A DNA stretch of 64,000 bases from Escherichia phage FL33. This document shows, piece after piece, positions 1 to 64,000 of this stretch. The stretch is taken from the sequence record PP400788; one strand, given 5' to 3'. Made by a program: the position numbers and the translations under genes. The first letter of the stretch is position 1; each line of letters starts with the position of its first letter. Under the pieces are notes generated by a model, which saw only the letters and a list, made by a program, of their open reading frames with translations, made no database searches and was not told the DNA's origin.

Positions 1-1
1 A

Positions 2-493
<492 letters not shown>

Positions 494-521
494 TATTAAA
501 GCATATTAAAGAGGATTAAAA

Positions 522-2501
522 ATGACTTTATTATCTCCGGGCATTGAGCTCAAAGAAACTACGGTTCAAAGCACCGTTGTTAATAACTCTACTGGTACAG
601 CAGCTTTGGCCGGTAAATTCCAGTGGGGTCCTGCTTTTCAGATTAAACAGGTTACAAATGAAGTAGATTTAGTTAATACTTTTGGTCAACCTACAGCTGA
701 AACTGCTGATTATTTTATGTCTGCAATGAATTTCTTACAATATGGAAATGATTTGCGAGTTGTGCGTGCTGTCGATAGAGATACCGCTAAAAACTCATCT
801 CCGATTGCTGGTAATATTGAATACACTATTTCAGCCCCAGGTAGTAACTACGCGGTTGGAGATAAAATCACGGTTAAGTATGTTTCAGAAAATGTTGAAA
901 CAGAGGGTAAAATTACCGAAGTAGATGCTGATGGAAAAATTAAGAAAATTAATATTCCTACCGCAAAAATTATCGCTAAAGCGAAAGAAGTCGGTGAATA
1001 TCCAGCATTAGGTTCTAACTGGACCGCGGAAATTTCTTCGTCTTCCTCTGGTTTAGCTGCAGTAATAACTCTTGGAAAAATTATTACTGATTCCGGTATT
1101 TTATTAGCTGAAATTGAAAATGCTGAAGCTGCTATGACAGCGGTTGACTTTCAGGCAAATCTCGAAAAATATGGAATTCCAGGAGTAGTAGCTCTTTATC
1201 CAGGCGAGTTGGGCGATAAAATCGAAATTGAAATCGTATCTAAAGCTGACTACGCAAAAGGTGCTTCTGCATTACTCCCAATTTATCCAGGTGGTGGAAC
1301 ACGCGCATCTACTGCCAAGGCAGTGTTTGGATATGGACCACAAACTGATTCACAATACGCTATTATAGTTCGTCGTAATGATGCTATTGTTCAAAGCGTT
1401 GTTCTTTCAACAAAGCGTGGTGAAAAAGATATTTACGATAGTAACATCTATATTGATGACTTTTTCGCAAAAGGTGGTTCAGAATATATTTTTGCAACTG
1501 CACAAAACTGGCCAGAAGGCTTCTCTGGAATTTTAACTCTGTCTGGTGGATTATCATCAAATGCTGAAGTAACAGCAGGAGATTTGATGGAAGCCTGGGA
1601 CTTCTTTGCTGACCGTGAATCCGTTGACGTTCAGTTGTTTATTGCGGGTTCTTGTGCCGGTGAATCTTTAGAAACAGCATCTACTGTCCAAAAACACGTC
1701 GTTTCAATTGGGGATGCTCGCCAAGATTGCTTAGTATTGTGCTCACCACCGCGTGAAACTGTAGTTGGAATTCCTGTAACTCGTGCTGTCGATAACTTAG
1801 TCAATTGGAGAACTGCAACGGGTTCATACACTGATAATAACTTTAATATCAGTTCAACCTATGCAGCAATTGATGGTAACTACAAATATCAGTATGACAA
1901 ATATAATGATGTAAATCGCTGGGTTCCATTAGCAGCTGATATTGCCGGTTTATGTGCAAGAACCGATAACGTTTCTCAGACTTGGATGTCTCCAGCTGGT
2001 TATAATCGCGGTCAGATTCTTAACGTTATTAAACTTGCTATTGAAACTCGCCAAGCTCAGCGCGACCGTTTATACCAAGAAGCTATCAACCCAGTAACTG
2101 GTACAGGTGGTGATGGTTACGTATTATATGGTGATAAAACAGCTACTTCTGTTCCTTCTCCATTTGATCGTATTAACGTTCGTCGTCTGTTTAATATGTT
2201 GAAAACGAATATCGGACGTAGTTCAAAATATCGTTTGTTCGAATTAAACAACGCGTTTACTCGTTCATCATTCCGCACAGAAACTGCCCAATACTTACAG
2301 GGAATTAAAGCTCTCGGTGGAATTTATGAATATCGTGTAGTTTGCGATACAACAAATAATACTCCGTCAGTAATTGATAGAAATGAGTTTGTTGCAACAT
2401 TCTACATCCAACCGGCTAGAAGCATTAACTACATTACCTTGAACTTCGTAGCAACTGCTACTGGTGCAGATTTCGATGAGTTAACTGGTCTTGCAGGTTA
2501 A
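522..2501 (+). CDS. 18: tail sheath protein gp18
   Basis: 659-aa ORF, length and sequence as T4 gp18; position between 17 and 19. Confidence 0.97.
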   Translation: MTLLSPGIELKETTVQSTVVNNSTGTAALAGKFQWGPAFQIKQVTNEVDLVNTFGQPTAETADYFMSAMNFLQYGNDLRVVRAVDRDTAKNSSPIAGNIEYTISAPGSNYAVGDKITVKYVSENVETEGKITEVDADGKIKKINIPTAKIIAKAKEVGEYPALGSNWTAEISSSSSGLAAVITLGKIITDSGILLAEIENAEAAMTAVDFQANLEKYGIPGVVALYPGELGDKIEIEIVSKADYAKGASALLPIYPGGGTRASTAKAVFGYGPQTDSQYAIIVRRNDAIVQSVVLSTKRGEKDIYDSNIYIDDFFAKGGSEYIFATAQNWPEGFSGILTLSGGLSSNAEVTAGDLMEAWDFFADRESVDVQLFIAGSCAGESLETASTVQKHVVSIGDARQDCLVLCSPPRETVVGIPVTRAVDNLVNWRTATGSYTDNNFNISSTYAAIDGNYKYQYDKYNDVNRWVPLAADIAGLCARTDNVSQTWMSPAGYNRGQILNVIKLAIETRQAQRDRLYQEAINPVTGTGGDGYVLYGDKTATSVPSPFDRINVRRLFNMLKTNIGRSSKYRLFELNNAFTRSSFRTETAQYLQGIKALGGIYEYRVVCDTTNNTPSVIDRNEFVATFYIQPARSINYITLNFVATATGADFDELTGLAG

Positions 2502-2517
2502 TACGGTGCATTCTAAA

Positions 2518-2535
2518 GGCCTGTTTCGGCAGGCC
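2518..2535 (+). terminator. GC hairpin after gene 18 (attenuator/RNA-stability hairpin)
   Basis: ggcctg-tttcgg-caggcc inverted repeat 17 nt after stop; no strong T-run, so partial terminator at best. Confidence 0.45.
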
Positions 2536-2595
2536 ATATAAATACACTATATCCTTAATTCTTTAATTCTATATGCCCTAGGTTAAACATAGGGA

Positions 2596-2603
2596 TATAA
2601 ATA
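2596..2603 (+). promoter_or_regulatory. late promoter TATAAATA upstream of gene 19
   Basis: Exact TATAAATA 15 nt upstream of ATG at 2618; second copy at 2537-2544. Confidence 0.65.
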
Positions 2604-2617
2604 CTACAGAGGCTAAT

Positions 2618-3109
2618 ATGTTTGTAGATGATGTAACACGAGCGTTTGAATCTGGTGATTTTGCTCGACCTAACTTATTCCAAGTAGAAATTTCTTATCT
2701 TGGACAAAATTTTACGTTTCAATGCAAAGCCACTGCTTTACCAGCTGGTATTGTAGAAAAAATTCCAGTCGGATTTATGAACCGTAAAATTAACGTAGCA
2801 GGCGATCGTACATTCGATGACTGGACTATTACAGTAATGAATGATGAGGCACATGATGCACGCCAGAAGTTTGTTGACTGGCAAAGCATTGCTGCTGGGC
2901 AAGGAAACGAAATTACTGGTGGAAAACCAGCAGAGTATAAAAAGAGTGCTATTGTACGCCAATATGCTCGTGACGCTAAAACTGTAACAAAAGAAGTCGA
3001 AATTAAAGGCCTGTGGCCTACTAACGTGGGTGAACTTCAGTTAGATTGGGATTCAAACAATGAAATCCAAACCTTTGAAGTAACTCTTGCTCTCGATTAT
3101 TGGGAATAA
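2618..3109 (+). CDS. 19: tail tube protein gp19
   Basis: 163-aa ORF, length and sequence as T4 gp19. Confidence 0.97.
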   Translation: MFVDDVTRAFESGDFARPNLFQVEISYLGQNFTFQCKATALPAGIVEKIPVGFMNRKINVAGDRTFDDWTITVMNDEAHDARQKFVDWQSIAAGQGNEITGGKPAEYKKSAIVRQYARDAKTVTKEVEIKGLWPTNVGELQLDWDSNNEIQTFEVTLALDYWE

Positions 3110-3116
3110 AATGAAT

Positions 3117-3130
3117 GGGGAGAAATCCCC
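3117..3130 (+). terminator. hairpin after gene 19
   Basis: gggg-agaaat-cccc stem-loop 8 nt after stop. Confidence 0.4.
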
Positions 3131-3141
3131 ATCCTGCTTAA

Positions 3142-4766
<1,625 letters not shown>

Positions 4767-4767
<1 letters not shown>

Positions 4768-5012
4768 TGGAAGGTTTAATTGAAGCTATTAAATCAAACG
4801 ACCTCGTAGCCGCTCGTAAATTATTTGCTGAAGCCATGGCTGCAAGAACGATTGATTTAATTAAAGAAGAAAAAATCGCTATCGCTCGTAATTTCTTAAT
4901 CGAAGGTGAAGAACCTGAAGACGAGGATGATGAAGACGAAGATAGTGATGATAAAGAAGACAAAAAAGACAAAGACTCTGATGAAGATGACGAAGACGAG
5001 GATGATGAATAA
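4767..5012 (+). CDS. 67: prohead core protein gp67 (acidic C-terminus)
   Basis: 81-aa ORF with poly-Asp/Glu tail; start overlaps gene 20 stop (ATGA-type coupling); T4 synteny. Confidence 0.85.
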
Positions 5013-5437
5013 TGCTTCTGATCCCTGAAACTCATGAATTAGTTCTCGAGAATGTCGAAGCACTTATTCCTGAAGCACAGGGTCGCTTTGACGAATTGTC
5101 TTCTGCTTTAAATAAAGACGATATAAATACAATTATCGAGAATATGCTTGATGATGAAACTGATTTAGCAGTTGCATTAGCTTCTATTAATGAAAATATG
5201 CCGTTAAATGAATTCATTGTTAAGCATGTTTCAGCTCGTGGTGAAATTACACGTACTAAAGACCGCAAAACACGCGAACGTAATGCATTTCAAACCACTG
5301 GGCTGTCTAAAGCAAAACGTAGACAAATTGCTCGCAAAGCTACCAAAACGAAGATTGCCAATCCAGCAGGTCAATCTCGTGCTCAGCGTAAGCGTAAAAA
5401 AGCTCTTAAACGCCGTAAAGCATTAGGATTAAGCTAA
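5012..5437 (+). CDS. 68: prohead core protein gp68
   Basis: 141-aa ORF, basic C-terminus; coupled starts with 67 and 21; T4 synteny. Confidence 0.85.
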
Positions 5438-6075
5438 TGAATGAACCCCAATTACTAATTGAAACTTGGGGTCAACCTGGCGAAATTATTGATGGTGTGC
5501 CAATGCTTGAATCCCACGATGGAAAAGACTTAGGTTTAAAACCGGGTTTATACATCGAAGGAATATTCATGCAAGCGGAAGTCGTCAATAGAAATAAACG
5601 TCTTTATCCAAAACGTATATTAGAAAAAGCGGTAAAAGACTATATTAATGAGCAAGTTTTAACTAAACAAGCTCTCGGAGAATTAAATCATCCTCCACGC
5701 GCTAATGTTGACCCGATGCAAGCCGCTATCATTATAGAAGATATGTGGTGGAAAGGAAATGACGTATACGGACGAGCTCGTGTTATTGAAGGTGACCATG
5801 GTCCTGGAGATAAATTAGCAGCTAATATTCGTGCCGGATGGATTCCAGGAGTTTCTTCTCGTGGATTAGGTTCATTGACTGACACAAATAAAGGTTATCG
5901 TATCGTAAACGAAGGATTCAAATTAACTGTAGGTGTTGATGCAGTATGGGGTCCAAGTGCTCCAGATGCATGGGTAACTCCTAAGGAAATTACCGAATCA
6001 CAGACGGCGGAAGCCGATACAAGTGCCGATGACGCCTATATGGCTCTCGCAGAGGCCATGAAAAAAGCGTTATAA
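5437..6075 (+). CDS. 21: prohead core protease gp21
   Basis: 212-aa ORF, sequence and position as T4 gp21. Confidence 0.95.
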   Translation: MNEPQLLIETWGQPGEIIDGVPMLESHDGKDLGLKPGLYIEGIFMQAEVVNRNKRLYPKRILEKAVKDYINEQVLTKQALGELNHPPRANVDPMQAAIIIEDMWWKGNDVYGRARVIEGDHGPGDKLAANIRAGWIPGVSSRGLGSLTDTNKGYRIVNEGFKLTVGVDAVWGPSAPDAWVTPKEITESQTAEADTSADDAYMALAEAMKKAL

Positions 6076-6078
6076 ATA
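6071..6078 (+). promoter_or_regulatory. late promoter TATAAATA upstream of gene 22
   Basis: Exact TATAAATA overlapping gene 21 stop, 28 nt before gene 22 ATG. Confidence 0.7.
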
Positions 6079-6105
6079 TTATTATCTAAACAACAGGACT
6101 ACAAA

Positions 6106-6915
6106 ATGCTTAAAGAACAACTGATTGCCGAAGCGCAGAAAATTGATGCTTCCGTTGCTCTTGATAGTATTTTCGAATCAGTTAATATTTCTCCGGAAGC
6201 AAAAGAAACTTTCGGCACTGTATTCGAAGCTACCGTCAAGCAGCACGCCGTTAAATTAGCTGAATCTCATATCGCTAAAATTGCTGAAAAAGCAGAAGAA
6301 GAAGTAGAAAAAAATAAAGAAGAAGCCGAAGAAAAAGCTGAGAAGAAAATCGCTGAGCAAGCTTCTAAATTCATTGACCATCTTGCAAAAGAATGGCTCG
6401 CTGAAAATAAATTAGCAGTTGATAAAGGCATCAAAGCCGAACTGTTTGAATCCATGCTTGGTGGATTAAAAGAGCTCTTTGTTGAACACAACGTTGTTGT
6501 TCCAGAAGAATCGGTTGATGTTGTAGCTGAAATGGAAGAAGAGCTGCAAGAACATAAAGAAGAATCAGCTCGTCTGTTCGAAGAACTCAATAAGCGTGAC
6601 GCATATATCAATTATGTGCAGCGTGAAGTGGCATTGAGCGAAAGTACTAAAGATCTGACTGAGTCTCAAAAAGAAAAAGTCTCTGCTCTGGTCGAAGGTA
6701 TGGATTATTCAGATGCATTCTCAAGTAAATTGAGTGCAATCGTAGAAATGGTGAAGAAATCTAATAAAGATGAAAGCACTATTACTGAGAGTATAAATAC
6801 TCCTGATACTGAAGCAGCCGGACTGAATTTCGTCACTGAAGCTGTAGAAGATAAAGCTGCACAGGGTGCAGAAGATATTGTAAGTGTATATGCGAAAGTC
6901 GCATCTCGTTTCTAA
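6106..6915 (+). CDS. 22: prohead scaffold core protein gp22
   Basis: 269-aa Glu/Lys-rich coiled-coil ORF; T4 gp22 position and length. Confidence 0.95.
   Translation: MLKEQLIAEAQKIDASVALDSIFESVNISPEAKETFGTVFEATVKQHAVKLAESHIAKIAEKAEEEVEKNKEEAEEKAEKKIAEQASKFIDHLAKEWLAENKLAVDKGIKAELFESMLGGLKELFVEHNVVVPEESVDVVAEMEEELQEHKEESARLFEELNKRDAYINYVQREVALSESTKDLTESQKEKVSALVEGMDYSDAFSSKLSAIVEMVKKSNKDESTITESINTPDTEAAGLNFVTEAVEDKAAQGAEDIVSVYAKVASRF
6792..6799 (+). promoter_or_regulatory. late promoter TATAAATA inside 3' end of gene 22 (serves gene 23)
   Basis: Exact TATAAATA about 135 nt upstream of gene 23 ATG. Confidence 0.6.
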
Positions 6916-6933
6916 TTTTAAAGGTTAACACAA

Positions 6934-8499
6934 ATGACTATCAAAACTAAAGCTGAACTTTTAAACAAATGGAAGCCATTACTGGAAGGTGAAGGTTTAC
7001 CGGAAATTGCTAATAGCAAACAAGCGATTATCGCTAAAATCTTTGAAAACCAGGAAAAAGATTTCCAGACAGCTCCAGAATATAAAGACGAAAAAATTGC
7101 TCAGGCATTTGGTTCTTTCTTAACAGAAGCTGAAATCGGTGGTGACCACGGTTACAATGCTACCAACATCGCTGCAGGTCAGACTTCTGGCGCAGTAACT
7201 CAGATTGGCCCAGCTGTTATGGGTATGGTACGTCGTGCTATTCCTAACCTGATTGCTTTCGATATTTGTGGTGTTCAGCCGATGAACAGCCCAACCGGTC
7301 AGGTATTCGCACTCCGCGCGGTATATGGTAAAGATCCGATCGCTGCCGGTGCTAAAGAAGCATTCCACCCAATGTATGGTCCAGATGCAATGTTCTCTGG
7401 TCAGGGTGCTGCTAAGAAATTCCCAGCTCTGGCTGCTAGCACAGAAACCACAGTAGGTGATATCTATACTCACTTCTTCCAGGACACTGGTACTGTGTAT
7501 CTGCAAGCTTCTGCTCAAGTAACAATTAGTGCAAGCGCAACTGATGCAGATAAATTAGATGCTGAAATTAAGAAACAAATGGAAGCTGGTGCACTGGTAG
7601 AAATCGCTGAAGGTATGGCTACTTCTATCGCTGAACTCCAGGAAGGTTTCAACGGTTCTACCGATAACCCATGGAATGAAATGGGCTTCCGTATCGATAA
7701 ACAAGTTATCGAAGCTAAATCTCGCCAGCTGAAAGCTGCTTACTCTATCGAATTAGCACAAGACCTCCGCGCTGTTCACGGTATGGATGCTGACGCTGAA
7801 CTGTCTGGTATTCTGGCTACAGAAATTATGCTGGAAATCAACCGTGAAGTTGTTGATTGGATTAACTACTCAGCTCAGGTTGGTAAATCTGGTATGACTC
7901 TGACTCCGGGTTCTAAAGCTGGTGTATTTGACTTCCAGGACCCAATCGATATTCGTGGTGCTCGCTGGGCGGGTGAATCCTTTAAAGCTCTGTTGTTCCA
8001 GATTGACAAAGAAGCAGTTGAAATTGCTCGTCAAACCGGTCGCGGCGAAGGTAACTTCATTATCGCTTCTCGTAACGTAGTTAACGTACTGGCTTCTGTT
8101 GATACTGGCATTTCTTATGCTGCTCAAGGTTTGGCAACCGGTTTTAATACTGATACTACTAAGTCAGTATTTGCAGGTGTTCTGGGTGGTAAATACCGTG
8201 TATATATCGACCAGTATGCTAAACAGGATTATTTCACTGTAGGTTATAAAGGTCCGAACGAAATGGATGCTGGTATTTACTATGCTCCATATGTAGCTCT
8301 GACTCCGCTGCGTGGTTCCGATCCGAAGAACTTCCAACCAGTAATGGGATTCAAAACTCGTTACGGTATCGGTATCAACCCATTTGCAGAATCCGCTGCT
8401 CAGGCTCCGGCTTCTCGCATTCAGAGTGGTATGCCTTCTATCCTGAATAGCCTTGGTAAAAACGCTTACTTTAGACGTGTATATGTTAAAGGTATCTAA
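6934..8499 (+). CDS. 23: major capsid protein gp23
   Basis: 521 aa; MTIKTKAELLNKWKPLLEGEGLPEIANSKQAIIAKIFENQEKDF... essentially T4 gp23. Confidence 0.98.
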   Translation: MTIKTKAELLNKWKPLLEGEGLPEIANSKQAIIAKIFENQEKDFQTAPEYKDEKIAQAFGSFLTEAEIGGDHGYNATNIAAGQTSGAVTQIGPAVMGMVRRAIPNLIAFDICGVQPMNSPTGQVFALRAVYGKDPIAAGAKEAFHPMYGPDAMFSGQGAAKKFPALAASTETTVGDIYTHFFQDTGTVYLQASAQVTISASATDADKLDAEIKKQMEAGALVEIAEGMATSIAELQEGFNGSTDNPWNEMGFRIDKQVIEAKSRQLKAAYSIELAQDLRAVHGMDADAELSGILATEIMLEINREVVDWINYSAQVGKSGMTLTPGSKAGVFDFQDPIDIRGARWAGESFKALLFQIDKEAVEIARQTGRGEGNFIIASRNVVNVLASVDTGISYAAQGLATGFNTDTTKSVFAGVLGGKYRVYIDQYAKQDYFTVGYKGPNEMDAGIYYAPYVALTPLRGSDPKNFQPVMGFKTRYGIGINPFAESAAQAPASRIQSGMPSILNSLGKNAYFRRVYVKGI

Positions 8500-8525
8500 T
8501 CTCTAACGATAGAAACACAATTTTA

Positions 8526-8548
8526 GGGAACCTTCGGGTTCCCTTTTT
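8526..8548 (+). terminator. intrinsic terminator after gene 23
   Basis: gggaacc-ttcg-ggttccc hairpin with UUCG tetraloop followed by TTTTT. Confidence 0.85.
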
Positions 8549-9211
8549 CTATTTTATACGATAGCAATCAGGCATATCATCCGCATTTATCCAATTGCGA
8601 ATAGTTTTAGGACTAACTTTAAAATGCTCCGCTGCGTAATCAGGATTATCAAATTTAACGCCCTTTATACATATTGGAATAAATTTTTTAATACCACCAA
8701 GTTTTTCAGAAATAGCTTTACGATGTGAAATCGATATAGGTTTATTTTTTCGTGGATGAACATGTGTTTTATAGTATTCATTGCGCCCTTTAACTCGCTT
8801 CGCAATAGTTTCATCAGATTGCTTAACGCCTGTTTTTGCCTTTGATATTTTTCGTTTAGCTTCCACAGTCATTCCTTCTTTTGTTCGTATTGATAACATA
8901 TTACGATATGAAGGATCTTGCAAATGAACTATAACTGGATTTCCTCTGCCACCAATAGCAGCATTATAGGTATCAGTTCTCATAACGAATTCCTCATTGA
9001 CTAGTAAAGCTTCCATTTTATACATCTCCTCAGATGAGGAGAAAGAATAAAGAATTTCTTTTTTAAAGTTATGAATACCATATTTTTTGATGGATTTTTT
9101 GATGTTTACTCCAGAACCCATATAACCATCGTTTTTGTCAAGAGTAGCATGAGCTCCGATGTAAATTTTTCCATTGATGATATTAGTAATTTGATATATT
9201 AAATATTTCAT
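8549..9211 (-). CDS. segD: GIY-YIG free-standing homing endonuclease (SegD-like)
   Basis: N-terminal GIY-YIG module KYLIYQITNIINGKIYIGAH...GYMGSG; GGAG upstream of ATG at 9211 (ORF extends to 9250); lies between 23 and 24 as in T4. Confidence 0.8.
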   Translation of the reverse strand: MKYLIYQITNIINGKIYIGAHATLDKNDGYMGSGVNIKKSIKKYGIHNFKKEILYSFSSSEEMYKMEALLVNEEFVMRTDTYNAAIGGRGNPVIVHLQDPSYRNMLSIRTKEGMTVEAKRKISKAKTGVKQSDETIAKRVKGRNEYYKTHVHPRKNKPISISHRKAISEKLGGIKKFIPICIKGVKFDNPDYAAEHFKVSPKTIRNWINADDMPDCYRIK

Positions 9212-9275
9212 TTTAAACATCGCTCCGTTTGTATATGAATATAATATCATATTACTTTGGTCTTGTAAATAACTT

Positions 9276-9283
9276 TATAAATA
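9276..9283 (+). promoter_or_regulatory. late promoter TATAAATA upstream of gene 24
   Basis: Exact TATAAATA 28 nt upstream of ATG 9311. Confidence 0.7.
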
Positions 9284-9310
9284 GTATTATATTTCAACAA
9301 GGAAAATACA

Positions 9311-10594
9311 ATGGCTAAAATCAACGAACTTCTGCGCGAATCAACCACAACGAATAGCAACTCAATCGGTCGCCCAAATCTCGTTGCTTTGACTCGCGCT
9401 ACCACTAAATTAATATATTCTGACATTGTAGCAACGCAAAGAACTAATCAACCTGTTGCTGCTTTTTATGGTATCAAATACCTTAACCCAGACAATGAAT
9501 TTACATTTAAAACTGGTGCTACTTACGCTGGTGAAGCCGGATATGTAGACCGAGAACAAATCACAGAATTAACAGAAGAGTCTAAATTAACTCTCAATAA
9601 AGGCGATTTATTCAAATATAATAATATCGTTTATAAAGTATTAGAAGATACTCCATTTGCTGATATTGAAGAAAGCGACTTAGAGTTAGCTCTTCAGATT
9701 GCAATTGTTCTTTTAAAGGTTCGTCTATTTTCTGACGCAGCGTCAACAAGCAAATTTGAAAGCTCTGATAGTGAAATTGCGGATGCTAGATTCCAGATTA
9801 ATAAATGGCAAACCGCGGTTAAATCTCGTAAACTTAAAACTGGCATCACAGTTGAATTAGCGCAAGATTTAGAAGCAAATGGATTCGATGCTCCTAATTT
9901 CTTGGAAGATTTGCTTGCAACTGAAATGGCAGATGAAATCAATAAAGATATTCTGCAGTCTTTGATTACAGTGTCAAAACGCTATAAAGTTACAGGAATT
10001 ACTGATAGTGGATTCATCGATTTGAGTTATGCATCTGCACCTGAAGCGGGTCGTTCATTATATCGAATGGTATGTGAAATGGTTTCGCATATCCAAAAAG
10101 AATCAACTTATACAGCAACGTTCTGTGTTGCTTCAGCTCGTGCCGCTGCGATTCTTGCTGCATCAGGTTGGTTAAAACATAAACCAGAAGATGACAAATA
10201 TCTTTCACAAAATGCCTACGGGTTCTTAGCTAATGGTTTACCACTTTATTGTGATACTAACAGCCCATTAGATTATGTAATCGTTGGCGTAGTAGAAAAT
10301 ATCGGTGAAAAAGAAATTGTTGGATCAATTTTCTATGCTCCGTATACAGAAGGTCTCGACTTAGATGACCCTGAACATGTAGGTGCATTTAAAGTTGTTG
10401 TTGATCCAGAAAGCTTACAACCGTCTATCGGTTTATTAGTTAGATATGCTTTATCAGCAAATCCTTATACCGTAGCAAAAGATGAAAAAGAAGCAAGAGT
10501 AATTGATGGTGGAGACATGGATAAAATGGCGGGTCGTTCAGATTTGTCTGTTTTATTAGGTGTTAAATTACCAAAAATTATTATTGATGAATAA
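9311..10594 (+). CDS. 24: head vertex protein gp24
   Basis: 427-aa ORF; gp23 paralogue at T4 gp24 position and length. Confidence 0.95.
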   Translation: MAKINELLRESTTTNSNSIGRPNLVALTRATTKLIYSDIVATQRTNQPVAAFYGIKYLNPDNEFTFKTGATYAGEAGYVDREQITELTEESKLTLNKGDLFKYNNIVYKVLEDTPFADIEESDLELALQIAIVLLKVRLFSDAASTSKFESSDSEIADARFQINKWQTAVKSRKLKTGITVELAQDLEANGFDAPNFLEDLLATEMADEINKDILQSLITVSKRYKVTGITDSGFIDLSYASAPEAGRSLYRMVCEMVSHIQKESTYTATFCVASARAAAILAASGWLKHKPEDDKYLSQNAYGFLANGLPLYCDTNSPLDYVIVGVVENIGEKEIVGSIFYAPYTEGLDLDDPEHVGAFKVVVDPESLQPSIGLLVRYALSANPYTVAKDEKEARVIDGGDMDKMAGRSDLSVLLGVKLPKIIIDE

Positions 10595-10600
10595 AACAAA

Positions 10601-10621
10601 GGGACCGAAAGGTCCCTTTTT
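10601..10621. terminator. bidirectional hairpin terminator between 24 and rnlB
   Basis: gggacc-gaaa-ggtccc hairpin with GAAA tetraloop, T-runs on both sides. Confidence 0.8.
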
Positions 10622-10623
10622 AT

Positions 10624-11631
10624 TTAGCTCACCAACTCAATCCAATATGGACGAAGTACATCTTGTACCATTTTAACTAATTCCTTTTTAATCAAAGAAG
10701 GATTATCTGCTTGAGTTAGAGTAATACCTTCACGAGAAGTTTCTTCCAAAATATCTTGAACAGTTAGCCCCATCACCTTTCCAAAATCCTTTGGACCAAT
10801 TTCGCCAATTTTAGAAATAACGTTATTTACGCGGTTTAGTGTAACGTAACAAGCTAAAATTCCAACCAATTTGTTATCAGCTTCTGATAGCTCAACTTTA
10901 GCTTTAATAGGCTTATCAGACTTTTTCTTTTCACTAAATTTAGAGTTCTTGCATTTAATCGCTACACGAGCACCGTTTGGCAGCCATTTAGGGAAACAAG
11001 GCTTCAGAACATAACCTTCTGCAGTATTATCACCAATAACATTAGCATCAAATACACAATTATTTGCTTCGACAAGGTCTTCCGATGCCGTAGCGTTATA
11101 AGCGGCTAAGACGGAATCAAGGTCGTTTGGAATCATGATAAGAGCATCAAATGTTCCACGTCCAAGCATTGGTGCCATTTTAAAACCAAACGTATTACAG
11201 AAATCTTGCATTTCGTAATCACTCATGTAATAAGTATCACCGCTTTCCGTGTTTATGATGATATCGAATACATAGAAATCTTTTTCACCGTAGTCAACAC
11301 CTTTCTGAATTCCACCACCAGCGAATTCACCAAAGACTTGATATGTCACCGGCACTGAAGTTGAAATACTGTCCATGACTTCTTGAACGCCTTTAATAGC
11401 TTTATCATACTTTTTGAGTACTATTTCATAGCCATAAAAATCTTCTGCTGGAAGAATAGGGCCAGTACGTTTAGCGCAAGTTACTTTATCACGCTCAATA
11501 ATCAATGAGAAATTTGTGCCGTGAATTTTTTCACGAGCTACCCACTCCCCACCAATCAATCCCAAGCTATAAAGTTTTTCAATAAATTTAGAGTTGTAAT
11601 GATTTTCAAGACTGCTATACTTTTTAAACAT
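10624..11631 (-). CDS. rnlB: RNA ligase 2 (Rnl2)
   Basis: 335-aa ORF; N-terminus [16 protein letters not shown] and adenylyltransferase lysine context EKIHGTN as T4 Rnl2. Confidence 0.93.
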
Positions 11632-11640
11632 AATTAATCC

Positions 11641-11919
11641 TCAAAATGTAATTTCTAACCAATCACCATCACGCTGATCACTATTAACTTTAAAGCTGAA
11701 TCCTTCTTTTCTCAGCCAATCACCAATTTCTTCAGTAATCAATTTATCACGAGCAATACAATAATAACTAAAATGCGTTTTACCTTGTTCAGCTGCTTTA
11801 TTAGCAAGTTCCGAAAAATCTTTAATAAAACACTCTAGCTTAAACTGTTTACTTTTGAATGCTTTTTCGCGTAATTGATTAGCAAAAGATTCATTTTCAT
11901 AAAGATCATACTGTTCCAT
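11641..11919 (-). CDS. hypothetical protein (T4 24.2 position)
   Basis: 92-aa ORF co-oriented with rnlB, tightly packed. Confidence 0.6.
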   Translation of the reverse strand: MEQYDLYENESFANQLREKAFKSKQFKLECFIKDFSELANKAAEQGKTHFSYYCIARDKLITEEIGDWLRKEGFSFKVNSDQRDGDWLEITF

Positions 11920-12121
11920 TTTTCACCTTTTTATTGATATGTCTTTTTCTATAGACAACTTTTTCTCGAGTTTCAAATTTATTCTTAGCAGTCATAGCTC
12001 GAGCCCATAATACAGCCACTTCTTTTGCCTGTAAGTTTAATTCACGAGCAATTTCAATGAATGACTTTCCAGACTCATGGAGTGTAAACACCACAACCTC
12101 AGTTCTCATAATCAATCTCAT
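11906..12121 (-). CDS. hypothetical small protein, possible HTH (T4 24.3 position)
   Basis: 71-aa ORF overlapping the start of the previous ORF; basic C-terminus. Confidence 0.55.
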   Translation of the reverse strand: MRLIMRTEVVVFTLHESGKSFIEIARELNLQAKEVAVLWARAMTAKNKFETREKVVYRKRHINKKVKNGTV

Positions 12122-12190
12122 GTTATCGAGTTGGTGCCATTATATACATCGTTTTCTGATTGTGTTTTGTGTGCTTTCAAAATGAAGAAA

Positions 12191-12204
12191 GGGGCCGAAG
12201 CCCC
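12191..12204 (-). terminator. hairpin terminator after hoc
   Basis: ggggc-cgaa-gcccc hairpin followed by T-run on minus strand. Confidence 0.7.
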
Positions 12205-12209
12205 TGAGA

Positions 12210-13340
12210 TTATGGATAGGTATAGATGATACCAGTTTCTAAAGCAGTTTTATGAATGATGTATCCATTACGCGATTCTTGAACATCAACTTCTGGATAG
12301 TCTTTCATCATCTTCTGAAGAGTGTAACGATGCAAGTAGTACTTACTATCTGGATCGTCAGTTTTCCAATCTTTACCTTCTTCAGTCATTTTTTGGATTT
12401 CATCCATAACCCACCAACCGCACCAGATATAAGCTGAAGTACGATGTGGAAGAGGATGAACATAAGGCAATTCACCTTCTGGTTCCGGAGCAACTTTATC
12501 AGTTACCTGAACTTGACCAGTCGCTTTAACTGTTTTACTATCATAGTCAGTTGCTGTAACGACAGCAGTAACTTCAATAGTTTGGCTTCCAATAGATGAG
12601 GTATCAACAGTATATACGTTAGTTGACCCTTCTACAGGAGAAGAATCTTTCTTCCATGAATACGTAATTTGTGCTTCTTCCGGAGCATCCGTAACATTAG
12701 CGGTAAATGTAGCCGAAGCATCTTGCTGAACATTAATAGAAGGAGGAGTCAATGTAACCTGTGGATTCATTGTCTTCTTATTAACTGTCAATGATACTTC
12801 ATTAGAAGTAACTTCCTTTTCATTGTAATTTTCAGCAGTTACTTGGGCTACGCATTTAATTCTTTTTACTCCACTTGTAGTTGGAGTATAGCTAAATGTA
12901 GAGTTAGTTTCTCCACCAACTTGTGAATCATCTACATACCACTGATACGTAGCAGACGCTCCATCAGGTTGAGAAGCTAAGGCAGCAGTAAATTGAACTG
13001 GGGCTCCGATTACTCCAGCGTCAGGGCTATTAGGAGTTACAGCTAAGGTGGTCGTTTGTGTCTTATTTTGAACTGTGATAGTTGTAGTAGCTTCTGCTGT
13101 TTCAGCATCAGTATCTGGAACTGTATTTGTTGCAACTACTTTAATAGTCTTTTGTCCAGCAGGTCCTTTTAATACATAATCAAAAGTTGCTTCAGCTCCA
13201 TCTTGTGGAGCATCATCTACAGTCCAAGCATATGTAATAGTTCCGCCTTCAGTTTCACCACTGGGTGTAGCAGTAAACTGCTTAGTTTCATCAATAACCC
13301 CTGTCGGTGTTTTAGGAGTTATATCAACTGTAAAAGTCAT
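12210..13340 (-). CDS. hoc: Hoc, highly immunogenic outer capsid protein (Ig-like domains)
   Basis: 376-aa ORF with repeated Thr/Val-rich Ig-like segments; T4 Hoc length and position. Confidence 0.93.
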   Translation of the reverse strand: MTFTVDITPKTPTGVIDETKQFTATPSGETEGGTITYAWTVDDAPQDGAEATFDYVLKGPAGQKTIKVVATNTVPDTDAETAEATTTITVQNKTQTTTLAVTPNSPDAGVIGAPVQFTAALASQPDGASATYQWYVDDSQVGGETNSTFSYTPTTSGVKRIKCVAQVTAENYNEKEVTSNEVSLTVNKKTMNPQVTLTPPSINVQQDASATFTANVTDAPEEAQITYSWKKDSSPVEGSTNVYTVDTSSIGSQTIEVTAVVTATDYDSKTVKATGQVQVTDKVAPEPEGELPYVHPLPHRTSAYIWCGWWVMDEIQKMTEEGKDWKTDDPDSKYYLHRYTLQKMMKDYPEVDVQESRNGYIIHKTALETGIIYTYP

Positions 13341-13349
13341 AAGTTATCC

Positions 13350-14030
13350 TTATTTTAATGTTACGAAAGAAGAGTTGCGTGTTTCACGAATTAAAACTGA
13401 TCCGTCACGGTTAATGTAATAAATTAAGCTAAATAAAGTTTGGTGTGCTGACGCATGTTCAAAACTAGTTGGGTGAGATTTCCAATCAGGAGTTTCAGCA
13501 ATCCATTGATAAATCCACCAAGGAACAGTACAGAATCCTGGATTTTTTCCAATCAACTGAAGATTCGGGCTAAAGTTTTCCGGAAGAGTAAATACAGACG
13601 GCTTTTCAGATTCAATAATCTCAGCTACAGCCTGTTCAAATTTTTCTTCAACAAATGGAGTATCTTCAATCAAAACATCGGTATTTTCAGGAATTTTATC
13701 TGTTTCTACTACTTCAATTTTAATGTCAGATTTAACCGGAGAATCAATCAAAAGTGCTGCTTCTGGATTGACTTCTTCATCGTCATATTTTAACCCCTCT
13801 GCGGCATCAGCAGCATCAATTAAGTCTTTAATAGATAACCCATCAGTCTCCGGCATAGGTTCACTAGCGAGCTTCTGGAGGGCTTCTTCAATATCAACAA
13901 CGATATTATCAAAAGATTTATTCTTTTTGACCTTTATACCAAACTGTTCAGCATATTCAGCTAATTTAGCTTTAGCTTCTTTATTATCATCAAGAGCCTT
14001 CAGCTCTGCAATATAATCTTTATCTATCAT
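13350..14030 (-). CDS. inh: Inh, inhibitor of prohead protease
   Basis: 226-aa acidic ORF directly upstream of hoc, as in T4. Confidence 0.8.
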   Translation of the reverse strand: MIDKDYIAELKALDDNKEAKAKLAEYAEQFGIKVKKNKSFDNIVVDIEEALQKLASEPMPETDGLSIKDLIDAADAAEGLKYDDEEVNPEAALLIDSPVKSDIKIEVVETDKIPENTDVLIEDTPFVEEKFEQAVAEIIESEKPSVFTLPENFSPNLQLIGKNPGFCTVPWWIYQWIAETPDWKSHPTSFEHASAHQTLFSLIYYINRDGSVLIRETRNSSFVTLK

Positions 14031-14043
14031 AATATTTCCTCAG

Positions 14044-14051
14044 TATAAATA
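14044..14051 (+). promoter_or_regulatory. late promoter TATAAATA upstream of segE-like gene
   Basis: Exact TATAAATA 29 nt upstream of ATG 14080. Confidence 0.55.
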
Positions 14052-14079
14052 TAGATATATTTATTACTCGGAAAATAGT

Positions 14080-14697
14080 ATGTACCACTTTGTATATGAA
14101 ACAACAAATCTAATAAACGGTAAAAAGTATATAGGAAAACACTCTACTGATGACTTGAATGATGGTTACCTTGGTTTCGGTAAGGCAATTCAGCAGGCTA
14201 TAAAGAAATATGGTGAAAACAATTTCTCTAGAACAATACTAAAAGAGTTTAAAACTTCCGAAGAAGCGTACATGTATGAAGAAGAAATTATAACTCCTGA
14301 AATAATAAAAAGCAAAAATTATTATAATATGAAACCTGGTGGAATTGGTGGAATTGTTATGACTACAGAGGTTATAGCAAAGATGAAAGAATCTTCCGCT
14401 AAGAGATTTGAAAACTCACCGGGCACGGTATTAGGTACAACTTGTTACACTAATGGAACTAAAAATATTTTTATTAAACCTGGAGAACTTGTTCCAGAAG
14501 GATTTGTAAAAGGAATGGTTCATCCTAATAGAAAGTCCAGAAAAGGATGTAAAGTCAAACCGACTACCACAGGAACTTTTTGGGTCAATAACGGTGCAAT
14601 AAATAAATTAATACAACCAGACGGTATTATTCCCGACGGATTTATTAAAGGTCGTCTCATGAAAAGAGATTCTAAAGGCAAATTTAGTAAGGCATAA
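14080..14697 (+). CDS. segE: GIY-YIG free-standing homing endonuclease (SegE-like)
   Basis: N-terminal MYHFVYETTNLINGKKYIGKH...GYLGFG GIY-YIG module; between inh and uvsW as in T4. Confidence 0.8.
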   Translation: MYHFVYETTNLINGKKYIGKHSTDDLNDGYLGFGKAIQQAIKKYGENNFSRTILKEFKTSEEAYMYEEEIITPEIIKSKNYYNMKPGGIGGIVMTTEVIAKMKESSAKRFENSPGTVLGTTCYTNGTKNIFIKPGELVPEGFVKGMVHPNRKSRKGCKVKPTTTGTFWVNNGAINKLIQPDGIIPDGFIKGRLMKRDSKGKFSKA

Positions 14698-14699
14698 TT

Positions 14700-16208
14700 A
14701 TGGATATTAAAGTACATTTTCACGACTTCAGCCATGTACGCATCGATTGTGAAGAGAGCACGTTCCACGAATTAAGAGATTTCTTTTCGTTTGAGGCCGA
14801 TGGATATAGGTTTAATCCTCGCTTCAGATATGGCAACTGGGATGGACGAATCCGTCTATTAGATTATAATCGCCTTCTTCCATTCGGCTTAGTTGGGCAA
14901 ATTAAAAAGTTCTGCGATAACTTTGGCTATAAAGCCTGGATTGACCCTCAAATTAATGAAAAAGAAGAATTATCAAGAAAAGATTTTGATGAATGGCTTT
15001 CTAAATTAGAAATCTATTCAGGAAATAAAAGAATTGAACCACACTGGTATCAAAAAGATGCAGTGTTCGAAGGATTAGTTAATCGTCGCAGAATTCTTAA
15101 TCTTCCAACATCCGCAGGTAAATCTTTAATTCAAGCTTTGCTTGCACGTTATTATTTGGAAAATTATGAAGGTAAAATTCTTATCATTGTTCCAACAACT
15201 GCTCTGACAACTCAGATGGCTGATGACTTTGTTGACTATCGTTTATTCAGTCATGCAATGATAAAGAAAATTGGTGGCGGAGCATCAAAAGATGATAAAT
15301 ATAAAAATGATGCACCAGTCGTTGTTGGTACATGGCAAACTGTAGTAAAACAACCGAAAGAATGGTTCTCACAGTTTGGAATGATGATGAATGATGAATG
15401 TCATCTTGCTACAGGAAAAAGTATTTCATCTATCATATCAGGTTTAAATAACTGCATGTTCAAATTTGGTTTGTCTGGTTCATTACGTGATGGCAAAGCC
15501 AATATCATGCAGTATGTTGGAATGTTTGGTGAAATATTTAAGCCAGTAACGACTTCTAAATTAATGGAAGATGGACAAGTAACTGAGCTAAAAATTAATA
15601 GTATTTTTCTTCGCTATCCCGATGAGTTCACTACTAAATTAAAGGGAAAAACTTATCAAGAAGAAATAAAAATTATTACTGGGCTTAGTAAAAGAAATAA
15701 ATGGATCGCTAAATTAGCTATTAAGCTTGCGCAAAAAGATGAAAACGCTTTTGTCATGTTTAAACATGTATCACATGGTAAAGCTATTTTCGATTTAATT
15801 AAAAATGAATACGATAAAGTTTATTACGTATCAGGGGAAGTTGATACCGAAACCCGCAATATAATGAAAACCTTAGCTGAAAACGGTAAAGGAATAATTA
15901 TAGTAGCTAGTTATGGTGTATTTTCTACTGGTATTTCAGTTAAAAATCTGCATCACGTTGTTTTAGCGCATGGTGTTAAATCTAAAATTATTGTATTGCA
16001 AACAATAGGTCGTGTATTACGTAAGCATGGTTCTAAAACAATCGCAACGGTCTGGGACCTCATAGATGATTGTGGTGTTAAGCCAAAATCTGCTAATACG
16101 AAAAAGAAATACGTTCATTTGAACTATCTTTTAAAACACGGCATTGATCGTATTCAGCGCTACGCAGATGAAAAATTTAATTACGTAATGAAAACAGTTA
16201 ATTTATAA
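14700..16208 (+). CDS. uvsW: UvsW DNA/RNA helicase (SF2)
   Basis: 502-aa ORF with Walker A-like PTSAGKS and DECH box (MMNDECHL). Confidence 0.93.
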   Translation: MDIKVHFHDFSHVRIDCEESTFHELRDFFSFEADGYRFNPRFRYGNWDGRIRLLDYNRLLPFGLVGQIKKFCDNFGYKAWIDPQINEKEELSRKDFDEWLSKLEIYSGNKRIEPHWYQKDAVFEGLVNRRRILNLPTSAGKSLIQALLARYYLENYEGKILIIVPTTALTTQMADDFVDYRLFSHAMIKKIGGGASKDDKYKNDAPVVVGTWQTVVKQPKEWFSQFGMMMNDECHLATGKSISSIISGLNNCMFKFGLSGSLRDGKANIMQYVGMFGEIFKPVTTSKLMEDGQVTELKINSIFLRYPDEFTTKLKGKTYQEEIKIITGLSKRNKWIAKLAIKLAQKDENAFVMFKHVSHGKAIFDLIKNEYDKVYYVSGEVDTETRNIMKTLAENGKGIIIVASYGVFSTGISVKNLHHVVLAHGVKSKIIVLQTIGRVLRKHGSKTIATVWDLIDDCGVKPKSANTKKKYVHLNYLLKHGIDRIQRYADEKFNYVMKTVNL

Positions 16209-16223
16209 GGGCTTCGGCCCTTT
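16209..16223 (+). terminator. hairpin after uvsW
   Basis: gggc-ttcg-gccc UUCG hairpin + TTT immediately after stop; overlaps RBS of next ORF. Confidence 0.6.
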
Positions 16224-16233
16224 GGAGAAAAAG

Positions 16234-16464
16234 ATGTTACTAGAATTTAAACAATTTCTTTATGAAGCTTCTATTGATGAATTTATGGGTAAAATTGCAT
16301 CATGCCAAACATTAGAAGGTCTAGAAGAACTTGAAGCTTATTATAAGAAAAGAGTTAAAGAAACTGAATTAAAAGATACTGATGACATCTCTGTGAGAGA
16401 TGCTTTGGCAGGAAAAAGAGCTGAATTAGAAGATTCAGACGATGAAGTAGAAGAAAGCTTTTAA
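16234..16464 (+). CDS. uvsW.1: UvsW.1 small acidic protein
   Basis: 76 aa from ATG 16234 with GGAG 6 nt upstream (track starts at TTG 16222). Confidence 0.7.
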   Translation: MLLEFKQFLYEASIDEFMGKIASCQTLEGLEELEAYYKKRVKETELKDTDDISVRDALAGKRAELEDSDDEVEESF

Positions 16465-16519
16465 ATTAAAAAAGGCCCAACCAAAAAGGAAGGGCCAAAA
16501 CTATAGACTAAAGGTCACA

Positions 16520-16687
16520 CTATAGCAAAAGTTGTGTTTCATTTAATTGTTCTTCCGAACTTTCTGAAACTGGTAGTTCTTTAATGTAATTATAGCAAGG
16601 CCCAGGATGTACAGGACCTTTGTCTGTTTCAACAACCAATGCAGAATCGATTGGAGTTTTACAGACAACACAAATCTTATCTGACAT
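16520..16687 (-). CDS. hypothetical 55-aa Cys-containing protein (below ORF-track cutoff)
   Basis: Read by hand: MSDKICVVCKTPIDSALVVETDKGPVHPGPCYNY...; strong SD AGAGGAGA 5 nt upstream of ATG 16687. Confidence 0.45.
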   Translation of the reverse strand: MSDKICVVCKTPIDSALVVETDKGPVHPGPCYNYIKELPVSESSEEQLNETQLLL

Positions 16688-16715
16688 GATTGTCTCCTCT
16701 GAATTATATATCTAT

Positions 16716-16940
16716 TTATACAACTCTCATATGCATATCAATGCCCATATCTTTAGAATAAAAATATTCATCAAGATATCCGGCAAATTTTCCTTTAATA
16801 TAAAGGACATCTTCACCACACGGGTGGTCGGTCAGGATACGAATATCCTGACGCTTAAGATTATGCTTTTTCATTAAGAATTGAATTTCCGTTTCAAATT
16901 CTTCTTCATAATTAAAAGCATCATCAATGCTATATCTCAT
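16716..16940 (-). CDS. hypothetical protein upstream of uvsY
   Basis: 74-aa ORF whose start overlaps uvsY stop region; co-oriented. Confidence 0.6.
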   Translation of the reverse strand: MRYSIDDAFNYEEEFETEIQFLMKKHNLKRQDIRILTDHPCGEDVLYIKGKFAGYLDEYFYSKDMGIDMHMRVV

Positions 16941-17353
16941 TATTTTCCAGCCTCAAATGCCCGCATGTCTTGAATATGCTTAATAGCAAATCCGCGTGAT
17001 TTGATAGCATCAAGAGCTCCGCTACAGAAATCTAATAAAATCCCCCAATACTGTAACGAGGTATCAACCTTTAAAACATCCTTATCAGCTGATAGAACTG
17101 TCTTCATTTCTGATTTCTCGTAACGATCCATACTAAATTCATCACCATCTCCTCGTCCCGAGTAGTAGTCTAATTTAGCTTTAAGAGCAACTTTCTTTTG
17201 CGCGTCAATTCTAAGCATTTCCTTTTTAATACTTGAATGCTTATTAAGCCATTTACTATATAACATCACATTATTAGCTGCTTCATACTGTAATTTAGTC
17301 GAATCTATAAACACATCTTTCTTCAATTCTTCTTGAAGATCTTCTAATCTCAT
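16940..17353 (-). CDS. uvsY: UvsY recombination mediator
   Basis: 137-aa ORF, T4 UvsY length and position. Confidence 0.92.
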   Translation of the reverse strand: MRLEDLQEELKKDVFIDSTKLQYEAANNVMLYSKWLNKHSSIKKEMLRIDAQKKVALKAKLDYYSGRGDGDEFSMDRYEKSEMKTVLSADKDVLKVDTSLQYWGILLDFCSGALDAIKSRGFAIKHIQDMRAFEAGK

Positions 17354-17419
17354 ATTGTTCTCTATTCAATTGTTATTGGATGGACTTAGATTCATTATAC
17401 CACGTTTTAACGTGAAGCA

Positions 17420-17818
17420 TTATACTCTATTACTAGAAGCCAATTGCAGTTTTATTTGCTCAATATCATCGGGGTTATCGATGACCGAAAAGCGTATTTC
17501 TACTATCAGAGTATAATCATCATAAACTGGTATCACATTAACTGCTAATTTATCAATACGTGGCTCATAGTTTCTTACTGCGCTTTCGATGTTACGCTCA
17601 ACCGTATCAGCAGTAAGAGGAGTCATATTTTCAAAAAGCTGATCTGATAAATCACATCCAAATTCTGGGTCAAACGGTCTCGACCCTTTTCTGGTTGTGA
17701 TAATTCCCAAAAGGCTATTTTTAATTGACCTTAATCCAAGAGATCTAGAAACATCTTTGTCCCAATCCATTTTCATTTCTGGGTCAATGTCAGAATAAAG
17801 CTTATTAATATTTGCCAT
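17420..17818 (-). CDS. 25: baseplate wedge protein gp25
   Basis: 132-aa ORF; T4 gp25 length and position. Confidence 0.93.
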   Translation of the reverse strand: MANINKLYSDIDPEMKMDWDKDVSRSLGLRSIKNSLLGIITTRKGSRPFDPEFGCDLSDQLFENMTPLTADTVERNIESAVRNYEPRIDKLAVNVIPVYDDYTLIVEIRFSVIDNPDDIEQIKLQLASSNRV

Positions 17819-18444
17819 TACAATAGCTCAAAGAATTCTTTGAGTCCTCTTATTACATGAGCGTGAGTTTTTCCACACTCTGGACACTTAATTGGAACAG
17901 CCAAATAAACAGTAGGCTTTAAAAGCATATCTTTTATAGCTACAATATCTGACTCTGTGATGATAGAATATAAATCTTCCAGTTCCTTTTCATTTAAATC
18001 TTCAACTGGAATGCTTTCCCCGTTAGCATGAATCGTTTCTATGCATGATACTATCATGTGGGCTATATTTTTATCATCAAAAATTTTAGGGTAATGGAAC
18101 TTAATTTTAATGTCACCCAGTGTATACCAGAGGTCTTCTGGTGCATCTATTTGTGTATGTAATAGATTTATATGGGTTGGTATTTCAGTTCCACAGGTGC
18201 ATTTCCAGGAGTTTTCGTGATTAACTTCTCCAAGAGAATGCGCCCATAAATGAATCAGCAGTAGTTCTGATTCTTGGCGGTTTAAATCTTTTGCATTTGT
18301 GCAGTCTTTGATTAGCTTTTTAACAATTTCTTCGACTGAACCGTTCTTTTTAGCAGTAATAAGTTCTAGATATTCTTTAAGAGTAAATGCGCGACAGTTG
18401 ATTATTTTAGAACCAACTCTCACGTCAAATTTGTATTCATACAT
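17818..18444 (-). CDS. 26: baseplate hub protein gp26
   Basis: 208-aa ORF, stop overlaps gene 25 start; T4 synteny. Confidence 0.9.
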
Positions 18445-18465
18445 ATTTAGCTCCTTTATTTATCA

Positions 18466-18477
18466 TATTTATAAATA
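18466..18477. promoter_or_regulatory. palindromic bidirectional late promoter TATTTATAAATA (genes 26 and 51)
   Basis: 12-nt perfect palindrome giving TATAAATA on both strands between divergent genes 26 and 51. Confidence 0.65.
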
Positions 18478-18494
18478 GAATAAAAGGAGCATCT

Positions 18495-19244
18495 ATGGCA
18501 AACATTATTCGTTGTAAATTACCAGATGGTGTTCATCGTTTTAAACCATTTACGGTAGAAGATTATCGAGATTTTTTGTTAGTTCGAAACGATATAGAAC
18601 ATCGGTCACCACAAGAACAAAAAGAAATAATTGCTGATTTAATTGCCGATTATTTTGGAGACTATCCGAAGACTTGGCAACCATTTATATTTTTGCAGGT
18701 ATTTGTAGGGTCAATAGGTAAAACTAAAGTACCGGTCACATTTGTATGTCCAAAATGTAAAAAAGAAAAGACAGTTCCATTTGAAATATATCAAAAAGAA
18801 TTAAAGGAACCTGTTTTTGATGTAGCTAATGTTAAAATTAAATTAAAGTTTCCTTCTGAGTTTTATGAAAATAAAGCAAAGATGATTACTGAAAATATTC
18901 ATTCTGTTCAAGTAGATGAAACATGGTATGATTGGAAGGAAATTAGTGAATCAAGTCAAATAGAACTTGTTGATGCCATCGAGATAGAAACATTAGAAAA
19001 AATTCTCGATGCAATGAATCCTATTAATTTAACGCTACATATGTCCTGCTGTGATAAGTATGTAAAAAAATACACTGATATAGTAGACGTGTTTAAGCTA
19101 TTAGTTAACCCAGATGAGATATTTACTTTTTATCAAATTAATCACACACTCGTAAAAAGTAATTATAGCTTAAATTCAATAATGAAAATGATTCCTGCTG
19201 AGCGCGGATTCGTATTAAAACTGATTGAGAAGGATAAACAATAA
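18495..19244 (+). CDS. 51: baseplate hub assembly protein gp51
   Basis: 249-aa ORF; T4 gp51 length and position. Confidence 0.9.
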
Positions 19245-20419
19245 TGAGTATGTTGCAACGCCCCGGATATCCAAATCTCAGCGTTAAATTATTTGATAGC
19301 TACGACGCTTGGAGTAATAATAGATTTGTTGAATTAGCTGCTACTATTACCACATTAACTATGCGGGATTCTCTTTATGGCCGAAATGAAGGAATGCTGC
19401 AGTTTTATGATTCTAAAAACATCCATACAAAAATGGATGGAAATGAAATAATTCAGATTTCTGTAGCTAATGCAAATGATATTAATAATGTTAAAACACG
19501 AATTTATGGATGTAAGCATTTTTCCGTGTCAGTAGATTCAAAAGGTGATAACATCATTGCTATTGAATTGGGAACTATTCATTCTATAGAAAATCTTAAA
19601 TTTGGTAGACCATTTTTCCCTGATGCGGGTGAATCTATAAAAGAAATGCTTGGCGTCATTTATCAAGACCGTACATTATTAACTCCAGCGATAAATGCTA
19701 TAAATGCTTATGTTCCTGATATTCCATGGACTAGTACATTTGAAAATTATTTGTCATATGTAAGAGAAGTTGCTCTAGCTGTAGGAAGTGACAAATTTGT
19801 ATTTGTATGGCAAGACATCATGGGAGTTAACATGATGGACTATGATATGATGATAAATCAAGAACCATACCCAATGATTGTCGGTGAGCCATCTTTAATA
19901 GGTCAATTCATCCAAGAATTAAAATATCCATTAGCATATGATTTTGTTTGGTTGACTAAATCGAATCCTCACAAACGTGACCCAATGAAAAACGCTACTA
20001 TCTATGCTCATTCATTTTTAGATTCTTCATTGCCAATGATTACTACAGGAAAGGGCGAAAACTCTATTGTAGTGTCAAGGTCAGGTGCTTATTCTGAAAT
20101 GACTTATAGGAATGGATATGAAGAAGCTATTCGTCTTCAAACTATGGCGCAATACGATGGCTATGCTAAATGTTCTACTGTCGGTAATTTTAACTTGACA
20201 CCTGGCGTTAAAATTATTTTTAATGATAGTAAAAACCAATTTAAAACAGAATTTTACGTTGATGAAGTTATCCACGAATTATCCAATAATAATTCAGTAA
20301 CTCATCTATATATGTTCACTAATGCAACGAAACTGGAAACAATAGACCCAGTTAAGGTTAAAAATGAATTTAAATCTGATACTACCACTGAAGAAAGTAG
20401 TTCTTCCAATAAGCAATAA
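19244..20419 (+). CDS. 27: baseplate hub protein gp27
   Basis: 391-aa ORF; T4 gp27 length; coupled start with gene 51 stop. Confidence 0.93.
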
Positions 20420-20897
20420 AGAAGTTTCTATTCCTAAAATGGGTCTTAAACATTATAACATTTTAAAAGATGTTAAAGGTCCTGATGAAAATTTAAAACT
20501 TTTGATCGATTCTATTTGTCCGAATTTATCACCGGCAGAAGTTGATTTCGTTTCTATTCATTTATTGGAATTTAATGGAAAGATTAAATCTCGCAAAGAA
20601 ATAGATGGTTATACTTATGACATTAATGATGTTTATGTATGCCAAAGATTGGAATTTCAATACCAAGGAAATACATTTTATTTTAGACCTCCTGGAAAAT
20701 TTGAACAATTTTTAACGGTGAGCGATATGTTATCCAAGTGCTTACTTAAGGTCAATGATGAAGTTAAAGAAATTAATTTTCTTGAGATGCCAGCATTCGT
20801 TTTAAAATGGGCAAATGACATTTTTACAACTTTAGCAATTCCTGGCCCTAATGGTCCAATAACCGGAATTGGCAATATTATTGGATTATTTGAATGA
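20364..20897 (+). CDS. 28: baseplate hub distal subunit gp28
   Basis: 177-aa ORF overlapping 3' end of gene 27 in another frame, as in T4. Confidence 0.85.
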
Positions 20898-22666
20898 AAA
20901 AGCCACAAGAAATGCAAACGATGCGCAGAAAAGTTATTTCAGATAATAAACCAACACAGGAAGCGGCTAAATCCGCTTCTAACACTTTATCTGGACTTAA
21001 CGATATATCTACGAAATTGGATGATGCTCAAGCTGCTTCTGAATTAATTGCTCAAACTGTTGAAGAAAAATCGAATGAAATAATTGGGGCAATTGACAAC
21101 GTAGAAAACGCAGTGAGTGATACTACTGCTGGTTCTGAGTTAATTGCTGAAACTGTCGAAATTGGCAATAATATTAATAAAGAAATCGGTGAATCACTCG
21201 GGAGCAAATTAGATAAATTAACAAGTTTACTAGAGCAAAAAATTCAGACAGCTGGAATTCAACAGACGGGAACTAGTTTAGCCACGGTTGAAAGTGCTAT
21301 TCCTGTTAAAGTTGTTGAGGATGATACAGCTGAATCTGTGGGTCCTTTATTACCGGCTCCTGAAGCAGTTAATAATGATCCTGATGCTGATTTTTTCCCT
21401 ACCCCTCAGCCAGTTGAGCCCAAACAAGAATCGCCAGAAGAAAAACAGAAAAAAGACGCATTTAACTTAAAATTATCTCAAGCTTTAGATAAATTAACAA
21501 AGACTGTTGATTTTGGATTTAAGAAATCCATTTCAATTACTGATAAAATATCAAGCATGTTATTTAAGTATACCGTCAGTGCTGCTATTGAAGCTGCTAA
21601 AATGACTGCAATGATATTGGCTGTTGTTGTAGGAATAGACCTGTTGATGGTTCATTTTAAATATTGGTCAGATAAATTTTCGCAGGCTTGGGATTTGTTT
21701 AGTACAGACTTTACTAAATTCTCTAGCGAAACCGGAACATGGGGTCCTTTATTACAGAGCATCTTTGGTTCTATTGATAAAATTAAACAGCTTTGGGAAG
21801 CTGGAGATTGGGGCGGATTGACAGTAGCTATTGTAGAAGGGCTTGGAAAGGTTCTTTTTAATTTAGGAGAGCTTATTCAATTAGGTATGGCTAAATTATC
21901 TGCTGCAATTCTTCGAGTCATTCCTGGCATGAAGGATACCGCTGATGAAGTAGAAGGAAGAGCACTAGAAAATTTCCAAAATACTACAAATGCTTCTCTT
22001 AACAAAGAAGACCAAGAAAAAGTTGCAAACTATCAATATAAAAGAATGAATGGAGAACTTGGTCCGATAGCAAAAGGACTAGACAAAATTGCGAACTGGA
22101 AAACTCGTGCATCTAACTGGATTCGCGGTGTTGATAATAAAGAAGCACTAACGACTGATGAAGAGAGAGCAGATGAAGAAGAAAAATTAAAGCAACTTTC
22201 TCCGGAGGAAGCTAAAATTGCTTTAATGAAAGCTAATGAAGCTCGTGCTGCTATGAATCGTTTTGATGAATATGCTGATTCAGCTGATATGAGTAAAGAC
22301 TCAACAGTTAAATCAGTTGAAGCTGCCTATGAAGACCTTAAAAAACGGATGGATGACCCGGATTTAAATAATTCGCCGGCAGTTAAAAAAGAACTTGCTG
22401 CTAGATTTTCTAAAATTGATGCTACTTATCAAGAGCTCAAGAAAAATCAGCCTAATGCCAAACCTGAAACTTCTGCTAAATCGCCAGAAGCAAAACAAGT
22501 CCAGGTAATAGAAAAGAACAAAGCACAGCAAGCTCCTGTTCAACAAGCATCTCCTTCAATCAATAATACTAATAATGTTATTAAGAAAAATACTGTCGTT
22601 CATAATATGACACCCGTAACGAGCACGACTGCTCCTGGTGTATTTGATGCGACTGGAGTTAATTAA
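20894..22666 (+). CDS. 29: tail length tape-measure / baseplate hub protein gp29
   Basis: 590-aa ORF; T4 gp29 length and position. Confidence 0.9.
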   Translation: MKKPQEMQTMRRKVISDNKPTQEAAKSASNTLSGLNDISTKLDDAQAASELIAQTVEEKSNEIIGAIDNVENAVSDTTAGSELIAETVEIGNNINKEIGESLGSKLDKLTSLLEQKIQTAGIQQTGTSLATVESAIPVKVVEDDTAESVGPLLPAPEAVNNDPDADFFPTPQPVEPKQESPEEKQKKDAFNLKLSQALDKLTKTVDFGFKKSISITDKISSMLFKYTVSAAIEAAKMTAMILAVVVGIDLLMVHFKYWSDKFSQAWDLFSTDFTKFSSETGTWGPLLQSIFGSIDKIKQLWEAGDWGGLTVAIVEGLGKVLFNLGELIQLGMAKLSAAILRVIPGMKDTADEVEGRALENFQNTTNASLNKEDQEKVANYQYKRMNGELGPIAKGLDKIANWKTRASNWIRGVDNKEALTTDEERADEEEKLKQLSPEEAKIALMKANEARAAMNRFDEYADSADMSKDSTVKSVEAAYEDLKKRMDDPDLNNSPAVKKELAARFSKIDATYQELKKNQPNAKPETSAKSPEAKQVQVIEKNKAQQAPVQQASPSINNTNNVIKKNTVVHNMTPVTSTTAPGVFDATGVN

Positions 22667-22674
22667 GGAATAAT

Positions 22675-23769
22675 ATGGCAATTGTTAAAGAAATAACTGC
22701 TGATTTAATTAAAAAGTCCGGTGAGAAAATTTCAGCCGGACAGAGTACTAAATCAGAAGTAGGAACTAAAACATACACTGCCCAGTTTCCAACTGGGCGT
22801 GCTAGTGGTAATGACACTACAGGGGACTTCCAGGTAACAGATCTATATAAGAATGGATTATTATTTACTGCATACAATATGTCATCTAGGGATTCTGGAA
22901 GTCTTAGATCGATGAGATCTAACTACTCTTCTTCATCTTCGAGTATTTTACGTACAGCCAGAAACACTATCAGTAATACAGTATCAAAACTGTCAAATGG
23001 ATTAATATCAGATAATAATTCAGGAACAATAAGTAAAGCCCCTGTTGCAAATATTCTTTTACCAAGATCTAAATCTGATGTTGATACATCATCGCACAGA
23101 TTTAATGATGTTCAAGAAAGCCTTATCAGTAGAGGCGGAGGTACTGCTACTGGTGTGCTAAGTAATATTGCTTCAACTGCAGTATTTGGGGCACTGGAAA
23201 GTATAACACAAGGTATAATGGCTGATAATAATGAACAGATTTATACTACAGCCAGAAGTATGTATGGTGGTGCTGAGAATAGAACTAAAGTGTTTACATG
23301 GGATTTGACTCCACGTTCAACAGAAGATTTAATGGCTATTATTAATATCTATCAGTATTTTAACTATTTTTCTTATGGTGAAACGGGCAAATCTCAATAT
23401 GCTGCTGAAATAAAGGGGTATTTAGATGATTGGTATCGTTCTACGTTAATTGAACCTTTATCTCCGGAAGACGCAGCTAAAAATAAAACACTATTTGAGA
23501 AAATGACAGCAAGTTTAACGAACGTTCTAGTAGTTTCAAACCCGACAGTTTGGATGGTGAAAAACTTTGGTGCAACATCTAAGTTTGATGGAAAAACGGA
23601 AATATTTGGTCCATGCCAAATACAGAGCATCAGATTTGATAAAACACCTAATGGTAACTTTAACGGATTAGCTATTGCTCCAAACCTCCCTAGTACATTT
23701 ACTCTCGAGATTACTATGAGAGAAATTATCACGTTAAACCGTGCTTCTTTATATGCGGGGACTTTTTAA
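22675..23769 (+). CDS. 48: baseplate-tail tube junction protein gp48
   Basis: 364-aa ORF; T4 gp48 length and position. Confidence 0.9.
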   Translation: MAIVKEITADLIKKSGEKISAGQSTKSEVGTKTYTAQFPTGRASGNDTTGDFQVTDLYKNGLLFTAYNMSSRDSGSLRSMRSNYSSSSSSILRTARNTISNTVSKLSNGLISDNNSGTISKAPVANILLPRSKSDVDTSSHRFNDVQESLISRGGGTATGVLSNIASTAVFGALESITQGIMADNNEQIYTTARSMYGGAENRTKVFTWDLTPRSTEDLMAIINIYQYFNYFSYGETGKSQYAAEIKGYLDDWYRSTLIEPLSPEDAAKNKTLFEKMTASLTNVLVVSNPTVWMVKNFGATSKFDGKTEIFGPCQIQSIRFDKTPNGNFNGLAIAPNLPSTFTLEITMREIITLNRASLYAGTF

Positions 23770-24734
23770 TGTATTCTTTAGAGGAATTTAATAATCAAGC
23801 AATAAACGCAGACTTCCAACGTAATAATATGTTTAGCTGCGTTTTTGCAACAACTCCATCAACTAAAAGCTCTTCGTTGATAAGTTCAATTAGCAACTTT
23901 TCTTATAATAACTTGGGCCTAAATTCAAATTGGTTAGGATTAACTCAAGGTGATATTAATCAGGGAATTACCACGCTAATTACAGCTGGCACACAAAAAC
24001 TGATAAGAAAATCAGGGGTTAGTAAATATCTTATTGGTGCCATGAGTCAACGTACAGTTCAAAGTTTATTAGGCTCATTTACAGTTGGTACATATTTAAT
24101 TGACTTCTTTAACATGGCATATAACTCATCTGGATTGATGATATACTCTGTAAAAATGCCAGAGAATAGATTATCCTATGAAACTGACTGGAACTATAAT
24201 TCTCCTAATATTCGTATAACTGGGAGAGAATTAGACCCTTTGGTTATTTCATTTAGAATGGATTCAGAATCATGTAATTATCGTGCAATGCAAGACTGGG
24301 TTAACGCTGTTCAAGACCCAGTAACTGGACTGCGTGCTTTGCCACAAGATGTCGAGGCAGACATTCAGGTTAATCTTCATGCTCGTAATGGATTACCTCA
24401 TACTGCTGTGATGTTCACCGGATGCATTCCGGTGTCAGTGAGCGCTCCTGAGTTATCATACGATGGAGATAACCAAATAACTACATTTGATGTTACTTTT
24501 GCGTATAGAGTCATGCAGGCTGGAGCGGTTGATAGACAAGCTGCGCTTGAGTGGCTTGAATCTGCTACTATAAATGGCATTCAAAGCGTTCTCGGAAATA
24601 GCGGAGGTGTTACTGGACTATCTAATTCGCTTTCACGACTTAGTAGATTAGGAGGAACTGCAGGAAGCATTTCAAACATTAATACTATGACAGGAATTGT
24701 CAATTCGCAAAGTAAAATATTAGGAGCAATATAA
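23769..24734 (+). CDS. 54: baseplate-tail tube initiator gp54
   Basis: 321-aa ORF; T4 gp54 position. Confidence 0.9.
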   Translation: MYSLEEFNNQAINADFQRNNMFSCVFATTPSTKSSSLISSISNFSYNNLGLNSNWLGLTQGDINQGITTLITAGTQKLIRKSGVSKYLIGAMSQRTVQSLLGSFTVGTYLIDFFNMAYNSSGLMIYSVKMPENRLSYETDWNYNSPNIRITGRELDPLVISFRMDSESCNYRAMQDWVNAVQDPVTGLRALPQDVEADIQVNLHARNGLPHTAVMFTGCIPVSVSAPELSYDGDNQITTFDVTFAYRVMQAGAVDRQAALEWLESATINGIQSVLGNSGGVTGLSNSLSRLSRLGGTAGSISNINTMTGIVNSQSKILGAI

Positions 24735-24737
24735 CAA

Positions 24738-24757
24738 TGGGGACCGAAAGGTCCCCA
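24738..24757. terminator. bidirectional hairpin terminator between 54 and the alt cluster
   Basis: tggggacc-gaaa-ggtcccca hairpin flanked by A/T runs. Confidence 0.8.
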
Positions 24758-24762
24758 TATTT

Positions 24763-25053
24763 TTATTTACGGAATGAAATAAAAGCAGCAACTGAAGCAA
24801 CTAAACTGTCTTCAATATAAACTTCAATTTTTACCGGAGCTTCTGACTCAAATTTACCTGTTACTACACCTTGGAAAATGCTTTCAGTCTGTTCTGGCTT
24901 TGAAAAATTTTCAGAAGGAAAAATTCCGAACTTTTTATCTGTTCCAAAAATTTTGATAAATTCGTCGTAAACCGCTTCATTAAAAGCGTTATCAGCAGGA
25001 ATAACGCCTTCAACTACGAGTTCTTGACCTAAAAAGCGCAAAGAAGATTTCAT
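24763..25053 (-). CDS. hypothetical protein downstream of alt paralogue
   Basis: 96-aa ORF; GAGGA 8 nt upstream of ATG, supplied by the 54-bp repeat cassette. Confidence 0.6.
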   Translation of the reverse strand: MKSSLRFLGQELVVEGVIPADNAFNEAVYDEFIKIFGTDKKFGIFPSENFSKPEQTESIFQGVVTGKFESEAPVKIEVYIEDSLVASVAAFISFRK

Positions 25054-25060
25054 TTTGTGT

Positions 25061-25114
25061 TCCTCATGTTATGTCAGTAAGATTACTATAACACAACACG
25101 AGGGACTTGTAAAC
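25061..25114 (-). repeat. 54-bp exact direct repeat, copy 1 (early-promoter + RBS cassette)
   Basis: Identical to 40404-40457; minus strand reads GTTTAC-18 nt-TATAGT...GAGGA. Confidence 0.9.
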
Positions 25115-27171
25115 TACATCTTGAACTTTTTAGACATTCCGTTGATGTTAACCAAAGAAGCCAAGATTTGAGAAACTTCGTTTTCCTCTTCTTTTGATTC
25201 TTCTACAAGGAATTGATTAAATCCAGCCATTAGACGAACTTCACCAGTTTCCATTAGATGGTCGCCATCATATACCGATTCTTCTAATTGTTCAGAAGGA
25301 GGAACGATTGTGCCTTCGATTAGATACTTATTATAAGCAGTTTCTTTCATCATGTACGTACTCACTTTATTAATCTTCAGCAAAATTCCACGCGGTAAAA
25401 TAACTTCAGCTTCTGATGGAAATCCTGATAAATGTCCTGGAACGATAACTTTGATTCGCTCAGCTCCTTTAATTACCATACCCACGCTAGTTTCAGCATC
25501 TTCATTCGCATAAGCAGAGTGACTGCCCATATGCATCAAATCTTCTGCGTCAACTGAACCTTCTCCTTCACCAGAAAATACTGCGCCGGAATCATCTAGA
25601 GCCATATAGTTTTTACCATACTCACCGAAGATATTTGGTTTAAGCGATGTGGATACGAAGTTCTTGAAGTAGAACATTTTATTTTCAATATTATGACGTA
25701 AAGTTTTAAAGGTAACTTCTTGTCCACGGTAAAGCGTAGTTCCTGGAGGAAGAACTGATCCTTTGGCAAAGGCAGAATCCATTGTCTCGATGTGTTTAAT
25801 AGCTCGTTCCATATATTCTTCACGGGTAGAATCCGGTTTACCTAAAAGGAACGAGTTCATTTCAACATATGAATCTGCACAATAATCTTCAATTACATCA
25901 GACTCAGCCTGAGTTAATCCTTTTAGAGTTACTTCAGTACTTGCATATTCATACGCTTGAGAAGCAGACTCATTAATCAATTTATAAACGCCATTCATGA
26001 CAAATTGAACAATAGCTACCTTTTCATCTGGTGTGGCTTTAGAACCTTTAACTAAATCATTGACAATTTTCTTAATAACATCAAAGCTATTAGAAATATT
26101 AATGTCAGCGAGATCGCTCAAAATTTTATCGGTTTTATAATCAAAAAATTCTTTATTCTTTAAATATTCTTGAGAACCTTGATGTGTTATATCGCTCTGC
26201 AGTCTGATAGACGGATCACGTAAACGCGCGTGGGCCAATGCAATATGATTTCGGAAGTTTTCTAGTTCATAATCGTTAGATTTAAAACGAGAAGCACTTC
26301 TCATACCACCGATAGCTCCTTTGCTGAAGTTTGAACCAATCTGAATAACGCCAGAGTTCATTGGTCCTTCTGCTTTATATACCGGAACTTTAGATTCAAA
26401 CTCTTGATATTTCTTGGCAGCGAAGCTATCACCCTGAAGTGAAGCATCAACAGTAGAATATTGAGCTTGTGCTGCTAATCGACGACTAATTTTAGTTTTC
26501 TGAATAACAGCTTGATCAGTGCGCTTATCATTTTCTAAAGCAATAGAAGCAGCAACAGCGACAGCTTTAGGAACAGCATTACCTGTTTTAACGTCTACAT
26601 AAACATCACCAACCTTTGATTCAACTTTTGTGAATAACTCAGTTGAAATAGGAGGTACACCTGGAATGTCTTCTAAATTGGCATTTTTACGGTAAACCAT
26701 AATATATGCATATTTTTTATCATAGTCCCAGATTTCCTTTAAAAGAACATATCGACCTGCTCCCTTAGTACGTACTAAACGGTCAGCAATAACTTGCATT
26801 TGACGAGCTGCGCCATTTGTTTTACTCTTTAGTACGCGGAATAGGCATGCGTCGATTTTATACTGTTTCATTGTTTGAAGAGCAGTATCAAAAACAGCAT
26901 TAATGACGCCAATTGGATTTCCACCCAAGTTTCTAAGCTTAACCAGCGATAATTTCTCGTTGACACCTATCATTACGATATGCATCATTTTATCGCCCGG
27001 CTTAACGTTTTTATTTGTATCACCGCCAGAGGTGTATGTACAAAATCTAAATCCAGGAAGCACGCTTTCTTCACCGGCTTGAATAGCAAAAATTTGAGGT
27101 ATTTTATGCTTAGGATTTAAGTTAACAACCGGCGCCGAAGCGCCGTCAAATAATTCTGTAATAAGTTCCAT
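25114..27171 (-). CDS. Alt-like ADP-ribosyltransferase, paralogue 2
   Basis: 685 aa; N-terminus MELITELFD... shared with the adjacent Alt; C-terminal R/S/E motifs (YRGQ, STS, EAEVILPRG). Confidence 0.85.
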   Translation of the reverse strand: MELITELFDGASAPVVNLNPKHKIPQIFAIQAGEESVLPGFRFCTYTSGGDTNKNVKPGDKMMHIVMIGVNEKLSLVKLRNLGGNPIGVINAVFDTALQTMKQYKIDACLFRVLKSKTNGAARQMQVIADRLVRTKGAGRYVLLKEIWDYDKKYAYIMVYRKNANLEDIPGVPPISTELFTKVESKVGDVYVDVKTGNAVPKAVAVAASIALENDKRTDQAVIQKTKISRRLAAQAQYSTVDASLQGDSFAAKKYQEFESKVPVYKAEGPMNSGVIQIGSNFSKGAIGGMRSASRFKSNDYELENFRNHIALAHARLRDPSIRLQSDITHQGSQEYLKNKEFFDYKTDKILSDLADINISNSFDVIKKIVNDLVKGSKATPDEKVAIVQFVMNGVYKLINESASQAYEYASTEVTLKGLTQAESDVIEDYCADSYVEMNSFLLGKPDSTREEYMERAIKHIETMDSAFAKGSVLPPGTTLYRGQEVTFKTLRHNIENKMFYFKNFVSTSLKPNIFGEYGKNYMALDDSGAVFSGEGEGSVDAEDLMHMGSHSAYANEDAETSVGMVIKGAERIKVIVPGHLSGFPSEAEVILPRGILLKINKVSTYMMKETAYNKYLIEGTIVPPSEQLEESVYDGDHLMETGEVRLMAGFNQFLVEESKEEENEVSQILASLVNINGMSKKFKM

Positions 27172-27174
27172 GAT

Positions 27175-29271
27175 TTATCCTTGAACGAACTTGTAAGGCA
27201 TGTTTGTAATATCTATGCAAGACGCAATAATTCCAAGAGATGATTCTACTTTCTGTTTAATATTTGATGAAACAAATGATGCAAAGTCAACTCTGTCTTC
27301 TATTTCAATATCACCTGTCATTGCAACTACTTCGCCGGTTTCCATTAAATGGTCTCCGTCATAGATTACCGATTCAGTGAGTTCTTCTGTGGTCATAACT
27401 TCAGCTTGAATGAGTTTTGTATTATTAGACGTGGTTCCGTCATTATTAGAAGCATCAGTTATTTTATTAACTTTAACCATCAATCCGCGCGGTAGAATAA
27501 CTTCAGCTTCTGTTGCTATTCCGAGACTTCCTGGATATACAACATTAACTTTATGAGCTCCATCAATTGCCCATCCTATTTGAACTTTAACGTATTCAGG
27601 ATTTTCTTTATACGCTCTTATTTCGTTTGGATTAATAGTTATTCCTTCTTCATTTTTATCAACCGTTAATTCGTTACGAGCTTCTGGTTCTAAAAGACCA
27701 ATACCAGCATGTGTAATTCCAAAACGCCCAAAAATGATAGGAGTTAAAGAAGTAGATACAAAATTTCTGAAATAGAACACTTTATTTTTAACTAGCGCTT
27801 CGTATATAGGAGCAGTCATACTTTGAGCACGATAAACTGTAATGCCTTCCGGTATGCGGTCACCATTTTCAAAAGCTGAATCTAAATTATTTATAGCAGA
27901 TTCAATTTCTTTTTCACTCATTACATCATATCGTTCTGGATTGTAACGACCTAAAAGAAGATTATTGATGTCAGTATATCCTGAACCACAATACTCTCTA
28001 ATGCCGCGCTTTTGTGATGGAGTATATTTAGAACCATCACGGGCAATAGTAATATCAATCATTGGACCTGCACCAATTCCAGAAAAACTATAAATCATTC
28101 TTTTGAGGAATTTAGTTTTTGCTGCGTTCCAGGAATTTTTAGTCATTTCTTCCCAGACTTCATCTGGCTGCCCTTTACGAGTTTTATTATGTTTATCAAG
28201 CCAATTATCTTTATATTCTTCAAAGAGTTGATTAACAGCTGCTGCGTATTTCTCTAAACATTTTATTGAAGTAGTTGGTTCATTTTTAATCGCATTAAGA
28301 ATTACATCTTTAATTTTTTCAGAAACTTCATTAACCTCACTTTTTGAAAAGAATTTATAGTCATAATGAAGTTCATTCGCAGTTCCTTCGGCAATAATTT
28401 TTGCTGCCTTAGTTTTAGAAGCTAATGAATTAATTCCAAGCTTCATTTCTTCTGCTTCGGGAATTAAAGGAGCGGTAGCAGGTTTATTGAAATTAGCTGC
28501 GGTAGATTCATACTTCTGGAATAATTCACTTTCAAATCTAGAAGATTCCAATGACTGACTTTGTGCAATTGCTCTACGGGAAATTTTAACTTTAACGATT
28601 ACAGCTTGGTCAGAACGTTTATCATTTTCTTGTGCAATAGATGCTGCAATTGCCTCATTTTTAGTTACTTGAGCTCCAGTATCTTTATTGATATAAACAT
28701 CACCGACCTTCGATTCAACTTTAGTAAAGAGCTCGGTACTAATTTCCGGAACCCCTGGAATGTCTTCTAGTGATACATTTTTGCGATGTATAAGAATATA
28801 TGCATACTTTTTATCATAATCCCAGAGTTCCTTAAGAAGGACGTATCTGCCACCTGAACGACTACGGATAAGTCTATCAGCAATAACTTGAATTTGTCTA
28901 GCTTGACCAGCAGTTTTAGACTTAAGAATACGGAGCATACAAGCATCAATTTTATACTGACGCATTGTTTGCATTGCAACAGTAAAAACCGAATTGATAT
29001 AATTAATTGGGCTTGGACCAAGACCTTTCAATTTAGCAATTGAACCTTTAGCAGTTAATGTAAAAGGAACAATATGCATCATTTTATCGCCCATCTTTAA
29101 ATCACGGTTAGTATCACCTCCAGATGTATAGGTACATAAACGAAAGCCTGGTTGCTCAATTGCGTCATCAACATGAACTGAAAAAATTTGCGGTATTTTC
29201 TTCTTTGGATTTAAGTTTGTAATCGGAAGAGTAGTATCTTCGTCAAATAATTCTGTAATAAGTTCCATCAT
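27175..29271 (-). CDS. alt: Alt ADP-ribosyltransferase (virion-packaged)
   Basis: 698 aa; MMELITELFDEDTTLPITNL...; motifs YRAQ, STS, EAEVILPRG; late promoter upstream; start may be the second Met (29268). Confidence 0.88.
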   Translation of the reverse strand: MMELITELFDEDTTLPITNLNPKKKIPQIFSVHVDDAIEQPGFRLCTYTSGGDTNRDLKMGDKMMHIVPFTLTAKGSIAKLKGLGPSPINYINSVFTVAMQTMRQYKIDACMLRILKSKTAGQARQIQVIADRLIRSRSGGRYVLLKELWDYDKKYAYILIHRKNVSLEDIPGVPEISTELFTKVESKVGDVYINKDTGAQVTKNEAIAASIAQENDKRSDQAVIVKVKISRRAIAQSQSLESSRFESELFQKYESTAANFNKPATAPLIPEAEEMKLGINSLASKTKAAKIIAEGTANELHYDYKFFSKSEVNEVSEKIKDVILNAIKNEPTTSIKCLEKYAAAVNQLFEEYKDNWLDKHNKTRKGQPDEVWEEMTKNSWNAAKTKFLKRMIYSFSGIGAGPMIDITIARDGSKYTPSQKRGIREYCGSGYTDINNLLLGRYNPERYDVMSEKEIESAINNLDSAFENGDRIPEGITVYRAQSMTAPIYEALVKNKVFYFRNFVSTSLTPIIFGRFGITHAGIGLLEPEARNELTVDKNEEGITINPNEIRAYKENPEYVKVQIGWAIDGAHKVNVVYPGSLGIATEAEVILPRGLMVKVNKITDASNNDGTTSNNTKLIQAEVMTTEELTESVIYDGDHLMETGEVVAMTGDIEIEDRVDFASFVSSNIKQKVESSLGIIASCIDITNMPYKFVQG

Positions 29272-29291
29272 ATCCTCTCTAGTGTTTATTC

Positions 29292-29299
29292 TATTTATA
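29292..29299 (-). promoter_or_regulatory. late promoter TATAAATA (minus strand) upstream of alt
   Basis: Plus-strand tatttata is TATAAATA on minus, 21 nt upstream of alt ATG. Confidence 0.6.
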
Positions 29300-29304
29300 A
29301 AATT

Positions 29305-29322
29305 AAAGGCCCGAAGGCCTTT
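29305..29322 (-). terminator. hairpin terminator after gene 30 operon
   Basis: ggcc-cgaa-ggcc hairpin with flanking T-run right after the 62-aa ORF stop. Confidence 0.65.
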
Positions 29323-29509
29323 AATAATCTAGTGGTAAGAGAGTACGATATATTTCAAATTTTGGACCTTTTTCATAGGCATCAAATGTTTCTGTGAATT
29401 TATTATAAGCATATGCATCTATAAATTCAAGCATGATTTGTGATACAGAAGTAGAAACATCTCCACCTTCTTTTTGAGCAATGACAATTGTTTCTAAGTA
29501 AGCTTTCAT
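29321..29509 (-). CDS. hypothetical small protein translationally coupled to ligase
   Basis: 62-aa ORF whose ATG overlaps the ligase stop by 4 nt. Confidence 0.55.
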   Translation of the reverse strand: MKAYLETIVIAQKEGGDVSTSVSQIMLEFIDAYAYNKFTETFDAYEKGPKFEIYRTLLPLDY

Positions 29510-30966
29510 AGACCAGTTACCTCATGAAAATCACCAAATACATCTTCGAATGTATTAGCTTTAGTTTTATCTTCACGTAAACGAATCGCAATCGGAAGAA
29601 ATAATTTAACGTAATCAGTACGGCCATCAGATTTTAACCAACCGTTGCATTCGCACTCTAGAATTTTTCCAATATAATAATTTTGGTTTTCCATAATGCG
29701 AGTACGGTCAAGTTCATGCGATTTTACGCCGGCTTTATCTTTTAAGCCTGAACCAGCATTTACCTTAATTTTTCCACACTCTGATTCAAGAATAAATCCA
29801 CCTGCTTTAGTAGGGTCTTTACGGTGAGGATAAATTCCTACAATTTTTAAATCAACATCAATTACTTCTTTAAATTTATAAAGATTTTTTGAACGAGCAT
29901 TTTCCCACAATCCATCGGTATTTTTGAGAATAATACCTTCAAGACCTTGGTCAATATATTTTTTATAAATTACCTTAGCTTCATCTAGGTTATTTACTAC
30001 TTGGTTTTCAATTAAAATTACTTTATCATATCCTGATGTCATTTGTTCTAGTTTAGAAAAACGTACATCATATTTTAAACGAAACGCCGGAAGACCGTAT
30101 ATTTCTACCAACGGAACATAATCCCAGACCTGAAACTTCATGCATTTGGCTTCTTTTTCTGAAATAGTTCCCTTTAAAGATTTATTGGCGATTCCATTAG
30201 AAGCAGTACGAGATTCAGCTACTTCGGCAAACTCTTTAGCTTTACTATTTTCAGGAGCATCAAAAAGAAAATCTAGGCCTTCTGGTTCCTTTTCAACTTG
30301 CTCATGGTATACCAATTCGCCATCGATTAACACGCCTTCTGGATGAATCTGGCGGGCTTCAGCAGTCATTTTGATTAACTCTTCCTTAAGAAGATCTAAT
30401 CCTAGGTATTCATTGCCAGCTCGCGATAAAAGACGAACATCATCTAATTCATCACCTCGGACTTCAGCAAAACACCGAGCTCCATCTGCTTTTAACTGCG
30501 CAAAAGCTGGAAATTTGATATTCTTACTAATGCCTTTTTCATCATAAGAACTTGCAAGCATTTGAGGTTGTTCAGGAATTAAACCTGGCCAAACTTTGTT
30601 TGCAATAGATACTGAAGCACCGCATTCAAGGTCTCGCATCATAACTCGACGTAGTACTTCAACATCATCCTTTTTACCATCGGTGATATATCCAGTTAAT
30701 TCCTCAATTGCTGCATTTCCAGTCAATTTCCGAGTAGCTAACGTAAATTCAATAAAGTCAAGCATATCGGTAATAGTCAGCATTCCAAAACTCTGGGTAG
30801 CAATACCGGGTTTAGGCCATTTCTTGATATAATACTGTAACCCACGAGAATAAGTCAGACGATATACTCGTTTAAGCAATTCATTATCTTTATTCTTTTC
30901 AAGAATTGCTTGCTTCTGCTTAGTTGATCCAATAGATGCTATTTCATTCAGAATTTTAAGAATCAT
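29506..30966 (-). CDS. 30: ATP-dependent DNA ligase gp30
   Basis: 486 aa; MILKILNEIASIGSTKQKQAILEKNKDNELLKRVYRL... and adenylation lysine motif KADGAR as T4 DNA ligase. Confidence 0.97.
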   Translation of the reverse strand: MILKILNEIASIGSTKQKQAILEKNKDNELLKRVYRLTYSRGLQYYIKKWPKPGIATQSFGMLTITDMLDFIEFTLATRKLTGNAAIEELTGYITDGKKDDVEVLRRVMMRDLECGASVSIANKVWPGLIPEQPQMLASSYDEKGISKNIKFPAFAQLKADGARCFAEVRGDELDDVRLLSRAGNEYLGLDLLKEELIKMTAEARQIHPEGVLIDGELVYHEQVEKEPEGLDFLFDAPENSKAKEFAEVAESRTASNGIANKSLKGTISEKEAKCMKFQVWDYVPLVEIYGLPAFRLKYDVRFSKLEQMTSGYDKVILIENQVVNNLDEAKVIYKKYIDQGLEGIILKNTDGLWENARSKNLYKFKEVIDVDLKIVGIYPHRKDPTKAGGFILESECGKIKVNAGSGLKDKAGVKSHELDRTRIMENQNYYIGKILECECNGWLKSDGRTDYVKLFLPIAIRLREDKTKANTFEDVFGDFHEVTGL

Positions 30967-31232
30967 TGTTCATCCTTCAGAGTTTGATTTACATCTCTAT
31001 TATAAATCAATTCATCATTAAGCTCAGGCAAAGACTTATGATATGTAGTTCTAACTTTATTTCCTTGCATCCAATGCTTGACGTAAATGAAACCTTGTTC
31101 TACACATTTTTTAAAAATTCGTTCGTCTTTTTGAGCACGGAATTCTGGATTGCATCTAAAAAATTGATTTACGTGACCGTAATCACGTGTAGTATTACCT
31201 TCATTTTCATAAATAGTATGAACAACAAACAT
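30963..31232 (-). CDS. hypothetical protein (gene 30 early cluster)
   Basis: 89-aa ORF, overlapping stop/start with neighbours. Confidence 0.6.
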   Translation of the reverse strand: MFVVHTIYENEGNTTRDYGHVNQFFRCNPEFRAQKDERIFKKCVEQGFIYVKHWMQGNKVRTTYHKSLPELNDELIYNRDVNQTLKDEQ

Positions 31233-32077
31233 TAGAATGCTCCTTGAAAAATATTATCACCACTAGTAGGTCTATTATACAAATACTCTATGCCACCAGG
31301 TTTAATATAGTTCCATGTCTGAAACGGATGTGTCTGATATGGATGATATAGATAATATGGATTATAAGGATTTAATCCAGGCGTTCTCCAGGTAGTGTTC
31401 CAAGGAAAAGAATCGTTTTTAACCATCTTCTCAATTAGATCTTTTATAGCTTTTTCACTATCAAAACTTTCTTTATTTTCCTTCGGTGAAAAAAGCTTAT
31501 TTTCTACATCATTCCATGTATAAACTCGCTGTGCAGTTTTTGGAATATTATCACGCTCTCCTCGAGCCATCCAATAAACAGGAACATTTAATATTTCACT
31601 CGCGTGGTCGCAGTGGTGAGCGAGATCGTCAATATAACAAATTACGTTATATTTCTCTTTTGCCTTTTTGAACAGCTCTTCTTTTGAAGAATCATGACCA
31701 CACATCATTACTTCTGAGAAGGCACCAGGAAAAAGAGCATTCAAATTAAATTGACGATTCAACAGAGCGTCAATAGAATCACCCAATGCTGTAACAGCTA
31801 CAAAATTATAATCTTCTTTTAATTTGTTAATTACACACAAGGCATCTTTATACGGAGACAAGTAACGAATAAAATCTGAACGATTGTATTTTTCAATTAA
31901 CTTGACGCCAAGTTCTTCGTCACAATTAAAGAGTTTACCTGGAGAAATAAATTTCTCATCTTGGATCATTTTTAAAATATGTTCTAATGGAAGATTATAT
32001 TTTTGAGCAAAATAAGGAAGACCTGATTGCCAGCTTAAACATACTCCATCAATATCAGTTAAAATAGTAGGCTTCAT
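31232..32077 (-). CDS. HAD-superfamily hydrolase-like protein
   Basis: 281 aa; N-terminal ILTDIDGVCLSW resembles HAD motif I (DxDG). Confidence 0.7.
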   Translation of the reverse strand: MKPTILTDIDGVCLSWQSGLPYFAQKYNLPLEHILKMIQDEKFISPGKLFNCDEELGVKLIEKYNRSDFIRYLSPYKDALCVINKLKEDYNFVAVTALGDSIDALLNRQFNLNALFPGAFSEVMMCGHDSSKEELFKKAKEKYNVICYIDDLAHHCDHASEILNVPVYWMARGERDNIPKTAQRVYTWNDVENKLFSPKENKESFDSEKAIKDLIEKMVKNDSFPWNTTWRTPGLNPYNPYYLYHPYQTHPFQTWNYIKPGGIEYLYNRPTSGDNIFQGAF

Positions 32078-32538
32078 AGAGAGTCTCTTAATAGGTTTAA
32101 CACATCAATAAATTCAGCTTCGGTTAGTATTGTATCATCTTTTGTTAGACCACTAGCCATGCTGTGCTTCAAAACTTTTCCTTTCGAGGCTTGTAATGCA
32201 TCACGAAAGCCCTTGTTTTGGATCGCTGCTTCAAAGTATGCATTTGTGTATAATTCTTTCCACGCTGGAGAGTATCTTGAAAACGGAACTCCAAGCCAGA
32301 AGAGGGTCCCACGGTCTTGAGCTCTAGCATAAGACCTTCCAGCTTGTTGGGCGGCAAGCCCGGATAACCCAAATATACGACGTTGTTGTTCAGCATTTTT
32401 CACCTTACATCCTTGAAGGAATCCTTCGAGACCTCCAAATTGGATACCATCCATAACGAAAGGCCATTGGGCGAAATTGCTTAATGCACATGATGGCCAT
32501 CTAAAATTGCTTCTTATTTCTAGCTCAGACATTTTCAA
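32074..32538 (-). CDS. NADAR (YbiA/DUF1768) family protein
   Basis: 154 aa; SCALSNFAQWPFVMDGIQF matches the NADAR signature (compare E. coli YbiA GDFSNFAAWPIKVDGKTW). Confidence 0.65.
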   Translation of the reverse strand: MKMSELEIRSNFRWPSCALSNFAQWPFVMDGIQFGGLEGFLQGCKVKNAEQQRRIFGLSGLAAQQAGRSYARAQDRGTLFWLGVPFSRYSPAWKELYTNAYFEAAIQNKGFRDALQASKGKVLKHSMASGLTKDDTILTEAEFIDVLNLLRDSL

Positions 32539-32731
32539 TACTTATAATTTCAACATCAGCCCAATGACCATAGCAAGGAAGACGAAATTCAACTGGCCAG
32601 TTAGGGTCCTTTTCTAATATAATAGACTTAACTTGTGGTTCTTCATGTTCATCGGTATACGGACCTTTATACGTTACTTTATATGTGACCTTAATGTACT
32701 GAATTCCAAAAATCTTATTAATTATATTCAT
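32525..32731 (-). CDS. hypothetical small protein
   Basis: 68-aa ORF in tightly overlapping early ORF chain. Confidence 0.5.
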   Translation of the reverse strand: MNIINKIFGIQYIKVTYKVTYKGPYTDEHEEPQVKSIILEKDPNWPVEFRLPCYGHWADVEIISIENV

Positions 32732-32925
32732 ACTAATTCCTTTAATCCATAGATAGGAGATAATTCATCACCCATACGAAGGTCTTCATTTCCATCTACC
32801 CAGGAAACAATATAAGCCTCTTTTATTTGAATACCACTCCATTTAAATGGAGGTAGAACCTTAGAAATTAATCCAGGTATACCGACTCCCTTTAATTCAA
32901 CAGTTTGACCCAAAAAGAATTTCAT
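32728..32925 (-). CDS. hypothetical small protein
   Basis: 65-aa ORF, 4-nt overlaps with neighbours. Confidence 0.5.
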   Translation of the reverse strand: MKFFLGQTVELKGVGIPGLISKVLPPFKWSGIQIKEAYIVSWVDGNEDLRMGDELSPIYGLKELV

Positions 32926-33212
32926 TAGAACCTCATCTGAAAACCATGCGATTTAACATTACCGCCGTCAATATCAGAAATGTTAATTTCACGCGCAATT
33001 GAAGGGTCAATGTCAATTTCACGATTGAGTTTAGCGATAGCTAGAGTATCACGCCCATTTACAGTACGGAACTCTAAAGGGCAGACTGCATTAACATAGT
33101 TTTTAATCGATTCACTGGTAGGCTGCAAATGAGCAGGAAGGTCTTTAGGCGCCTTAGAGAAAACTACTTCGCAAAAATTTTTACGAGTATCAAAATAAGT
33201 AGTCATAAACAT
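32925..33212 (-). CDS. hypothetical protein
   Basis: 95-aa ORF, coupled with downstream ORF. Confidence 0.55.
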   Translation of the reverse strand: MFMTTYFDTRKNFCEVVFSKAPKDLPAHLQPTSESIKNYVNAVCPLEFRTVNGRDTLAIAKLNREIDIDPSIAREINISDIDGGNVKSHGFQMRF

Positions 33213-33230
33213 AGTATTTTCCTCAGTAAG

Positions 33231-33244
33231 GGGCCGAAGCCCCT
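33231..33244 (-). terminator. hairpin between early ORFs
   Basis: ggggc-cgaa-gcccc hairpin followed by T-run. Confidence 0.6.
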
Positions 33245-33252
33245 ATTTTATT

Positions 33253-33618
33253 TTAAATATCAAATTCATTAAGAACTACATCAAAGATTGCTTCAAGATG
33301 CTCAGGTTTAGCTCTGTTGCTCAGAATATGACGAATCCAAGTTTTAACCAGAAGCTTGCGATTAACGCCATTCCAACAAGGATGAGTACCTAAATCACGT
33401 TGACGGAAATCATCATCTAATGCGATTTTAAAGGAAGAACCTTCTTTCGTGATTGAAACCGTGATGCCATTTTCAAATCGCATATAAACGTAGTTAGGAG
33501 TCATATACTGTTCAATTTCGCATACTGATCCATTTTGATGTTTCCAAAGGCAGATAGTATCAATAGAACCTGCAATACCATTAGAAACATATTTACGTTC
33601 AAAGTTGATGTAGTTCAT
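33253..33618 (-). CDS. hypothetical protein
   Basis: 121-aa ORF with early promoter just upstream. Confidence 0.6.
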   Translation of the reverse strand: MNYINFERKYVSNGIAGSIDTICLWKHQNGSVCEIEQYMTPNYVYMRFENGITVSITKEGSSFKIALDDDFRQRDLGTHPCWNGVNRKLLVKTWIRHILSNRAKPEHLEAIFDVVLNEFDI

Positions 33619-33654
33619 TTTTATTCTCCGAGATGTTTAATTGCGGTACAGGTA

Positions 33655-33683
33655 TATAATATCATATCCTGTACCAAAGTAAA
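33655..33683 (-). promoter_or_regulatory. T4-type early promoter (GTTTAC -35, 17-nt spacer, TATTAT -10)
   Basis: Minus strand GTTTAC...TATTAT then GGAGAATAAAA ATG at 33618. Confidence 0.6.
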
Positions 33684-33686
33684 CAA

Positions 33687-34019
33687 TTATTTTACTACTT
33701 TCCAGTGCTGCATGTCAAGTTTGCCAACTTTTTTCATCTTCTCAATTAAGCGTTCGGCACGTTGGCGAGCTGTAACATAATACCATTCACCTAATTCATT
33801 TTGTTCAATTTTTCCAACGATTACTGTATTCAACTCATAAATCCAACCGGTAAAGAAATTATGAACTTGAATTGTAAAGGTGAAATCTGTTCCCATACCT
33901 TCTGTTGTTTCTACTTCAATAATATCACCTTCAACTGCCATTAAGAACCACATAGTTTCATCATATTTACCATTGAAGCATTTAGTTTTAACTGTAGCGT
34001 TCAGATTAATCGTTTTCAT
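33687..34019 (-). CDS. hypothetical protein
   Basis: 110-aa ORF with early promoter and SD upstream. Confidence 0.6.
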   Translation of the reverse strand: MKTINLNATVKTKCFNGKYDETMWFLMAVEGDIIEVETTEGMGTDFTFTIQVHNFFTGWIYELNTVIVGKIEQNELGEWYYVTARQRAERLIEKMKKVGKLDMQHWKVVK

Positions 34020-34046
34020 TTTATTCTCCTTTGTTTGTGTAAGATA

Positions 34047-34076
34047 ATACTATCACAAAGGAACTATACTGTAAAC
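34047..34076 (-). promoter_or_regulatory. T4-type early promoter
   Basis: Minus strand GTTTAC-18 nt-TAGTAT, then AAGGAGAATAA ATG at 34019. Confidence 0.6.
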
Positions 34077-34105
34077 AACTTTGTGCAATCTTTGGAAAAT
34101 AAAAA

Positions 34106-34125
34106 AGGACTCCCGAAGGAGTCCT
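34106..34125 (-). terminator. hairpin terminator
   Basis: aggactcc-cgaa-ggagtcct hairpin followed by T-run (minus strand). Confidence 0.7.
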
Positions 34126-34129
34126 TAAC

Positions 34130-34348
34130 TTATGCTTTCTGCTTACCAAAACGAGAAGCATCATCTCGAAGAACCGCACGTGCTCGGCGCATGATCTTCT
34201 CAACAGTTTGATTGATACGAGAGTTCGACCCACGCTTGTAACCAGCGCGTTTAGAATCACCAACTTTCTTTTCAACTGCTTTCTTTGCTTTAGCTTGTTT
34301 TGCCATTATAAATTCTCTTTTAAATGAAAATGCAGGACTTATTGGCAT
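34130..34348 (-). CDS. hypothetical small basic protein
   Basis: 72-aa ORF; Lys/Arg-rich; alternative start at Met15 (34306) gives 58 aa. Confidence 0.5.
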   Translation of the reverse strand: MPISPAFSFKREFIMAKQAKAKKAVEKKVGDSKRAGYKRGSNSRINQTVEKIMRRARAVLRDDASRFGKQKA

Positions 34349-34593
34349 TGCCTGCGCAAGCCCTCAAGGGGAACATAGGTTTTGAATATTTACCGACAGG
34401 ATAACCATAAACCTCGTCAACATACCACCAAGACTTACACAGATAACACTTTTCTGACGCATGATAGTAACATTCAAGAGGTACACCATAAAACTGCCGG
34501 GGTCTTAAAACTATAATGATTCGCAAATCATTAATCAGACAGTTCGATGGCTCCTCGATTTAGCTCACACTAAGGCAGTGAATCTCCAATAAA

Positions 34594-34842
34594 TTACTTC
34601 AGTGTTACCACAAAGTGACGAACTGCTTTTCGTGCAGCAGAAGCCAAAGGCTTAGCATATTTAAGTTCATCTTTTTCCTGAAGCTCAGCAGCTAATGCAG
34701 TTTGAGCAGGATTCAGATGTTTGAAATAACGCAGGATTTCAAGAGCTTCGGCTTCAACATCAATAGATGCGCCATAGTTTTCGTGACCATTATTCCATGC
34801 GTTTCGTTGCAGTTCAAGAGCGTGTTGTAATTGTTTAATCAT
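34594..34842 (-). CDS. rIII: RIII lysis-inhibition accessory protein
   Basis: 82-aa ORF at T4 rIII position and length. Confidence 0.85.
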   Translation of the reverse strand: MIKQLQHALELQRNAWNNGHENYGASIDVEAEALEILRYFKHLNPAQTALAAELQEKDELKYAKPLASAARKAVRHFVVTLK

Positions 34843-34989
34843 TTAAAAATTCTCGTTAGAGATTAAAACTCGGTAGTCACGTTCTTCTGAATTTCATCTT
34901 CTTTCGACAGATCTCTCAGTTGTAGACTACCACGTAGAATTGTTCGGTTAACTTATTATTCCGACACCCAATTCATATTATTATTTATA

Positions 34990-35325
34990 TCACTTATAAA
35001 GACATGGAATAGCTTTATAATGACATGTTACGAATTTTTGTTTAATTTCTTTTGGCTGCTTAAGACCCAGAGCTACAAAAGGATGCGGAACATTTCGAAT
35101 TTGACCAACTGGAAGAGAAGTCAAATCACCAACTTCGCAGAAACCTTCAGGAACATCAGGACCAACAGAGTGAACTACACACAGTTCAGGAACTTCACCT
35201 TGAACACGTTTACCGATAATGAGTCCTGATTCTGTAACTTCTTCATCACCAGCTTGCGCAGGTTCAGAAACTAAAATAACAAATTCACCGACAGCACGAA
35301 TTGGTAGCTGTTGTACTTCAGACAT
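34990..35325 (-). CDS. 31: gp31 co-chaperonin (GroES-like)
   Basis: 111-aa ORF; T4 gp31 length and position. Confidence 0.93.
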
Positions 35326-35381
35326 TGTTTTTCCTTTTTGTTAACAGATGAATTAATAATAACAAATAATTCTTAAAGCAT

Positions 35382-35690
35382 TTATTTACCAATAAATTGA
35401 AGCAAATGCTCAACTTTCATACCATTAACGGAAATCAATTTGTCAATAGAAAAACCTCGCCATGCACCAAGCTCAACATCAAATACTGGAATCATATCAG
35501 TAGATTCTTTCCGAGTAAATTCAGTCAATTTACCGGTTTGCATGGTTGGCATAAAGTCAGCATCGCGTGTGCCTTTCATAGTACGAATAGTACCGTCAGA
35601 CTTTTCAAAAACTACATTTGAAATACCCATGGACAATTTAGTTTTCAAAATTTCACGAATTGCTACTTTCTGTTCAGTCGTCAGTTTCAT
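35382..35690 (-). CDS. hypothetical protein (31.1 position)
   Basis: 102-aa ORF. Confidence 0.6.
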   Translation of the reverse strand: MKLTTEQKVAIREILKTKLSMGISNVVFEKSDGTIRTMKGTRDADFMPTMQTGKLTEFTRKESTDMIPVFDVELGAWRGFSIDKLISVNGMKVEHLLQFIGK

Positions 35691-35927
35691 TTATTTACCT
35701 ATCACAGTTTTAATATGAGTTGTTCCACGTTCTTTAAGAGTGGAAAGCAATTTTTGGCATTTTTCTAAATCAGATTTCCAACTATACGGTCTATCAATAC
35801 AAACCCAGTTTGACTTATAATACTGCTTCCATTTAGAGAAAAAATATTTCTTATACTCTACAGCAAATGAAATGTTCTCGTTGGAATAAGAACTAATTGC
35901 TGTGAGTTGTACCAAACGAAATTTCAT
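35691..35927 (-). CDS. hypothetical protein (31.2 position)
   Basis: 78-aa ORF directly upstream of cd. Confidence 0.55.
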   Translation of the reverse strand: MKFRLVQLTAISSYSNENISFAVEYKKYFFSKWKQYYKSNWVCIDRPYSWKSDLEKCQKLLSTLKERGTTHIKTVIGK

Positions 35928-36508
35928 TATTCACCACAGAATTCGTTGATATTTTCCCAGTTTAACTTATTCAAGTTTTTCTTAGGAACATTAAACACTT
36001 CAATACCTGCATTTCGCAGAATATCATCCCAGCCAGATTTATTTTTATCGTATGTTTCGCAATAAACCAGCTTTTTAATACCAGATTGAGCTATCGCTTT
36101 TGCACAATCTGGGCAAGGAGAAAGTGTTACATACATAGTAGCACCTTCAATTGAAGAACCGTTTCGTGCAGCAAACAAAATCGCATTTAGTTCAGCATGA
36201 ATTTCATTTTTAGACGACCATTCAGAGTGAGCACTGCGGTGTTCTTTCGCCAAGACAAAACGATCAGTTGAACCAAATGATACGCATTCAGGCTTATGAC
36301 CTTGAATGATAGTATGTTTAGGCTTATTCAGCAACCAACCTTGCTCAGCAGCATAATCACAGCAATTCACACCACCTGCAGGCGAACCATTATACCCAGT
36401 AGAAATAATACGTCCATTCTTTTCAATTACTGCTCCTACCTTCCAGGAGCAACATTTTGATTCTTGTGATACTAAATATGCAATTTGAAGTACTGTACTC
36501 GCTTTCAT
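35927..36508 (-). CDS. cd: dCMP deaminase
   Basis: 193 aa; zinc-binding deaminase motifs HAELNAI and SPCPDCAKAI. Confidence 0.93.
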   Translation of the reverse strand: MKASTVLQIAYLVSQESKCCSWKVGAVIEKNGRIISTGYNGSPAGGVNCCDYAAEQGWLLNKPKHTIIQGHKPECVSFGSTDRFVLAKEHRSAHSEWSSKNEIHAELNAILFAARNGSSIEGATMYVTLSPCPDCAKAIAQSGIKKLVYCETYDKNKSGWDDILRNAGIEVFNVPKKNLNKLNWENINEFCGE

Positions 36509-36843
36509 TTCATAATCACCAGATAAGCAGATTTAGCAGTTTCAACACGATAAATTTCGTGACGAAGTTTAGTTATACTTTTAATAACAGAACTAATTAT
36601 ATTCTGCCCATCTTTAAAGCGGTTTTTCTTATCAATAAAAATTGCGCCAACCATCTTTTTGTGAAGCTCAACTGGATACTTCGTCACAATAATAGCATCA
36701 TACACAGAAGGATGAATACTATTCACTAGAGTGTCATTCATTAAAGTTATTCTAATGAACTTTGCTGTTTCAGAGTCAAGCGCTCTATGATCACCAGTAT
36801 CATTTTCAAGACAATTATCAATTATATCAGTTAAATTCATCAT
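36505..36843 (-). CDS. hypothetical protein
   Basis: 112-aa ORF, 4-nt overlap with cd. Confidence 0.55.
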   Translation of the reverse strand: MMNLTDIIDNCLENDTGDHRALDSETAKFIRITLMNDTLVNSIHPSVYDAIIVTKYPVELHKKMVGAIFIDKKNRFKDGQNIISSVIKSITKLRHEIYRVETAKSAYLVIMK

Positions 36844-37076
36844 AGTACGCCATACACCCTTTGTGCTTCAACTAATCCATCAAAATCCAATTTGAGATGT
36901 GTTATTTGATCACCATCACCTGGATTCACAATTACTAATACTGAACGAGGAGTTTCGGTAATAACACGAACCAATGTTTCTGGAAATCGTTCAGAAACCT
37001 TATTTACTAATTCCTGTGCAAATAGTTTAACTTTTTCTTGGAATTCTTTAACAGTAATTGGTTTTTCACTTAGCAT
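36840..37076 (-). CDS. hypothetical protein
   Basis: 78-aa ORF with early promoter upstream. Confidence 0.55.
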   Translation of the reverse strand: MLSEKPITVKEFQEKVKLFAQELVNKVSERFPETLVRVITETPRSVLVIVNPGDGDQITHLKLDFDGLVEAQRVYGVL

Positions 37077-37106
37077 TTTGTTTTCCTCATTTATTTTGGT
37101 AGAGCT

Positions 37107-37136
37107 ATAATATCACAACTCTACCATAAAGTAAAC
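37107..37136 (-). promoter_or_regulatory. T4-type early promoter
   Basis: Minus strand GTTTAC-18 nt-TATTAT upstream of ORF starting at 37076. Confidence 0.55.
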
Positions 37137-37138
37137 CA

Positions 37139-37420
37139 TTAAATTGCTTTGAATTCTGATGTCTGTGATTCAAAGCGAATATCGCCTTTGATGACTAGCT
37201 CAGCATCAAGACCAAATACGACAATGATATGCGCGGAACCCGGATACAGCGTAATTGCAATAGAATCCACCTGGTCTGGAAGCAAAGTGTTCAATACATG
37301 AGTCACTTGAGCATGAATTCGAAGCTCGGCTGCGTTATCAAGCTTTTCAAACATATTATTAGCGATAATTTGACTAAACACTACTTCTACGATTTTAGAA
37401 TAAGTCGGAAACATATTCAC
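37139..37420 (-). CDS. hypothetical protein
   Basis: 93-aa ORF. Confidence 0.55.
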   Translation of the reverse strand: MNMFPTYSKIVEVVFSQIIANNMFEKLDNAAELRIHAQVTHVLNTLLPDQVDSIAITLYPGSAHIIVVFGLDAELVIKGDIRFESQTSEFKAI

Positions 37421-37609
37421 CCCACATAATTTTCTTCAAGCCAATTAATAACATCCAACGCATTATCAAAAGTTGAACCATCTACTATGTCTTCTGTTTC
37501 ATAATCAAGAATATCTAAGTCTATTCTTCCATCAACAATAGGCCATAAACAAAATAGATATTTCTTTTCTTTTTCAATTTTATCGCAAAGTTGATAAATC
37601 TTTTCTATG

Positions 37610-37617
<8 letters not shown>
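37417..37617 (-). CDS. hypothetical small protein
   Basis: 66-aa ORF, 4-nt overlap. Confidence 0.5.
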
Positions 37618-39025
<1,408 letters not shown>

Positions 39026-39029
<4 letters not shown>

Positions 39030-39256
39030 TTATTTTTCTCAACCAATGATTGAATATAATCATGCAGGTCTTTAGATGCTTTACCCCACTTATTTTGATA
39101 TTCATTTTTGAGATTAGCACGTGATTGAGCTAATAAAACATCATTAGTTGGAGGTAAAGATTCTAATCGCTGAATCTGACGTCCATAAATCATTGCAGCC
39201 ATCTCGGATTCATAAATCAATCCTTTGAGATGTTCAAATTGATGCCATGAAATCAT
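39026..39256 (-). CDS. hypothetical small protein
   Basis: 76-aa ORF. Confidence 0.5.
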
Positions 39257-39552
39257 TTACATTTATCCTCTTTTAACTCTTGGCGATAATAACATATCAT
39301 AGTTTTCTGGTCGTGTACATATCGTTTTACATCATTAAGCCAAATACGAAATTCCTGGGAATCTTCAAATGGCATACCAACCCAAGCTTTACCATCAATA
39401 ACTTTAACTTGCCAAGATAGTTTAGCTTCGTCATATGACTTTATTTGTACAGGCCAATTAGGATGAATTGTTTCTTTCTTTACTTCTAGAGGCTTTGTCG
39501 AACAACCAACTAGAAGACCAATAGATAATATTACTGCTGATAGTTTAATCAT
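39253..39552 (-). CDS. outer-membrane spanin (lipoprotein)
   Basis: 99 aa; signal peptide with lipobox LLVGC; overlaps upstream i-spanin-like ORF by 4 nt. Confidence 0.6.
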   Translation of the reverse strand: MIKLSAVILSIGLLVGCSTKPLEVKKETIHPNWPVQIKSYDEAKLSWQVKVIDGKAWVGMPFEDSQEFRIWLNDVKRYVHDQKTMICYYRQELKEDKCK

Positions 39553-39902
39553 TTAGAAAGGTCCTGGATGTCTTCTGCGAACTTGTTGAAGGAGTTGTTG
39601 ATTTGTTTTTCAACCAATCCTGGCTTATGAGCCACCACATCCGCCTTCTTTGCGTCTTTGCGCAGTTTTTCATTTTCACGCTCAATAGCAGCAATTGCCT
39701 CACGATTTTTAGTATTCATCGCATCAATATAATTATACTGAATTCGCAAATTATTTAATGCTAAGGCGTTTTCATTGGCCGTTTTTGTAATTTCAGTAAC
39801 TGATGTTTCTAATCTTTCTACCTTATTTTTTAAAATAATAGATGTTCCGCCAAATGCTATTACAAGTAATAGCAATCCAGCTGTAAAATTACTTACATGC
39901 AT
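39549..39902 (-). CDS. inner-membrane spanin (N-terminal TMD + coiled coil)
   Basis: 117 aa; hydrophobic N-terminus GLLLLVIAFGG then charged coiled-coil. Confidence 0.55.
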   Translation of the reverse strand: MHVSNFTAGLLLLVIAFGGTSIILKNKVERLETSVTEITKTANENALALNNLRIQYNYIDAMNTKNREAIAAIERENEKLRKDAKKADVVAHKPGLVEKQINNSFNKFAEDIQDLSK

Positions 39903-40396
39903 AAAGTTTTAATAACCTCTACAATATCGTCTTGAGAAAGACCGTTAATTAAAATATGATGTTCAGCTGGAGATTTAGAAATTTTAAAGCATGCCTCAAC
40001 ATCTTCTGCCATATCCGATGCACTACGATTTGGATTACTAATTCCAAGACGATGTTTTCCCGTCAAAGGATTAACGATGATATAGCATTTACAACTATTG
40101 ATATGAACATTAGGTTGTGTCTGATTAATGAACACTTCACAATCATACTTAGCGAGTTGATTTTCTAAAAAGACTTTCATCTCCTCAACTGCATCAGGAA
40201 GCATATCACGGGCTTGCTCAAGACGACGATTTCGATATTCTTTAATGGTCGTTTTCCGCTTGACTTGTTTAGCTAAATCTTTCTTAAGATCAGTGATATA
40301 TCCAACTCGACGATTTCCTTTGAATACAGAAATCCCATCTGTAGTATCACCGTATGCTTCAACGACCATTTCAGTAGTAATAAGCTGCAAATCCAT
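39893..40396 (-). CDS. alc: Alc, inhibitor of host transcription
   Basis: 167 aa from second Met (ORF extends to 40399); T4 Alc position; RBS from the repeat cassette. Confidence 0.85.
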   Translation of the reverse strand: MDLQLITTEMVVEAYGDTTDGISVFKGNRRVGYITDLKKDLAKQVKRKTTIKEYRNRRLEQARDMLPDAVEEMKVFLENQLAKYDCEVFINQTQPNVHINSCKCYIIVNPLTGKHRLGISNPNRSASDMAEDVEACFKISKSPAEHHILINGLSQDDIVEVIKTLCM

Positions 40397-40403
40397 CATA
40401 AAG

Positions 40404-40457
40404 TCCTCATGTTATGTCAGTAAGATTACTATAACACAACACGAGGGACTTGTAAAC
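40404..40457 (-). repeat. 54-bp exact direct repeat, copy 2 (early-promoter + RBS cassette)
   Basis: Identical to 25061-25114; between rnlA stop and alc start. Confidence 0.9.
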
Positions 40458-40460
40458 AGC

Positions 40461-42048
<1,588 letters not shown>

Positions 42049-42056
42049 AATAAAAT

Positions 42057-42070
42057 GGGCCTTGCGGCCC
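42057..42070 (-). terminator. hairpin after nrdB
   Basis: gggcc-ttgc-ggccc hairpin immediately downstream of nrdB stop. Confidence 0.5.
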
Positions 42071-42075
42071 ACTCC

Positions 42076-43245
42076 TTAAAAGTATTTTTTAAAACTCATC
42101 ATAACTTTATCATCAACATCATTATCAATCTGTGCAACAAGGTAAGATGACAGTTCTACTTCTTGTGGCGCGGATTGAACATTATCAGAATTAAGATATT
42201 CACGAATCCAAGGATATGGATGTTTAACCGGAGCATCGGTAATTGGGCATGGAAGACCACACTGTTTCATACGAGATACAGTTAAGTAATCAATAAAGCT
42301 CCACATGCTATTTGTATTTAATCCAGGAACATCACCATCTTTAAATAAATGAACTGCCCAATCTTTTTCTTGGCGGTTAACTTCCATGAAAATATCAACT
42401 GCTTCTTGTTCACACTCTTGAGCAATTTTAACCCATTCATCGCCATCAGTGCCAAGTTGAAGTTGACGAATAATATATTGGGTGCCTTTAAGGTGAAGCT
42501 GCTCATCACGAGCAATGAACTTCATAATCTTGGCATTACCTTCCATGATTTCCATGTTTTTGTGGAAGTTAAATGTACACGCGAAAGATACGTAAAAACG
42601 AATAGCTTCCAGGGCGTTGATTACATGAAGGCAAAGATAAAGAGATTTCATTAGTGCTCGTTTAGTACATTCAACAACTTTGCCTAACTCTTCTTTACGA
42701 AATCCTTCTGATAAAATTCCTTCATAATCTTCAACCGCATTCTGATATTCACGAGTCTTAACTAGAACATCATCGTAATAGCGACCAATGGACTCGGCAC
42801 GTTTCATAATAGCTTTATCTAATACAATCTCATCAAATACCTTTGACGGATCAGTATAAAGATTTCGCATAATATGAGTGTATGAACGACTGTGAATAGT
42901 TTCACTAAAAGTCCATGTAGCAACCCATGTATCAAGACTTGGGTCTGAAATTAACGACATAAGTACAGCAGACGGCGCACGACCCTGAATGCTATCCAAA
43001 AGTGATTGATACTTCAAGTTATTAGTAAAAATATCTTGCTGATATTGAGGAAGCTTGTTAAATTGTGCAGCATCCATCATCAAGTTTACTTCTTCAGGAC
43101 GCCAGAAAAATGACAACTGCTTTTCGGTTAAATCTTCAAAAACTTTATGACGTTGAATATCATAACGCGCAATACCAAGACCTGAACCGAAGAACATAGG
43201 TTCTTTTAAAACATCAACTGGATTTGTATTAAAAACTGTGCTCAT
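42076..43245 (-). CDS. nrdB: ribonucleotide reductase small subunit NrdB (uninterrupted)
   Basis: 389-aa continuous ORF with class Ia R2 features; no intron. Confidence 0.95.
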   Translation of the reverse strand: MSTVFNTNPVDVLKEPMFFGSGLGIARYDIQRHKVFEDLTEKQLSFFWRPEEVNLMMDAAQFNKLPQYQQDIFTNNLKYQSLLDSIQGRAPSAVLMSLISDPSLDTWVATWTFSETIHSRSYTHIMRNLYTDPSKVFDEIVLDKAIMKRAESIGRYYDDVLVKTREYQNAVEDYEGILSEGFRKEELGKVVECTKRALMKSLYLCLHVINALEAIRFYVSFACTFNFHKNMEIMEGNAKIMKFIARDEQLHLKGTQYIIRQLQLGTDGDEWVKIAQECEQEAVDIFMEVNRQEKDWAVHLFKDGDVPGLNTNSMWSFIDYLTVSRMKQCGLPCPITDAPVKHPYPWIREYLNSDNVQSAPQEVELSSYLVAQIDNDVDDKVMMSFKKYF

Positions 43246-43296
43246 AAATTTTCCGCTTAGTTAATAGATAGTGACTCGTCCGTGAGTCAAATTATA

Positions 43297-44286
43297 TCAT
43301 AATTTACAGGATGAACAATCTTCAGCTTTTGGAGTTTCTATTTCATAATCATCAGTACCAGAACCATCACGGGTATTATGATAATAGAAATTTTTTCCGC
43401 CAAAATACCAAAAATACAAAAGGTCATCAATCATTACAGACATTGGAACCTTTCCTTTTGGAAAAATCTGCGGGTCATAATATGTATTCGCTGAAGCTGA
43501 TTGACATACCCATTTCAGCATAATAGCTACCTGCGTAAGATAAGGTTTATTACCTTTCTTAGCTAATTTCCATGTATAATCATAGAGGTCTATGTTATGT
43601 TCAATATTGGGCACGACTTGATTAAAGGAACCCTCTTTTGATTCTTTAACCGAGACTGGTCCACGTGGAGGCTCGATACCATTTGTACTGTTAGAAACTT
43701 GGGAAGATGACTCACATGGCATAAGTGCTGATAATGTGCTATTACGGATGCCAAAGAGCTTAAGGTCTTCCCGCAGCGACGACCAGTCACAAACGTATTT
43801 TGGAGCTGCGATTTGGTCAATCTTTTTATTGTACCAGTCGATAGGTAATTCGCCTCGAGACCAACGAGTGTCTGAATAATATTCGCAAGGTCCTTTTTCT
43901 TTGGCGAGCTTAATGGATGCTTTGATGAGTCCATACTGTAATCTCTCAAATAGTTCATGTGTTAAATCGTTAGCATCTTCATAAGAAGCAAAGTTACTTG
44001 CCAGCCAAGCTGCATAGTTAGTAACACCTACACCAAGATTTCGACGCTTTTTAGCTTTTTCTGCTTCAGGAACTGGATATCCTTGGTAATCCAAAAGATT
44101 ATCAAGAGCACGAACTTGAACTTCTGCTAATTCATTAATTTTATCTTGGTCTTGCCAATCGAAGTTATCTAATACGAATGCGCTAAGGGTACAAAGCCCC
44201 ACTTCTCCCTTGTTTTCAATAACTTCTATTGTAGTATACTCATCATCTTCGTAAAATTCATCTACAAATTCATAATCAATATTCAT
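43297..44286 (-). CDS. nrdA: ribonucleotide reductase large subunit NrdA, C-terminal piece
   Basis: 329 aa; own ATG; ...GEVGLCTLSAF...NSTLSALMP...GIEPPRG... to C-terminus CSSCKL, aligns with E. coli NrdA from ~residue 455. Confidence 0.9.
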   Translation of the reverse strand: MNIDYEFVDEFYEDDEYTTIEVIENKGEVGLCTLSAFVLDNFDWQDQDKINELAEVQVRALDNLLDYQGYPVPEAEKAKKRRNLGVGVTNYAAWLASNFASYEDANDLTHELFERLQYGLIKASIKLAKEKGPCEYYSDTRWSRGELPIDWYNKKIDQIAAPKYVCDWSSLREDLKLFGIRNSTLSALMPCESSSQVSNSTNGIEPPRGPVSVKESKEGSFNQVVPNIEHNIDLYDYTWKLAKKGNKPYLTQVAIMLKWVCQSASANTYYDPQIFPKGKVPMSVMIDDLLYFWYFGGKNFYYHNTRDGSGTDDYEIETPKAEDCSSCKL

Positions 44287-44986
44287 TTAATTCTTCTACC
44301 TTTTTTCTAGTAATTCCTAAAGCTTTAGATGCTCGATGTATTGATTGATATTCTATACCGTTTATTTTTACAGCAATTAAGTTATGGGGTTTTAATCCCT
44401 TTGGATGAGGTTTACTGACGAAAACTAAATTATCAAGCTCTGAAATCTTATCCAATTTCTTACACTTAAATCCTTTGTGATGCGACCGTTTACCTTTACA
44501 AACGGCTGACATAGTAGACGGATTTAAATTATGCTCTTTACAAAATTCGTTAAGACCTCGATGAATTTCCTCATGACCATCCGGAAATGTAAACACCCAA
44601 GATGTTTGAAGTCGAGATTTAACTTCTGGAGACATAGGAATACCTTTGTTCCAAGCTGGTTTGCCTTTATTATTTTCAGATACAGAAATAGCCAATTTTC
44701 TTCTAAGCCACCCATGACGTTTATTGGTGTTCTTTCGTTCAATATTATCTTCAGAATAAACACACATCATATTAGCAGCAAATATCAATTTATGATTATC
44801 TGGATATATCTTTACTAATAATTGATGAGCTATGTAATGCTCTTCTGGTGTCAAATCTACCAGGTTTTCCTTTGTATCAGAACCACCAATACACAGAGGT
44901 ATAATATGGTGTGATTCGGTATAGCAATCTAATTTTCTGTTCTTAGCTTTAGAAATAAGGTTATTGTAAATTTTAGAATAATCCAT
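44276..44986 (-). CDS. HNH homing endonuclease (MobE-like) inserted in nrdA
   Basis: 236 aa; HNH motif HHIIPLCIGGSDTKENLVDLTPEEHYIAH, NUMOD-like GKPAWNKG / KPHPKG repeats, C-terminal HTH; GAGG RBS upstream. Confidence 0.85.
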   Translation of the reverse strand: MDYSKIYNNLISKAKNRKLDCYTESHHIIPLCIGGSDTKENLVDLTPEEHYIAHQLLVKIYPDNHKLIFAANMMCVYSEDNIERKNTNKRHGWLRRKLAISVSENNKGKPAWNKGIPMSPEVKSRLQTSWVFTFPDGHEEIHRGLNEFCKEHNLNPSTMSAVCKGKRSHHKGFKCKKLDKISELDNLVFVSKPHPKGLKPHNLIAVKINGIEYQSIHRASKALGITRKKVEELNEY

Positions 44987-45031
44987 AACTTTTCCTCTTG
45001 TTATGGATTATTTATTAACGGTCTGTGTACT

Positions 45032-46465
45032 TTATTTGCTTTGAATTATACCGCCAGGATTAGCTTCATAAAACTTAGCTACATCCGACTTCTTAATTTT
45101 GATTAAACGGGTTTGTTGGCTATTCACATCATTTGTTGGAATAGCAATTTCACAGCACAAGTTACTCTGACGAATAGGTGCCTTTTCACGAATAAACGGA
45201 GTATAGTTATTCGTATTATCAATGAACTGCACATAAATCCTTGCTGTTCCTGAGCGTTCAGTCATGAGTAATTCAAATAGTTCACGGGCTTTAATACGCT
45301 TTTTACGAATATTAGGGTCTTTTTCTGCGGCTTCGTACAATTCACGGAAACGGTCTTGGTCTTTAAAATAAGAATAATAAAGCTCGCCACCCATTTCATG
45401 CGGACTGAACAAAGTAATGTAGTCGTTCTTTCCAAAACGTTCCATCATCAAATCATTCAGCTGGACGCCATAATCCATATGACGGATACGGTTTTCTTCT
45501 ACGCCTTTGTTATTTTTCAAAACGAGAAGATTTTCAACTTCCAAATGCCAAATAGGATAATAAGCAGTAGCAGCGCCGCCACGAATTCCGCCCTGTGAAC
45601 ATGATTTAACAGCAGTCTGAAAATGTTTCCAAAAAGGAATAACACCAGTATGACGCACTTCACCTGTGCCAATCTTAGAACCTTCGGCACGAATCATACC
45701 AACGTTAATACCAATTCCAGCGCGTTTGGAGATATATTCAACAATTGAAGCAGAAGCCTTATTGATAGACTTCAGCGAATCACCTGCTTCAATAACAACG
45801 CATGAACTAAATTGCCGAGTCGGAGTACGACAACCAGCCATAATAGGAGTTGGCAATGAAATCTGTCGAGTAGATACTGCTTCATAAAAACGAATAACAT
45901 GTTTTAATCTGTCAACAGGTTCATCTTGATGCAATGCCATTCCAATAGTCATAAATGCAAACTGTGGAGTTTCATAAATTTGACCAGTGGTTTTATCTTT
46001 AACGAGATATTTTTCTTTTAATTGCATCGCCCCGGAATAAGTAAATTCCATATCCCGCTCGTGCTTAATTTTTGATTCTAAAAATGTAATTTCTTCTGCA
46101 GAATATTTTGACAACAATTCAGGGTCATATTTACCTTCATTTACACAGTAAGAAATATGGTCAATAAATGAACGTGGTTCATACTGACCGTAAACATGCT
46201 TACGAAGAGCAAACATTAAACAGCGTGCAGCTACATATTGATAATCAGGCTCTTCAACTGAAATAGAATTCGCAGCAGCCTTAATTACAATGGTTTGAAT
46301 GTCATCAGTGGTCATTCCATCACGGAGATATGATTTAATATTTTCATATAATTCATAAGGATCTACAGATGTTCCTTCAGCTGCCCAAGATAAAACTTTA
46401 ATAATTTTTTGCGGGTCAAAGCTTTGAGAAACACCACTACTTTTGATAACATTAATTAATTGCAT
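45032..46465 (-). CDS. nrdA: ribonucleotide reductase large subunit NrdA, N-terminal piece
   Basis: 477 aa; ATP-cone N-terminus through ...PIRQSNLCCEIAIPTNDVNS, then a 28-aa non-homologous tail and stop. Confidence 0.9.
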   Translation of the reverse strand: MQLINVIKSSGVSQSFDPQKIIKVLSWAAEGTSVDPYELYENIKSYLRDGMTTDDIQTIVIKAAANSISVEEPDYQYVAARCLMFALRKHVYGQYEPRSFIDHISYCVNEGKYDPELLSKYSAEEITFLESKIKHERDMEFTYSGAMQLKEKYLVKDKTTGQIYETPQFAFMTIGMALHQDEPVDRLKHVIRFYEAVSTRQISLPTPIMAGCRTPTRQFSSCVVIEAGDSLKSINKASASIVEYISKRAGIGINVGMIRAEGSKIGTGEVRHTGVIPFWKHFQTAVKSCSQGGIRGGAATAYYPIWHLEVENLLVLKNNKGVEENRIRHMDYGVQLNDLMMERFGKNDYITLFSPHEMGGELYYSYFKDQDRFRELYEAAEKDPNIRKKRIKARELFELLMTERSGTARIYVQFIDNTNNYTPFIREKAPIRQSNLCCEIAIPTNDVNSQQTRLIKIKKSDVAKFYEANPGGIIQSK

Positions 46466-46782
46466 AAGTCCTCAACTTGAAAATCGTCTTTAAACAATCG
46501 GTTAACTATATGAGCTATTATATCACCATGACACGGCTTTGGTTTACATGTGCATCCTAGCCTCATTCCACGTAAAGGCTCTAAATGTGCTTTAGTTATT
46601 TCTCCGGATTTAATTCGACGTATAAAATCTTTTTTGAATAATTCAATGGCAGCCTCCCGGCTGCCAGCATCTTTACCGACGTAATTTCCCCAAAATGTAC
46701 CACGGTGAATATTAACATCAAAGTCGGATTTATATTTATTCACTACCTGGCATAGACGGCCCGCGCGGTGATAATTCGTCAT
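46456..46782 (-). CDS. hypothetical Cys/His-containing protein upstream of nrdA
   Basis: 108-aa ORF overlapping nrdA start; [11 protein letters not shown] motif. Confidence 0.6.
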
Positions 46783-46999
46783 ATTGTTTTTCCGTTAAAA
46801 CAGTAATATCATAGTAACAATCTGAAGAAGTTTTAACTGTAGAAATTTTATTATCAAAATACTCACGAGTCATTTTATGAGTATAATATTTTTTGCCATA
46901 AATGATAATAGGCTGATTTGGTCCTGGAACTTCTAACTCACTTGGGTTAGGAAGTGTAAAAAGAACTACACCAGAAGTATCTTTAAATCGTAAAATCAT
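46736..46999 (-). CDS. hypothetical protein
   Basis: 87-aa ORF between td and nrdA cluster. Confidence 0.5.
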
Positions 47000-47022
47000 A
47001 TATCCTCACAATTAATAATTAA

Positions 47023-47334
47023 TTACACCGCCATTTTTCCTTTCAAGACGCCGTGGGACTGATAATCTTTGAGAACGAAATCTTTAGGCCTGAGTTTAAG
47101 AATGTATTCCAATTGTTCTTTAGTAGAAAGATAGCGGAATTTATAAGGCAATCCGCCTATTACCAGTTCACAAAGCTCTTTAGGTTCACGACGCAAAATT
47201 TCTTTACATTGTTCTACGTGATTCATATAGATATGAGTATTACCACCGGAAAATATCAAATCTCCCGGAATAAGATTACACATCTTAGCTACAATATGAA
47301 CTAACGTAGCATATGATGCAATATTAAATGGAAG
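47023..47334 (-). CDS. td: thymidylate synthase, exon 2
   Basis: 103 codons LPFNIASYATLVHIVAKMCNLIPGDLIFSGGNTHIY... to stop, continuing exon 1 ...VDVFLG. Confidence 0.95.
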   Translation of the reverse strand, partial: LPFNIASYATLVHIVAKMCNLIPGDLIFSGGNTHIYMNHVEQCKEILRREPKELCELVIGGLPYKFRYLSTKEQLEYILKLRPKDFVLKDYQSHGVLKGKMAV

Positions 47335-48350
47335 CATTATGTTCAGATAAGGTCGTTAATCTTACCCCGGAATTATATCCAGCTGCATGTCACCATGCAG
47401 ATCAGACTATATCTCCAACTTGTTAAAGCAAGTTGTCTATCGTTTCGAGTCACTTGACCCTACTCCCCAAAGGGATAGTCGTTAGGCATTTATGTAGAAC
47501 CAATTCCATTTATCAGATTTTACACGATAAGTAACTAATCCAGACGAAATTTTAAAATGTCTAGCTGCATCTGCTGCACAATCAAAAATAACCCCATCAC
47601 ATGAAATCTTTTTAATATTACTAGGCTTTTTACCTTTCATCTTTTCTGATATTTTAGATTTAGTTATGTCTGAATGCTTATGATTAAAGAATGAATTATT
47701 TTCACCTGAACGATTTCTGCATTTACTACAAGTATAAGCAGAAGTTTGTATGCGAACACCGCACTTACAAAACTTATGGGTTTCTGGATTCCAACGCCCG
47801 TTTTTACTTCCGGGTTTACTGTAAAGAGCTTTCCGACCATCAGGTCCAAGTTTAAGCATCTTAGCTTTAACAGTTTCAGAACGTTTCTTAATAATTTCTT
47901 CTTTTAATGGATGCGTAGAACATGTATCACCAAACGTTGCATCAGCAATATTGTATCCATTAATTTTAGAATTAAGCTCTTTAATCCAAAAATTTTCTCG
48001 TTCAATAATCAAATCTTTCTCATATGGAATTTCTTCCAAAATAGAACATTCAAACACATTACCATGTTTGTTAAAAGACCTCTGAAGCTTTATAGAAGAA
48101 TGGCATCCTTTTTCTAAATCTTTAAAATGCCTCTTCCATCTCTTTTCAAAATCTTTAGCACTTCCTACATATACTTTATTGTTTAAAGTATTTTTAATCT
48201 GATAAATTCCGCTTTTCATAAATACCTCTTTAAATATAGAAGTATTTATTAAAGGGCAGTCCTACAATTTAGCACGGGATTGTCTACTAGAGAGGTTCCC
48301 CGTTTAGATAGATTACAAGTATAAGTCACCTTATACTCAGGCCTCAATTA
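47335..48350 (-). mobile_element. td group I intron (1016 nt) carrying I-TevI
   Basis: Exon 1 ends at ...FLG with in-frame TAA as first intron codon; exon 2 resumes at 47334; boundaries placed by protein homology. Confidence 0.9.
47482..48219 (-). CDS. I-TevI: I-TevI GIY-YIG intron homing endonuclease
   Basis: 245 aa; MKSGIYQIKNTLNNKVYVGSAKDFEKRWKRH... with zinc finger and C-terminal DNA-binding domain. Confidence 0.95.
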   Translation of the reverse strand: MKSGIYQIKNTLNNKVYVGSAKDFEKRWKRHFKDLEKGCHSSIKLQRSFNKHGNVFECSILEEIPYEKDLIIERENFWIKELNSKINGYNIADATFGDTCSTHPLKEEIIKKRSETVKAKMLKLGPDGRKALYSKPGSKNGRWNPETHKFCKCGVRIQTSAYTCSKCRNRSGENNSFFNHKHSDITKSKISEKMKGKKPSNIKKISCDGVIFDCAADAARHFKISSGLVTYRVKSDKWNWFYINA

Positions 48351-48899
48351 ACCCAAGAAAACATCTACTGATCGTTGATACCACTGCAAATCCAAATAGC
48401 CATTACGCACATTAAACTGATAGAACATATGACAAGGCGGTAATGCCATCTGCTTGAGTTCAGCTGGATTCCATGCTGAAACAATTTGACGCCTATCATT
48501 TGGCAATTTTTTAATACGATCAATAACTTCTATAATTTGGTCTACACCACCAAAATCACGCCACTGTTTTCCATAAATTGGACCAAGTTCACCGCTATGG
48601 TATCCTAAATCTTTTGCTTGATTTTCGTAATTTTCATCCCAAACTGTTTTGCCTTGGATTAACGAATCATGTTGAATTAATCGCAAATCATTTACGTTAG
48701 TACTTCCTGACAAAAACCATATTAGCTCAGCAATACAAGCTTTCCAGGCGAGCTTCTTAGTCGTTACTGCAGGAAAACCTTTAGTTAAATCCCAGCGTAA
48801 TTTAGTACCGAACAAAGCAATTGTTCCTGTGCCTGTTCGGTCATCGGTTTCATAGCCATTTTCAAAAATGTCTTTAATTAAATCTTGGTATTGTTTCAT
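48351..48899 (-). CDS. td: thymidylate synthase, exon 1
   Basis: 183 codons MKQYQDLIKDIFENGYETDDRTGTGTIALFG... incl. active-site region ALPPCHMFYQF. Confidence 0.95.
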
Positions 48900-48944
48900 T
48901 TAGTACCTTATATAAATTATAATACATTTTATGAAGCTAAATAA

Positions 48945-49295
48945 TCAATACGGTTTAGCATCAAATTTTCTTTCAATTTCAGGCGTGAAATACAATTCTT
49001 TACCGCGTTTGGAAAAGCGACCAATAATATGATAATTATTCTCATCAAACGTAATATTGCCAATATCCATAGCTTTCAACCAAATATCGATATTTCTATC
49101 CAGTTTTATATCAAAATTCCAATACGGAGAACTATTACCGAAAATACTGCAAGCGGATTCAGTGCAATAACTGCTGCTATAAATCTTGTCTTTGGGAACT
49201 ACTAATTGATAGACGCCTTTGATAAACTGAGGACCCTGCCATTTTGGTTGTTTCGCGTCTTTTTCTAATAGAATAGGATAATAATTAAAGTTCAT
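48945..49295 (-). CDS. hypothetical protein inserted between frd and td
   Basis: 116 aa from ATG 49295 (120 aa if GTG 49307); no recognisable motif; fills a gap that is absent in T4. Confidence 0.55.
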   Translation of the reverse strand: MNFNYYPILLEKDAKQPKWQGPQFIKGVYQLVVPKDKIYSSSYCTESACSIFGNSSPYWNFDIKLDRNIDIWLKAMDIGNITFDENNYHIIGRFSKRGKELYFTPEIERKFDAKPY

Positions 49296-49315
49296 ATTTT
49301 CCGCCACGCGTTATT

Positions 49316-50145
<830 letters not shown>

Positions 50146-50155
50146 ATTATTTTCC

Positions 50156-50398
50156 TTAAACAGACTTTTTCACAATTTTCCAATCAGCTTTAAACTGTTC
50201 AACGTCAGAGTGGTAAATCCAGAATCCTGCGCTTTCTCCATCCTCATAAAGAGGGCATCCATCGCATTCATCTTCCCATCCCATGTCACGTAAAAGATGT
50301 TCAGCTTTTTCAACAAGTTCAGAATCTTTACCTATGATATTAAAATACCATTTACCTCTAACTTCTGAATCTTTAATGCTCTGGCGTTGTAATCTCAT
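50156..50398 (-). CDS. hypothetical protein
   Basis: 80-aa ORF with early promoter and SD upstream. Confidence 0.55.
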   Translation of the reverse strand: MRLQRQSIKDSEVRGKWYFNIIGKDSELVEKAEHLLRDMGWEDECDGCPLYEDGESAGFWIYHSDVEQFKADWKIVKKSV

Positions 50399-50423
50399 TT
50401 TATTCTCCTTAGTTGATAGGGTA

Positions 50424-50453
50424 ATAGTATCACACTACTACCCTACTGTAAAC
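50424..50453 (-). promoter_or_regulatory. T4-type early promoter
   Basis: Minus strand GTTTAC-18 nt-TACTAT then AAGGAGAATAAA ATG at 50398. Confidence 0.55.
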
Positions 50454-50833
50454 TACTTTTTGAAAGTTTTTCGCAAAAGTTCAATGATTTCATCTACATT
50501 GTTTTCGTCTACAATGCAGTGAATTTTTGTTACGCCAGAAATCTTGTCTTCGACTTCATCTTCTTCAGAAGTCGGTTCTTTATACTCACGAAAACAATGA
50601 AATTCGTCTTCACAAATTTCTAAAAGTCTATCTTTGAGGTAAAAATGCTTTCCATTTGCGCATTCAATGTGTTTTACTGCTTTATATCCATTAGCGACAG
50701 AAACTTCTTTAACTTCAAACCATCCGCCATTATCTCGAATAGCTTTAACTATTGATGAATTAGAACGTGGGCTATAATTAATAAATGTATCAATAAGTCT
50801 TGGAACAAGTTCATACTTTCTACCAGTATACAT
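50453..50833 (-). CDS. hypothetical protein
   Basis: 126-aa ORF. Confidence 0.55.
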   Translation of the reverse strand: MYTGRKYELVPRLIDTFINYSPRSNSSIVKAIRDNGGWFEVKEVSVANGYKAVKHIECANGKHFYLKDRLLEICEDEFHCFREYKEPTSEEDEVEDKISGVTKIHCIVDENNVDEIIELLRKTFKK

Positions 50834-50853
50834 TGTGTTTTCCTCATTTTAAC

Positions 50854-50870
50854 GGGGCTGTAATAGCCCC
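50854..50870 (-). terminator. hairpin
   Basis: ggggct-gtaat-agcccc stem-loop between ORFs. Confidence 0.45.
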
Positions 50871-50877
50871 TTGATAA

Positions 50878-51108
50878 TTATTGTTCAATCAGTCCCATAT
50901 AAAATTCTGCATCTTCAGAATCCATGCCATCACAATATTCATTAGCCATAAAGCGGGTGAGGTCTTCAAGAGGACCTTCAATGACAATAGAAAAATTGCA
51001 ATAATTGGGATCATCATGAATACTTGTGATACTAAGTTCAGGATAACGATTACGAATAATTTCTTCAATATATTCAAAATCAACGATGTCAATATCAACT
51101 TTAGCCAT
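50878..51108 (-). CDS. hypothetical acidic protein
   Basis: 76-aa ORF downstream of gene 32. Confidence 0.5.
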
Positions 51109-51212
51109 ATTATTTTCCTCTTTTAATCATCAGCAGTATTGCCGATAGTTGTATAGTACCATGGAATGACAAGAATGTAAACTGTTTTGTGAAAAAATTT
51201 TAAAATAAAAAA

Positions 51213-51231
51213 GGGGACCTCTAGGGTCCCC
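51213..51231 (-). terminator. intrinsic terminator after gene 32
   Basis: ggggacc-ctaga-ggtcccc hairpin followed by T-run on minus strand. Confidence 0.8.
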
Positions 51232-51253
51232 AATTAATTAGTAATATAATCTA

Positions 51254-52162
51254 TTAAAGGTCATTCAAAAGGTCATCCAGGTCCGTGTCATCAGCACCAG
51301 ATGAACTGCCAGAGCTTGAGCTCATAAAATCATCTTCAGTTTTTGTTTTGAAGTCATCAACATTGAATGCATCCAAATCATCAGCAACTTTATCAGCTTT
51401 CTTAGCGGCAGTTGCTGCGGCACCGCCCATAGCAGCAGTTCCCATAACTTGACTGAACTTAGTGCTCAGTTCTTCAAACGATTTGAATTTATCTTTAGAA
51501 GTCATTTCAGAAAGGTCAACCATTTGTTCGAACAGTTCTTTCTGGAAAGATTCATCATCAATGTTTGGAATCGCAGATTGATTCAGGAATTTAGATTCGT
51601 CGTAGTTACTAAAACCAGAAACTTGTTTAACTTTCAGTACAAAGTTAGCACCTTCCCACGGACAAGTTACATCAACCGGAGTTTCACCCATTTCAACATC
51701 AACTGCAATCATTGCATTGATTTTATCCCAGATTTTCTTACCGAAACGGTATTTAAATACTTTACCTTCATTTTCTGGAGCAGCTGGGTCTTTTACTACA
51801 AGAATGTTAGCCCAGTAAGAAGTTTTACGTTTAACAAGACCGTACTCTTTATTGTCAGTGTTATACAAATCATTTTTACTGATGTACTGACATACTGGAC
51901 AAGAATCGTAATCACCGTGGGTAGATGAACAGTTTTCAATATACCATTTACCATTTTTCTTGAAACCGTGATTTACAAGAATTGCGAATGGTGCTTGTTC
52001 ATCATTTTTAGACGGAAGAAAACGAATTACTGCTTGACCGTTACCCGCATTATCGAGTTTCAGTTTCCACTCGCCTTTATCTTCAGAAGAAAAACCACCT
52101 TTATTTCCAGCCAGTTTAGCCATTTGTGCAGCGAGTTCAGCAGTAGATTTACGTTTAAACAT
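51254..52162 (-). CDS. 32: gp32 single-stranded DNA-binding protein
   Basis: 302-aa ORF; [17 protein letters not shown]... N-terminus and acidic Ser-rich C-terminal tail. Confidence 0.97.
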
Positions 52163-52261
52163 TTTTATTTCCTTTTTAATTTAATTAACAGTTGGTGCTA
52201 TGACGATGTATGACCTCATAGCTGGTCAGTGAGATAATTATAATCTATTTATAATAAGCAA

Positions 52262-52915
52262 TTAATACTTACAGGATTTCACAGTTTCAATGAAAACATT
52301 TTTAGCTTTCTGTGAATCAATATTTAAAATTTTTCTATAAGCTTTTAACTTTATAGAATAATTATTCCAGACTAAATTATCAGTCTGTTCATCATGTTTA
52401 TCAATTATATTTAAAAACGAATCAAGCAAGATAAACGTCTCAAACGAAATTATATTCGATTGAAGTAGTTTAAAAATATAACTTGATTGAACTTTTGGAT
52501 TATATTCAAAGATTTCTTTAAAAGCAGAAACTTCAACTTTTTTACTAAAATAGTAAATATTGCGAATATCTTCTTCAAATTTAAATTTAACTTGCTTTAA
52601 GCGACCGATATATTCACGATAAAATACTAATGCATCAGCGTCAGAGATATCACCAATCCAAGCATCTTGGTTAGCTACAAGATTGCTAATAAAAATTAAA
52701 GTCAATTCTTTTAATTTATACTTTTCTGATAGCTTTTGGAAAAAATACTTATCCCTTCGCTTTTGATAAGCGGCATCAGACACCCGCATGCACCAATTGT
52801 ACTTAATAACATCATATTTTCCATTCATATGTTGTTTTATCATTAAGTATAATTTATAAACTGATTTACCATCAATATATCTTTCACCACCAGCAGGCAT
52901 GCGGAGTTTAATCAT
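52262..52915 (-). CDS. 59: gp59 helicase loader
   Basis: 217-aa ORF; T4 gp59 length and position next to 32. Confidence 0.93.
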   Translation of the reverse strand: MIKLRMPAGGERYIDGKSVYKLYLMIKQHMNGKYDVIKYNWCMRVSDAAYQKRRDKYFFQKLSEKYKLKELTLIFISNLVANQDAWIGDISDADALVFYREYIGRLKQVKFKFEEDIRNIYYFSKKVEVSAFKEIFEYNPKVQSSYIFKLLQSNIISFETFILLDSFLNIIDKHDEQTDNLVWNNYSIKLKAYRKILNIDSQKAKNVFIETVKSCKY

Positions 52916-53250
52916 AGCAGAAAGTCTAACGTATTCGTTTTTTCACATCTAACAACAGAAGGGCGTAAAAGATTTTCGTCAATAGCTTCTGACTGAATTT
53001 TTTCAATTATACCCGAAGGAATAAATTTAGCAAATTGAGTTTCAGGAATAGAGTTTTCTTCCAAGAATGCTGTCGTAGCTTCAAGATAACTCATTCCAAA
53101 TTCTTCTACCATTTTTTCAATAATAAATCCATTTTCTTGGCGGTCAAGAAGCTTTGCAATTTCATCCTTTTCTTTCTTAATTGAAAGTTCTTTTTCTGAA
53201 AGCCCGGCCTCATCGACCGGGCGAATATCATTTAGAGAAAACTGTGTCAT
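52912..53250 (-). CDS. 33: gp33 late-transcription co-activator
   Basis: 112 aa from MTQFSL (ORF extends to 53259); T4 synteny. Confidence 0.85.
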   Translation of the reverse strand: MTQFSLNDIRPVDEAGLSEKELSIKKEKDEIAKLLDRQENGFIIEKMVEEFGMSYLEATTAFLEENSIPETQFAKFIPSGIIEKIQSEAIDENLLRPSVVRCEKTNTLDFLL

Positions 53251-53497
53251 AAAGTTCAACTACCTCTTCAGTTTCAGCTTCAAACACATCACGGTTATCT
53301 TTATGATATAGAGCCAAAAGACGATTAAACATCTTACCATCAACACCAAGTTCATCTTTGGCACGAATTCGAATATCTTTAATCAATTCATTATAACCAG
53401 AAATTTTCAGTTTATGATCAGATGCTTCTTTAATAAATTTAGCCAAATCTTCGCCATGGATAGCTTCATCAAATTCAACCATTTCTTTTTTAGCCAT
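53228..53497 (-). CDS. dsbA: DsbA double-stranded DNA-binding protein
   Basis: 89-aa ORF overlapping gene 33 start, as in T4. Confidence 0.8.
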   Translation of the reverse strand: MAKKEMVEFDEAIHGEDLAKFIKEASDHKLKISGYNELIKDIRIRAKDELGVDGKMFNRLLALYHKDNRDVFEAETEEVVELYDTVFSK

Positions 53498-53505
53498 TAT
53501 TCACC

Positions 53506-54423
53506 TCAAAATTCATTAATGCTATTAGTTAATTTAGAAAGACCCGCTTTTACAAAATATGAATAAATTTTGCCACGCGGTGGTAATTTATATGAATTAT
53601 AGTAATTCACAATGTTTGAAGCAATATTATCAGGAATATAATCAAAATCAATTAGAACTAAATTTTCTTTATAACGATTATATTCAGATTCTGTAAGAAG
53701 CACCTTAGCTTGCTCACGGTCATTAGCAATAGCTTCAACTATTGAAGTTTTCATTGAAGGAGTTCGTTCACCTTCAACTTTGGTAAACCAAAAGTCAGAT
53801 CGTACTTTAACTGAAGCAACGTTATCCTTTTTGTCGCCTTTAAGGATTTTAGTCATACAATCAATTTCAGCAGAACCGCTTTTAATTTTAACCCATTTCT
53901 TATGCATCGGCGACCATTGCTTAACATTTGGGTATTTGTGAAGCTGTGTAAAGTCACCATCCGATGAAATGATTAAAATCTTATGTCCTTCTAAAGAGAA
54001 CTTTTTAACAAGAACAGCAATATGGTCATCTGCTTCATACTTATCAATATCCATAACAATGTATGGCATATAAGCTTTCAATTCATCTATAACTTTATGG
54101 CTGGATTCAAAATAACCTTCCCAGTCCCAAGTAGATTCTTCTCGTGCTTTTCCACGGTTTTTCTTATAGTAATAAGCAAAATCACGACGCCAGTATCCAG
54201 ATTTCGCGTTATCGATACACAGTACAATTTTAGTGTATCCAAACGTTTTTGCTTTTTTGACATTAAACTTAATTGAGTTCAATATCAAATGACGAACCAT
54301 TGATAAATTAATTTTTTCTTTATCTGGGAAGTTTACTAAAGCAGTTGAAAGCGCAATTTGACTAAAGTCAATAAAGCAAATTCCTTCTTTGTAATCTTCA
54401 TCCAACATCATTTCTAAATCCAT
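53506..54423 (-). CDS. rnh: RNase H (5'-3' exonuclease / flap endonuclease)
   Basis: 305 aa from MDLEMMLDEDYKEG (ORF extends 5 codons upstream); FEN-family acidic motifs. Confidence 0.93.
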   Translation of the reverse strand: MDLEMMLDEDYKEGICFIDFSQIALSTALVNFPDKEKINLSMVRHLILNSIKFNVKKAKTFGYTKIVLCIDNAKSGYWRRDFAYYYKKNRGKAREESTWDWEGYFESSHKVIDELKAYMPYIVMDIDKYEADDHIAVLVKKFSLEGHKILIISSDGDFTQLHKYPNVKQWSPMHKKWVKIKSGSAEIDCMTKILKGDKKDNVASVKVRSDFWFTKVEGERTPSMKTSIVEAIANDREQAKVLLTESEYNRYKENLVLIDFDYIPDNIASNIVNYYNSYKLPPRGKIYSYFVKAGLSKLTNSINEF

Positions 54424-54452
54424 ATGAACCTCGTTCAATTAGTGAGATTTCT

Positions 54453-54482
54453 ATTATATACCATCCAAATCTTAAAGTAAAC
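54453..54482 (-). promoter_or_regulatory. T4-type early promoter for rnh
   Basis: Minus strand GTTTAC-18 nt-TATAAT about 30 nt upstream of rnh ATG. Confidence 0.65.
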
Positions 54483-54485
54483 AAG

Positions 54486-54493
54486 TATAAATA
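54486..54493 (+). promoter_or_regulatory. late promoter TATAAATA upstream of gene 34
   Basis: Exact TATAAATA 35 nt upstream of ATG 54528. Confidence 0.7.
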
Positions 54494-54527
54494 CTTATTA
54501 TTGAAAACACAATAGGAGCCCGGGAGA

Positions 54528-57500
54528 ATGGCCGAGATTAAAAGAAAGTTCAGAGCAGAAGATGGTCTGGACGCAGGTGGTGATAAAATAATCAACGTAG
54601 CTTTAGCTGATCGTACCGTAGGAACTGACGGTGTTAACGTTGATTACTTAATTCAAGAAAACACAGTTCAACAATATGATCCAACTCGTGGATATTTAAA
54701 AGATTTTGTAATCATTTATGATAACCGCTTTTGGGCTGCTATAAATGATATTCCAAAACCAGCAGGAGCTTTTAATAGCGTACGATGGAGAGCGTTACGT
54801 ACTGATGCAAACTGGACAACTGTTTCATCAGGACCTTATCAATTAAAGTCAGGTGAATCAATTTCAGTTGATACTGCAGCTGGTAATGACATTACATTTA
54901 CTTTACCATCTTCTCCAATTGATGGTGATACTATCGTTCTCCAAGACATTGGAGGAAAACCTGGAGTTAACCAAGTTTTAATTACAGCTCCGGTACAAAG
55001 CATTGTAAATTTTAGAGGTCAGCAAGTACGATCAGTACTAATGACTCATCCAAAATCACAGATAGTTTTAATTTTTAGTAATCGTCTGTGGCAAATGTAT
55101 GTCGCTGATTATAGTAGAGAAGCTGTAGTTGTAACGCCTGCGAGTCTCTATCAGGCGCAATCAAACGATTTTATCGTACGTAGATTTACTTCTGCTGCAC
55201 CAATTAATGTTAAACTTCCAAGATTTGCTAATCATGGCGATATTATTAATTTCGTCGATTTAGATAAACTGAATCCACTTTATCATACAATTGTTACTAC
55301 ATACGATGAAACGACTTCAGTACAAGAAGTTGGAACTCATTCCATTGAAGGCCGTACATCGATTGACGGTTTCTTGATGTTTGATGATAATGAGAAATTG
55401 TGGAGATTGTTTGACGGGGATAGTAAAGCACGTTTACGCATTATAACGACTAATTCTAATATTCGTCCAAACGAAGAAGTTATGGTATTTGGTGCGAATA
55501 ACGGAACAACTCAAACAATTGAGCTTCAGCTTCCAACTAATATTTCTGTTGGTGATACTGTTAAAATTTCCATGAATTACATGAGAAAAGGACAAACAGT
55601 TAAAATCAAAGCTGCTGGTGAAGATAAAATTGCTTCTTCAGTTCAATTGCTGCAATTCCCAAAACGTTCAGAATATCCGCCTGAAACTAAATGGGTTACA
55701 GTTCAAGAATTAGTTTTTAATGGTGAAACTAATTATGTTCCAGTTTTGCAACTTGCTTATATAGAAGATTCTGATGGAAAATATTGGGTTGTGCAACAAA
55801 ATGTTCCAACTGTAGAAAGAGTTGATTCTTTAAATGATTCTACTAGAGCAAGATTAGGCGTAATTGCTTTAGCTACACAAGCTCAAGCTAACGTCGATTT
55901 AGAAAATTCTCCACAAAAAGAATTAGCAATTACTCCAGAAACATTAGCTAACCGTACTGCTACTGAAACTCGCAGAGGTATTGCAAGAATAGCAACTACT
56001 GCTCAAGTGAATCAGAACACCACATTCTCTTTTGCTGATGATATTATCATCACTCCTAAAAAGCTGAATGAAAGAACTGCTACAGAAACTCGCAGAGGTG
56101 TCGCAGAAATTGCTACGCAGCAAGAAACTAATGCAGGTACTGATGATACAACCATCATTACTCCTAAAAAGCTTCAAGCTCGTCAAGGTTCTGAATCATT
56201 ATCTGGTATTGTAACTTTTGTATCTACTGCAGGTGCTACTCCAGCTTCTAGCCGTGAATTAAATGGTACGAATGTTTATAATAAAAACACTAATAACTTA
56301 GTTGTTTCGCCAAAAGCTTTGGATCAGTATAAAGCTACTCCAACGCAACAAGGTGCAGTAATTTTAGCAGTTGAAAGTGAAGTAATTGCTGGACAAAGCC
56401 AAGAAGGATGGGCAAATGCGGTTGTAACGCCAGAAACGTTACATAAAAAGACATCAACTGATGGAAGAATTGGTTTAATTGAAATTGCTACGCAAAGTGA
56501 AGTTAATACAGGAACTGATTATACTCGTGCAGTCACTCCTAAAACTTTAAATGACCGTAGAGCAACTGAAAGTTTAAGTGGTATAGCTGAAATTGCTACA
56601 CAAGTTGAATTCGACGCAGGCGTCGACGATACTCGTATCTCTACACCATTAAAAATTAAAACCAGATTTAATAGTACTGATCGTACTTCTGTTGTTGCTC
56701 TATCTGGATTAGTTGAATCAGGAACTCTCTGGGACCATTATACCCTTAATATTCTTGAAGCAAATGAGACACAGCGTGGTACACTTCGTGTAGCTACACA
56801 GGTTGAAGCTGCTGCAGGAACATTAGATAATGTTTTAATAACTCCTAAAAAGCTTTTAGGTACTAAATCTACCGAATCGCAAGAAGGTGTTATTAAAGTT
56901 GCAACTCAGTCTGAAACTGTGACTGGAACGTCAGCAAATACTGCTGTATCTCCAAAAAATTTAAAATGGATTGTGCAGAGTGAACCTACTTGGGCAGCTA
57001 CTACTGCAATAAGAGGTTTTGTTAAAACTTCATCTGGTTCAATTACATTCGTTGGTAATGATACAGTAGGTTCTACCCAAGATTTAGATCTATACGAGAA
57101 AAATAGCTATGCGGTATCACCATATGAATTAAACCGCGTATTAGCAAATTATCTGCCGTTAAAAGCAAAAGCTGTAGATAGTAATTTATTGGATGGTCTA
57201 GATTCATCTCAGTTCATTCGTAGGGATATTGCACAGACGGTTAATGGTTCACTAACCTTAACCCAACAAACGAATCTGAGTGCCCCTCTTGTATCATCTA
57301 GTACTGCTACGTTTGGTGGTTCAGTTTCGGCAAATAGTGTACTAACTATTTCTAATACTGGAACAGCAACTCGTCTGATTTTTGAAAAAGGACCTCAGAC
57401 TGGAACGAACCCGGCTCAAACGATGACAGTCAGCGTGTGGGGGAATCAATTTAGTGGGGAATCAAACACAACACGTTCTACCGTATTTGAAGTTAGTGAT

Positions 57501-58397
57501 GAAACATCTTATCACTTTTATTCTCAACGCGATAAAGATGGCAATATAGCATTTAGCATTAATGGTACTGTAATGCCAATAAATGTGAATGCTTTAGGTT
57601 CTTTGAACGCGAACGGCGTTGCAACATTCGGTAGTTCAGTTACTGCTAATGGCGAATTTATCAGTAAATCGTCGAATGCTTTTAGAGCAATAAACGGTGA
57701 TTATGGATTCTTTATTCGTAATGATGCTGCTAACACCTATTTTATGCTTACTGCATCTGGTGATCAGACTGGTGGATTTAATGGATTACGTCCATTATCA
57801 ATTAATAATCAATCTGGTCAGGTTACAATTGGTGAAAGCTTAATCATTGCCAAAGGCGCTACTATAACTTCAGGTGGTTTAACTGTCAACTCGAGAATTC
57901 GTTCTCAAGGTACTAAAACCTCTGATTTATATACTCGTGCGCCAACATCTGATACTGTAGGATTCTGGTCAATCGATATTAATGATTCAGCCACTTATAA
58001 CCAGTTCCCGGGTTATTTTAAGATGGTTGAAAAGACTAATGAAGTGACTGGACTTCCATACTTAGAACGTGGCGAAGAAGTTAAATCTCCTGGTACATTG
58101 ACTCAGTTTGGTAACACACTCGATTCGCTTTATCAAGATTGGATTACTTATCCAACGACCCCAGAAGCGCGCACCACTCGCTGGACGCGCACATGGCAGA
58201 AAACCAAAAACTCTTGGTCAAGTTTTGTTCAGGTATTTGATGGGGGTAACCCTCCTCAGCCGTCTGATATCGGTGCTTTACCATCTGATAATGCTATAAT
58301 GGGGAATCTTACTATTCGTGATTTCTTACGAATTGGTAATGTTCGCATTATTCCTGACCCAGTGAATAAAACGGTTAAATTTGAATGGGTTGAATAA
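54528..58397 (+). CDS. 34: long tail fibre proximal subunit gp34
   Basis: 1289-aa ORF with repeated beta-rich segments; T4 gp34 length. Confidence 0.95.
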   Translation: MAEIKRKFRAEDGLDAGGDKIINVALADRTVGTDGVNVDYLIQENTVQQYDPTRGYLKDFVIIYDNRFWAAINDIPKPAGAFNSVRWRALRTDANWTTVSSGPYQLKSGESISVDTAAGNDITFTLPSSPIDGDTIVLQDIGGKPGVNQVLITAPVQSIVNFRGQQVRSVLMTHPKSQIVLIFSNRLWQMYVADYSREAVVVTPASLYQAQSNDFIVRRFTSAAPINVKLPRFANHGDIINFVDLDKLNPLYHTIVTTYDETTSVQEVGTHSIEGRTSIDGFLMFDDNEKLWRLFDGDSKARLRIITTNSNIRPNEEVMVFGANNGTTQTIELQLPTNISVGDTVKISMNYMRKGQTVKIKAAGEDKIASSVQLLQFPKRSEYPPETKWVTVQELVFNGETNYVPVLQLAYIEDSDGKYWVVQQNVPTVERVDSLNDSTRARLGVIALATQAQANVDLENSPQKELAITPETLANRTATETRRGIARIATTAQVNQNTTFSFADDIIITPKKLNERTATETRRGVAEIATQQETNAGTDDTTIITPKKLQARQGSESLSGIVTFVSTAGATPASSRELNGTNVYNKNTNNLVVSPKALDQYKATPTQQGAVILAVESEVIAGQSQEGWANAVVTPETLHKKTSTDGRIGLIEIATQSEVNTGTDYTRAVTPKTLNDRRATESLSGIAEIATQVEFDAGVDDTRISTPLKIKTRFNSTDRTSVVALSGLVESGTLWDHYTLNILEANETQRGTLRVATQVEAAAGTLDNVLITPKKLLGTKSTESQEGVIKVATQSETVTGTSANTAVSPKNLKWIVQSEPTWAATTAIRGFVKTSSGSITFVGNDTVGSTQDLDLYEKNSYAVSPYELNRVLANYLPLKAKAVDSNLLDGLDSSQFIRRDIAQTVNGSLTLTQQTNLSAPLVSSSTATFGGSVSANSVLTISNTGTATRLIFEKGPQTGTNPAQTMTVSVWGNQFSGESNTTRSTVFEVSDETSYHFYSQRDKDGNIAFSINGTVMPINVNALGSLNANGVATFGSSVTANGEFISKSSNAFRAINGDYGFFIRNDAANTYFMLTASGDQTGGFNGLRPLSINNQSGQVTIGESLIIAKGATITSGGLTVNSRIRSQGTKTSDLYTRAPTSDTVGFWSIDINDSATYNQFPGYFKMVEKTNEVTGLPYLERGEEVKSPGTLTQFGNTLDSLYQDWITYPTTPEARTTRWTRTWQKTKNSWSSFVQVFDGGNPPQPSDIGALPSDNAIMGNLTIRDFLRIGNVRIIPDPVNKTVKFEWVE

Positions 58398-58405
58398 GAG
58401 GTATT

Positions 58406-59521
58406 ATGGAAAAATTTATGGCAGAGTTTGGACAAGGATATGTCCAAACGCCATTTTTATCGGAAAGCAATTCAGTAAGATATAAAATAAGTATAGCGGG
58501 TTCTTGCCCGCTTTCTACCGCAGGACCATACGTTAAATTTCAAGATAATCCTGTAGGAAGTCAAACATTTAGTGCAGGTCTTCATTTAAGAGTTTTTGAC
58601 CCTTCCACGGGAGCATTGGTTGATAGTAAGTCATATGTTTTTTCTACTTCAAATGATACAACATCTGCTGCTTTTGTTAGTTTCATGAATTCTTTTTCAA
58701 GCAATAGACTTGTTGCCATATTAACTAGCGGAAAGGTTAATTTTCCTCCTGAAGTAGTATCTTGGTTAAGAACGGCAGGAACATCTGCTTTTCCATCTGA
58801 TTCTTTATTGTCAAGATTTGACGTATCATATGCTGCCTTTTACACTTCTTCTAAAAGAGCTATCGCACTAGAGCATGTTAAACTGAGTAACAGAAAAAGC
58901 ACAGATGACTATCAAACTATATTAGATGTAGTATTTGATAGTTTAGAAGATGTTGGAGCGACAGGATTTCCTAAAAGAACATATGAAAGCGTTGAGCAAT
59001 TTATGTCAGCTGTTGGTGGAACTAATAACGAAATTGCACGTCTACCTACAGCATCTGCAATAAGTAAACTCTCTGATTATAATTTAATTCCTGGAGATGT
59101 TCTTTATCTTAAAGCACAACTATATGCTGATGCTGATTTACTTGCTCTTGGAACTACAAATATATCTATCCGTTTTTATAATGCGTCGAATGGATATATT
59201 TCCTCGACACAAGCTGAGTTTACAGGACAGGCTGGATCTTGGGAATTAAAAGAAGATTATGTAGTTGTTCCTGAAAATGCAGTAGGATTTACGATATACG
59301 CACAGAGAACTGCACAAGCGGGTCAAGGCGGTATGAGAAATTTAAGCTTTTCTGAAGTGTCAAGAAATGGCGGCATTTCAAAACCTGCTGAGTTTGGCGT
59401 CAATGGTATTCGAGTTAATTATATCTGTGAATCTGCTTCACCTCCGGATATAATGGTACTTCCTACGCAAGCATCGTCTAAAACTGGTAAAGTGTTTGGA
59501 CAGGAATTTAGAGAAGTTTAA
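58406..59521 (+). CDS. 35: long tail fibre hinge protein gp35
   Basis: 371-aa ORF directly after 34. Confidence 0.9.
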   Translation: MEKFMAEFGQGYVQTPFLSESNSVRYKISIAGSCPLSTAGPYVKFQDNPVGSQTFSAGLHLRVFDPSTGALVDSKSYVFSTSNDTTSAAFVSFMNSFSSNRLVAILTSGKVNFPPEVVSWLRTAGTSAFPSDSLLSRFDVSYAAFYTSSKRAIALEHVKLSNRKSTDDYQTILDVVFDSLEDVGATGFPKRTYESVEQFMSAVGGTNNEIARLPTASAISKLSDYNLIPGDVLYLKAQLYADADLLALGTTNISIRFYNASNGYISSTQAEFTGQAGSWELKEDYVVVPENAVGFTIYAQRTAQAGQGGMRNLSFSEVSRNGGISKPAEFGVNGIRVNYICESASPPDIMVLPTQASSKTGKVFGQEFREV

Positions 59522-59526
59522 ATTGA

Positions 59527-59549
59527 GGGAGCCTTCGGGTTCCCTTTTT
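59527..59549 (+). terminator. hairpin terminator after gene 35
   Basis: gggagcc-ttcg-ggttccc UUCG hairpin + TTTTT, closely related to the gene 23 terminator. Confidence 0.75.
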
Positions 59550-59552
59550 CTT

Positions 59553-59560
59553 TATAAATA
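59553..59560 (+). promoter_or_regulatory. late promoter TATAAATA upstream of gene 36
   Basis: Exact TATAAATA 24 nt upstream of ATG 59584. Confidence 0.7.
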
Positions 59561-59583
59561 CTATTAAAATAAAGGGGCATACA

Positions 59584-60240
59584 ATGGCTGATTTAAAAGT
59601 AGGTTCAACAACTGGAGGCTCTGTCATTTGGCATCAAGGAAATTTTCCATTGAATCCAGCCGGTGACGATGTACTCTATAAATCATTTAAAATATATTCA
59701 GAATATAATAAACCACAAGCTGCTGATAACGATTTCGTTTCTAAAGCTAATGGTGGTACATATTTAAAAAAAGTAATTTTTAATAAAGGAATGGCTGTTC
59801 CTGGTGCTGGGTCAGGTGACAACGGTATTTTTGCCGGTCCTGGTGATAATGCCACATATGATACTACAAATATGGATATTGTTTCATGGTATGGTATCGG
59901 CTTTAAATCATCACAAGGGGCAGCAGGTAGAACTGTAGTAATTAACACACGAAACGGAGATATTAGCTCAAAGGGTGTAATTGAAGCATCACAAATACGC
60001 GCAACTTCGTTATCACCAGTAAATAATTATGACCTTACGAGGAAAGATTATGTTGATGGAGCAATAAATATTGTTACAGCAAACGCAAACTCTAGGGTAT
60101 TACGCTCTGGAGACACTATGATAGGAAATTTAACTGCGCCAAACCTTTTTTCACAGAATCCTGCATCTCAACCCTCGCATGTTCCACGATTTGACCAAAT
60201 TGTTATTAAGGATTCTGTTCAAGATTTCGGCTATTATTAA
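59584..60240 (+). CDS. 36: long tail fibre distal connector gp36
   Basis: 218-aa ORF between 35 and 37. Confidence 0.9.
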   Translation: MADLKVGSTTGGSVIWHQGNFPLNPAGDDVLYKSFKIYSEYNKPQAADNDFVSKANGGTYLKKVIFNKGMAVPGAGSGDNGIFAGPGDNATYDTTNMDIVSWYGIGFKSSQGAAGRTVVINTRNGDISSKGVIEASQIRATSLSPVNNYDLTRKDYVDGAINIVTANANSRVLRSGDTMIGNLTAPNLFSQNPASQPSHVPRFDQIVIKDSVQDFGYY

Positions 60241-60248
60241 GAGGACTT

Positions 60249-63200
60249 ATGGCTACTTTAAAACAAATACAATTTAAAAGAAGCAAAACTGCAGGAGCAC
60301 GTCCTGCCGCTTCAGTATTAGCCGAAGGTGAATTGGCTATAAACTTAAAAGACCGTGTACTTTTTACTAAAGATGACCAAGGAAATATTATTGATCTGGG
60401 TTTTGCTAAAGGCGGTAGTATTGACGGGAATGTTATTCATACAGGCAATTATAACCAAACTGGCGATTATACTTTAAACGGTACATTCACCCAGACTGGT
60501 AATTTTAATTTAATCGGTATTGCTCGAGTAACTCGTGATATTATTGCTGCTGGGCAGATTATGACTGAAGGCGGAGAACTTATTACAAAAAGTTCAGGAA
60601 CGGCACACGTTCGTTTTCATGATTCCGCCGACCGTGAACGCGGTATTATTTTTTCTCCTGCTAATGACGGTTTAACTACACAAGTAATTAACATCAGAGT
60701 TCAAGATTACAAAGCCGGTTCAGAAAGCACTTTCGCTTTTAATGGAAATGGTTTGTTTTCTTCACCAGAAGTTTTTGGGTGGAAATCTGTATCAACTCCG
60801 GTAATTTATACCAATAAAGTTATCACCAATAAAAAAGTTAAAGATGATTATGACATCTATTCGATGGCAGACAATGTTCCATTGTCTGAAAGCACTACTG
60901 CTATTAATCATCTTCGTGTCATGCGTAATGCCGTTGGTTCTGGTATTTTCCATGAAGTTAAAGATAATGATGGAATAACTTGGTATGCAGGTGATGGACT
61001 TGACACCTATCTTTGGTCATTTACTTGGAGCGGCGGAATTAAATCAAGTCACTCAATTTCTATTGGTTTAACACCTGGTAATAAAGATTATTCAATATTA
61101 GGACCATCTAGTATTGCTTTAGGAGATAATGATACTGGATTTAAATGGCATCAAGATGGATATTATTTTAGCGTTAATAATGGAACAAAAACGTTTTTAT
61201 TTAGTCCTAGCGAAACAACTAGCCTAAGAAAATTTGTAGCTGGATATTCTACTAACGGAACCGATTTAACTACTCCTCCAACTGAAAACTATGCTCTCGC
61301 TACTGTCGTGACATATCACGATAATAACGCGTTTGGAGATGGTCAGACTCTTTTAGGATATTATCAAGGCGGTAACTATCATCATTATTTCCGCGGCAAG
61401 GGTACCACAAACATTAATACTCACGGCGGTTTGTTAGTTACTCCTGGTAATATTGACGTTATTGGTGGTTCTGTTAATATCGATGGTAGAAATAATGCTT
61501 CTACACTGATGTTTAGAGGTAACACAACTGGTAGTAGTTCAGTTGATAATATGACAATTTCCGTGTGGGGTAATACATTTACTATTCCTAGTGAAGGTAA
61601 TCGCAAAAATGTCATGGAAATTTCTGATGCAACTAGTTGGATGAGCTATATTCAAAGACTTACAACAGGTGAAGTAGAAATGAACGTTAACGGTTCATTT
61701 GAATCATCTGGTGTTACTGCTGGACATAGAGGAGTTCACACAACAGGTGAAATTTCATCTGGAGCAGTGAATGCGCTTCGCATTTGGAATGCAGATTATG
61801 GAGCCATTTTTAGACGTTCAGAAGGAAGTCTTCATATTATTCCGACTGCTTATGGTGAAGGCAAAAATGGTGATATCGGTCCACTTCGCCCGTTTAGTAT
61901 GGCTTTAGATACCGGTAAAGTTACTATTCCAGATTTACAATCAAGTTACAATACGTTCGCTGCGAACGGCTATATTAAATTTGTTGGTCATGGCGCTGGC
62001 GCTGGTGGTTATGACATTCAATATGTTCAAGCGGCTCCTATTTTTCAGGAAATCGATGATGATGCTGTAAGCAAATATTATCCTATTGTTAAACAGAAGT
62101 TTCTAAACGGTAAATCCGTTTGGTCTTTAGGTACTGAAATTAATTCAGGTACATTCGTGATACACCATATCAAAGAAGATGGAACACAGGGCCATGCATC
62201 AAGATTTAATGCTGATGGTACAGTTAACTTCCCGGATAACGTTCTGGTCGGCGGTGATATTAACATGAAAGGCTTGATGACTTTTGACGCCGGACGTTTA
62301 GGATCACGAGATTATTTTAAATTTAACCATTGGGGTGATAGCAATAACGCTCGTGATAACATCATCCAGTTAGAAGATAGTCAAGGCGCCCATTTTTCCA
62401 CTGAACGTACTTTAGCGACAGGTGCAATTAAAACTCGTTTCTTTGGCGAAACATTCACTGATGGTACATTATACCTAAATCAGATGCATAATAGCTCTGA
62501 ACGATTCTCTATCAGCAATTGGGGAAATTCAGAAGTTGGACGCGCGGCAGTATTGGAAGTCGGCGATTCAAAAGGTTATCACTTCTATGCTGAACGCAGG
62601 ACAGATAACAGTTTGATGTTTGATGTTGCTGGTTCTTTGACCGTACATGGACCTAGCGGAATAACCATCAAAAACTCAACTGGTGCTCGCCATATCTGGT
62701 TTAGAGATGATAGCGATGCAGAAAAGGCTGTTATCTGGGCTACAGATGAGGGTATTTTACATATACGAAATAATCATGGGGGTTCATTTAGTCATCACTT
62801 CCAGGGTGCAATGATTAAAGCGGGAGAGCAAGTTCCTTATAATAGTGAATACGCTCTTATCCGTGGTGATGTTTTTGGTGGTGCTTGGGATGACTGGCGC
62901 AACCGTCCTGCTGGTATTCTCTTAGATTGTCAGGATTCACATACCCGAGCATATTCAATTTGGAAAGCAACTCATTGGGGTGTTGATCATCTTGCGGCAA
63001 TGGGTGTTCATGCTGGCGGTGGTCAAGCTACCGTAATGATGCATATGAACAAAGGCGGCTGGTATTCATGGGCTGCAAATGGTGATTTCACATCTAGTGC
63101 GTCGGTTTACTGTAACGATGTTTATATTCGTTCCGACCGTCGTCTGAAAATTAACGTTGAAGACTACGAAGAAAATGCGGTAGATAAGGTAAATAAACTA

Positions 63201-63485
63201 AAAGTTAAAACCTACGATAAAGTTAAGTCTCTTTCTGACCGAGAAGTCATCGCACATGAGATTGGTATTATCGCGCAGGATTTACAAGAAATTTTACCGG
63301 AAGCTGTTAGCACTTCTAATGTCGGATCTCTTGATAACCCAGAAGAGATTTTAACAATTTCTAACTCTACAGTGAATGCTCTTTTAATTAAGGCTATTCA
63401 GGAAATGAGTGAAGAAATTAAAGAATTGAAAACGCCTCTCTTTACTAAAATTGCTCGCAAAATTAGTAAATATTTTAAATTCTAA
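60249..63485 (+). CDS. 37: long tail fibre distal subunit gp37 with C-terminal intramolecular-chaperone-like domain
   Basis: 1078-aa ORF; N-terminus MATLKQIQFKRSKTAGARPAASVLAEGELA...; C-terminal ~120 aa resembles autoproteolytic chaperone domains. Confidence 0.9.
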   Translation: MATLKQIQFKRSKTAGARPAASVLAEGELAINLKDRVLFTKDDQGNIIDLGFAKGGSIDGNVIHTGNYNQTGDYTLNGTFTQTGNFNLIGIARVTRDIIAAGQIMTEGGELITKSSGTAHVRFHDSADRERGIIFSPANDGLTTQVINIRVQDYKAGSESTFAFNGNGLFSSPEVFGWKSVSTPVIYTNKVITNKKVKDDYDIYSMADNVPLSESTTAINHLRVMRNAVGSGIFHEVKDNDGITWYAGDGLDTYLWSFTWSGGIKSSHSISIGLTPGNKDYSILGPSSIALGDNDTGFKWHQDGYYFSVNNGTKTFLFSPSETTSLRKFVAGYSTNGTDLTTPPTENYALATVVTYHDNNAFGDGQTLLGYYQGGNYHHYFRGKGTTNINTHGGLLVTPGNIDVIGGSVNIDGRNNASTLMFRGNTTGSSSVDNMTISVWGNTFTIPSEGNRKNVMEISDATSWMSYIQRLTTGEVEMNVNGSFESSGVTAGHRGVHTTGEISSGAVNALRIWNADYGAIFRRSEGSLHIIPTAYGEGKNGDIGPLRPFSMALDTGKVTIPDLQSSYNTFAANGYIKFVGHGAGAGGYDIQYVQAAPIFQEIDDDAVSKYYPIVKQKFLNGKSVWSLGTEINSGTFVIHHIKEDGTQGHASRFNADGTVNFPDNVLVGGDINMKGLMTFDAGRLGSRDYFKFNHWGDSNNARDNIIQLEDSQGAHFSTERTLATGAIKTRFFGETFTDGTLYLNQMHNSSERFSISNWGNSEVGRAAVLEVGDSKGYHFYAERRTDNSLMFDVAGSLTVHGPSGITIKNSTGARHIWFRDDSDAEKAVIWATDEGILHIRNNHGGSFSHHFQGAMIKAGEQVPYNSEYALIRGDVFGGAWDDWRNRPAGILLDCQDSHTRAYSIWKATHWGVDHLAAMGVHAGGGQATVMMHMNKGGWYSWAANGDFTSSASVYCNDVYIRSDRRLKINVEDYEENAVDKVNKLKVKTYDKVKSLSDREVIAHEIGIIAQDLQEILPEAVSTSNVGSLDNPEEILTISNSTVNALLIKAIQEMSEEIKELKTPLFTKIARKISKYFKF

Positions 63486-63492
63486 CAACAAG

Positions 63493-63510
63493 GGGGAAAT
63501 GCCCCCTTTG
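63493..63510 (+). terminator. hairpin after gene 37
   Basis: ggggg-aaatg-ccccc hairpin + TTT 8 nt after stop; must be leaky since gene 38 follows. Confidence 0.5.
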
Positions 63511-63521
63511 GAGTATAAATT

Positions 63522-64000
63522 ATGGCAGTAGTTGGAGTTCCTGGCTGGATTGGAAGTTCAGCCGTAAATGAAACGGGTCAGCGCTGGATGAGTCAAGCAG
63601 CTGGTCAATTAAGATTGGGTGTTCCTTGCTGGATGAGTCAATTTGCAGGTCGCTCAAGAGAAATTATTCATACACTTGGAGCAGACCATAACTTCAATGG
63701 TCAATGGTTCCGAGATAGATGTTTTGAGGCAGGTAGTGCACCTATAGTGTTTAATATCACTGGAGAATTAGTATCATATTCTAAAGATGTTCCTTTATTC
63801 TTTATGTATGGAGATACCCCTAACGAATATGTTACTTTGAATATTCATGGTGGTGTTCATATGTGGGGCCGAGGTGGTAACGGTACTGTAAACGGAAACC
63901 CAGGCACAAATGGTGGCGATGTAATCCAAAATGATATCGGCGGAAGACTTCGTATTTGGAACTATGGCGTTATTGCATCAGGCGGCGGCGGCGGTGGTGC
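63522..64000 (+). CDS. 38: gp38 receptor-recognising adhesin, T2-type (3' end outside window)
   Basis: Frame open to window end; [47 protein letters not shown]... ending in polyglycine run; GGAG RBS upstream. Confidence 0.85.

Follow-up and report, generated by a model that had tools for sequence, protein, structure and literature searches.

A small gene between frd and td of Escherichia phage FL33 is probably an old operon resident lost from T4

The frd-td junction of FL33

T4 is the annotation reference for the T-even phages, and genes that are missing in T4 therefore tend to be taken for insertions. T4 is also the phage in which the dNTP-synthesising enzyme complex was defined. At the T4 junction of frd (dihydrofolate reductase) and td (thymidylate synthase), the two genes overlap in the sequence ATGA, with no open reading frame (ORF) between them; an earlier sequence-only reading of the DNA analysed here described this arrangement, and comparison with T4 bears it out. 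Free-standing endonuclease genes, such as those for SegG and MobE, do occur between conserved genes in T4-like genomes. The ORF described here, which lies between frd and td in another T-even phage, is like these seg and mob genes in being small, in lying between conserved genes and in being present in some T-even phages and absent from others. It differs from them in having no GIY-YIG or HNH motif, a different predicted fold and at most half the size, and its position is conserved across genera whereas they are sporadic.

The closest described genes are the copies of RB32ORF229c in T2, T6, RB14, RB27, RB32, RB33, RB51 and FL33/FL34. Their products have 115-116 residues and are 96-100% identical to the FL33 protein, their position between frd and td is identical, and in T2 the same repeats, matching at 11 of 12 nt, flank the gene. 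Relative to RB32ORF229c, the FL33 allele has one extra Ser and YC in place of CF at residues 41-44; this variation sits in the least conserved loop of the family, which is also the loop with the lowest pLDDT. By homology, the ORF is the already known gene annotated as hypothetical under the label RB32ORF229c, and belongs to the family PHROG 1928. A literature search by that gene label found no paper that mentions the gene, and a wider search on frd and td in T-even phages returned unrelated work.

The window analysed is a stretch of 64,000 nt from the T-even phage FL33 (PP400788), in which all genes of the frd-td locus lie on the minus strand (Table 1). Read along that strand, the order is gene 32, frd.3, frd.2, frd.1, an 81-aa ORF, frd, the ORF in question and td exon 1, followed by the td intron with I-TevI and by td exon 2. 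The interval between frd and td exon 1 runs from 48900 to 49315 and is 416 nt long, where the sequence-only reading had given about 415 bp. As that reading also stated, it contains one long minus-strand ORF of 116 aa (from ATG at 49295) or 120 aa (from GTG at 49307), which ends with TGA at 48947-48945. The ATG stands 20 nt after the TGA of frd (49318-49316), and is the favoured start because the close homologues all begin MNFNYYP, T2 is annotated so, and GGCGGA is found 4 nt upstream. The GTG start was rejected, having no Shine-Dalgarno (SD) sequence, with homologues starting at the ATG. Plus-strand ORFs of 58 and 33 aa within the interval were likewise rejected; one of them is annotated in phage 132. 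The td gene starts at the ATG at 48899 and is preceded by an AAGG that T4 lacks, its td being tied to frd by the ATGA overlap.

Table 1. Positions of the features discussed. Coordinates are those of the window unless another locus is named.
Feature	Coordinates	Strand	Basis
Gene 32	51254-52162	-	gene order
Strong terminator-like hairpin just after gene 32 (GGGGACC...GGTCCCC and T run)	51213-51231	-	
Early-promoter-like site before frd.3	51153-51181	-	
Early-promoter-like site before frd.1	50424-50452	-	
81-aa ORF (RB32ORF231c, PHROG 3183), between frd.1 and frd; stop overlaps frd start	49900-50145	-	
frd (dihydrofolate reductase), upstream neighbour	49316-49900	-	ORF list, homology
Left repeat copy TAAATGAAATAA, spans frd stop codon	49311-49322	-	T4 alignment
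Alternative in-frame GTG start (120 aa), judged unlikely	49305-49307	-	no SD; homologues begin at ATG
Weak SD-like GGCGGA, 4 nt upstream of ATG 49295	49300-49305	-	read from sequence
116-aa CDS including stop; RB32ORF229c orthologue, PHROG 1928 member	48945-49295	-	ORF, homology, model
AT-rich spacer: TTGATT, 18 nt, TATTAT; TATAAT at 48921-48916	48916-48948	-	promoter-like resemblance
MotA-box-like TTAGCTTCA in the spacer, one mismatch	48940-48932		
AAGG SD for td, 6 nt before td ATG	48906-48909	-	sequence
Right repeat copy TAAATGAAACAA, spans td start codon, 420 nt from left copy	48891-48902	-	T4 alignment
Reading frame of td exon 1 (thymidylate synthase), downstream neighbour; it continues into the group I intron	48348-48899	-	homology
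td, whole gene	47023-48899	-	
I-TevI (245 aa), in the td group I intron	47482-48219		
68-aa gene, locus L004 (fFiEco06)	1699-1905		
68-aa gene, locus L008	2188-2394		
68-aa gene, locus L027	749-955		
Four small genes, locus L031 (Logan contig SRR28387184_149)	2245-3518		

A TATAAT-like box had been pointed out upstream of td together with the AAGG, and both are present. The box is weak evidence for a promoter, because promoter-like hexamers are common in this AT-rich DNA; a sigma-70 scan of 48200-51400 gave 21 promoter-like sites, against 14.2 +/- 3.7 in shuffles. The spacer also has a MotA-box-like sequence. The strict MotA-box pattern has no match between 48900 and 51250, so that the TATAAT shows no more than a likeness to the consensus. 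Ahead of frd.3 and of frd.1 stands an early-promoter-like site (TTTACA, 17 nt, TACTAT, with a TG upstream); the two sites are nearly identical and probably drive a transcript that includes the ORF. The sole terminator-like site in the scan of 48200-51400 is the hairpin 3' of gene 32, and none was found within the frd-td interval. Because no terminator stands between that of gene 32 and td, and the early-promoter-like sites lie upstream, we infer that transcription of the ORF is probably early and shared with frd and td, starting from promoters ahead of frd.3 and frd.1. A scan of 46500-51500 against Rfam (E <= 0.1) matched no RNA family, and gave no sign of an RNA element in the interval.

It is worth adding that td of FL33 is interrupted by a group I intron with I-TevI. 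The Rfam scan gave no match for this intron, presumably since the endonuclease ORF splits it. In T2 the ORF is present and td is uninterrupted, so that intron presence and junction state assort independently.

Coding evidence and distribution of the family

One reading of the ORF is that it is a chance, unexpressed reading frame in an AT-rich spacer. Its SD sequence is weak, and at least two GenBank records (NC_054931 and MZ417521) leave the gene without annotation, both of which would fit. However, among Tequatrovirus orthologues (T2 and four IMG/VR contigs) dN/dS is 0.02-0.08 at a dS of 0.18-0.33, which argues that the gene is under strong purifying selection. The frame and motifs are kept down to 25% identity, and the protein matches the PHROG 1928 HMM at E = 1.3e-33, with residues 8-116 aligned to profile positions 2-125 of 126. 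In addition, AlphaFold2, run on a 24-sequence alignment, generates a confident model (pLDDT 91.4, pTM 0.83). Selection and conservation together already refute the chance reading, to which we give practically no weight; judged by these comparisons, the ORF is a genuine gene and not a chance frame. In base composition it is like the rest of the phage, with GC of 33.3% and GC3 of 30.8%, compared with a GC of 36% for the whole window and a GC3 of 25-29% for its neighbours.

With regard to the annotation of the gene, the T2 RefSeq record NC_054931 lists the flanking genes only, and the phage 132 record (MZ417521) has in its place two small spurious ORFs, of which one is antisense. Other records label it as a putative homing endonuclease (in the BASEL phages), a putative glucose-1-phosphate adenylyltransferase or a putative dihydrofolate reductase. 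These homing-endonuclease and enzyme labels are unsupported.

In the 801 bp from 48700 to 49500, identity is 100% with Escherichia phage FL34 and 97% with T2. This region can be aligned along 80% or more of its length with 355 phage records, among them T2, T6, RB27, RB32 and RB33, where the gene is labelled RB32ORF229c (hypothetical). A homologue was found by tblastn in 580 records, 362 of them at 90% identity or more (Tequatrovirus) and 218 at below 60% (phages of Klebsiella, Enterobacter, Salmonella, Erwinia and others), counts which mirror the sampling of isolates and not independent lineages. Within Tequatrovirus, the ORF occupies the frd-td junction in about 70% of records, including those of T2 and T6. 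A word-indexed homologue search returned 4 proteins only; the exhaustive HMMER search gave 23 clusters at 50% identity. Two of these clusters, P0021 (an RVT_1 protein) and P0025, gave multi-stretch matches that we consider spurious, and were rejected as family members. The PHROG 1928 family is restricted to T4-like phages, and no paralogue of the ORF was found in the window or in T4.

The position of the gene is the same outside Tequatrovirus. The homologue comes directly after frd, its start overlapping the 3' end of frd, in JD18 (Jiaodavirus), S16 (Gelderlandvirus), EcS1 (Kagamiyamavirus) and CIP9 (Kanagawavirus). Next comes td, in some cases behind one or two more small genes; in JD18 the homologue overlaps the td start with its 3' end. 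The homologues that follow frd in other genera and in metagenomic contigs have 27-45% identity. Mapping by tblastn gave the order frd, homologue, td in all 14 of the IMG/VR loci and in the phage loci that carry the family, and four metagenomic members of the most divergent type, found by HMMER, also lie between genes for DHFR and thymidylate synthase. The order frd, ORF, td thus held in every locus examined. Between the window and other genera, identity is 31-45% for the ORF, 45-53% for Frd and 77-83% for Td, which suggests that the ORF has diverged roughly as Frd and its neighbours have, if somewhat faster.

The region is mosaic. The Frd of the window is about 87% identical to that of T2 and T4 and 99-100% identical to that of some isolates, while the ORF next to it and Td exon 1 have 97-99% identity to T2. 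There are therefore two or more Frd alleles that circulate independently of their neighbours.

Occupants of the junction and its history

In Tequatrovirus the frd-td slot occurs in three states: empty, with the RB32ORF229c gene, or with an unrelated 68-aa gene. Other lineages have up to four small genes there. The empty state was identified with an 80-bp probe across the T4 junction, at an E-value cut-off that only a contiguous match could pass. The contiguous ATGA junction was found in 35 phage records (T4 with its laboratory variants, RB55, RB59 and a few isolates), against 362 with the ORF and about 135 with the 68-aa gene. A six-frame profile search of the complete T4 genome found no homologue (best E = 0.42).

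Between the homologue and td, many contigs as well as S16, EcS1 and CIP9 have another ORF, 108-123 aa long. This ORF, called copy B here, is a distant paralogue: S16 gp154 aligned to the family profile with a probability of 95.9% in hhalign (E = 5e-9), and copy B matches PHROG 1928 itself at E = 5e-38 (S16 gp154) and 1e-33, the same PHROG that distant family members match. Copy B (S16 gp154, EcS1 ORF254, CIP9_060) shares with the ORF its PHROG, its slot and the motifs QKxW, HGxY and GRFxKxG, the last followed four residues later by F. It differs in being only about 21-26% identical to the window protein, in having an extra PTIxxYKxxP segment after QKxW, and in being absent from the window and from Tequatrovirus.

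The 68-aa gene (PHROG 9550; also in JS98) shares the slot with the ORF but is unrelated in sequence. It is found at the frd-td junction in about 135 records, and in about a quarter of the Tequatrovirus records. In CIP9 and contig L027 it is an additional gene just before td, alongside the PHROG 1928 genes. In the second class of Tequatrovirus (fFiEco06, SHFML-26, PYPS2T) it is the sole occupant of the junction, shares an ATGA overlap with each of the two genes beside it, and has 68% identity to its counterpart in CIP9. The Tequatrovirus and Dhakavirus (JS98, CLBP2) versions of the 68-aa gene are 97-98.5% identical, and it has 43% identity to a gene of Phapecoctavirus, outside the Straboviridae. 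The Phapecoctavirus relative suggests lateral movement, and because of it the 68-aa gene appears more mobile than PHROG 1928. Some records label it a flagellar biosynthesis protein. In a divergent T4-like Logan contig (SRR28387184_149), four small genes of 148, 106, 95 and 76 aa extend from the DHFR gene to that for thymidylate synthase; by its gene content, this contig shows that the slot can expand far past what cultured phages have.

The sequence-only reading described the ORF as an extra one inserted between frd and td, at a site typical of mobile or accessory cargo. It is extra relative to T4, but the reading as an insertion of mobile cargo is not supported, the junction having this gene in about 70% of Tequatrovirus records. 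The proposal would be that of a recently acquired mobile or selfish element in the lineage of this phage, either like a homing endonuclease or a moron. It has some points in its favour, in that the ORF is absent from T4, the slot is polymorphic, a short direct repeat flanks the gene and could be read as a target-site duplication, some GenBank records call it a putative homing endonuclease, and endonuclease genes of this kind do lie between conserved genes of T4-like phages. Against it, the protein is small (116 aa), has no nuclease or other domain and is predicted to adopt a fold unlike GIY-YIG or HNH. Homologues of 27-45% identity occupy this place in five or more genera, their synteny never broken and their divergence broadly following that of Frd, which is not the sporadic distribution of a homing endonuclease. 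Nor does the gene resemble a moron or foreign cargo, its GC being typical and the interval having no terminator-like site. Strong purifying selection and the native base composition argue in the same direction, as does the rarity of the empty state (35 records against 362). The mobile-cargo reading is by these comparisons already largely refuted, and we regard it as very improbable. The comparison of T-even junctions that had been proposed for detecting a patchy insertion did reveal a variable slot, with its three states in Tequatrovirus; where a family member is present, the order of frd, ORF and td was unbroken in the loci examined. The same ORF stands at the same junction in most relatives, though the family and literature searches gave no function for it.

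Alignment to the window shows that T4 is without exactly 420 nt. In the window and in T2 the 420 nt are bounded by a direct repeat, TAAATGAAAYAA, whose copies agree at 11 of 12 nt. Were these copies to recombine, the TGA of frd would be joined to the ATG of td, giving the T4 sequence GTATATAAATGAAACAATACC. The repeat alone gives no polarity, because TAAATGAAA is a common motif at gene boundaries (10 copies in the window, where 3.4 are expected). It could be a functional convergence, and an old insertion that arose by recombination at this microhomology would fit it just as well. What gives the polarity is how the states are distributed among phages, on the basis of which we consider it likely that the ORF, as the orthologue of RB32ORF229c, has long belonged to the frd-td operon of the Tevenvirinae and was lost in T4, and not inserted in FL33. 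The loss of 420 bp in T4 would probably have occurred by recombination at TAAATGAAAYAA, creating the well-known ATGA overlap. The usual polarity is reversed here, and the textbook frd/td overlap appears to be a derived state, the scar of a deletion.

The ancestral order was likely frd, PHROG 1928 copy A, copy B, the 68-aa gene and td, with later differential loss by lineage that was possibly aided by recombination between phages. Most Tequatroviruses, including FL33, would have kept copy A, a minority only the 68-aa gene, and T4 and a few relatives none. The ORF itself is a conserved hypothetical gene of an ordinary kind that had already been catalogued; two points are worth correcting, in that there was apparently loss in T4 and not gain here, and that the gene belongs to a small Tevenvirinae family with tandem paralogues.

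A further observation on T4 is that it also lacks the 81-aa ORF, with a 71-nt gap in that place, so that a second gene of the operon is missing from it. RB32ORF231c is present in T2 and in fFiEco06.

Predicted fold and possible functions

The ORF was searched against Pfam (E up to 10) and NCBIfam (E up to 1), with no match, in line with the earlier statement that it has no GIY-YIG, HNH or other recognised motif. Pfam run on 24 family members gave no nuclease family and nothing meaningful. Profile searches of the PDB with two alignments gave noise only, for example TagH and dynein, at E = 0.03 or worse. In a structure search of BFVD the only significant neighbours were uncharacterised proteins of other T4-like phages. 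The homing-endonuclease label was rejected, there being no nuclease domain and the fold being unlike GIY-YIG or HNH.

The protein is of about 13 kDa, mildly basic and rich in aromatic residues, and is predicted to form a small five-stranded barrel with a helix between strands 3 and 4. In the AlphaFold2 model, strands at residues 6-12 and 27-34 are followed by short ones at 38-40 and 49-51 and by 63-65, and then by a helix (69-78), a short strand (81-83) and a long hairpin (87-97 and 100-105). The order of these elements, read from the secondary-structure string of the model and not from its coordinates, fits an OB-like arrangement. OB-fold domains of the ssDNA/RNA-binding type (S1, RPA/Teb1, HIN, cold-shock) were taken for comparison. 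No significant structural similarity was found between the 116-aa model and solved OB domains. The family is compact and confidently modelled, with an apparently novel fold, no PDB neighbour and a strictly conserved address, and would thus be a reasonable target for functional work.

In alignments of 24 and 28 sequences, Q16, W19, G27, Y29, G92, F94, K96, G98 and F103 are invariant or at least 90% conserved, and the window protein carries all nine. K15, K18 and R93 are mostly conserved, and most family members are mildly basic (pI 8-9). On the model, the conserved residues map to the β1-β2 loop, strand 2 and the β4-β5 turn. In OB folds these are the elements of the ligand face. A ligand would be bound by the β1-β2 loop (K15, Q16, K18, W19), strand 2 (G27, Y29) and the hairpin (G92, R93, F94, K96, G98). 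We propose, tentatively and with rather more doubt than confidence, that the protein is a dispensable early accessory protein that uses this modelled face to bind nucleic acid of the ssDNA/RNA type or a conserved partner. Single-stranded nucleic acid or a conserved protein partner would be the most plausible ligand, and the protein would act as a dispensable modulator in the pre-replicative phase.

The same gene with the same history could instead encode a host-takeover or counter-defence factor, which would inhibit a host protein such as an immune sensor or a metabolic enzyme and not bind nucleic acid. Small, uncharacterised early T-even proteins often act in this way. There are precedents in IpII, which acts against GmrSD, and in small T2 proteins that bind metabolic enzymes of the host and that bNACHT11 senses. 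The gene is dispensable, T4 and the phages with only the 68-aa gene being without it; the family is confined to T4-like phages, and between genera it evolves faster than Frd and Td. Within Tequatrovirus, however, the protein is near-invariant (97-98% amino acid identity, compared with 87% for Frd), with the low dN/dS given above, and such conservation is atypical of a gene in an arms race. PADLOC gave no match for the ORF, and no similarity to known anti-defence proteins was seen. A counter-defence role would also leave unexplained the fixed place of the gene in a nucleotide-metabolism operon. We regard it as a possible reading that is on balance doubtful.

Two published gene sets were considered in this connection. 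The gene is not one of the T2 activators of bNACHT11 (gp6, gp9, gp46 and gp57), since those, being numbered by their order in NC_054931, are near the genome start of that record and the locus of the ORF is at about 138.5 kb and unannotated there. Nor is it included among the accessory genes screened by Silas et al.

The fixed place between frd and td, with the order held in every locus examined, would be explained if the protein were a dedicated partner of the DHFR-thymidylate synthase module, either as a subunit for assembly or channelling in the dNTP complex or as a regulator of frd and td expression. The overlaps with the 3' end of frd in other genera and with the td start in JD18 make co-translation likely, and the strong conservation within the genus would also fit. 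If so, the gene would add a component to the classic phage module of nucleotide synthesis. However, T4 lacks the gene entirely, which speaks against an essential role in the very phage that defined the complex, and about a quarter of the Tequatrovirus records have the unrelated 68-aa gene in the slot. Tight packing with overlapping start and stop codons is general in these genomes, and linkage between adjacent conserved genes can keep a passenger without any functional tie. A partnership of this kind therefore seems unlikely. We rate as less likely still its more specific form, in which PHROG 1928 would be a third component of the module, a barrel of new fold that scaffolds or regulates the enzymes or their mRNAs. 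This would explain the strict frd-X-td synteny, the overlapping frames and the tandem duplication across the Tevenvirinae, and were it true, the field would have been led astray by its model, T4, from which the gene had been deleted.

Follow-up and report, generated by a model that had tools for sequence, protein, structure and literature searches.

A T2/S16-style gp37-gp38 tip with a Mosigvirus-type specificity cassette in the long tail fibre of the Tequatrovirus FL34

Introduction

Does a phage with a largely T4-like genome also recognise its host in the manner of T4, or does its long tail fibre end in an adhesin of another kind? We addressed this question at the distal end of a 64,000-nucleotide stretch of DNA (the window), which is 100% identical to the genome of the Tequatrovirus FL34 (PP400789.1), a published coliphage (Lutz et al. 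2025, npj Viruses, PMC12032242). Over about 89% of its length, the window is collinear with T4 (~94% identity), which bears out the T4-like core proposed in a preliminary description of this DNA. We conclude with high confidence that the genes at its end form a T2/S16-style distal tip module in the long tail fibre of the OmpF-dependent phage FL34, with a gp38 cassette of Bas46/ESh27/RB69 type. What the genes are, how the tip is built and which receptor is used had already been published for this locus, and nothing in the tip itself is new. Our analysis adds the cassette breakpoints at base resolution, a predicted gp37 cleavage site and a warning on the deposited FL34 Gp38. Most T-even phages have their host range fixed by gp38 adhesins, which are prime targets in therapeutic phage engineering.

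Results

Gene 37 (60249-63485; this and all further features lie on the plus strand) is an open reading frame for the long tail fibre distal subunit of 1078 aa, matches PHROG 1699 ('long tail fiber protein distal subunit') and is labelled tail fiber protein (XAO17404.1) in the FL34 record. Its product contains SDRRLKINVEDYEENAVDKV, IGIIAQDLQEILPEAV and LLIKAIQEMSEEIKELK; these peptides and the one quoted from the next ORF in the preliminary description were all recovered in the frames given there. FL34 gp37 shares 86% identity with IME340 gp37 and, over residues 1-640 only, 34% with T4 gp37.

The gp37 C-terminus had been described as resembling the chaperone/autoproteolytic domains of other fibre proteins, and our searches agree. 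Using Pfam and phmmer, we assigned residues 962-1078 (63132-63482, 117 aa) to an intramolecular chaperone/autoproteolytic domain of the Peptidase_S74 family: PF13884 matches residues 962-1020 of 1078 with E=2.9e-14 and 53.5 bits (gathering cutoff 22 bits), covering profile positions 1-57 of 58. The module had been placed from 63096 onwards, and while that region does hold the chaperone, the domain proper starts at S962 (63132). It opens with an SDRRLK motif, in which S962 is followed five residues on by K967 (S-D-x-R-x-K, an S-x4-K arrangement), and has LLIKAIQEMSEEIKELK as its C-terminal helix. The phmmer matches, which were to S16 gp37 (6f45_A), to the tail fibre 8jov and to the autoprocessing domain of MYRF (7dc3), were all aligned on SD.R.K, with SDRRIK, SDERLK and (S)DLRAK, respectively, as partners of S962-D-R-R-L-K967. 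The role of such a Ser/Lys dyad is known from work on endoNF and MYRF.

Directly ahead of this domain lies DVYIR (residues 957-961, 63117-63131), which, judged from homologous sites, is predicted to be the last beta-strand of mature gp37 and, after cleavage, the docking surface for gp38. By its sequence, DVYIR^SDRRLK corresponds to the proven S16 autocleavage site, and T2 gp37 carries NVYIR SDIRLK at the matching position. FL34 gp37 is thus predicted to be cleaved at R961^S962, with release of the 117-aa chaperone after trimerisation. It is very unlikely that the S74-like domain is instead kept uncleaved in the mature fibre to aid receptor binding or the hold on gp38: the residue ahead of the scissile serine does differ (Arg in FL34, Ser in S16), but the SD.R.K motif and the domain score are intact, and T2 gp37, which shares the YIR^SD context, is reported in classical work to lose ~120 C-terminal residues. 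At the homologous site, the fPS phages have DVYIR^SDGRLKI and S16 has DLNVS^SDRRIKK (PMC7917993). According to the same paper, which cites earlier work, S16 gp37 sheds its last 113 residues by autocleavage, and the surface on which gp38 docks becomes exposed only once this chaperone has been released, a further point against retention in FL34.

Between genes 37 and 38, a short spacer (63491-63513) contains a small GC hairpin (63491-63507) followed by a Shine-Dalgarno sequence GGAG (63510-63513), and is 100% conserved in IME340, Bas46 and ESh27. We considered whether the hairpin might act as a terminator or in regulation and rejected this: the fold (dG -14.8 kcal/mol, z=-1.5) is not significant and no plus-strand terminator was called there. 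No family reached the gathering threshold when the entire window was scanned against Rfam, the nrdA interruption, a possible intron, included.

Gene 38 starts with the ATG at 63522 and extends past the window, so that 159 of its 259 codons (63522-64000) were available here; the other 100 come from the GenBank record of FL34, which is degraded at one end. Pfam, PDB matches and the FL34 annotation ('adhesin protein; Gp38') all identify its product as a T2-type adhesin. The 159 residues in the window match both Gp38_N (PF21721, E=7.7e-21, 74.3 bits) and GP38 (PF05268, E=8.5e-50, 170 bits), each with a cutoff of 25 bits, as well as PHROG 2056 ('tail fiber protein; host specificity', E=8e-82) and the solved structures of the PP01 gp38 RBD (9v85, E=3.7e-72) and S16 gp38 (6f45_D, E=3.7e-41); identity to T2 gp38 is 52%. 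The matches to Gp38_N, GP38 and PHROG 2056, like that to Peptidase_S74, go well beyond what chance would give. The gene also lies between gene 37 and the holin gene t, which is found at the opposite end of the FL34 record, an order shared by Bas46, RB69, ESh27, IME340 and T2. FL34 Gp38 had been recognised as an adhesin previously, via an HHpred match to 6F45_D (Lutz et al. 2025, PMC12032242).

The domain layout agrees with this assignment. Residues 1-42 (63522-63647) form the N-terminal attachment domain, as indicated by the Gp38_N match and by the tryptophan 'prongs' W9, W22 and W37, which are invariant in an alignment of FL34, PTE-Eco05, Bas46, RB69, IME340 and T2. In S16, the conserved gp38 tryptophans dock on trimeric gp37 (PMC6851490). 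A motif scan placed the first glycine-rich motif (GRM1, GRGGNG) at residues 116-121 (63867-63884), where G116-G121 is invariant in the alignment and aligns with GRGGTG of S16. It is followed by HVS1 of the classic scheme (residues 122-153, 63885-63980; HVS definitions in PMC3157838, PMC12032242 and PMC6851490), in which the alignment sets a 13-residue segment of FL34 type against GSN-SPGSAGGHC of IME340; in S16 structural terms, HVS1 comprises distal loop 1 and PGII helix 2, and then beta-helix strands. The GGGGGG run at the window edge (residues 154-159, 63981-63998), noted earlier, is indeed a glycine-rich motif, but the second (GRM2) and not the first; it is the equivalent of PGII helix 3 of S16 (151-GGGGGGGG-158; PMC6851490). 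Contrary to the statement that the hypervariable loops lie beyond the window, GRM1 and HVS1 are thus within it. GRM3-5, HVS2-4 and a conserved C-terminal motif (...GTIYGSWI) follow in the FL34 record, read on into its clean end, which brings the full protein to five GRMs and four HVSs. With these, and with no BLASTP match to T4 gp38, gene 38 shows neither of the two features named beforehand as contrary to a T2-type tip, a lack of glycine-rich motifs or a resemblance to the T4 chaperone.

The deposited FL34 Gp38 of 270 aa, XAO17403.1, ends differently (...FWVFPSRGATSTGCGPWGLKIITLRYKYW). We rejected this end as a novel tail, as it falls within the final ~243 nt of the linear record, which are an 80%-identical, G-biased and indel-bearing copy of the clean opposite record end; the degraded end also destroys the holin start codon. 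The true FL34 Gp38, reconstructed from the clean end, is 259 aa long, and the deposited C-terminus is artefactual. This spurious C-terminus could distort alignments, phylogenies or structure predictions built on FL34 Gp38. The HVS3 variant NASLTSPGS, of which PTE-Eco05 gp38 has only S202 in common, is present in a single copy only; it is probably not part of the record-end artefact, as the same octapeptide NASLTSPG occurs in PP01 gp38.

Two boundaries delimit the variable part of the fibre. The first bounds the variable fibre module upstream and falls ~55-76 codons inside gene 37 (60415-60477), where blastn HSPs show DNA homology to T4 (92-93%) ending at 60415 and that to T2 (89%) at 60477. 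This is consistent with the report that gp37 is conserved only in its ~60 N-terminal and ~120 C-terminal residues (Salem et al. 2021). A mosaic junction, as anticipated, is present, but the boundary with T4 lies 2.7 kb upstream of the coordinates given for it. The second and sharpest boundary, and the one relevant to host range, lies inside gene 38 (63768-63802, ~codons 83-94), where mismatch maps place the left recombination junction of a specificity cassette. Left of it, FL34 is ~100% identical to the Tequatrovirus IME340; right of it, identity to IME340 drops to ~50%, while that to the Mosigvirus phages Bas46 and ESh27 is 96-97%. Mismatches to IME340 number 0 at 63400-63737 and 2 up to 63767, and are dense from 63803 to ~64345 (extended coordinates); near-identity resumes at the holin ATG, which marks the right junction.

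Residues ~95-259 of gp38 (~545 bp) are hence a cassette of Bas46/ESh27/RB69 (Mosigvirus) type in a Tequatrovirus backbone. The pattern fits homologous recombination by way of gene 38's conserved 5' half and of the start of the holin gene. Fast evolution of HVSs is known (PMC3157838), and the identity switch could in principle reflect local diversifying selection on an inherited gene without recombination with a Mosigvirus-type allele. We regard this as highly improbable, since the divergent block is flanked on both sides by ~100% IME340 identity, takes in synonymous sites, conserved GRMs and, as far as the holin ATG, the non-coding spacer, and is 96-97% identical to alleles of another genus whose holin is just 70-77% identical. 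Moreover, experiments have documented an exchange of precisely this ~400-bp segment (PMC3157838). The term 'mosaic' overstates the rarity of the arrangement, because the T2-type tip is the majority state in T-even phages and T4 is the exception (PMC3157838, PMC6851490). Overall, the observation behind the preliminary description is confirmed and its interpretation is largely right, with corrections on the domain boundary, the junction, the variable region and the unusualness of the tip.

The receptor, whose prediction had been proposed, is already published as OmpF: FL34 plating falls by >3 logs on an MG1655 mutant deleted for ompF, and the phylogeny of gp38 follows the receptor (Lutz et al. 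2025, PMC12032242). Bas47 (PMC8594841) and fPS-2 and fPS-90 (PMC7917993) are likewise OmpF-dependent, and their adhesins have the same gp38 cassette type as FL34. In FL34, where the known dependence is genetic, from plating on knockouts, gp38 presumably contacts OmpF directly. Mutants in tolC under-express OmpF. A tolC effect of ~1 log on FL34 plating has been reported (PMC12032242); it may be indirect, via loss of OmpF, and is not required by the gp38-OmpF model. A long shot is that the FL34 adhesin is a functional intergeneric chimera whose HVS3 variant NASLTSPGS, otherwise found in the OmpC binder PP01, confers direct recognition of TolC as a second receptor. If so, the ~1-log effect would reflect TolC recognition by the gp38 adhesin and not indirect OmpF loss.

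Discussion

Our analysis suggests the following route to a functional tip. Gp37 would trimerise with the aid of its own C-terminal Peptidase_S74 chaperone of 117 residues, which would then cut itself off between R961 and S962, probably by the S962/K967 dyad, leaving a flat trimeric tip that ends in DVYIR strands. One molecule of gp38 would then dock on this tip via its N-terminal three-helix attachment domain, with W9, W22 and W37 entering three equivalent pockets on the gp37 trimer. The C-terminal part of gp38 is predicted to form a polyglycine-II 'sandwich' of glycine-rich motifs, and the variable loops between these motifs would bind the outer-membrane porin OmpF and so determine host range. 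That the ORF after gene 37 is instead a T4-type folding chaperone outside the virion, with the gp37 tip itself binding the receptor, is on sequence grounds already refuted and can be given practically no credence: the gene does occupy the position of T4 gene 38, and several GenBank relatives are (mis)labelled 'long tail fiber assembly chaperone/catalyst', but BLASTP found no match between FL34 gp38 and T4 gp38 (183 aa) at E<=1e-3, the His-rich needle at the C-terminus of T4 gp37 has no counterpart in FL34 gp37, which ends in the S74 chaperone, and gp38 matches the GP38 adhesin profile (E=8.5e-50) and solved adhesins.

Comparison with known systems places this T2-type tip among well-described relatives. 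The gp37/Gp38 sequence of FL34 itself is identical to the window, and only the deposited Gp38 differs (270 aa versus 259 aa as reconstructed). In the S16 tip (PDB 6F45; Dunne et al. 2018), likewise, the gp37 beta-helix ends in an S74 chaperone that cleaves itself off, as presumed for FL34, and gp38 is a monomer made up of a Trp-prong attachment domain, a beta-helix and a PGII sandwich. In contrast to FL34, S16 targets Salmonella OmpC, its cleavage context is DLNVS^S and not DVYIR^S, its gp37 shaft is unrelated and its gp38 is only moderately similar in sequence (E=3.7e-41). T2 (AP018813.1) shares with FL34 the gene order 34-35-36-37-38-t, the gp37 cleavage context followed by the chaperone, and all gp38 GRMs, but has a gp37 of 1341 aa with another shaft, other HVSs and FadL as its receptor (PMC8594841).

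The closest specificity domains, nearly the same as that of FL34, are found in the Mosigvirus phages ChristianSchoenbein (Bas46), AlbertHofmann (Bas47), ESh27 and RB69 and in the Tequatrovirus members fPS-2 and fPS-90, with gp38 amino acid identities to FL34 of 98% for Bas46, 89% for RB69 and, over residues 1-209, 96.7% for fPS-2. FL34 gp38 is set apart from these Mosigvirus/fPS-type adhesins by E82 and the HVS3 NASLTSPGS, and in the Mosigvirus holin and the region of the gp37 tip (62850-63150) identity to FL34 is only 67-77%. T4, finally, agrees with FL34 in gene order and, at 92-93% DNA identity, through genes 34-36 and into gene 37 as far as codon ~55, but differs where the tip begins: its gp37 has its own receptor-binding needle and lacks the intramolecular chaperone, and its gp38 is an unrelated chaperone of 183 aa.

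Results

The last 10 kb of the window carry a canonical T-even long-tail-fibre operon on the + strand, comprising gene 34 (54528-58397), gene 35 (58406-59521), gene 36 (59584-60240), gene 37 (60249-63485; distal subunit gp37, 1078 aa) and, after a 36-nt spacer, the ORF of gene 38 (tip adhesin gp38), which starts with the ATG at 63522 and continues past the window end. The peptides quoted in the preliminary description were all found in the frames of gene 37 and the following ORF, and its GGGGGG run near the window edge corresponds to residues 154-159 of the latter (63981-63998). By megablast, the region is 100% identical, in opposite orientation, to Escherichia phage FL34 (PP400789.1; pig faeces, Denmark; host MG1655), in which the two genes are labelled ‘tail fiber protein’ and ‘adhesin protein; Gp38’; window position 64000 equals position 391 of that record. 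In the spacer, a small GC hairpin (AGGGGG-AAATG-CCCCCT) follows the gene 37 stop and precedes the Shine-Dalgarno GGAG of gene 38, the two together spanning 63491-63513. The hairpin is 100% kept in the Tequatrovirus IME340 and in the Mosigvirus phages Bas46 (ChristianSchoenbein) and ESh27; its folding energy (z=-1.5) falls short of significance.

The gp37 C-terminus had been described as chaperone-like or autoproteolytic, and this reading is supported by Pfam, phmmer and motif matches. Peptidase_S74 (‘chaperone of endosialidase’) covers residues 962-1020 (53.5 bits, cutoff 22), residues ~914-1061 align with the S16 gp37 construct of 6F45, and the S-D-x-R-x-K motif aligns with the tail fibre 8jov and the MYRF autoprocessing domain 7dc3 (phmmer, PDB sequences). 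In S16, the last 113 residues form an intramolecular chaperone (IMC) that autocleaves at DLNVS^SDRRIKK once trimerised, exposing the gp38 docking surface, and this site has been aligned with DVYIR^SDGRLKI of the fPS phages (Salem et al. 2021, PMC7917993). FL34 gp37 reads DVYIR^SDRRLKI and T2 gp37 NVYIR SDIRLK, whereas T4 gp37 ends in a His-rich needle and lacks the S74 domain. We infer cleavage at R961^S962, where S962 (codon at 63132) directly follows NDVYIR and is the first of 117 aa before the stop; an IMC that stays uncleaved is improbable given these site likenesses. Upstream of the IMC, residues ~868-967 (62850-63150) share merely 67-77% identity with Bas46 and ESh27, and the IMC and gp38 N-terminus share 90-100%. 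The docking strand, IMC and gp38 N-terminus appear to travel as a conserved block apart from the shaft, as was noted in fPS phages (PMC7917993).

The 159 gp38 residues inside the window match Gp38_N (residues 1-42, E=7.7e-21) and GP38 (residues 47-159, E=8.5e-50) in Pfam as well as PHROG 2056 (E=8e-82). Completed from the FL34 record, gp38 matches solved structures, namely the receptor-binding domain of PP01 gp38 (9v85, E=3.7e-72; PMC12892980) and S16 gp38 (6f45_D, E=3.7e-41), and it is 52% identical to T2 gp38. W9, W22 and W37 are unchanged in every adhesin compared; they correspond to the three tryptophan prongs by which S16 gp38 docks on the gp37 trimer (PMC6851490). That gene 38 encodes a T4-type chaperone can be dismissed, as BLASTP found no similarity to T4 gp38.

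Following published definitions of glycine-rich motifs (GRM), hypervariable segments (HVS) and polyglycine-II (PGII) helices (PMC3157838, PMC12032242, PMC6851490), GRM1 (GRGGNG, residues 116-121, 63867-63884), HVS1 of the classic scheme (residues 122-153, including distal loop 1 and PGII helix 2 in S16 terms) and GRM2 (the glycine run, counterpart of S16 helix 3) lie inside the window. The hypervariable loops had been placed beyond its edge, which holds for HVS2-4. The downstream part of gene 38 has GRM3-5, HVS2-4 and a conserved motif last, so that it neither lacks glycine-rich motifs nor resembles the T4 chaperone. In HVS3, around residues 197-202 (outside the window), FL34 reads NASLTSPGS, versus NASYDAPGG in Bas46, ESh27 and RB69. 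OmpC-binding PP01 gp38 (9v85) has the identical octapeptide NASLTSPG, suggesting that a small patch within HVS3 was exchanged naturally.

Collinear alignment to T4 98,015-156,708 takes in about 89% of the window (mean identity ~94%), and 60416-64000 is the largest block without T4 homology. DNA homology ends at 60415 for T4 and 60477 for T2, about 55-76 codons into gene 37. Both the T4-like core and the T2-like tip are supported; however, the boundary between T4-like and non-T4-like sequence is at about 60415, early in gene 37, not within 63096-64000. A second junction, inside gene 38, is sharper and more recent-looking. Compared with IME340, there are no mismatches from 63400 to 63737 and two up to 63767, then dense mismatches (~50%) from 63803 to ~64345 (window numbering continued through FL34), and 97-100% identity again from the holin ATG on. 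The pattern is reversed for Bas46 and ESh27 (cassette 96-97%, holin gene 70-77%). Thus, a ~545-bp cassette of Bas46/RB69 type (gp38 residues ~95-259 plus spacer) sits in a Tequatrovirus backbone; in-situ diversification instead of recombination is an unlikely source of the identity switch.

The opposite ends of the linear FL34 record share a ~240-nt overlap, in which they are just 80% identical. The high-coordinate copy matches all relatives, whereas the low-coordinate copy (PP400789.1 1-~243, beyond the window end) carries G-biased substitutions (24/~50 to G) and indels, has lost the gene 38 stop codon and has ATA for the holin ATG. Since this end is degraded, the last ~40 residues of the deposited Gp38 (XAO17403.1, 270 aa) are artefactual. 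The reconstructed Gp38 has 259 aa, ends in GTIYGSWI and is 98% identical to Bas46 gp38 (differences E82N, L197Y, T198D, S199A, S202G). The degradation does not reach into the window, whose final differences from Bas46 (63983, 63989, 63992) all fall on third-codon positions. The false C-terminus may, however, bear on published alignments and on how many Gp38 variants are counted as ‘unique’ (FL33 versus FL34).

Elsewhere, nrdA (43297-46465, - strand), uninterrupted in T4, comprises ORFs of 477 aa (45032-46465) and 329 aa (43297-44286), the barrel domain being interrupted by an ORF for a 236-aa I-HmuI/NUMOD-like homing endonuclease (44276-44986). This arrangement is annotated in >30 related phages (fPS-2, fPS-90, FL23, FL44 and others), and Rfam returned nothing there as to intron versus genes-in-pieces. 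Two tandem full-length Alt-like ADP-ribosyltransferase ORFs (25114-29271, - strand; 685 and 698 aa), both matching ADPrib_exo_Tox in Pfam, contrast with one alt gene plus alt.-1/-2/-3 remnants in T4; 25134-26487 has no T4 DNA match. The T4 nrdB group I intron with I-TevIII, nrdB.1 plus mobE, and segG are missing (absence sites 42578/42579, 43245-43301 and 52225-52261). Through the td region, intron included, the alignment with T4 is contiguous. As a gathering-threshold Rfam scan of the whole window gave zero matches despite this collinearity, the Rfam model evidently misses group I introns that contain an ORF.

Discussion

The preliminary description stands in its observation and its reading, with the junction position and the in-window content corrected. 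We consider it very likely that gp37 would trimerise with the help of its own IMC, which would then autocleave at R961^S962; the exposed DVYIR tip would take one gp38 via three Trp prongs, and variable loops displayed by the gp38 PGII sandwich would bind OmpF.

The receptor, which the preliminary description proposed to determine, is answered by published experiment. Lutz et al. 2025 classed FL34 as Tequatrovirus, confirmed its Gp38 as an adhesin via HHpred to 6F45_D and, with MG1655 deletion mutants, found that FL31, FL33 and FL34 need OmpF, with a minor tolC effect (PMC12032242). Independent support comes from phages whose specificity domain is almost that of FL34: AlbertHofmann/Bas47 (gp38 86% identical) depends on OmpF, with complementation (PMC8594841), and fPS-2 and fPS-90 (96.7% over residues 1-209) use OmpF plus LPS (PMC7917993).

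The fibre tip feature is therefore already known, receptor included. Cassette exchange is likewise a known phenomenon, since Trojet et al. 2011 demonstrated that exchanging exactly this segment moves receptor specificity and that crossovers favour conserved flanks (PMC3157838). Finding a T2 tip on a T4 core is also unremarkable, because most T-even phages have the T2-type tip and it is T4 that stands apart (PMC3157838; Dunne and Leiman, PMC6851490).
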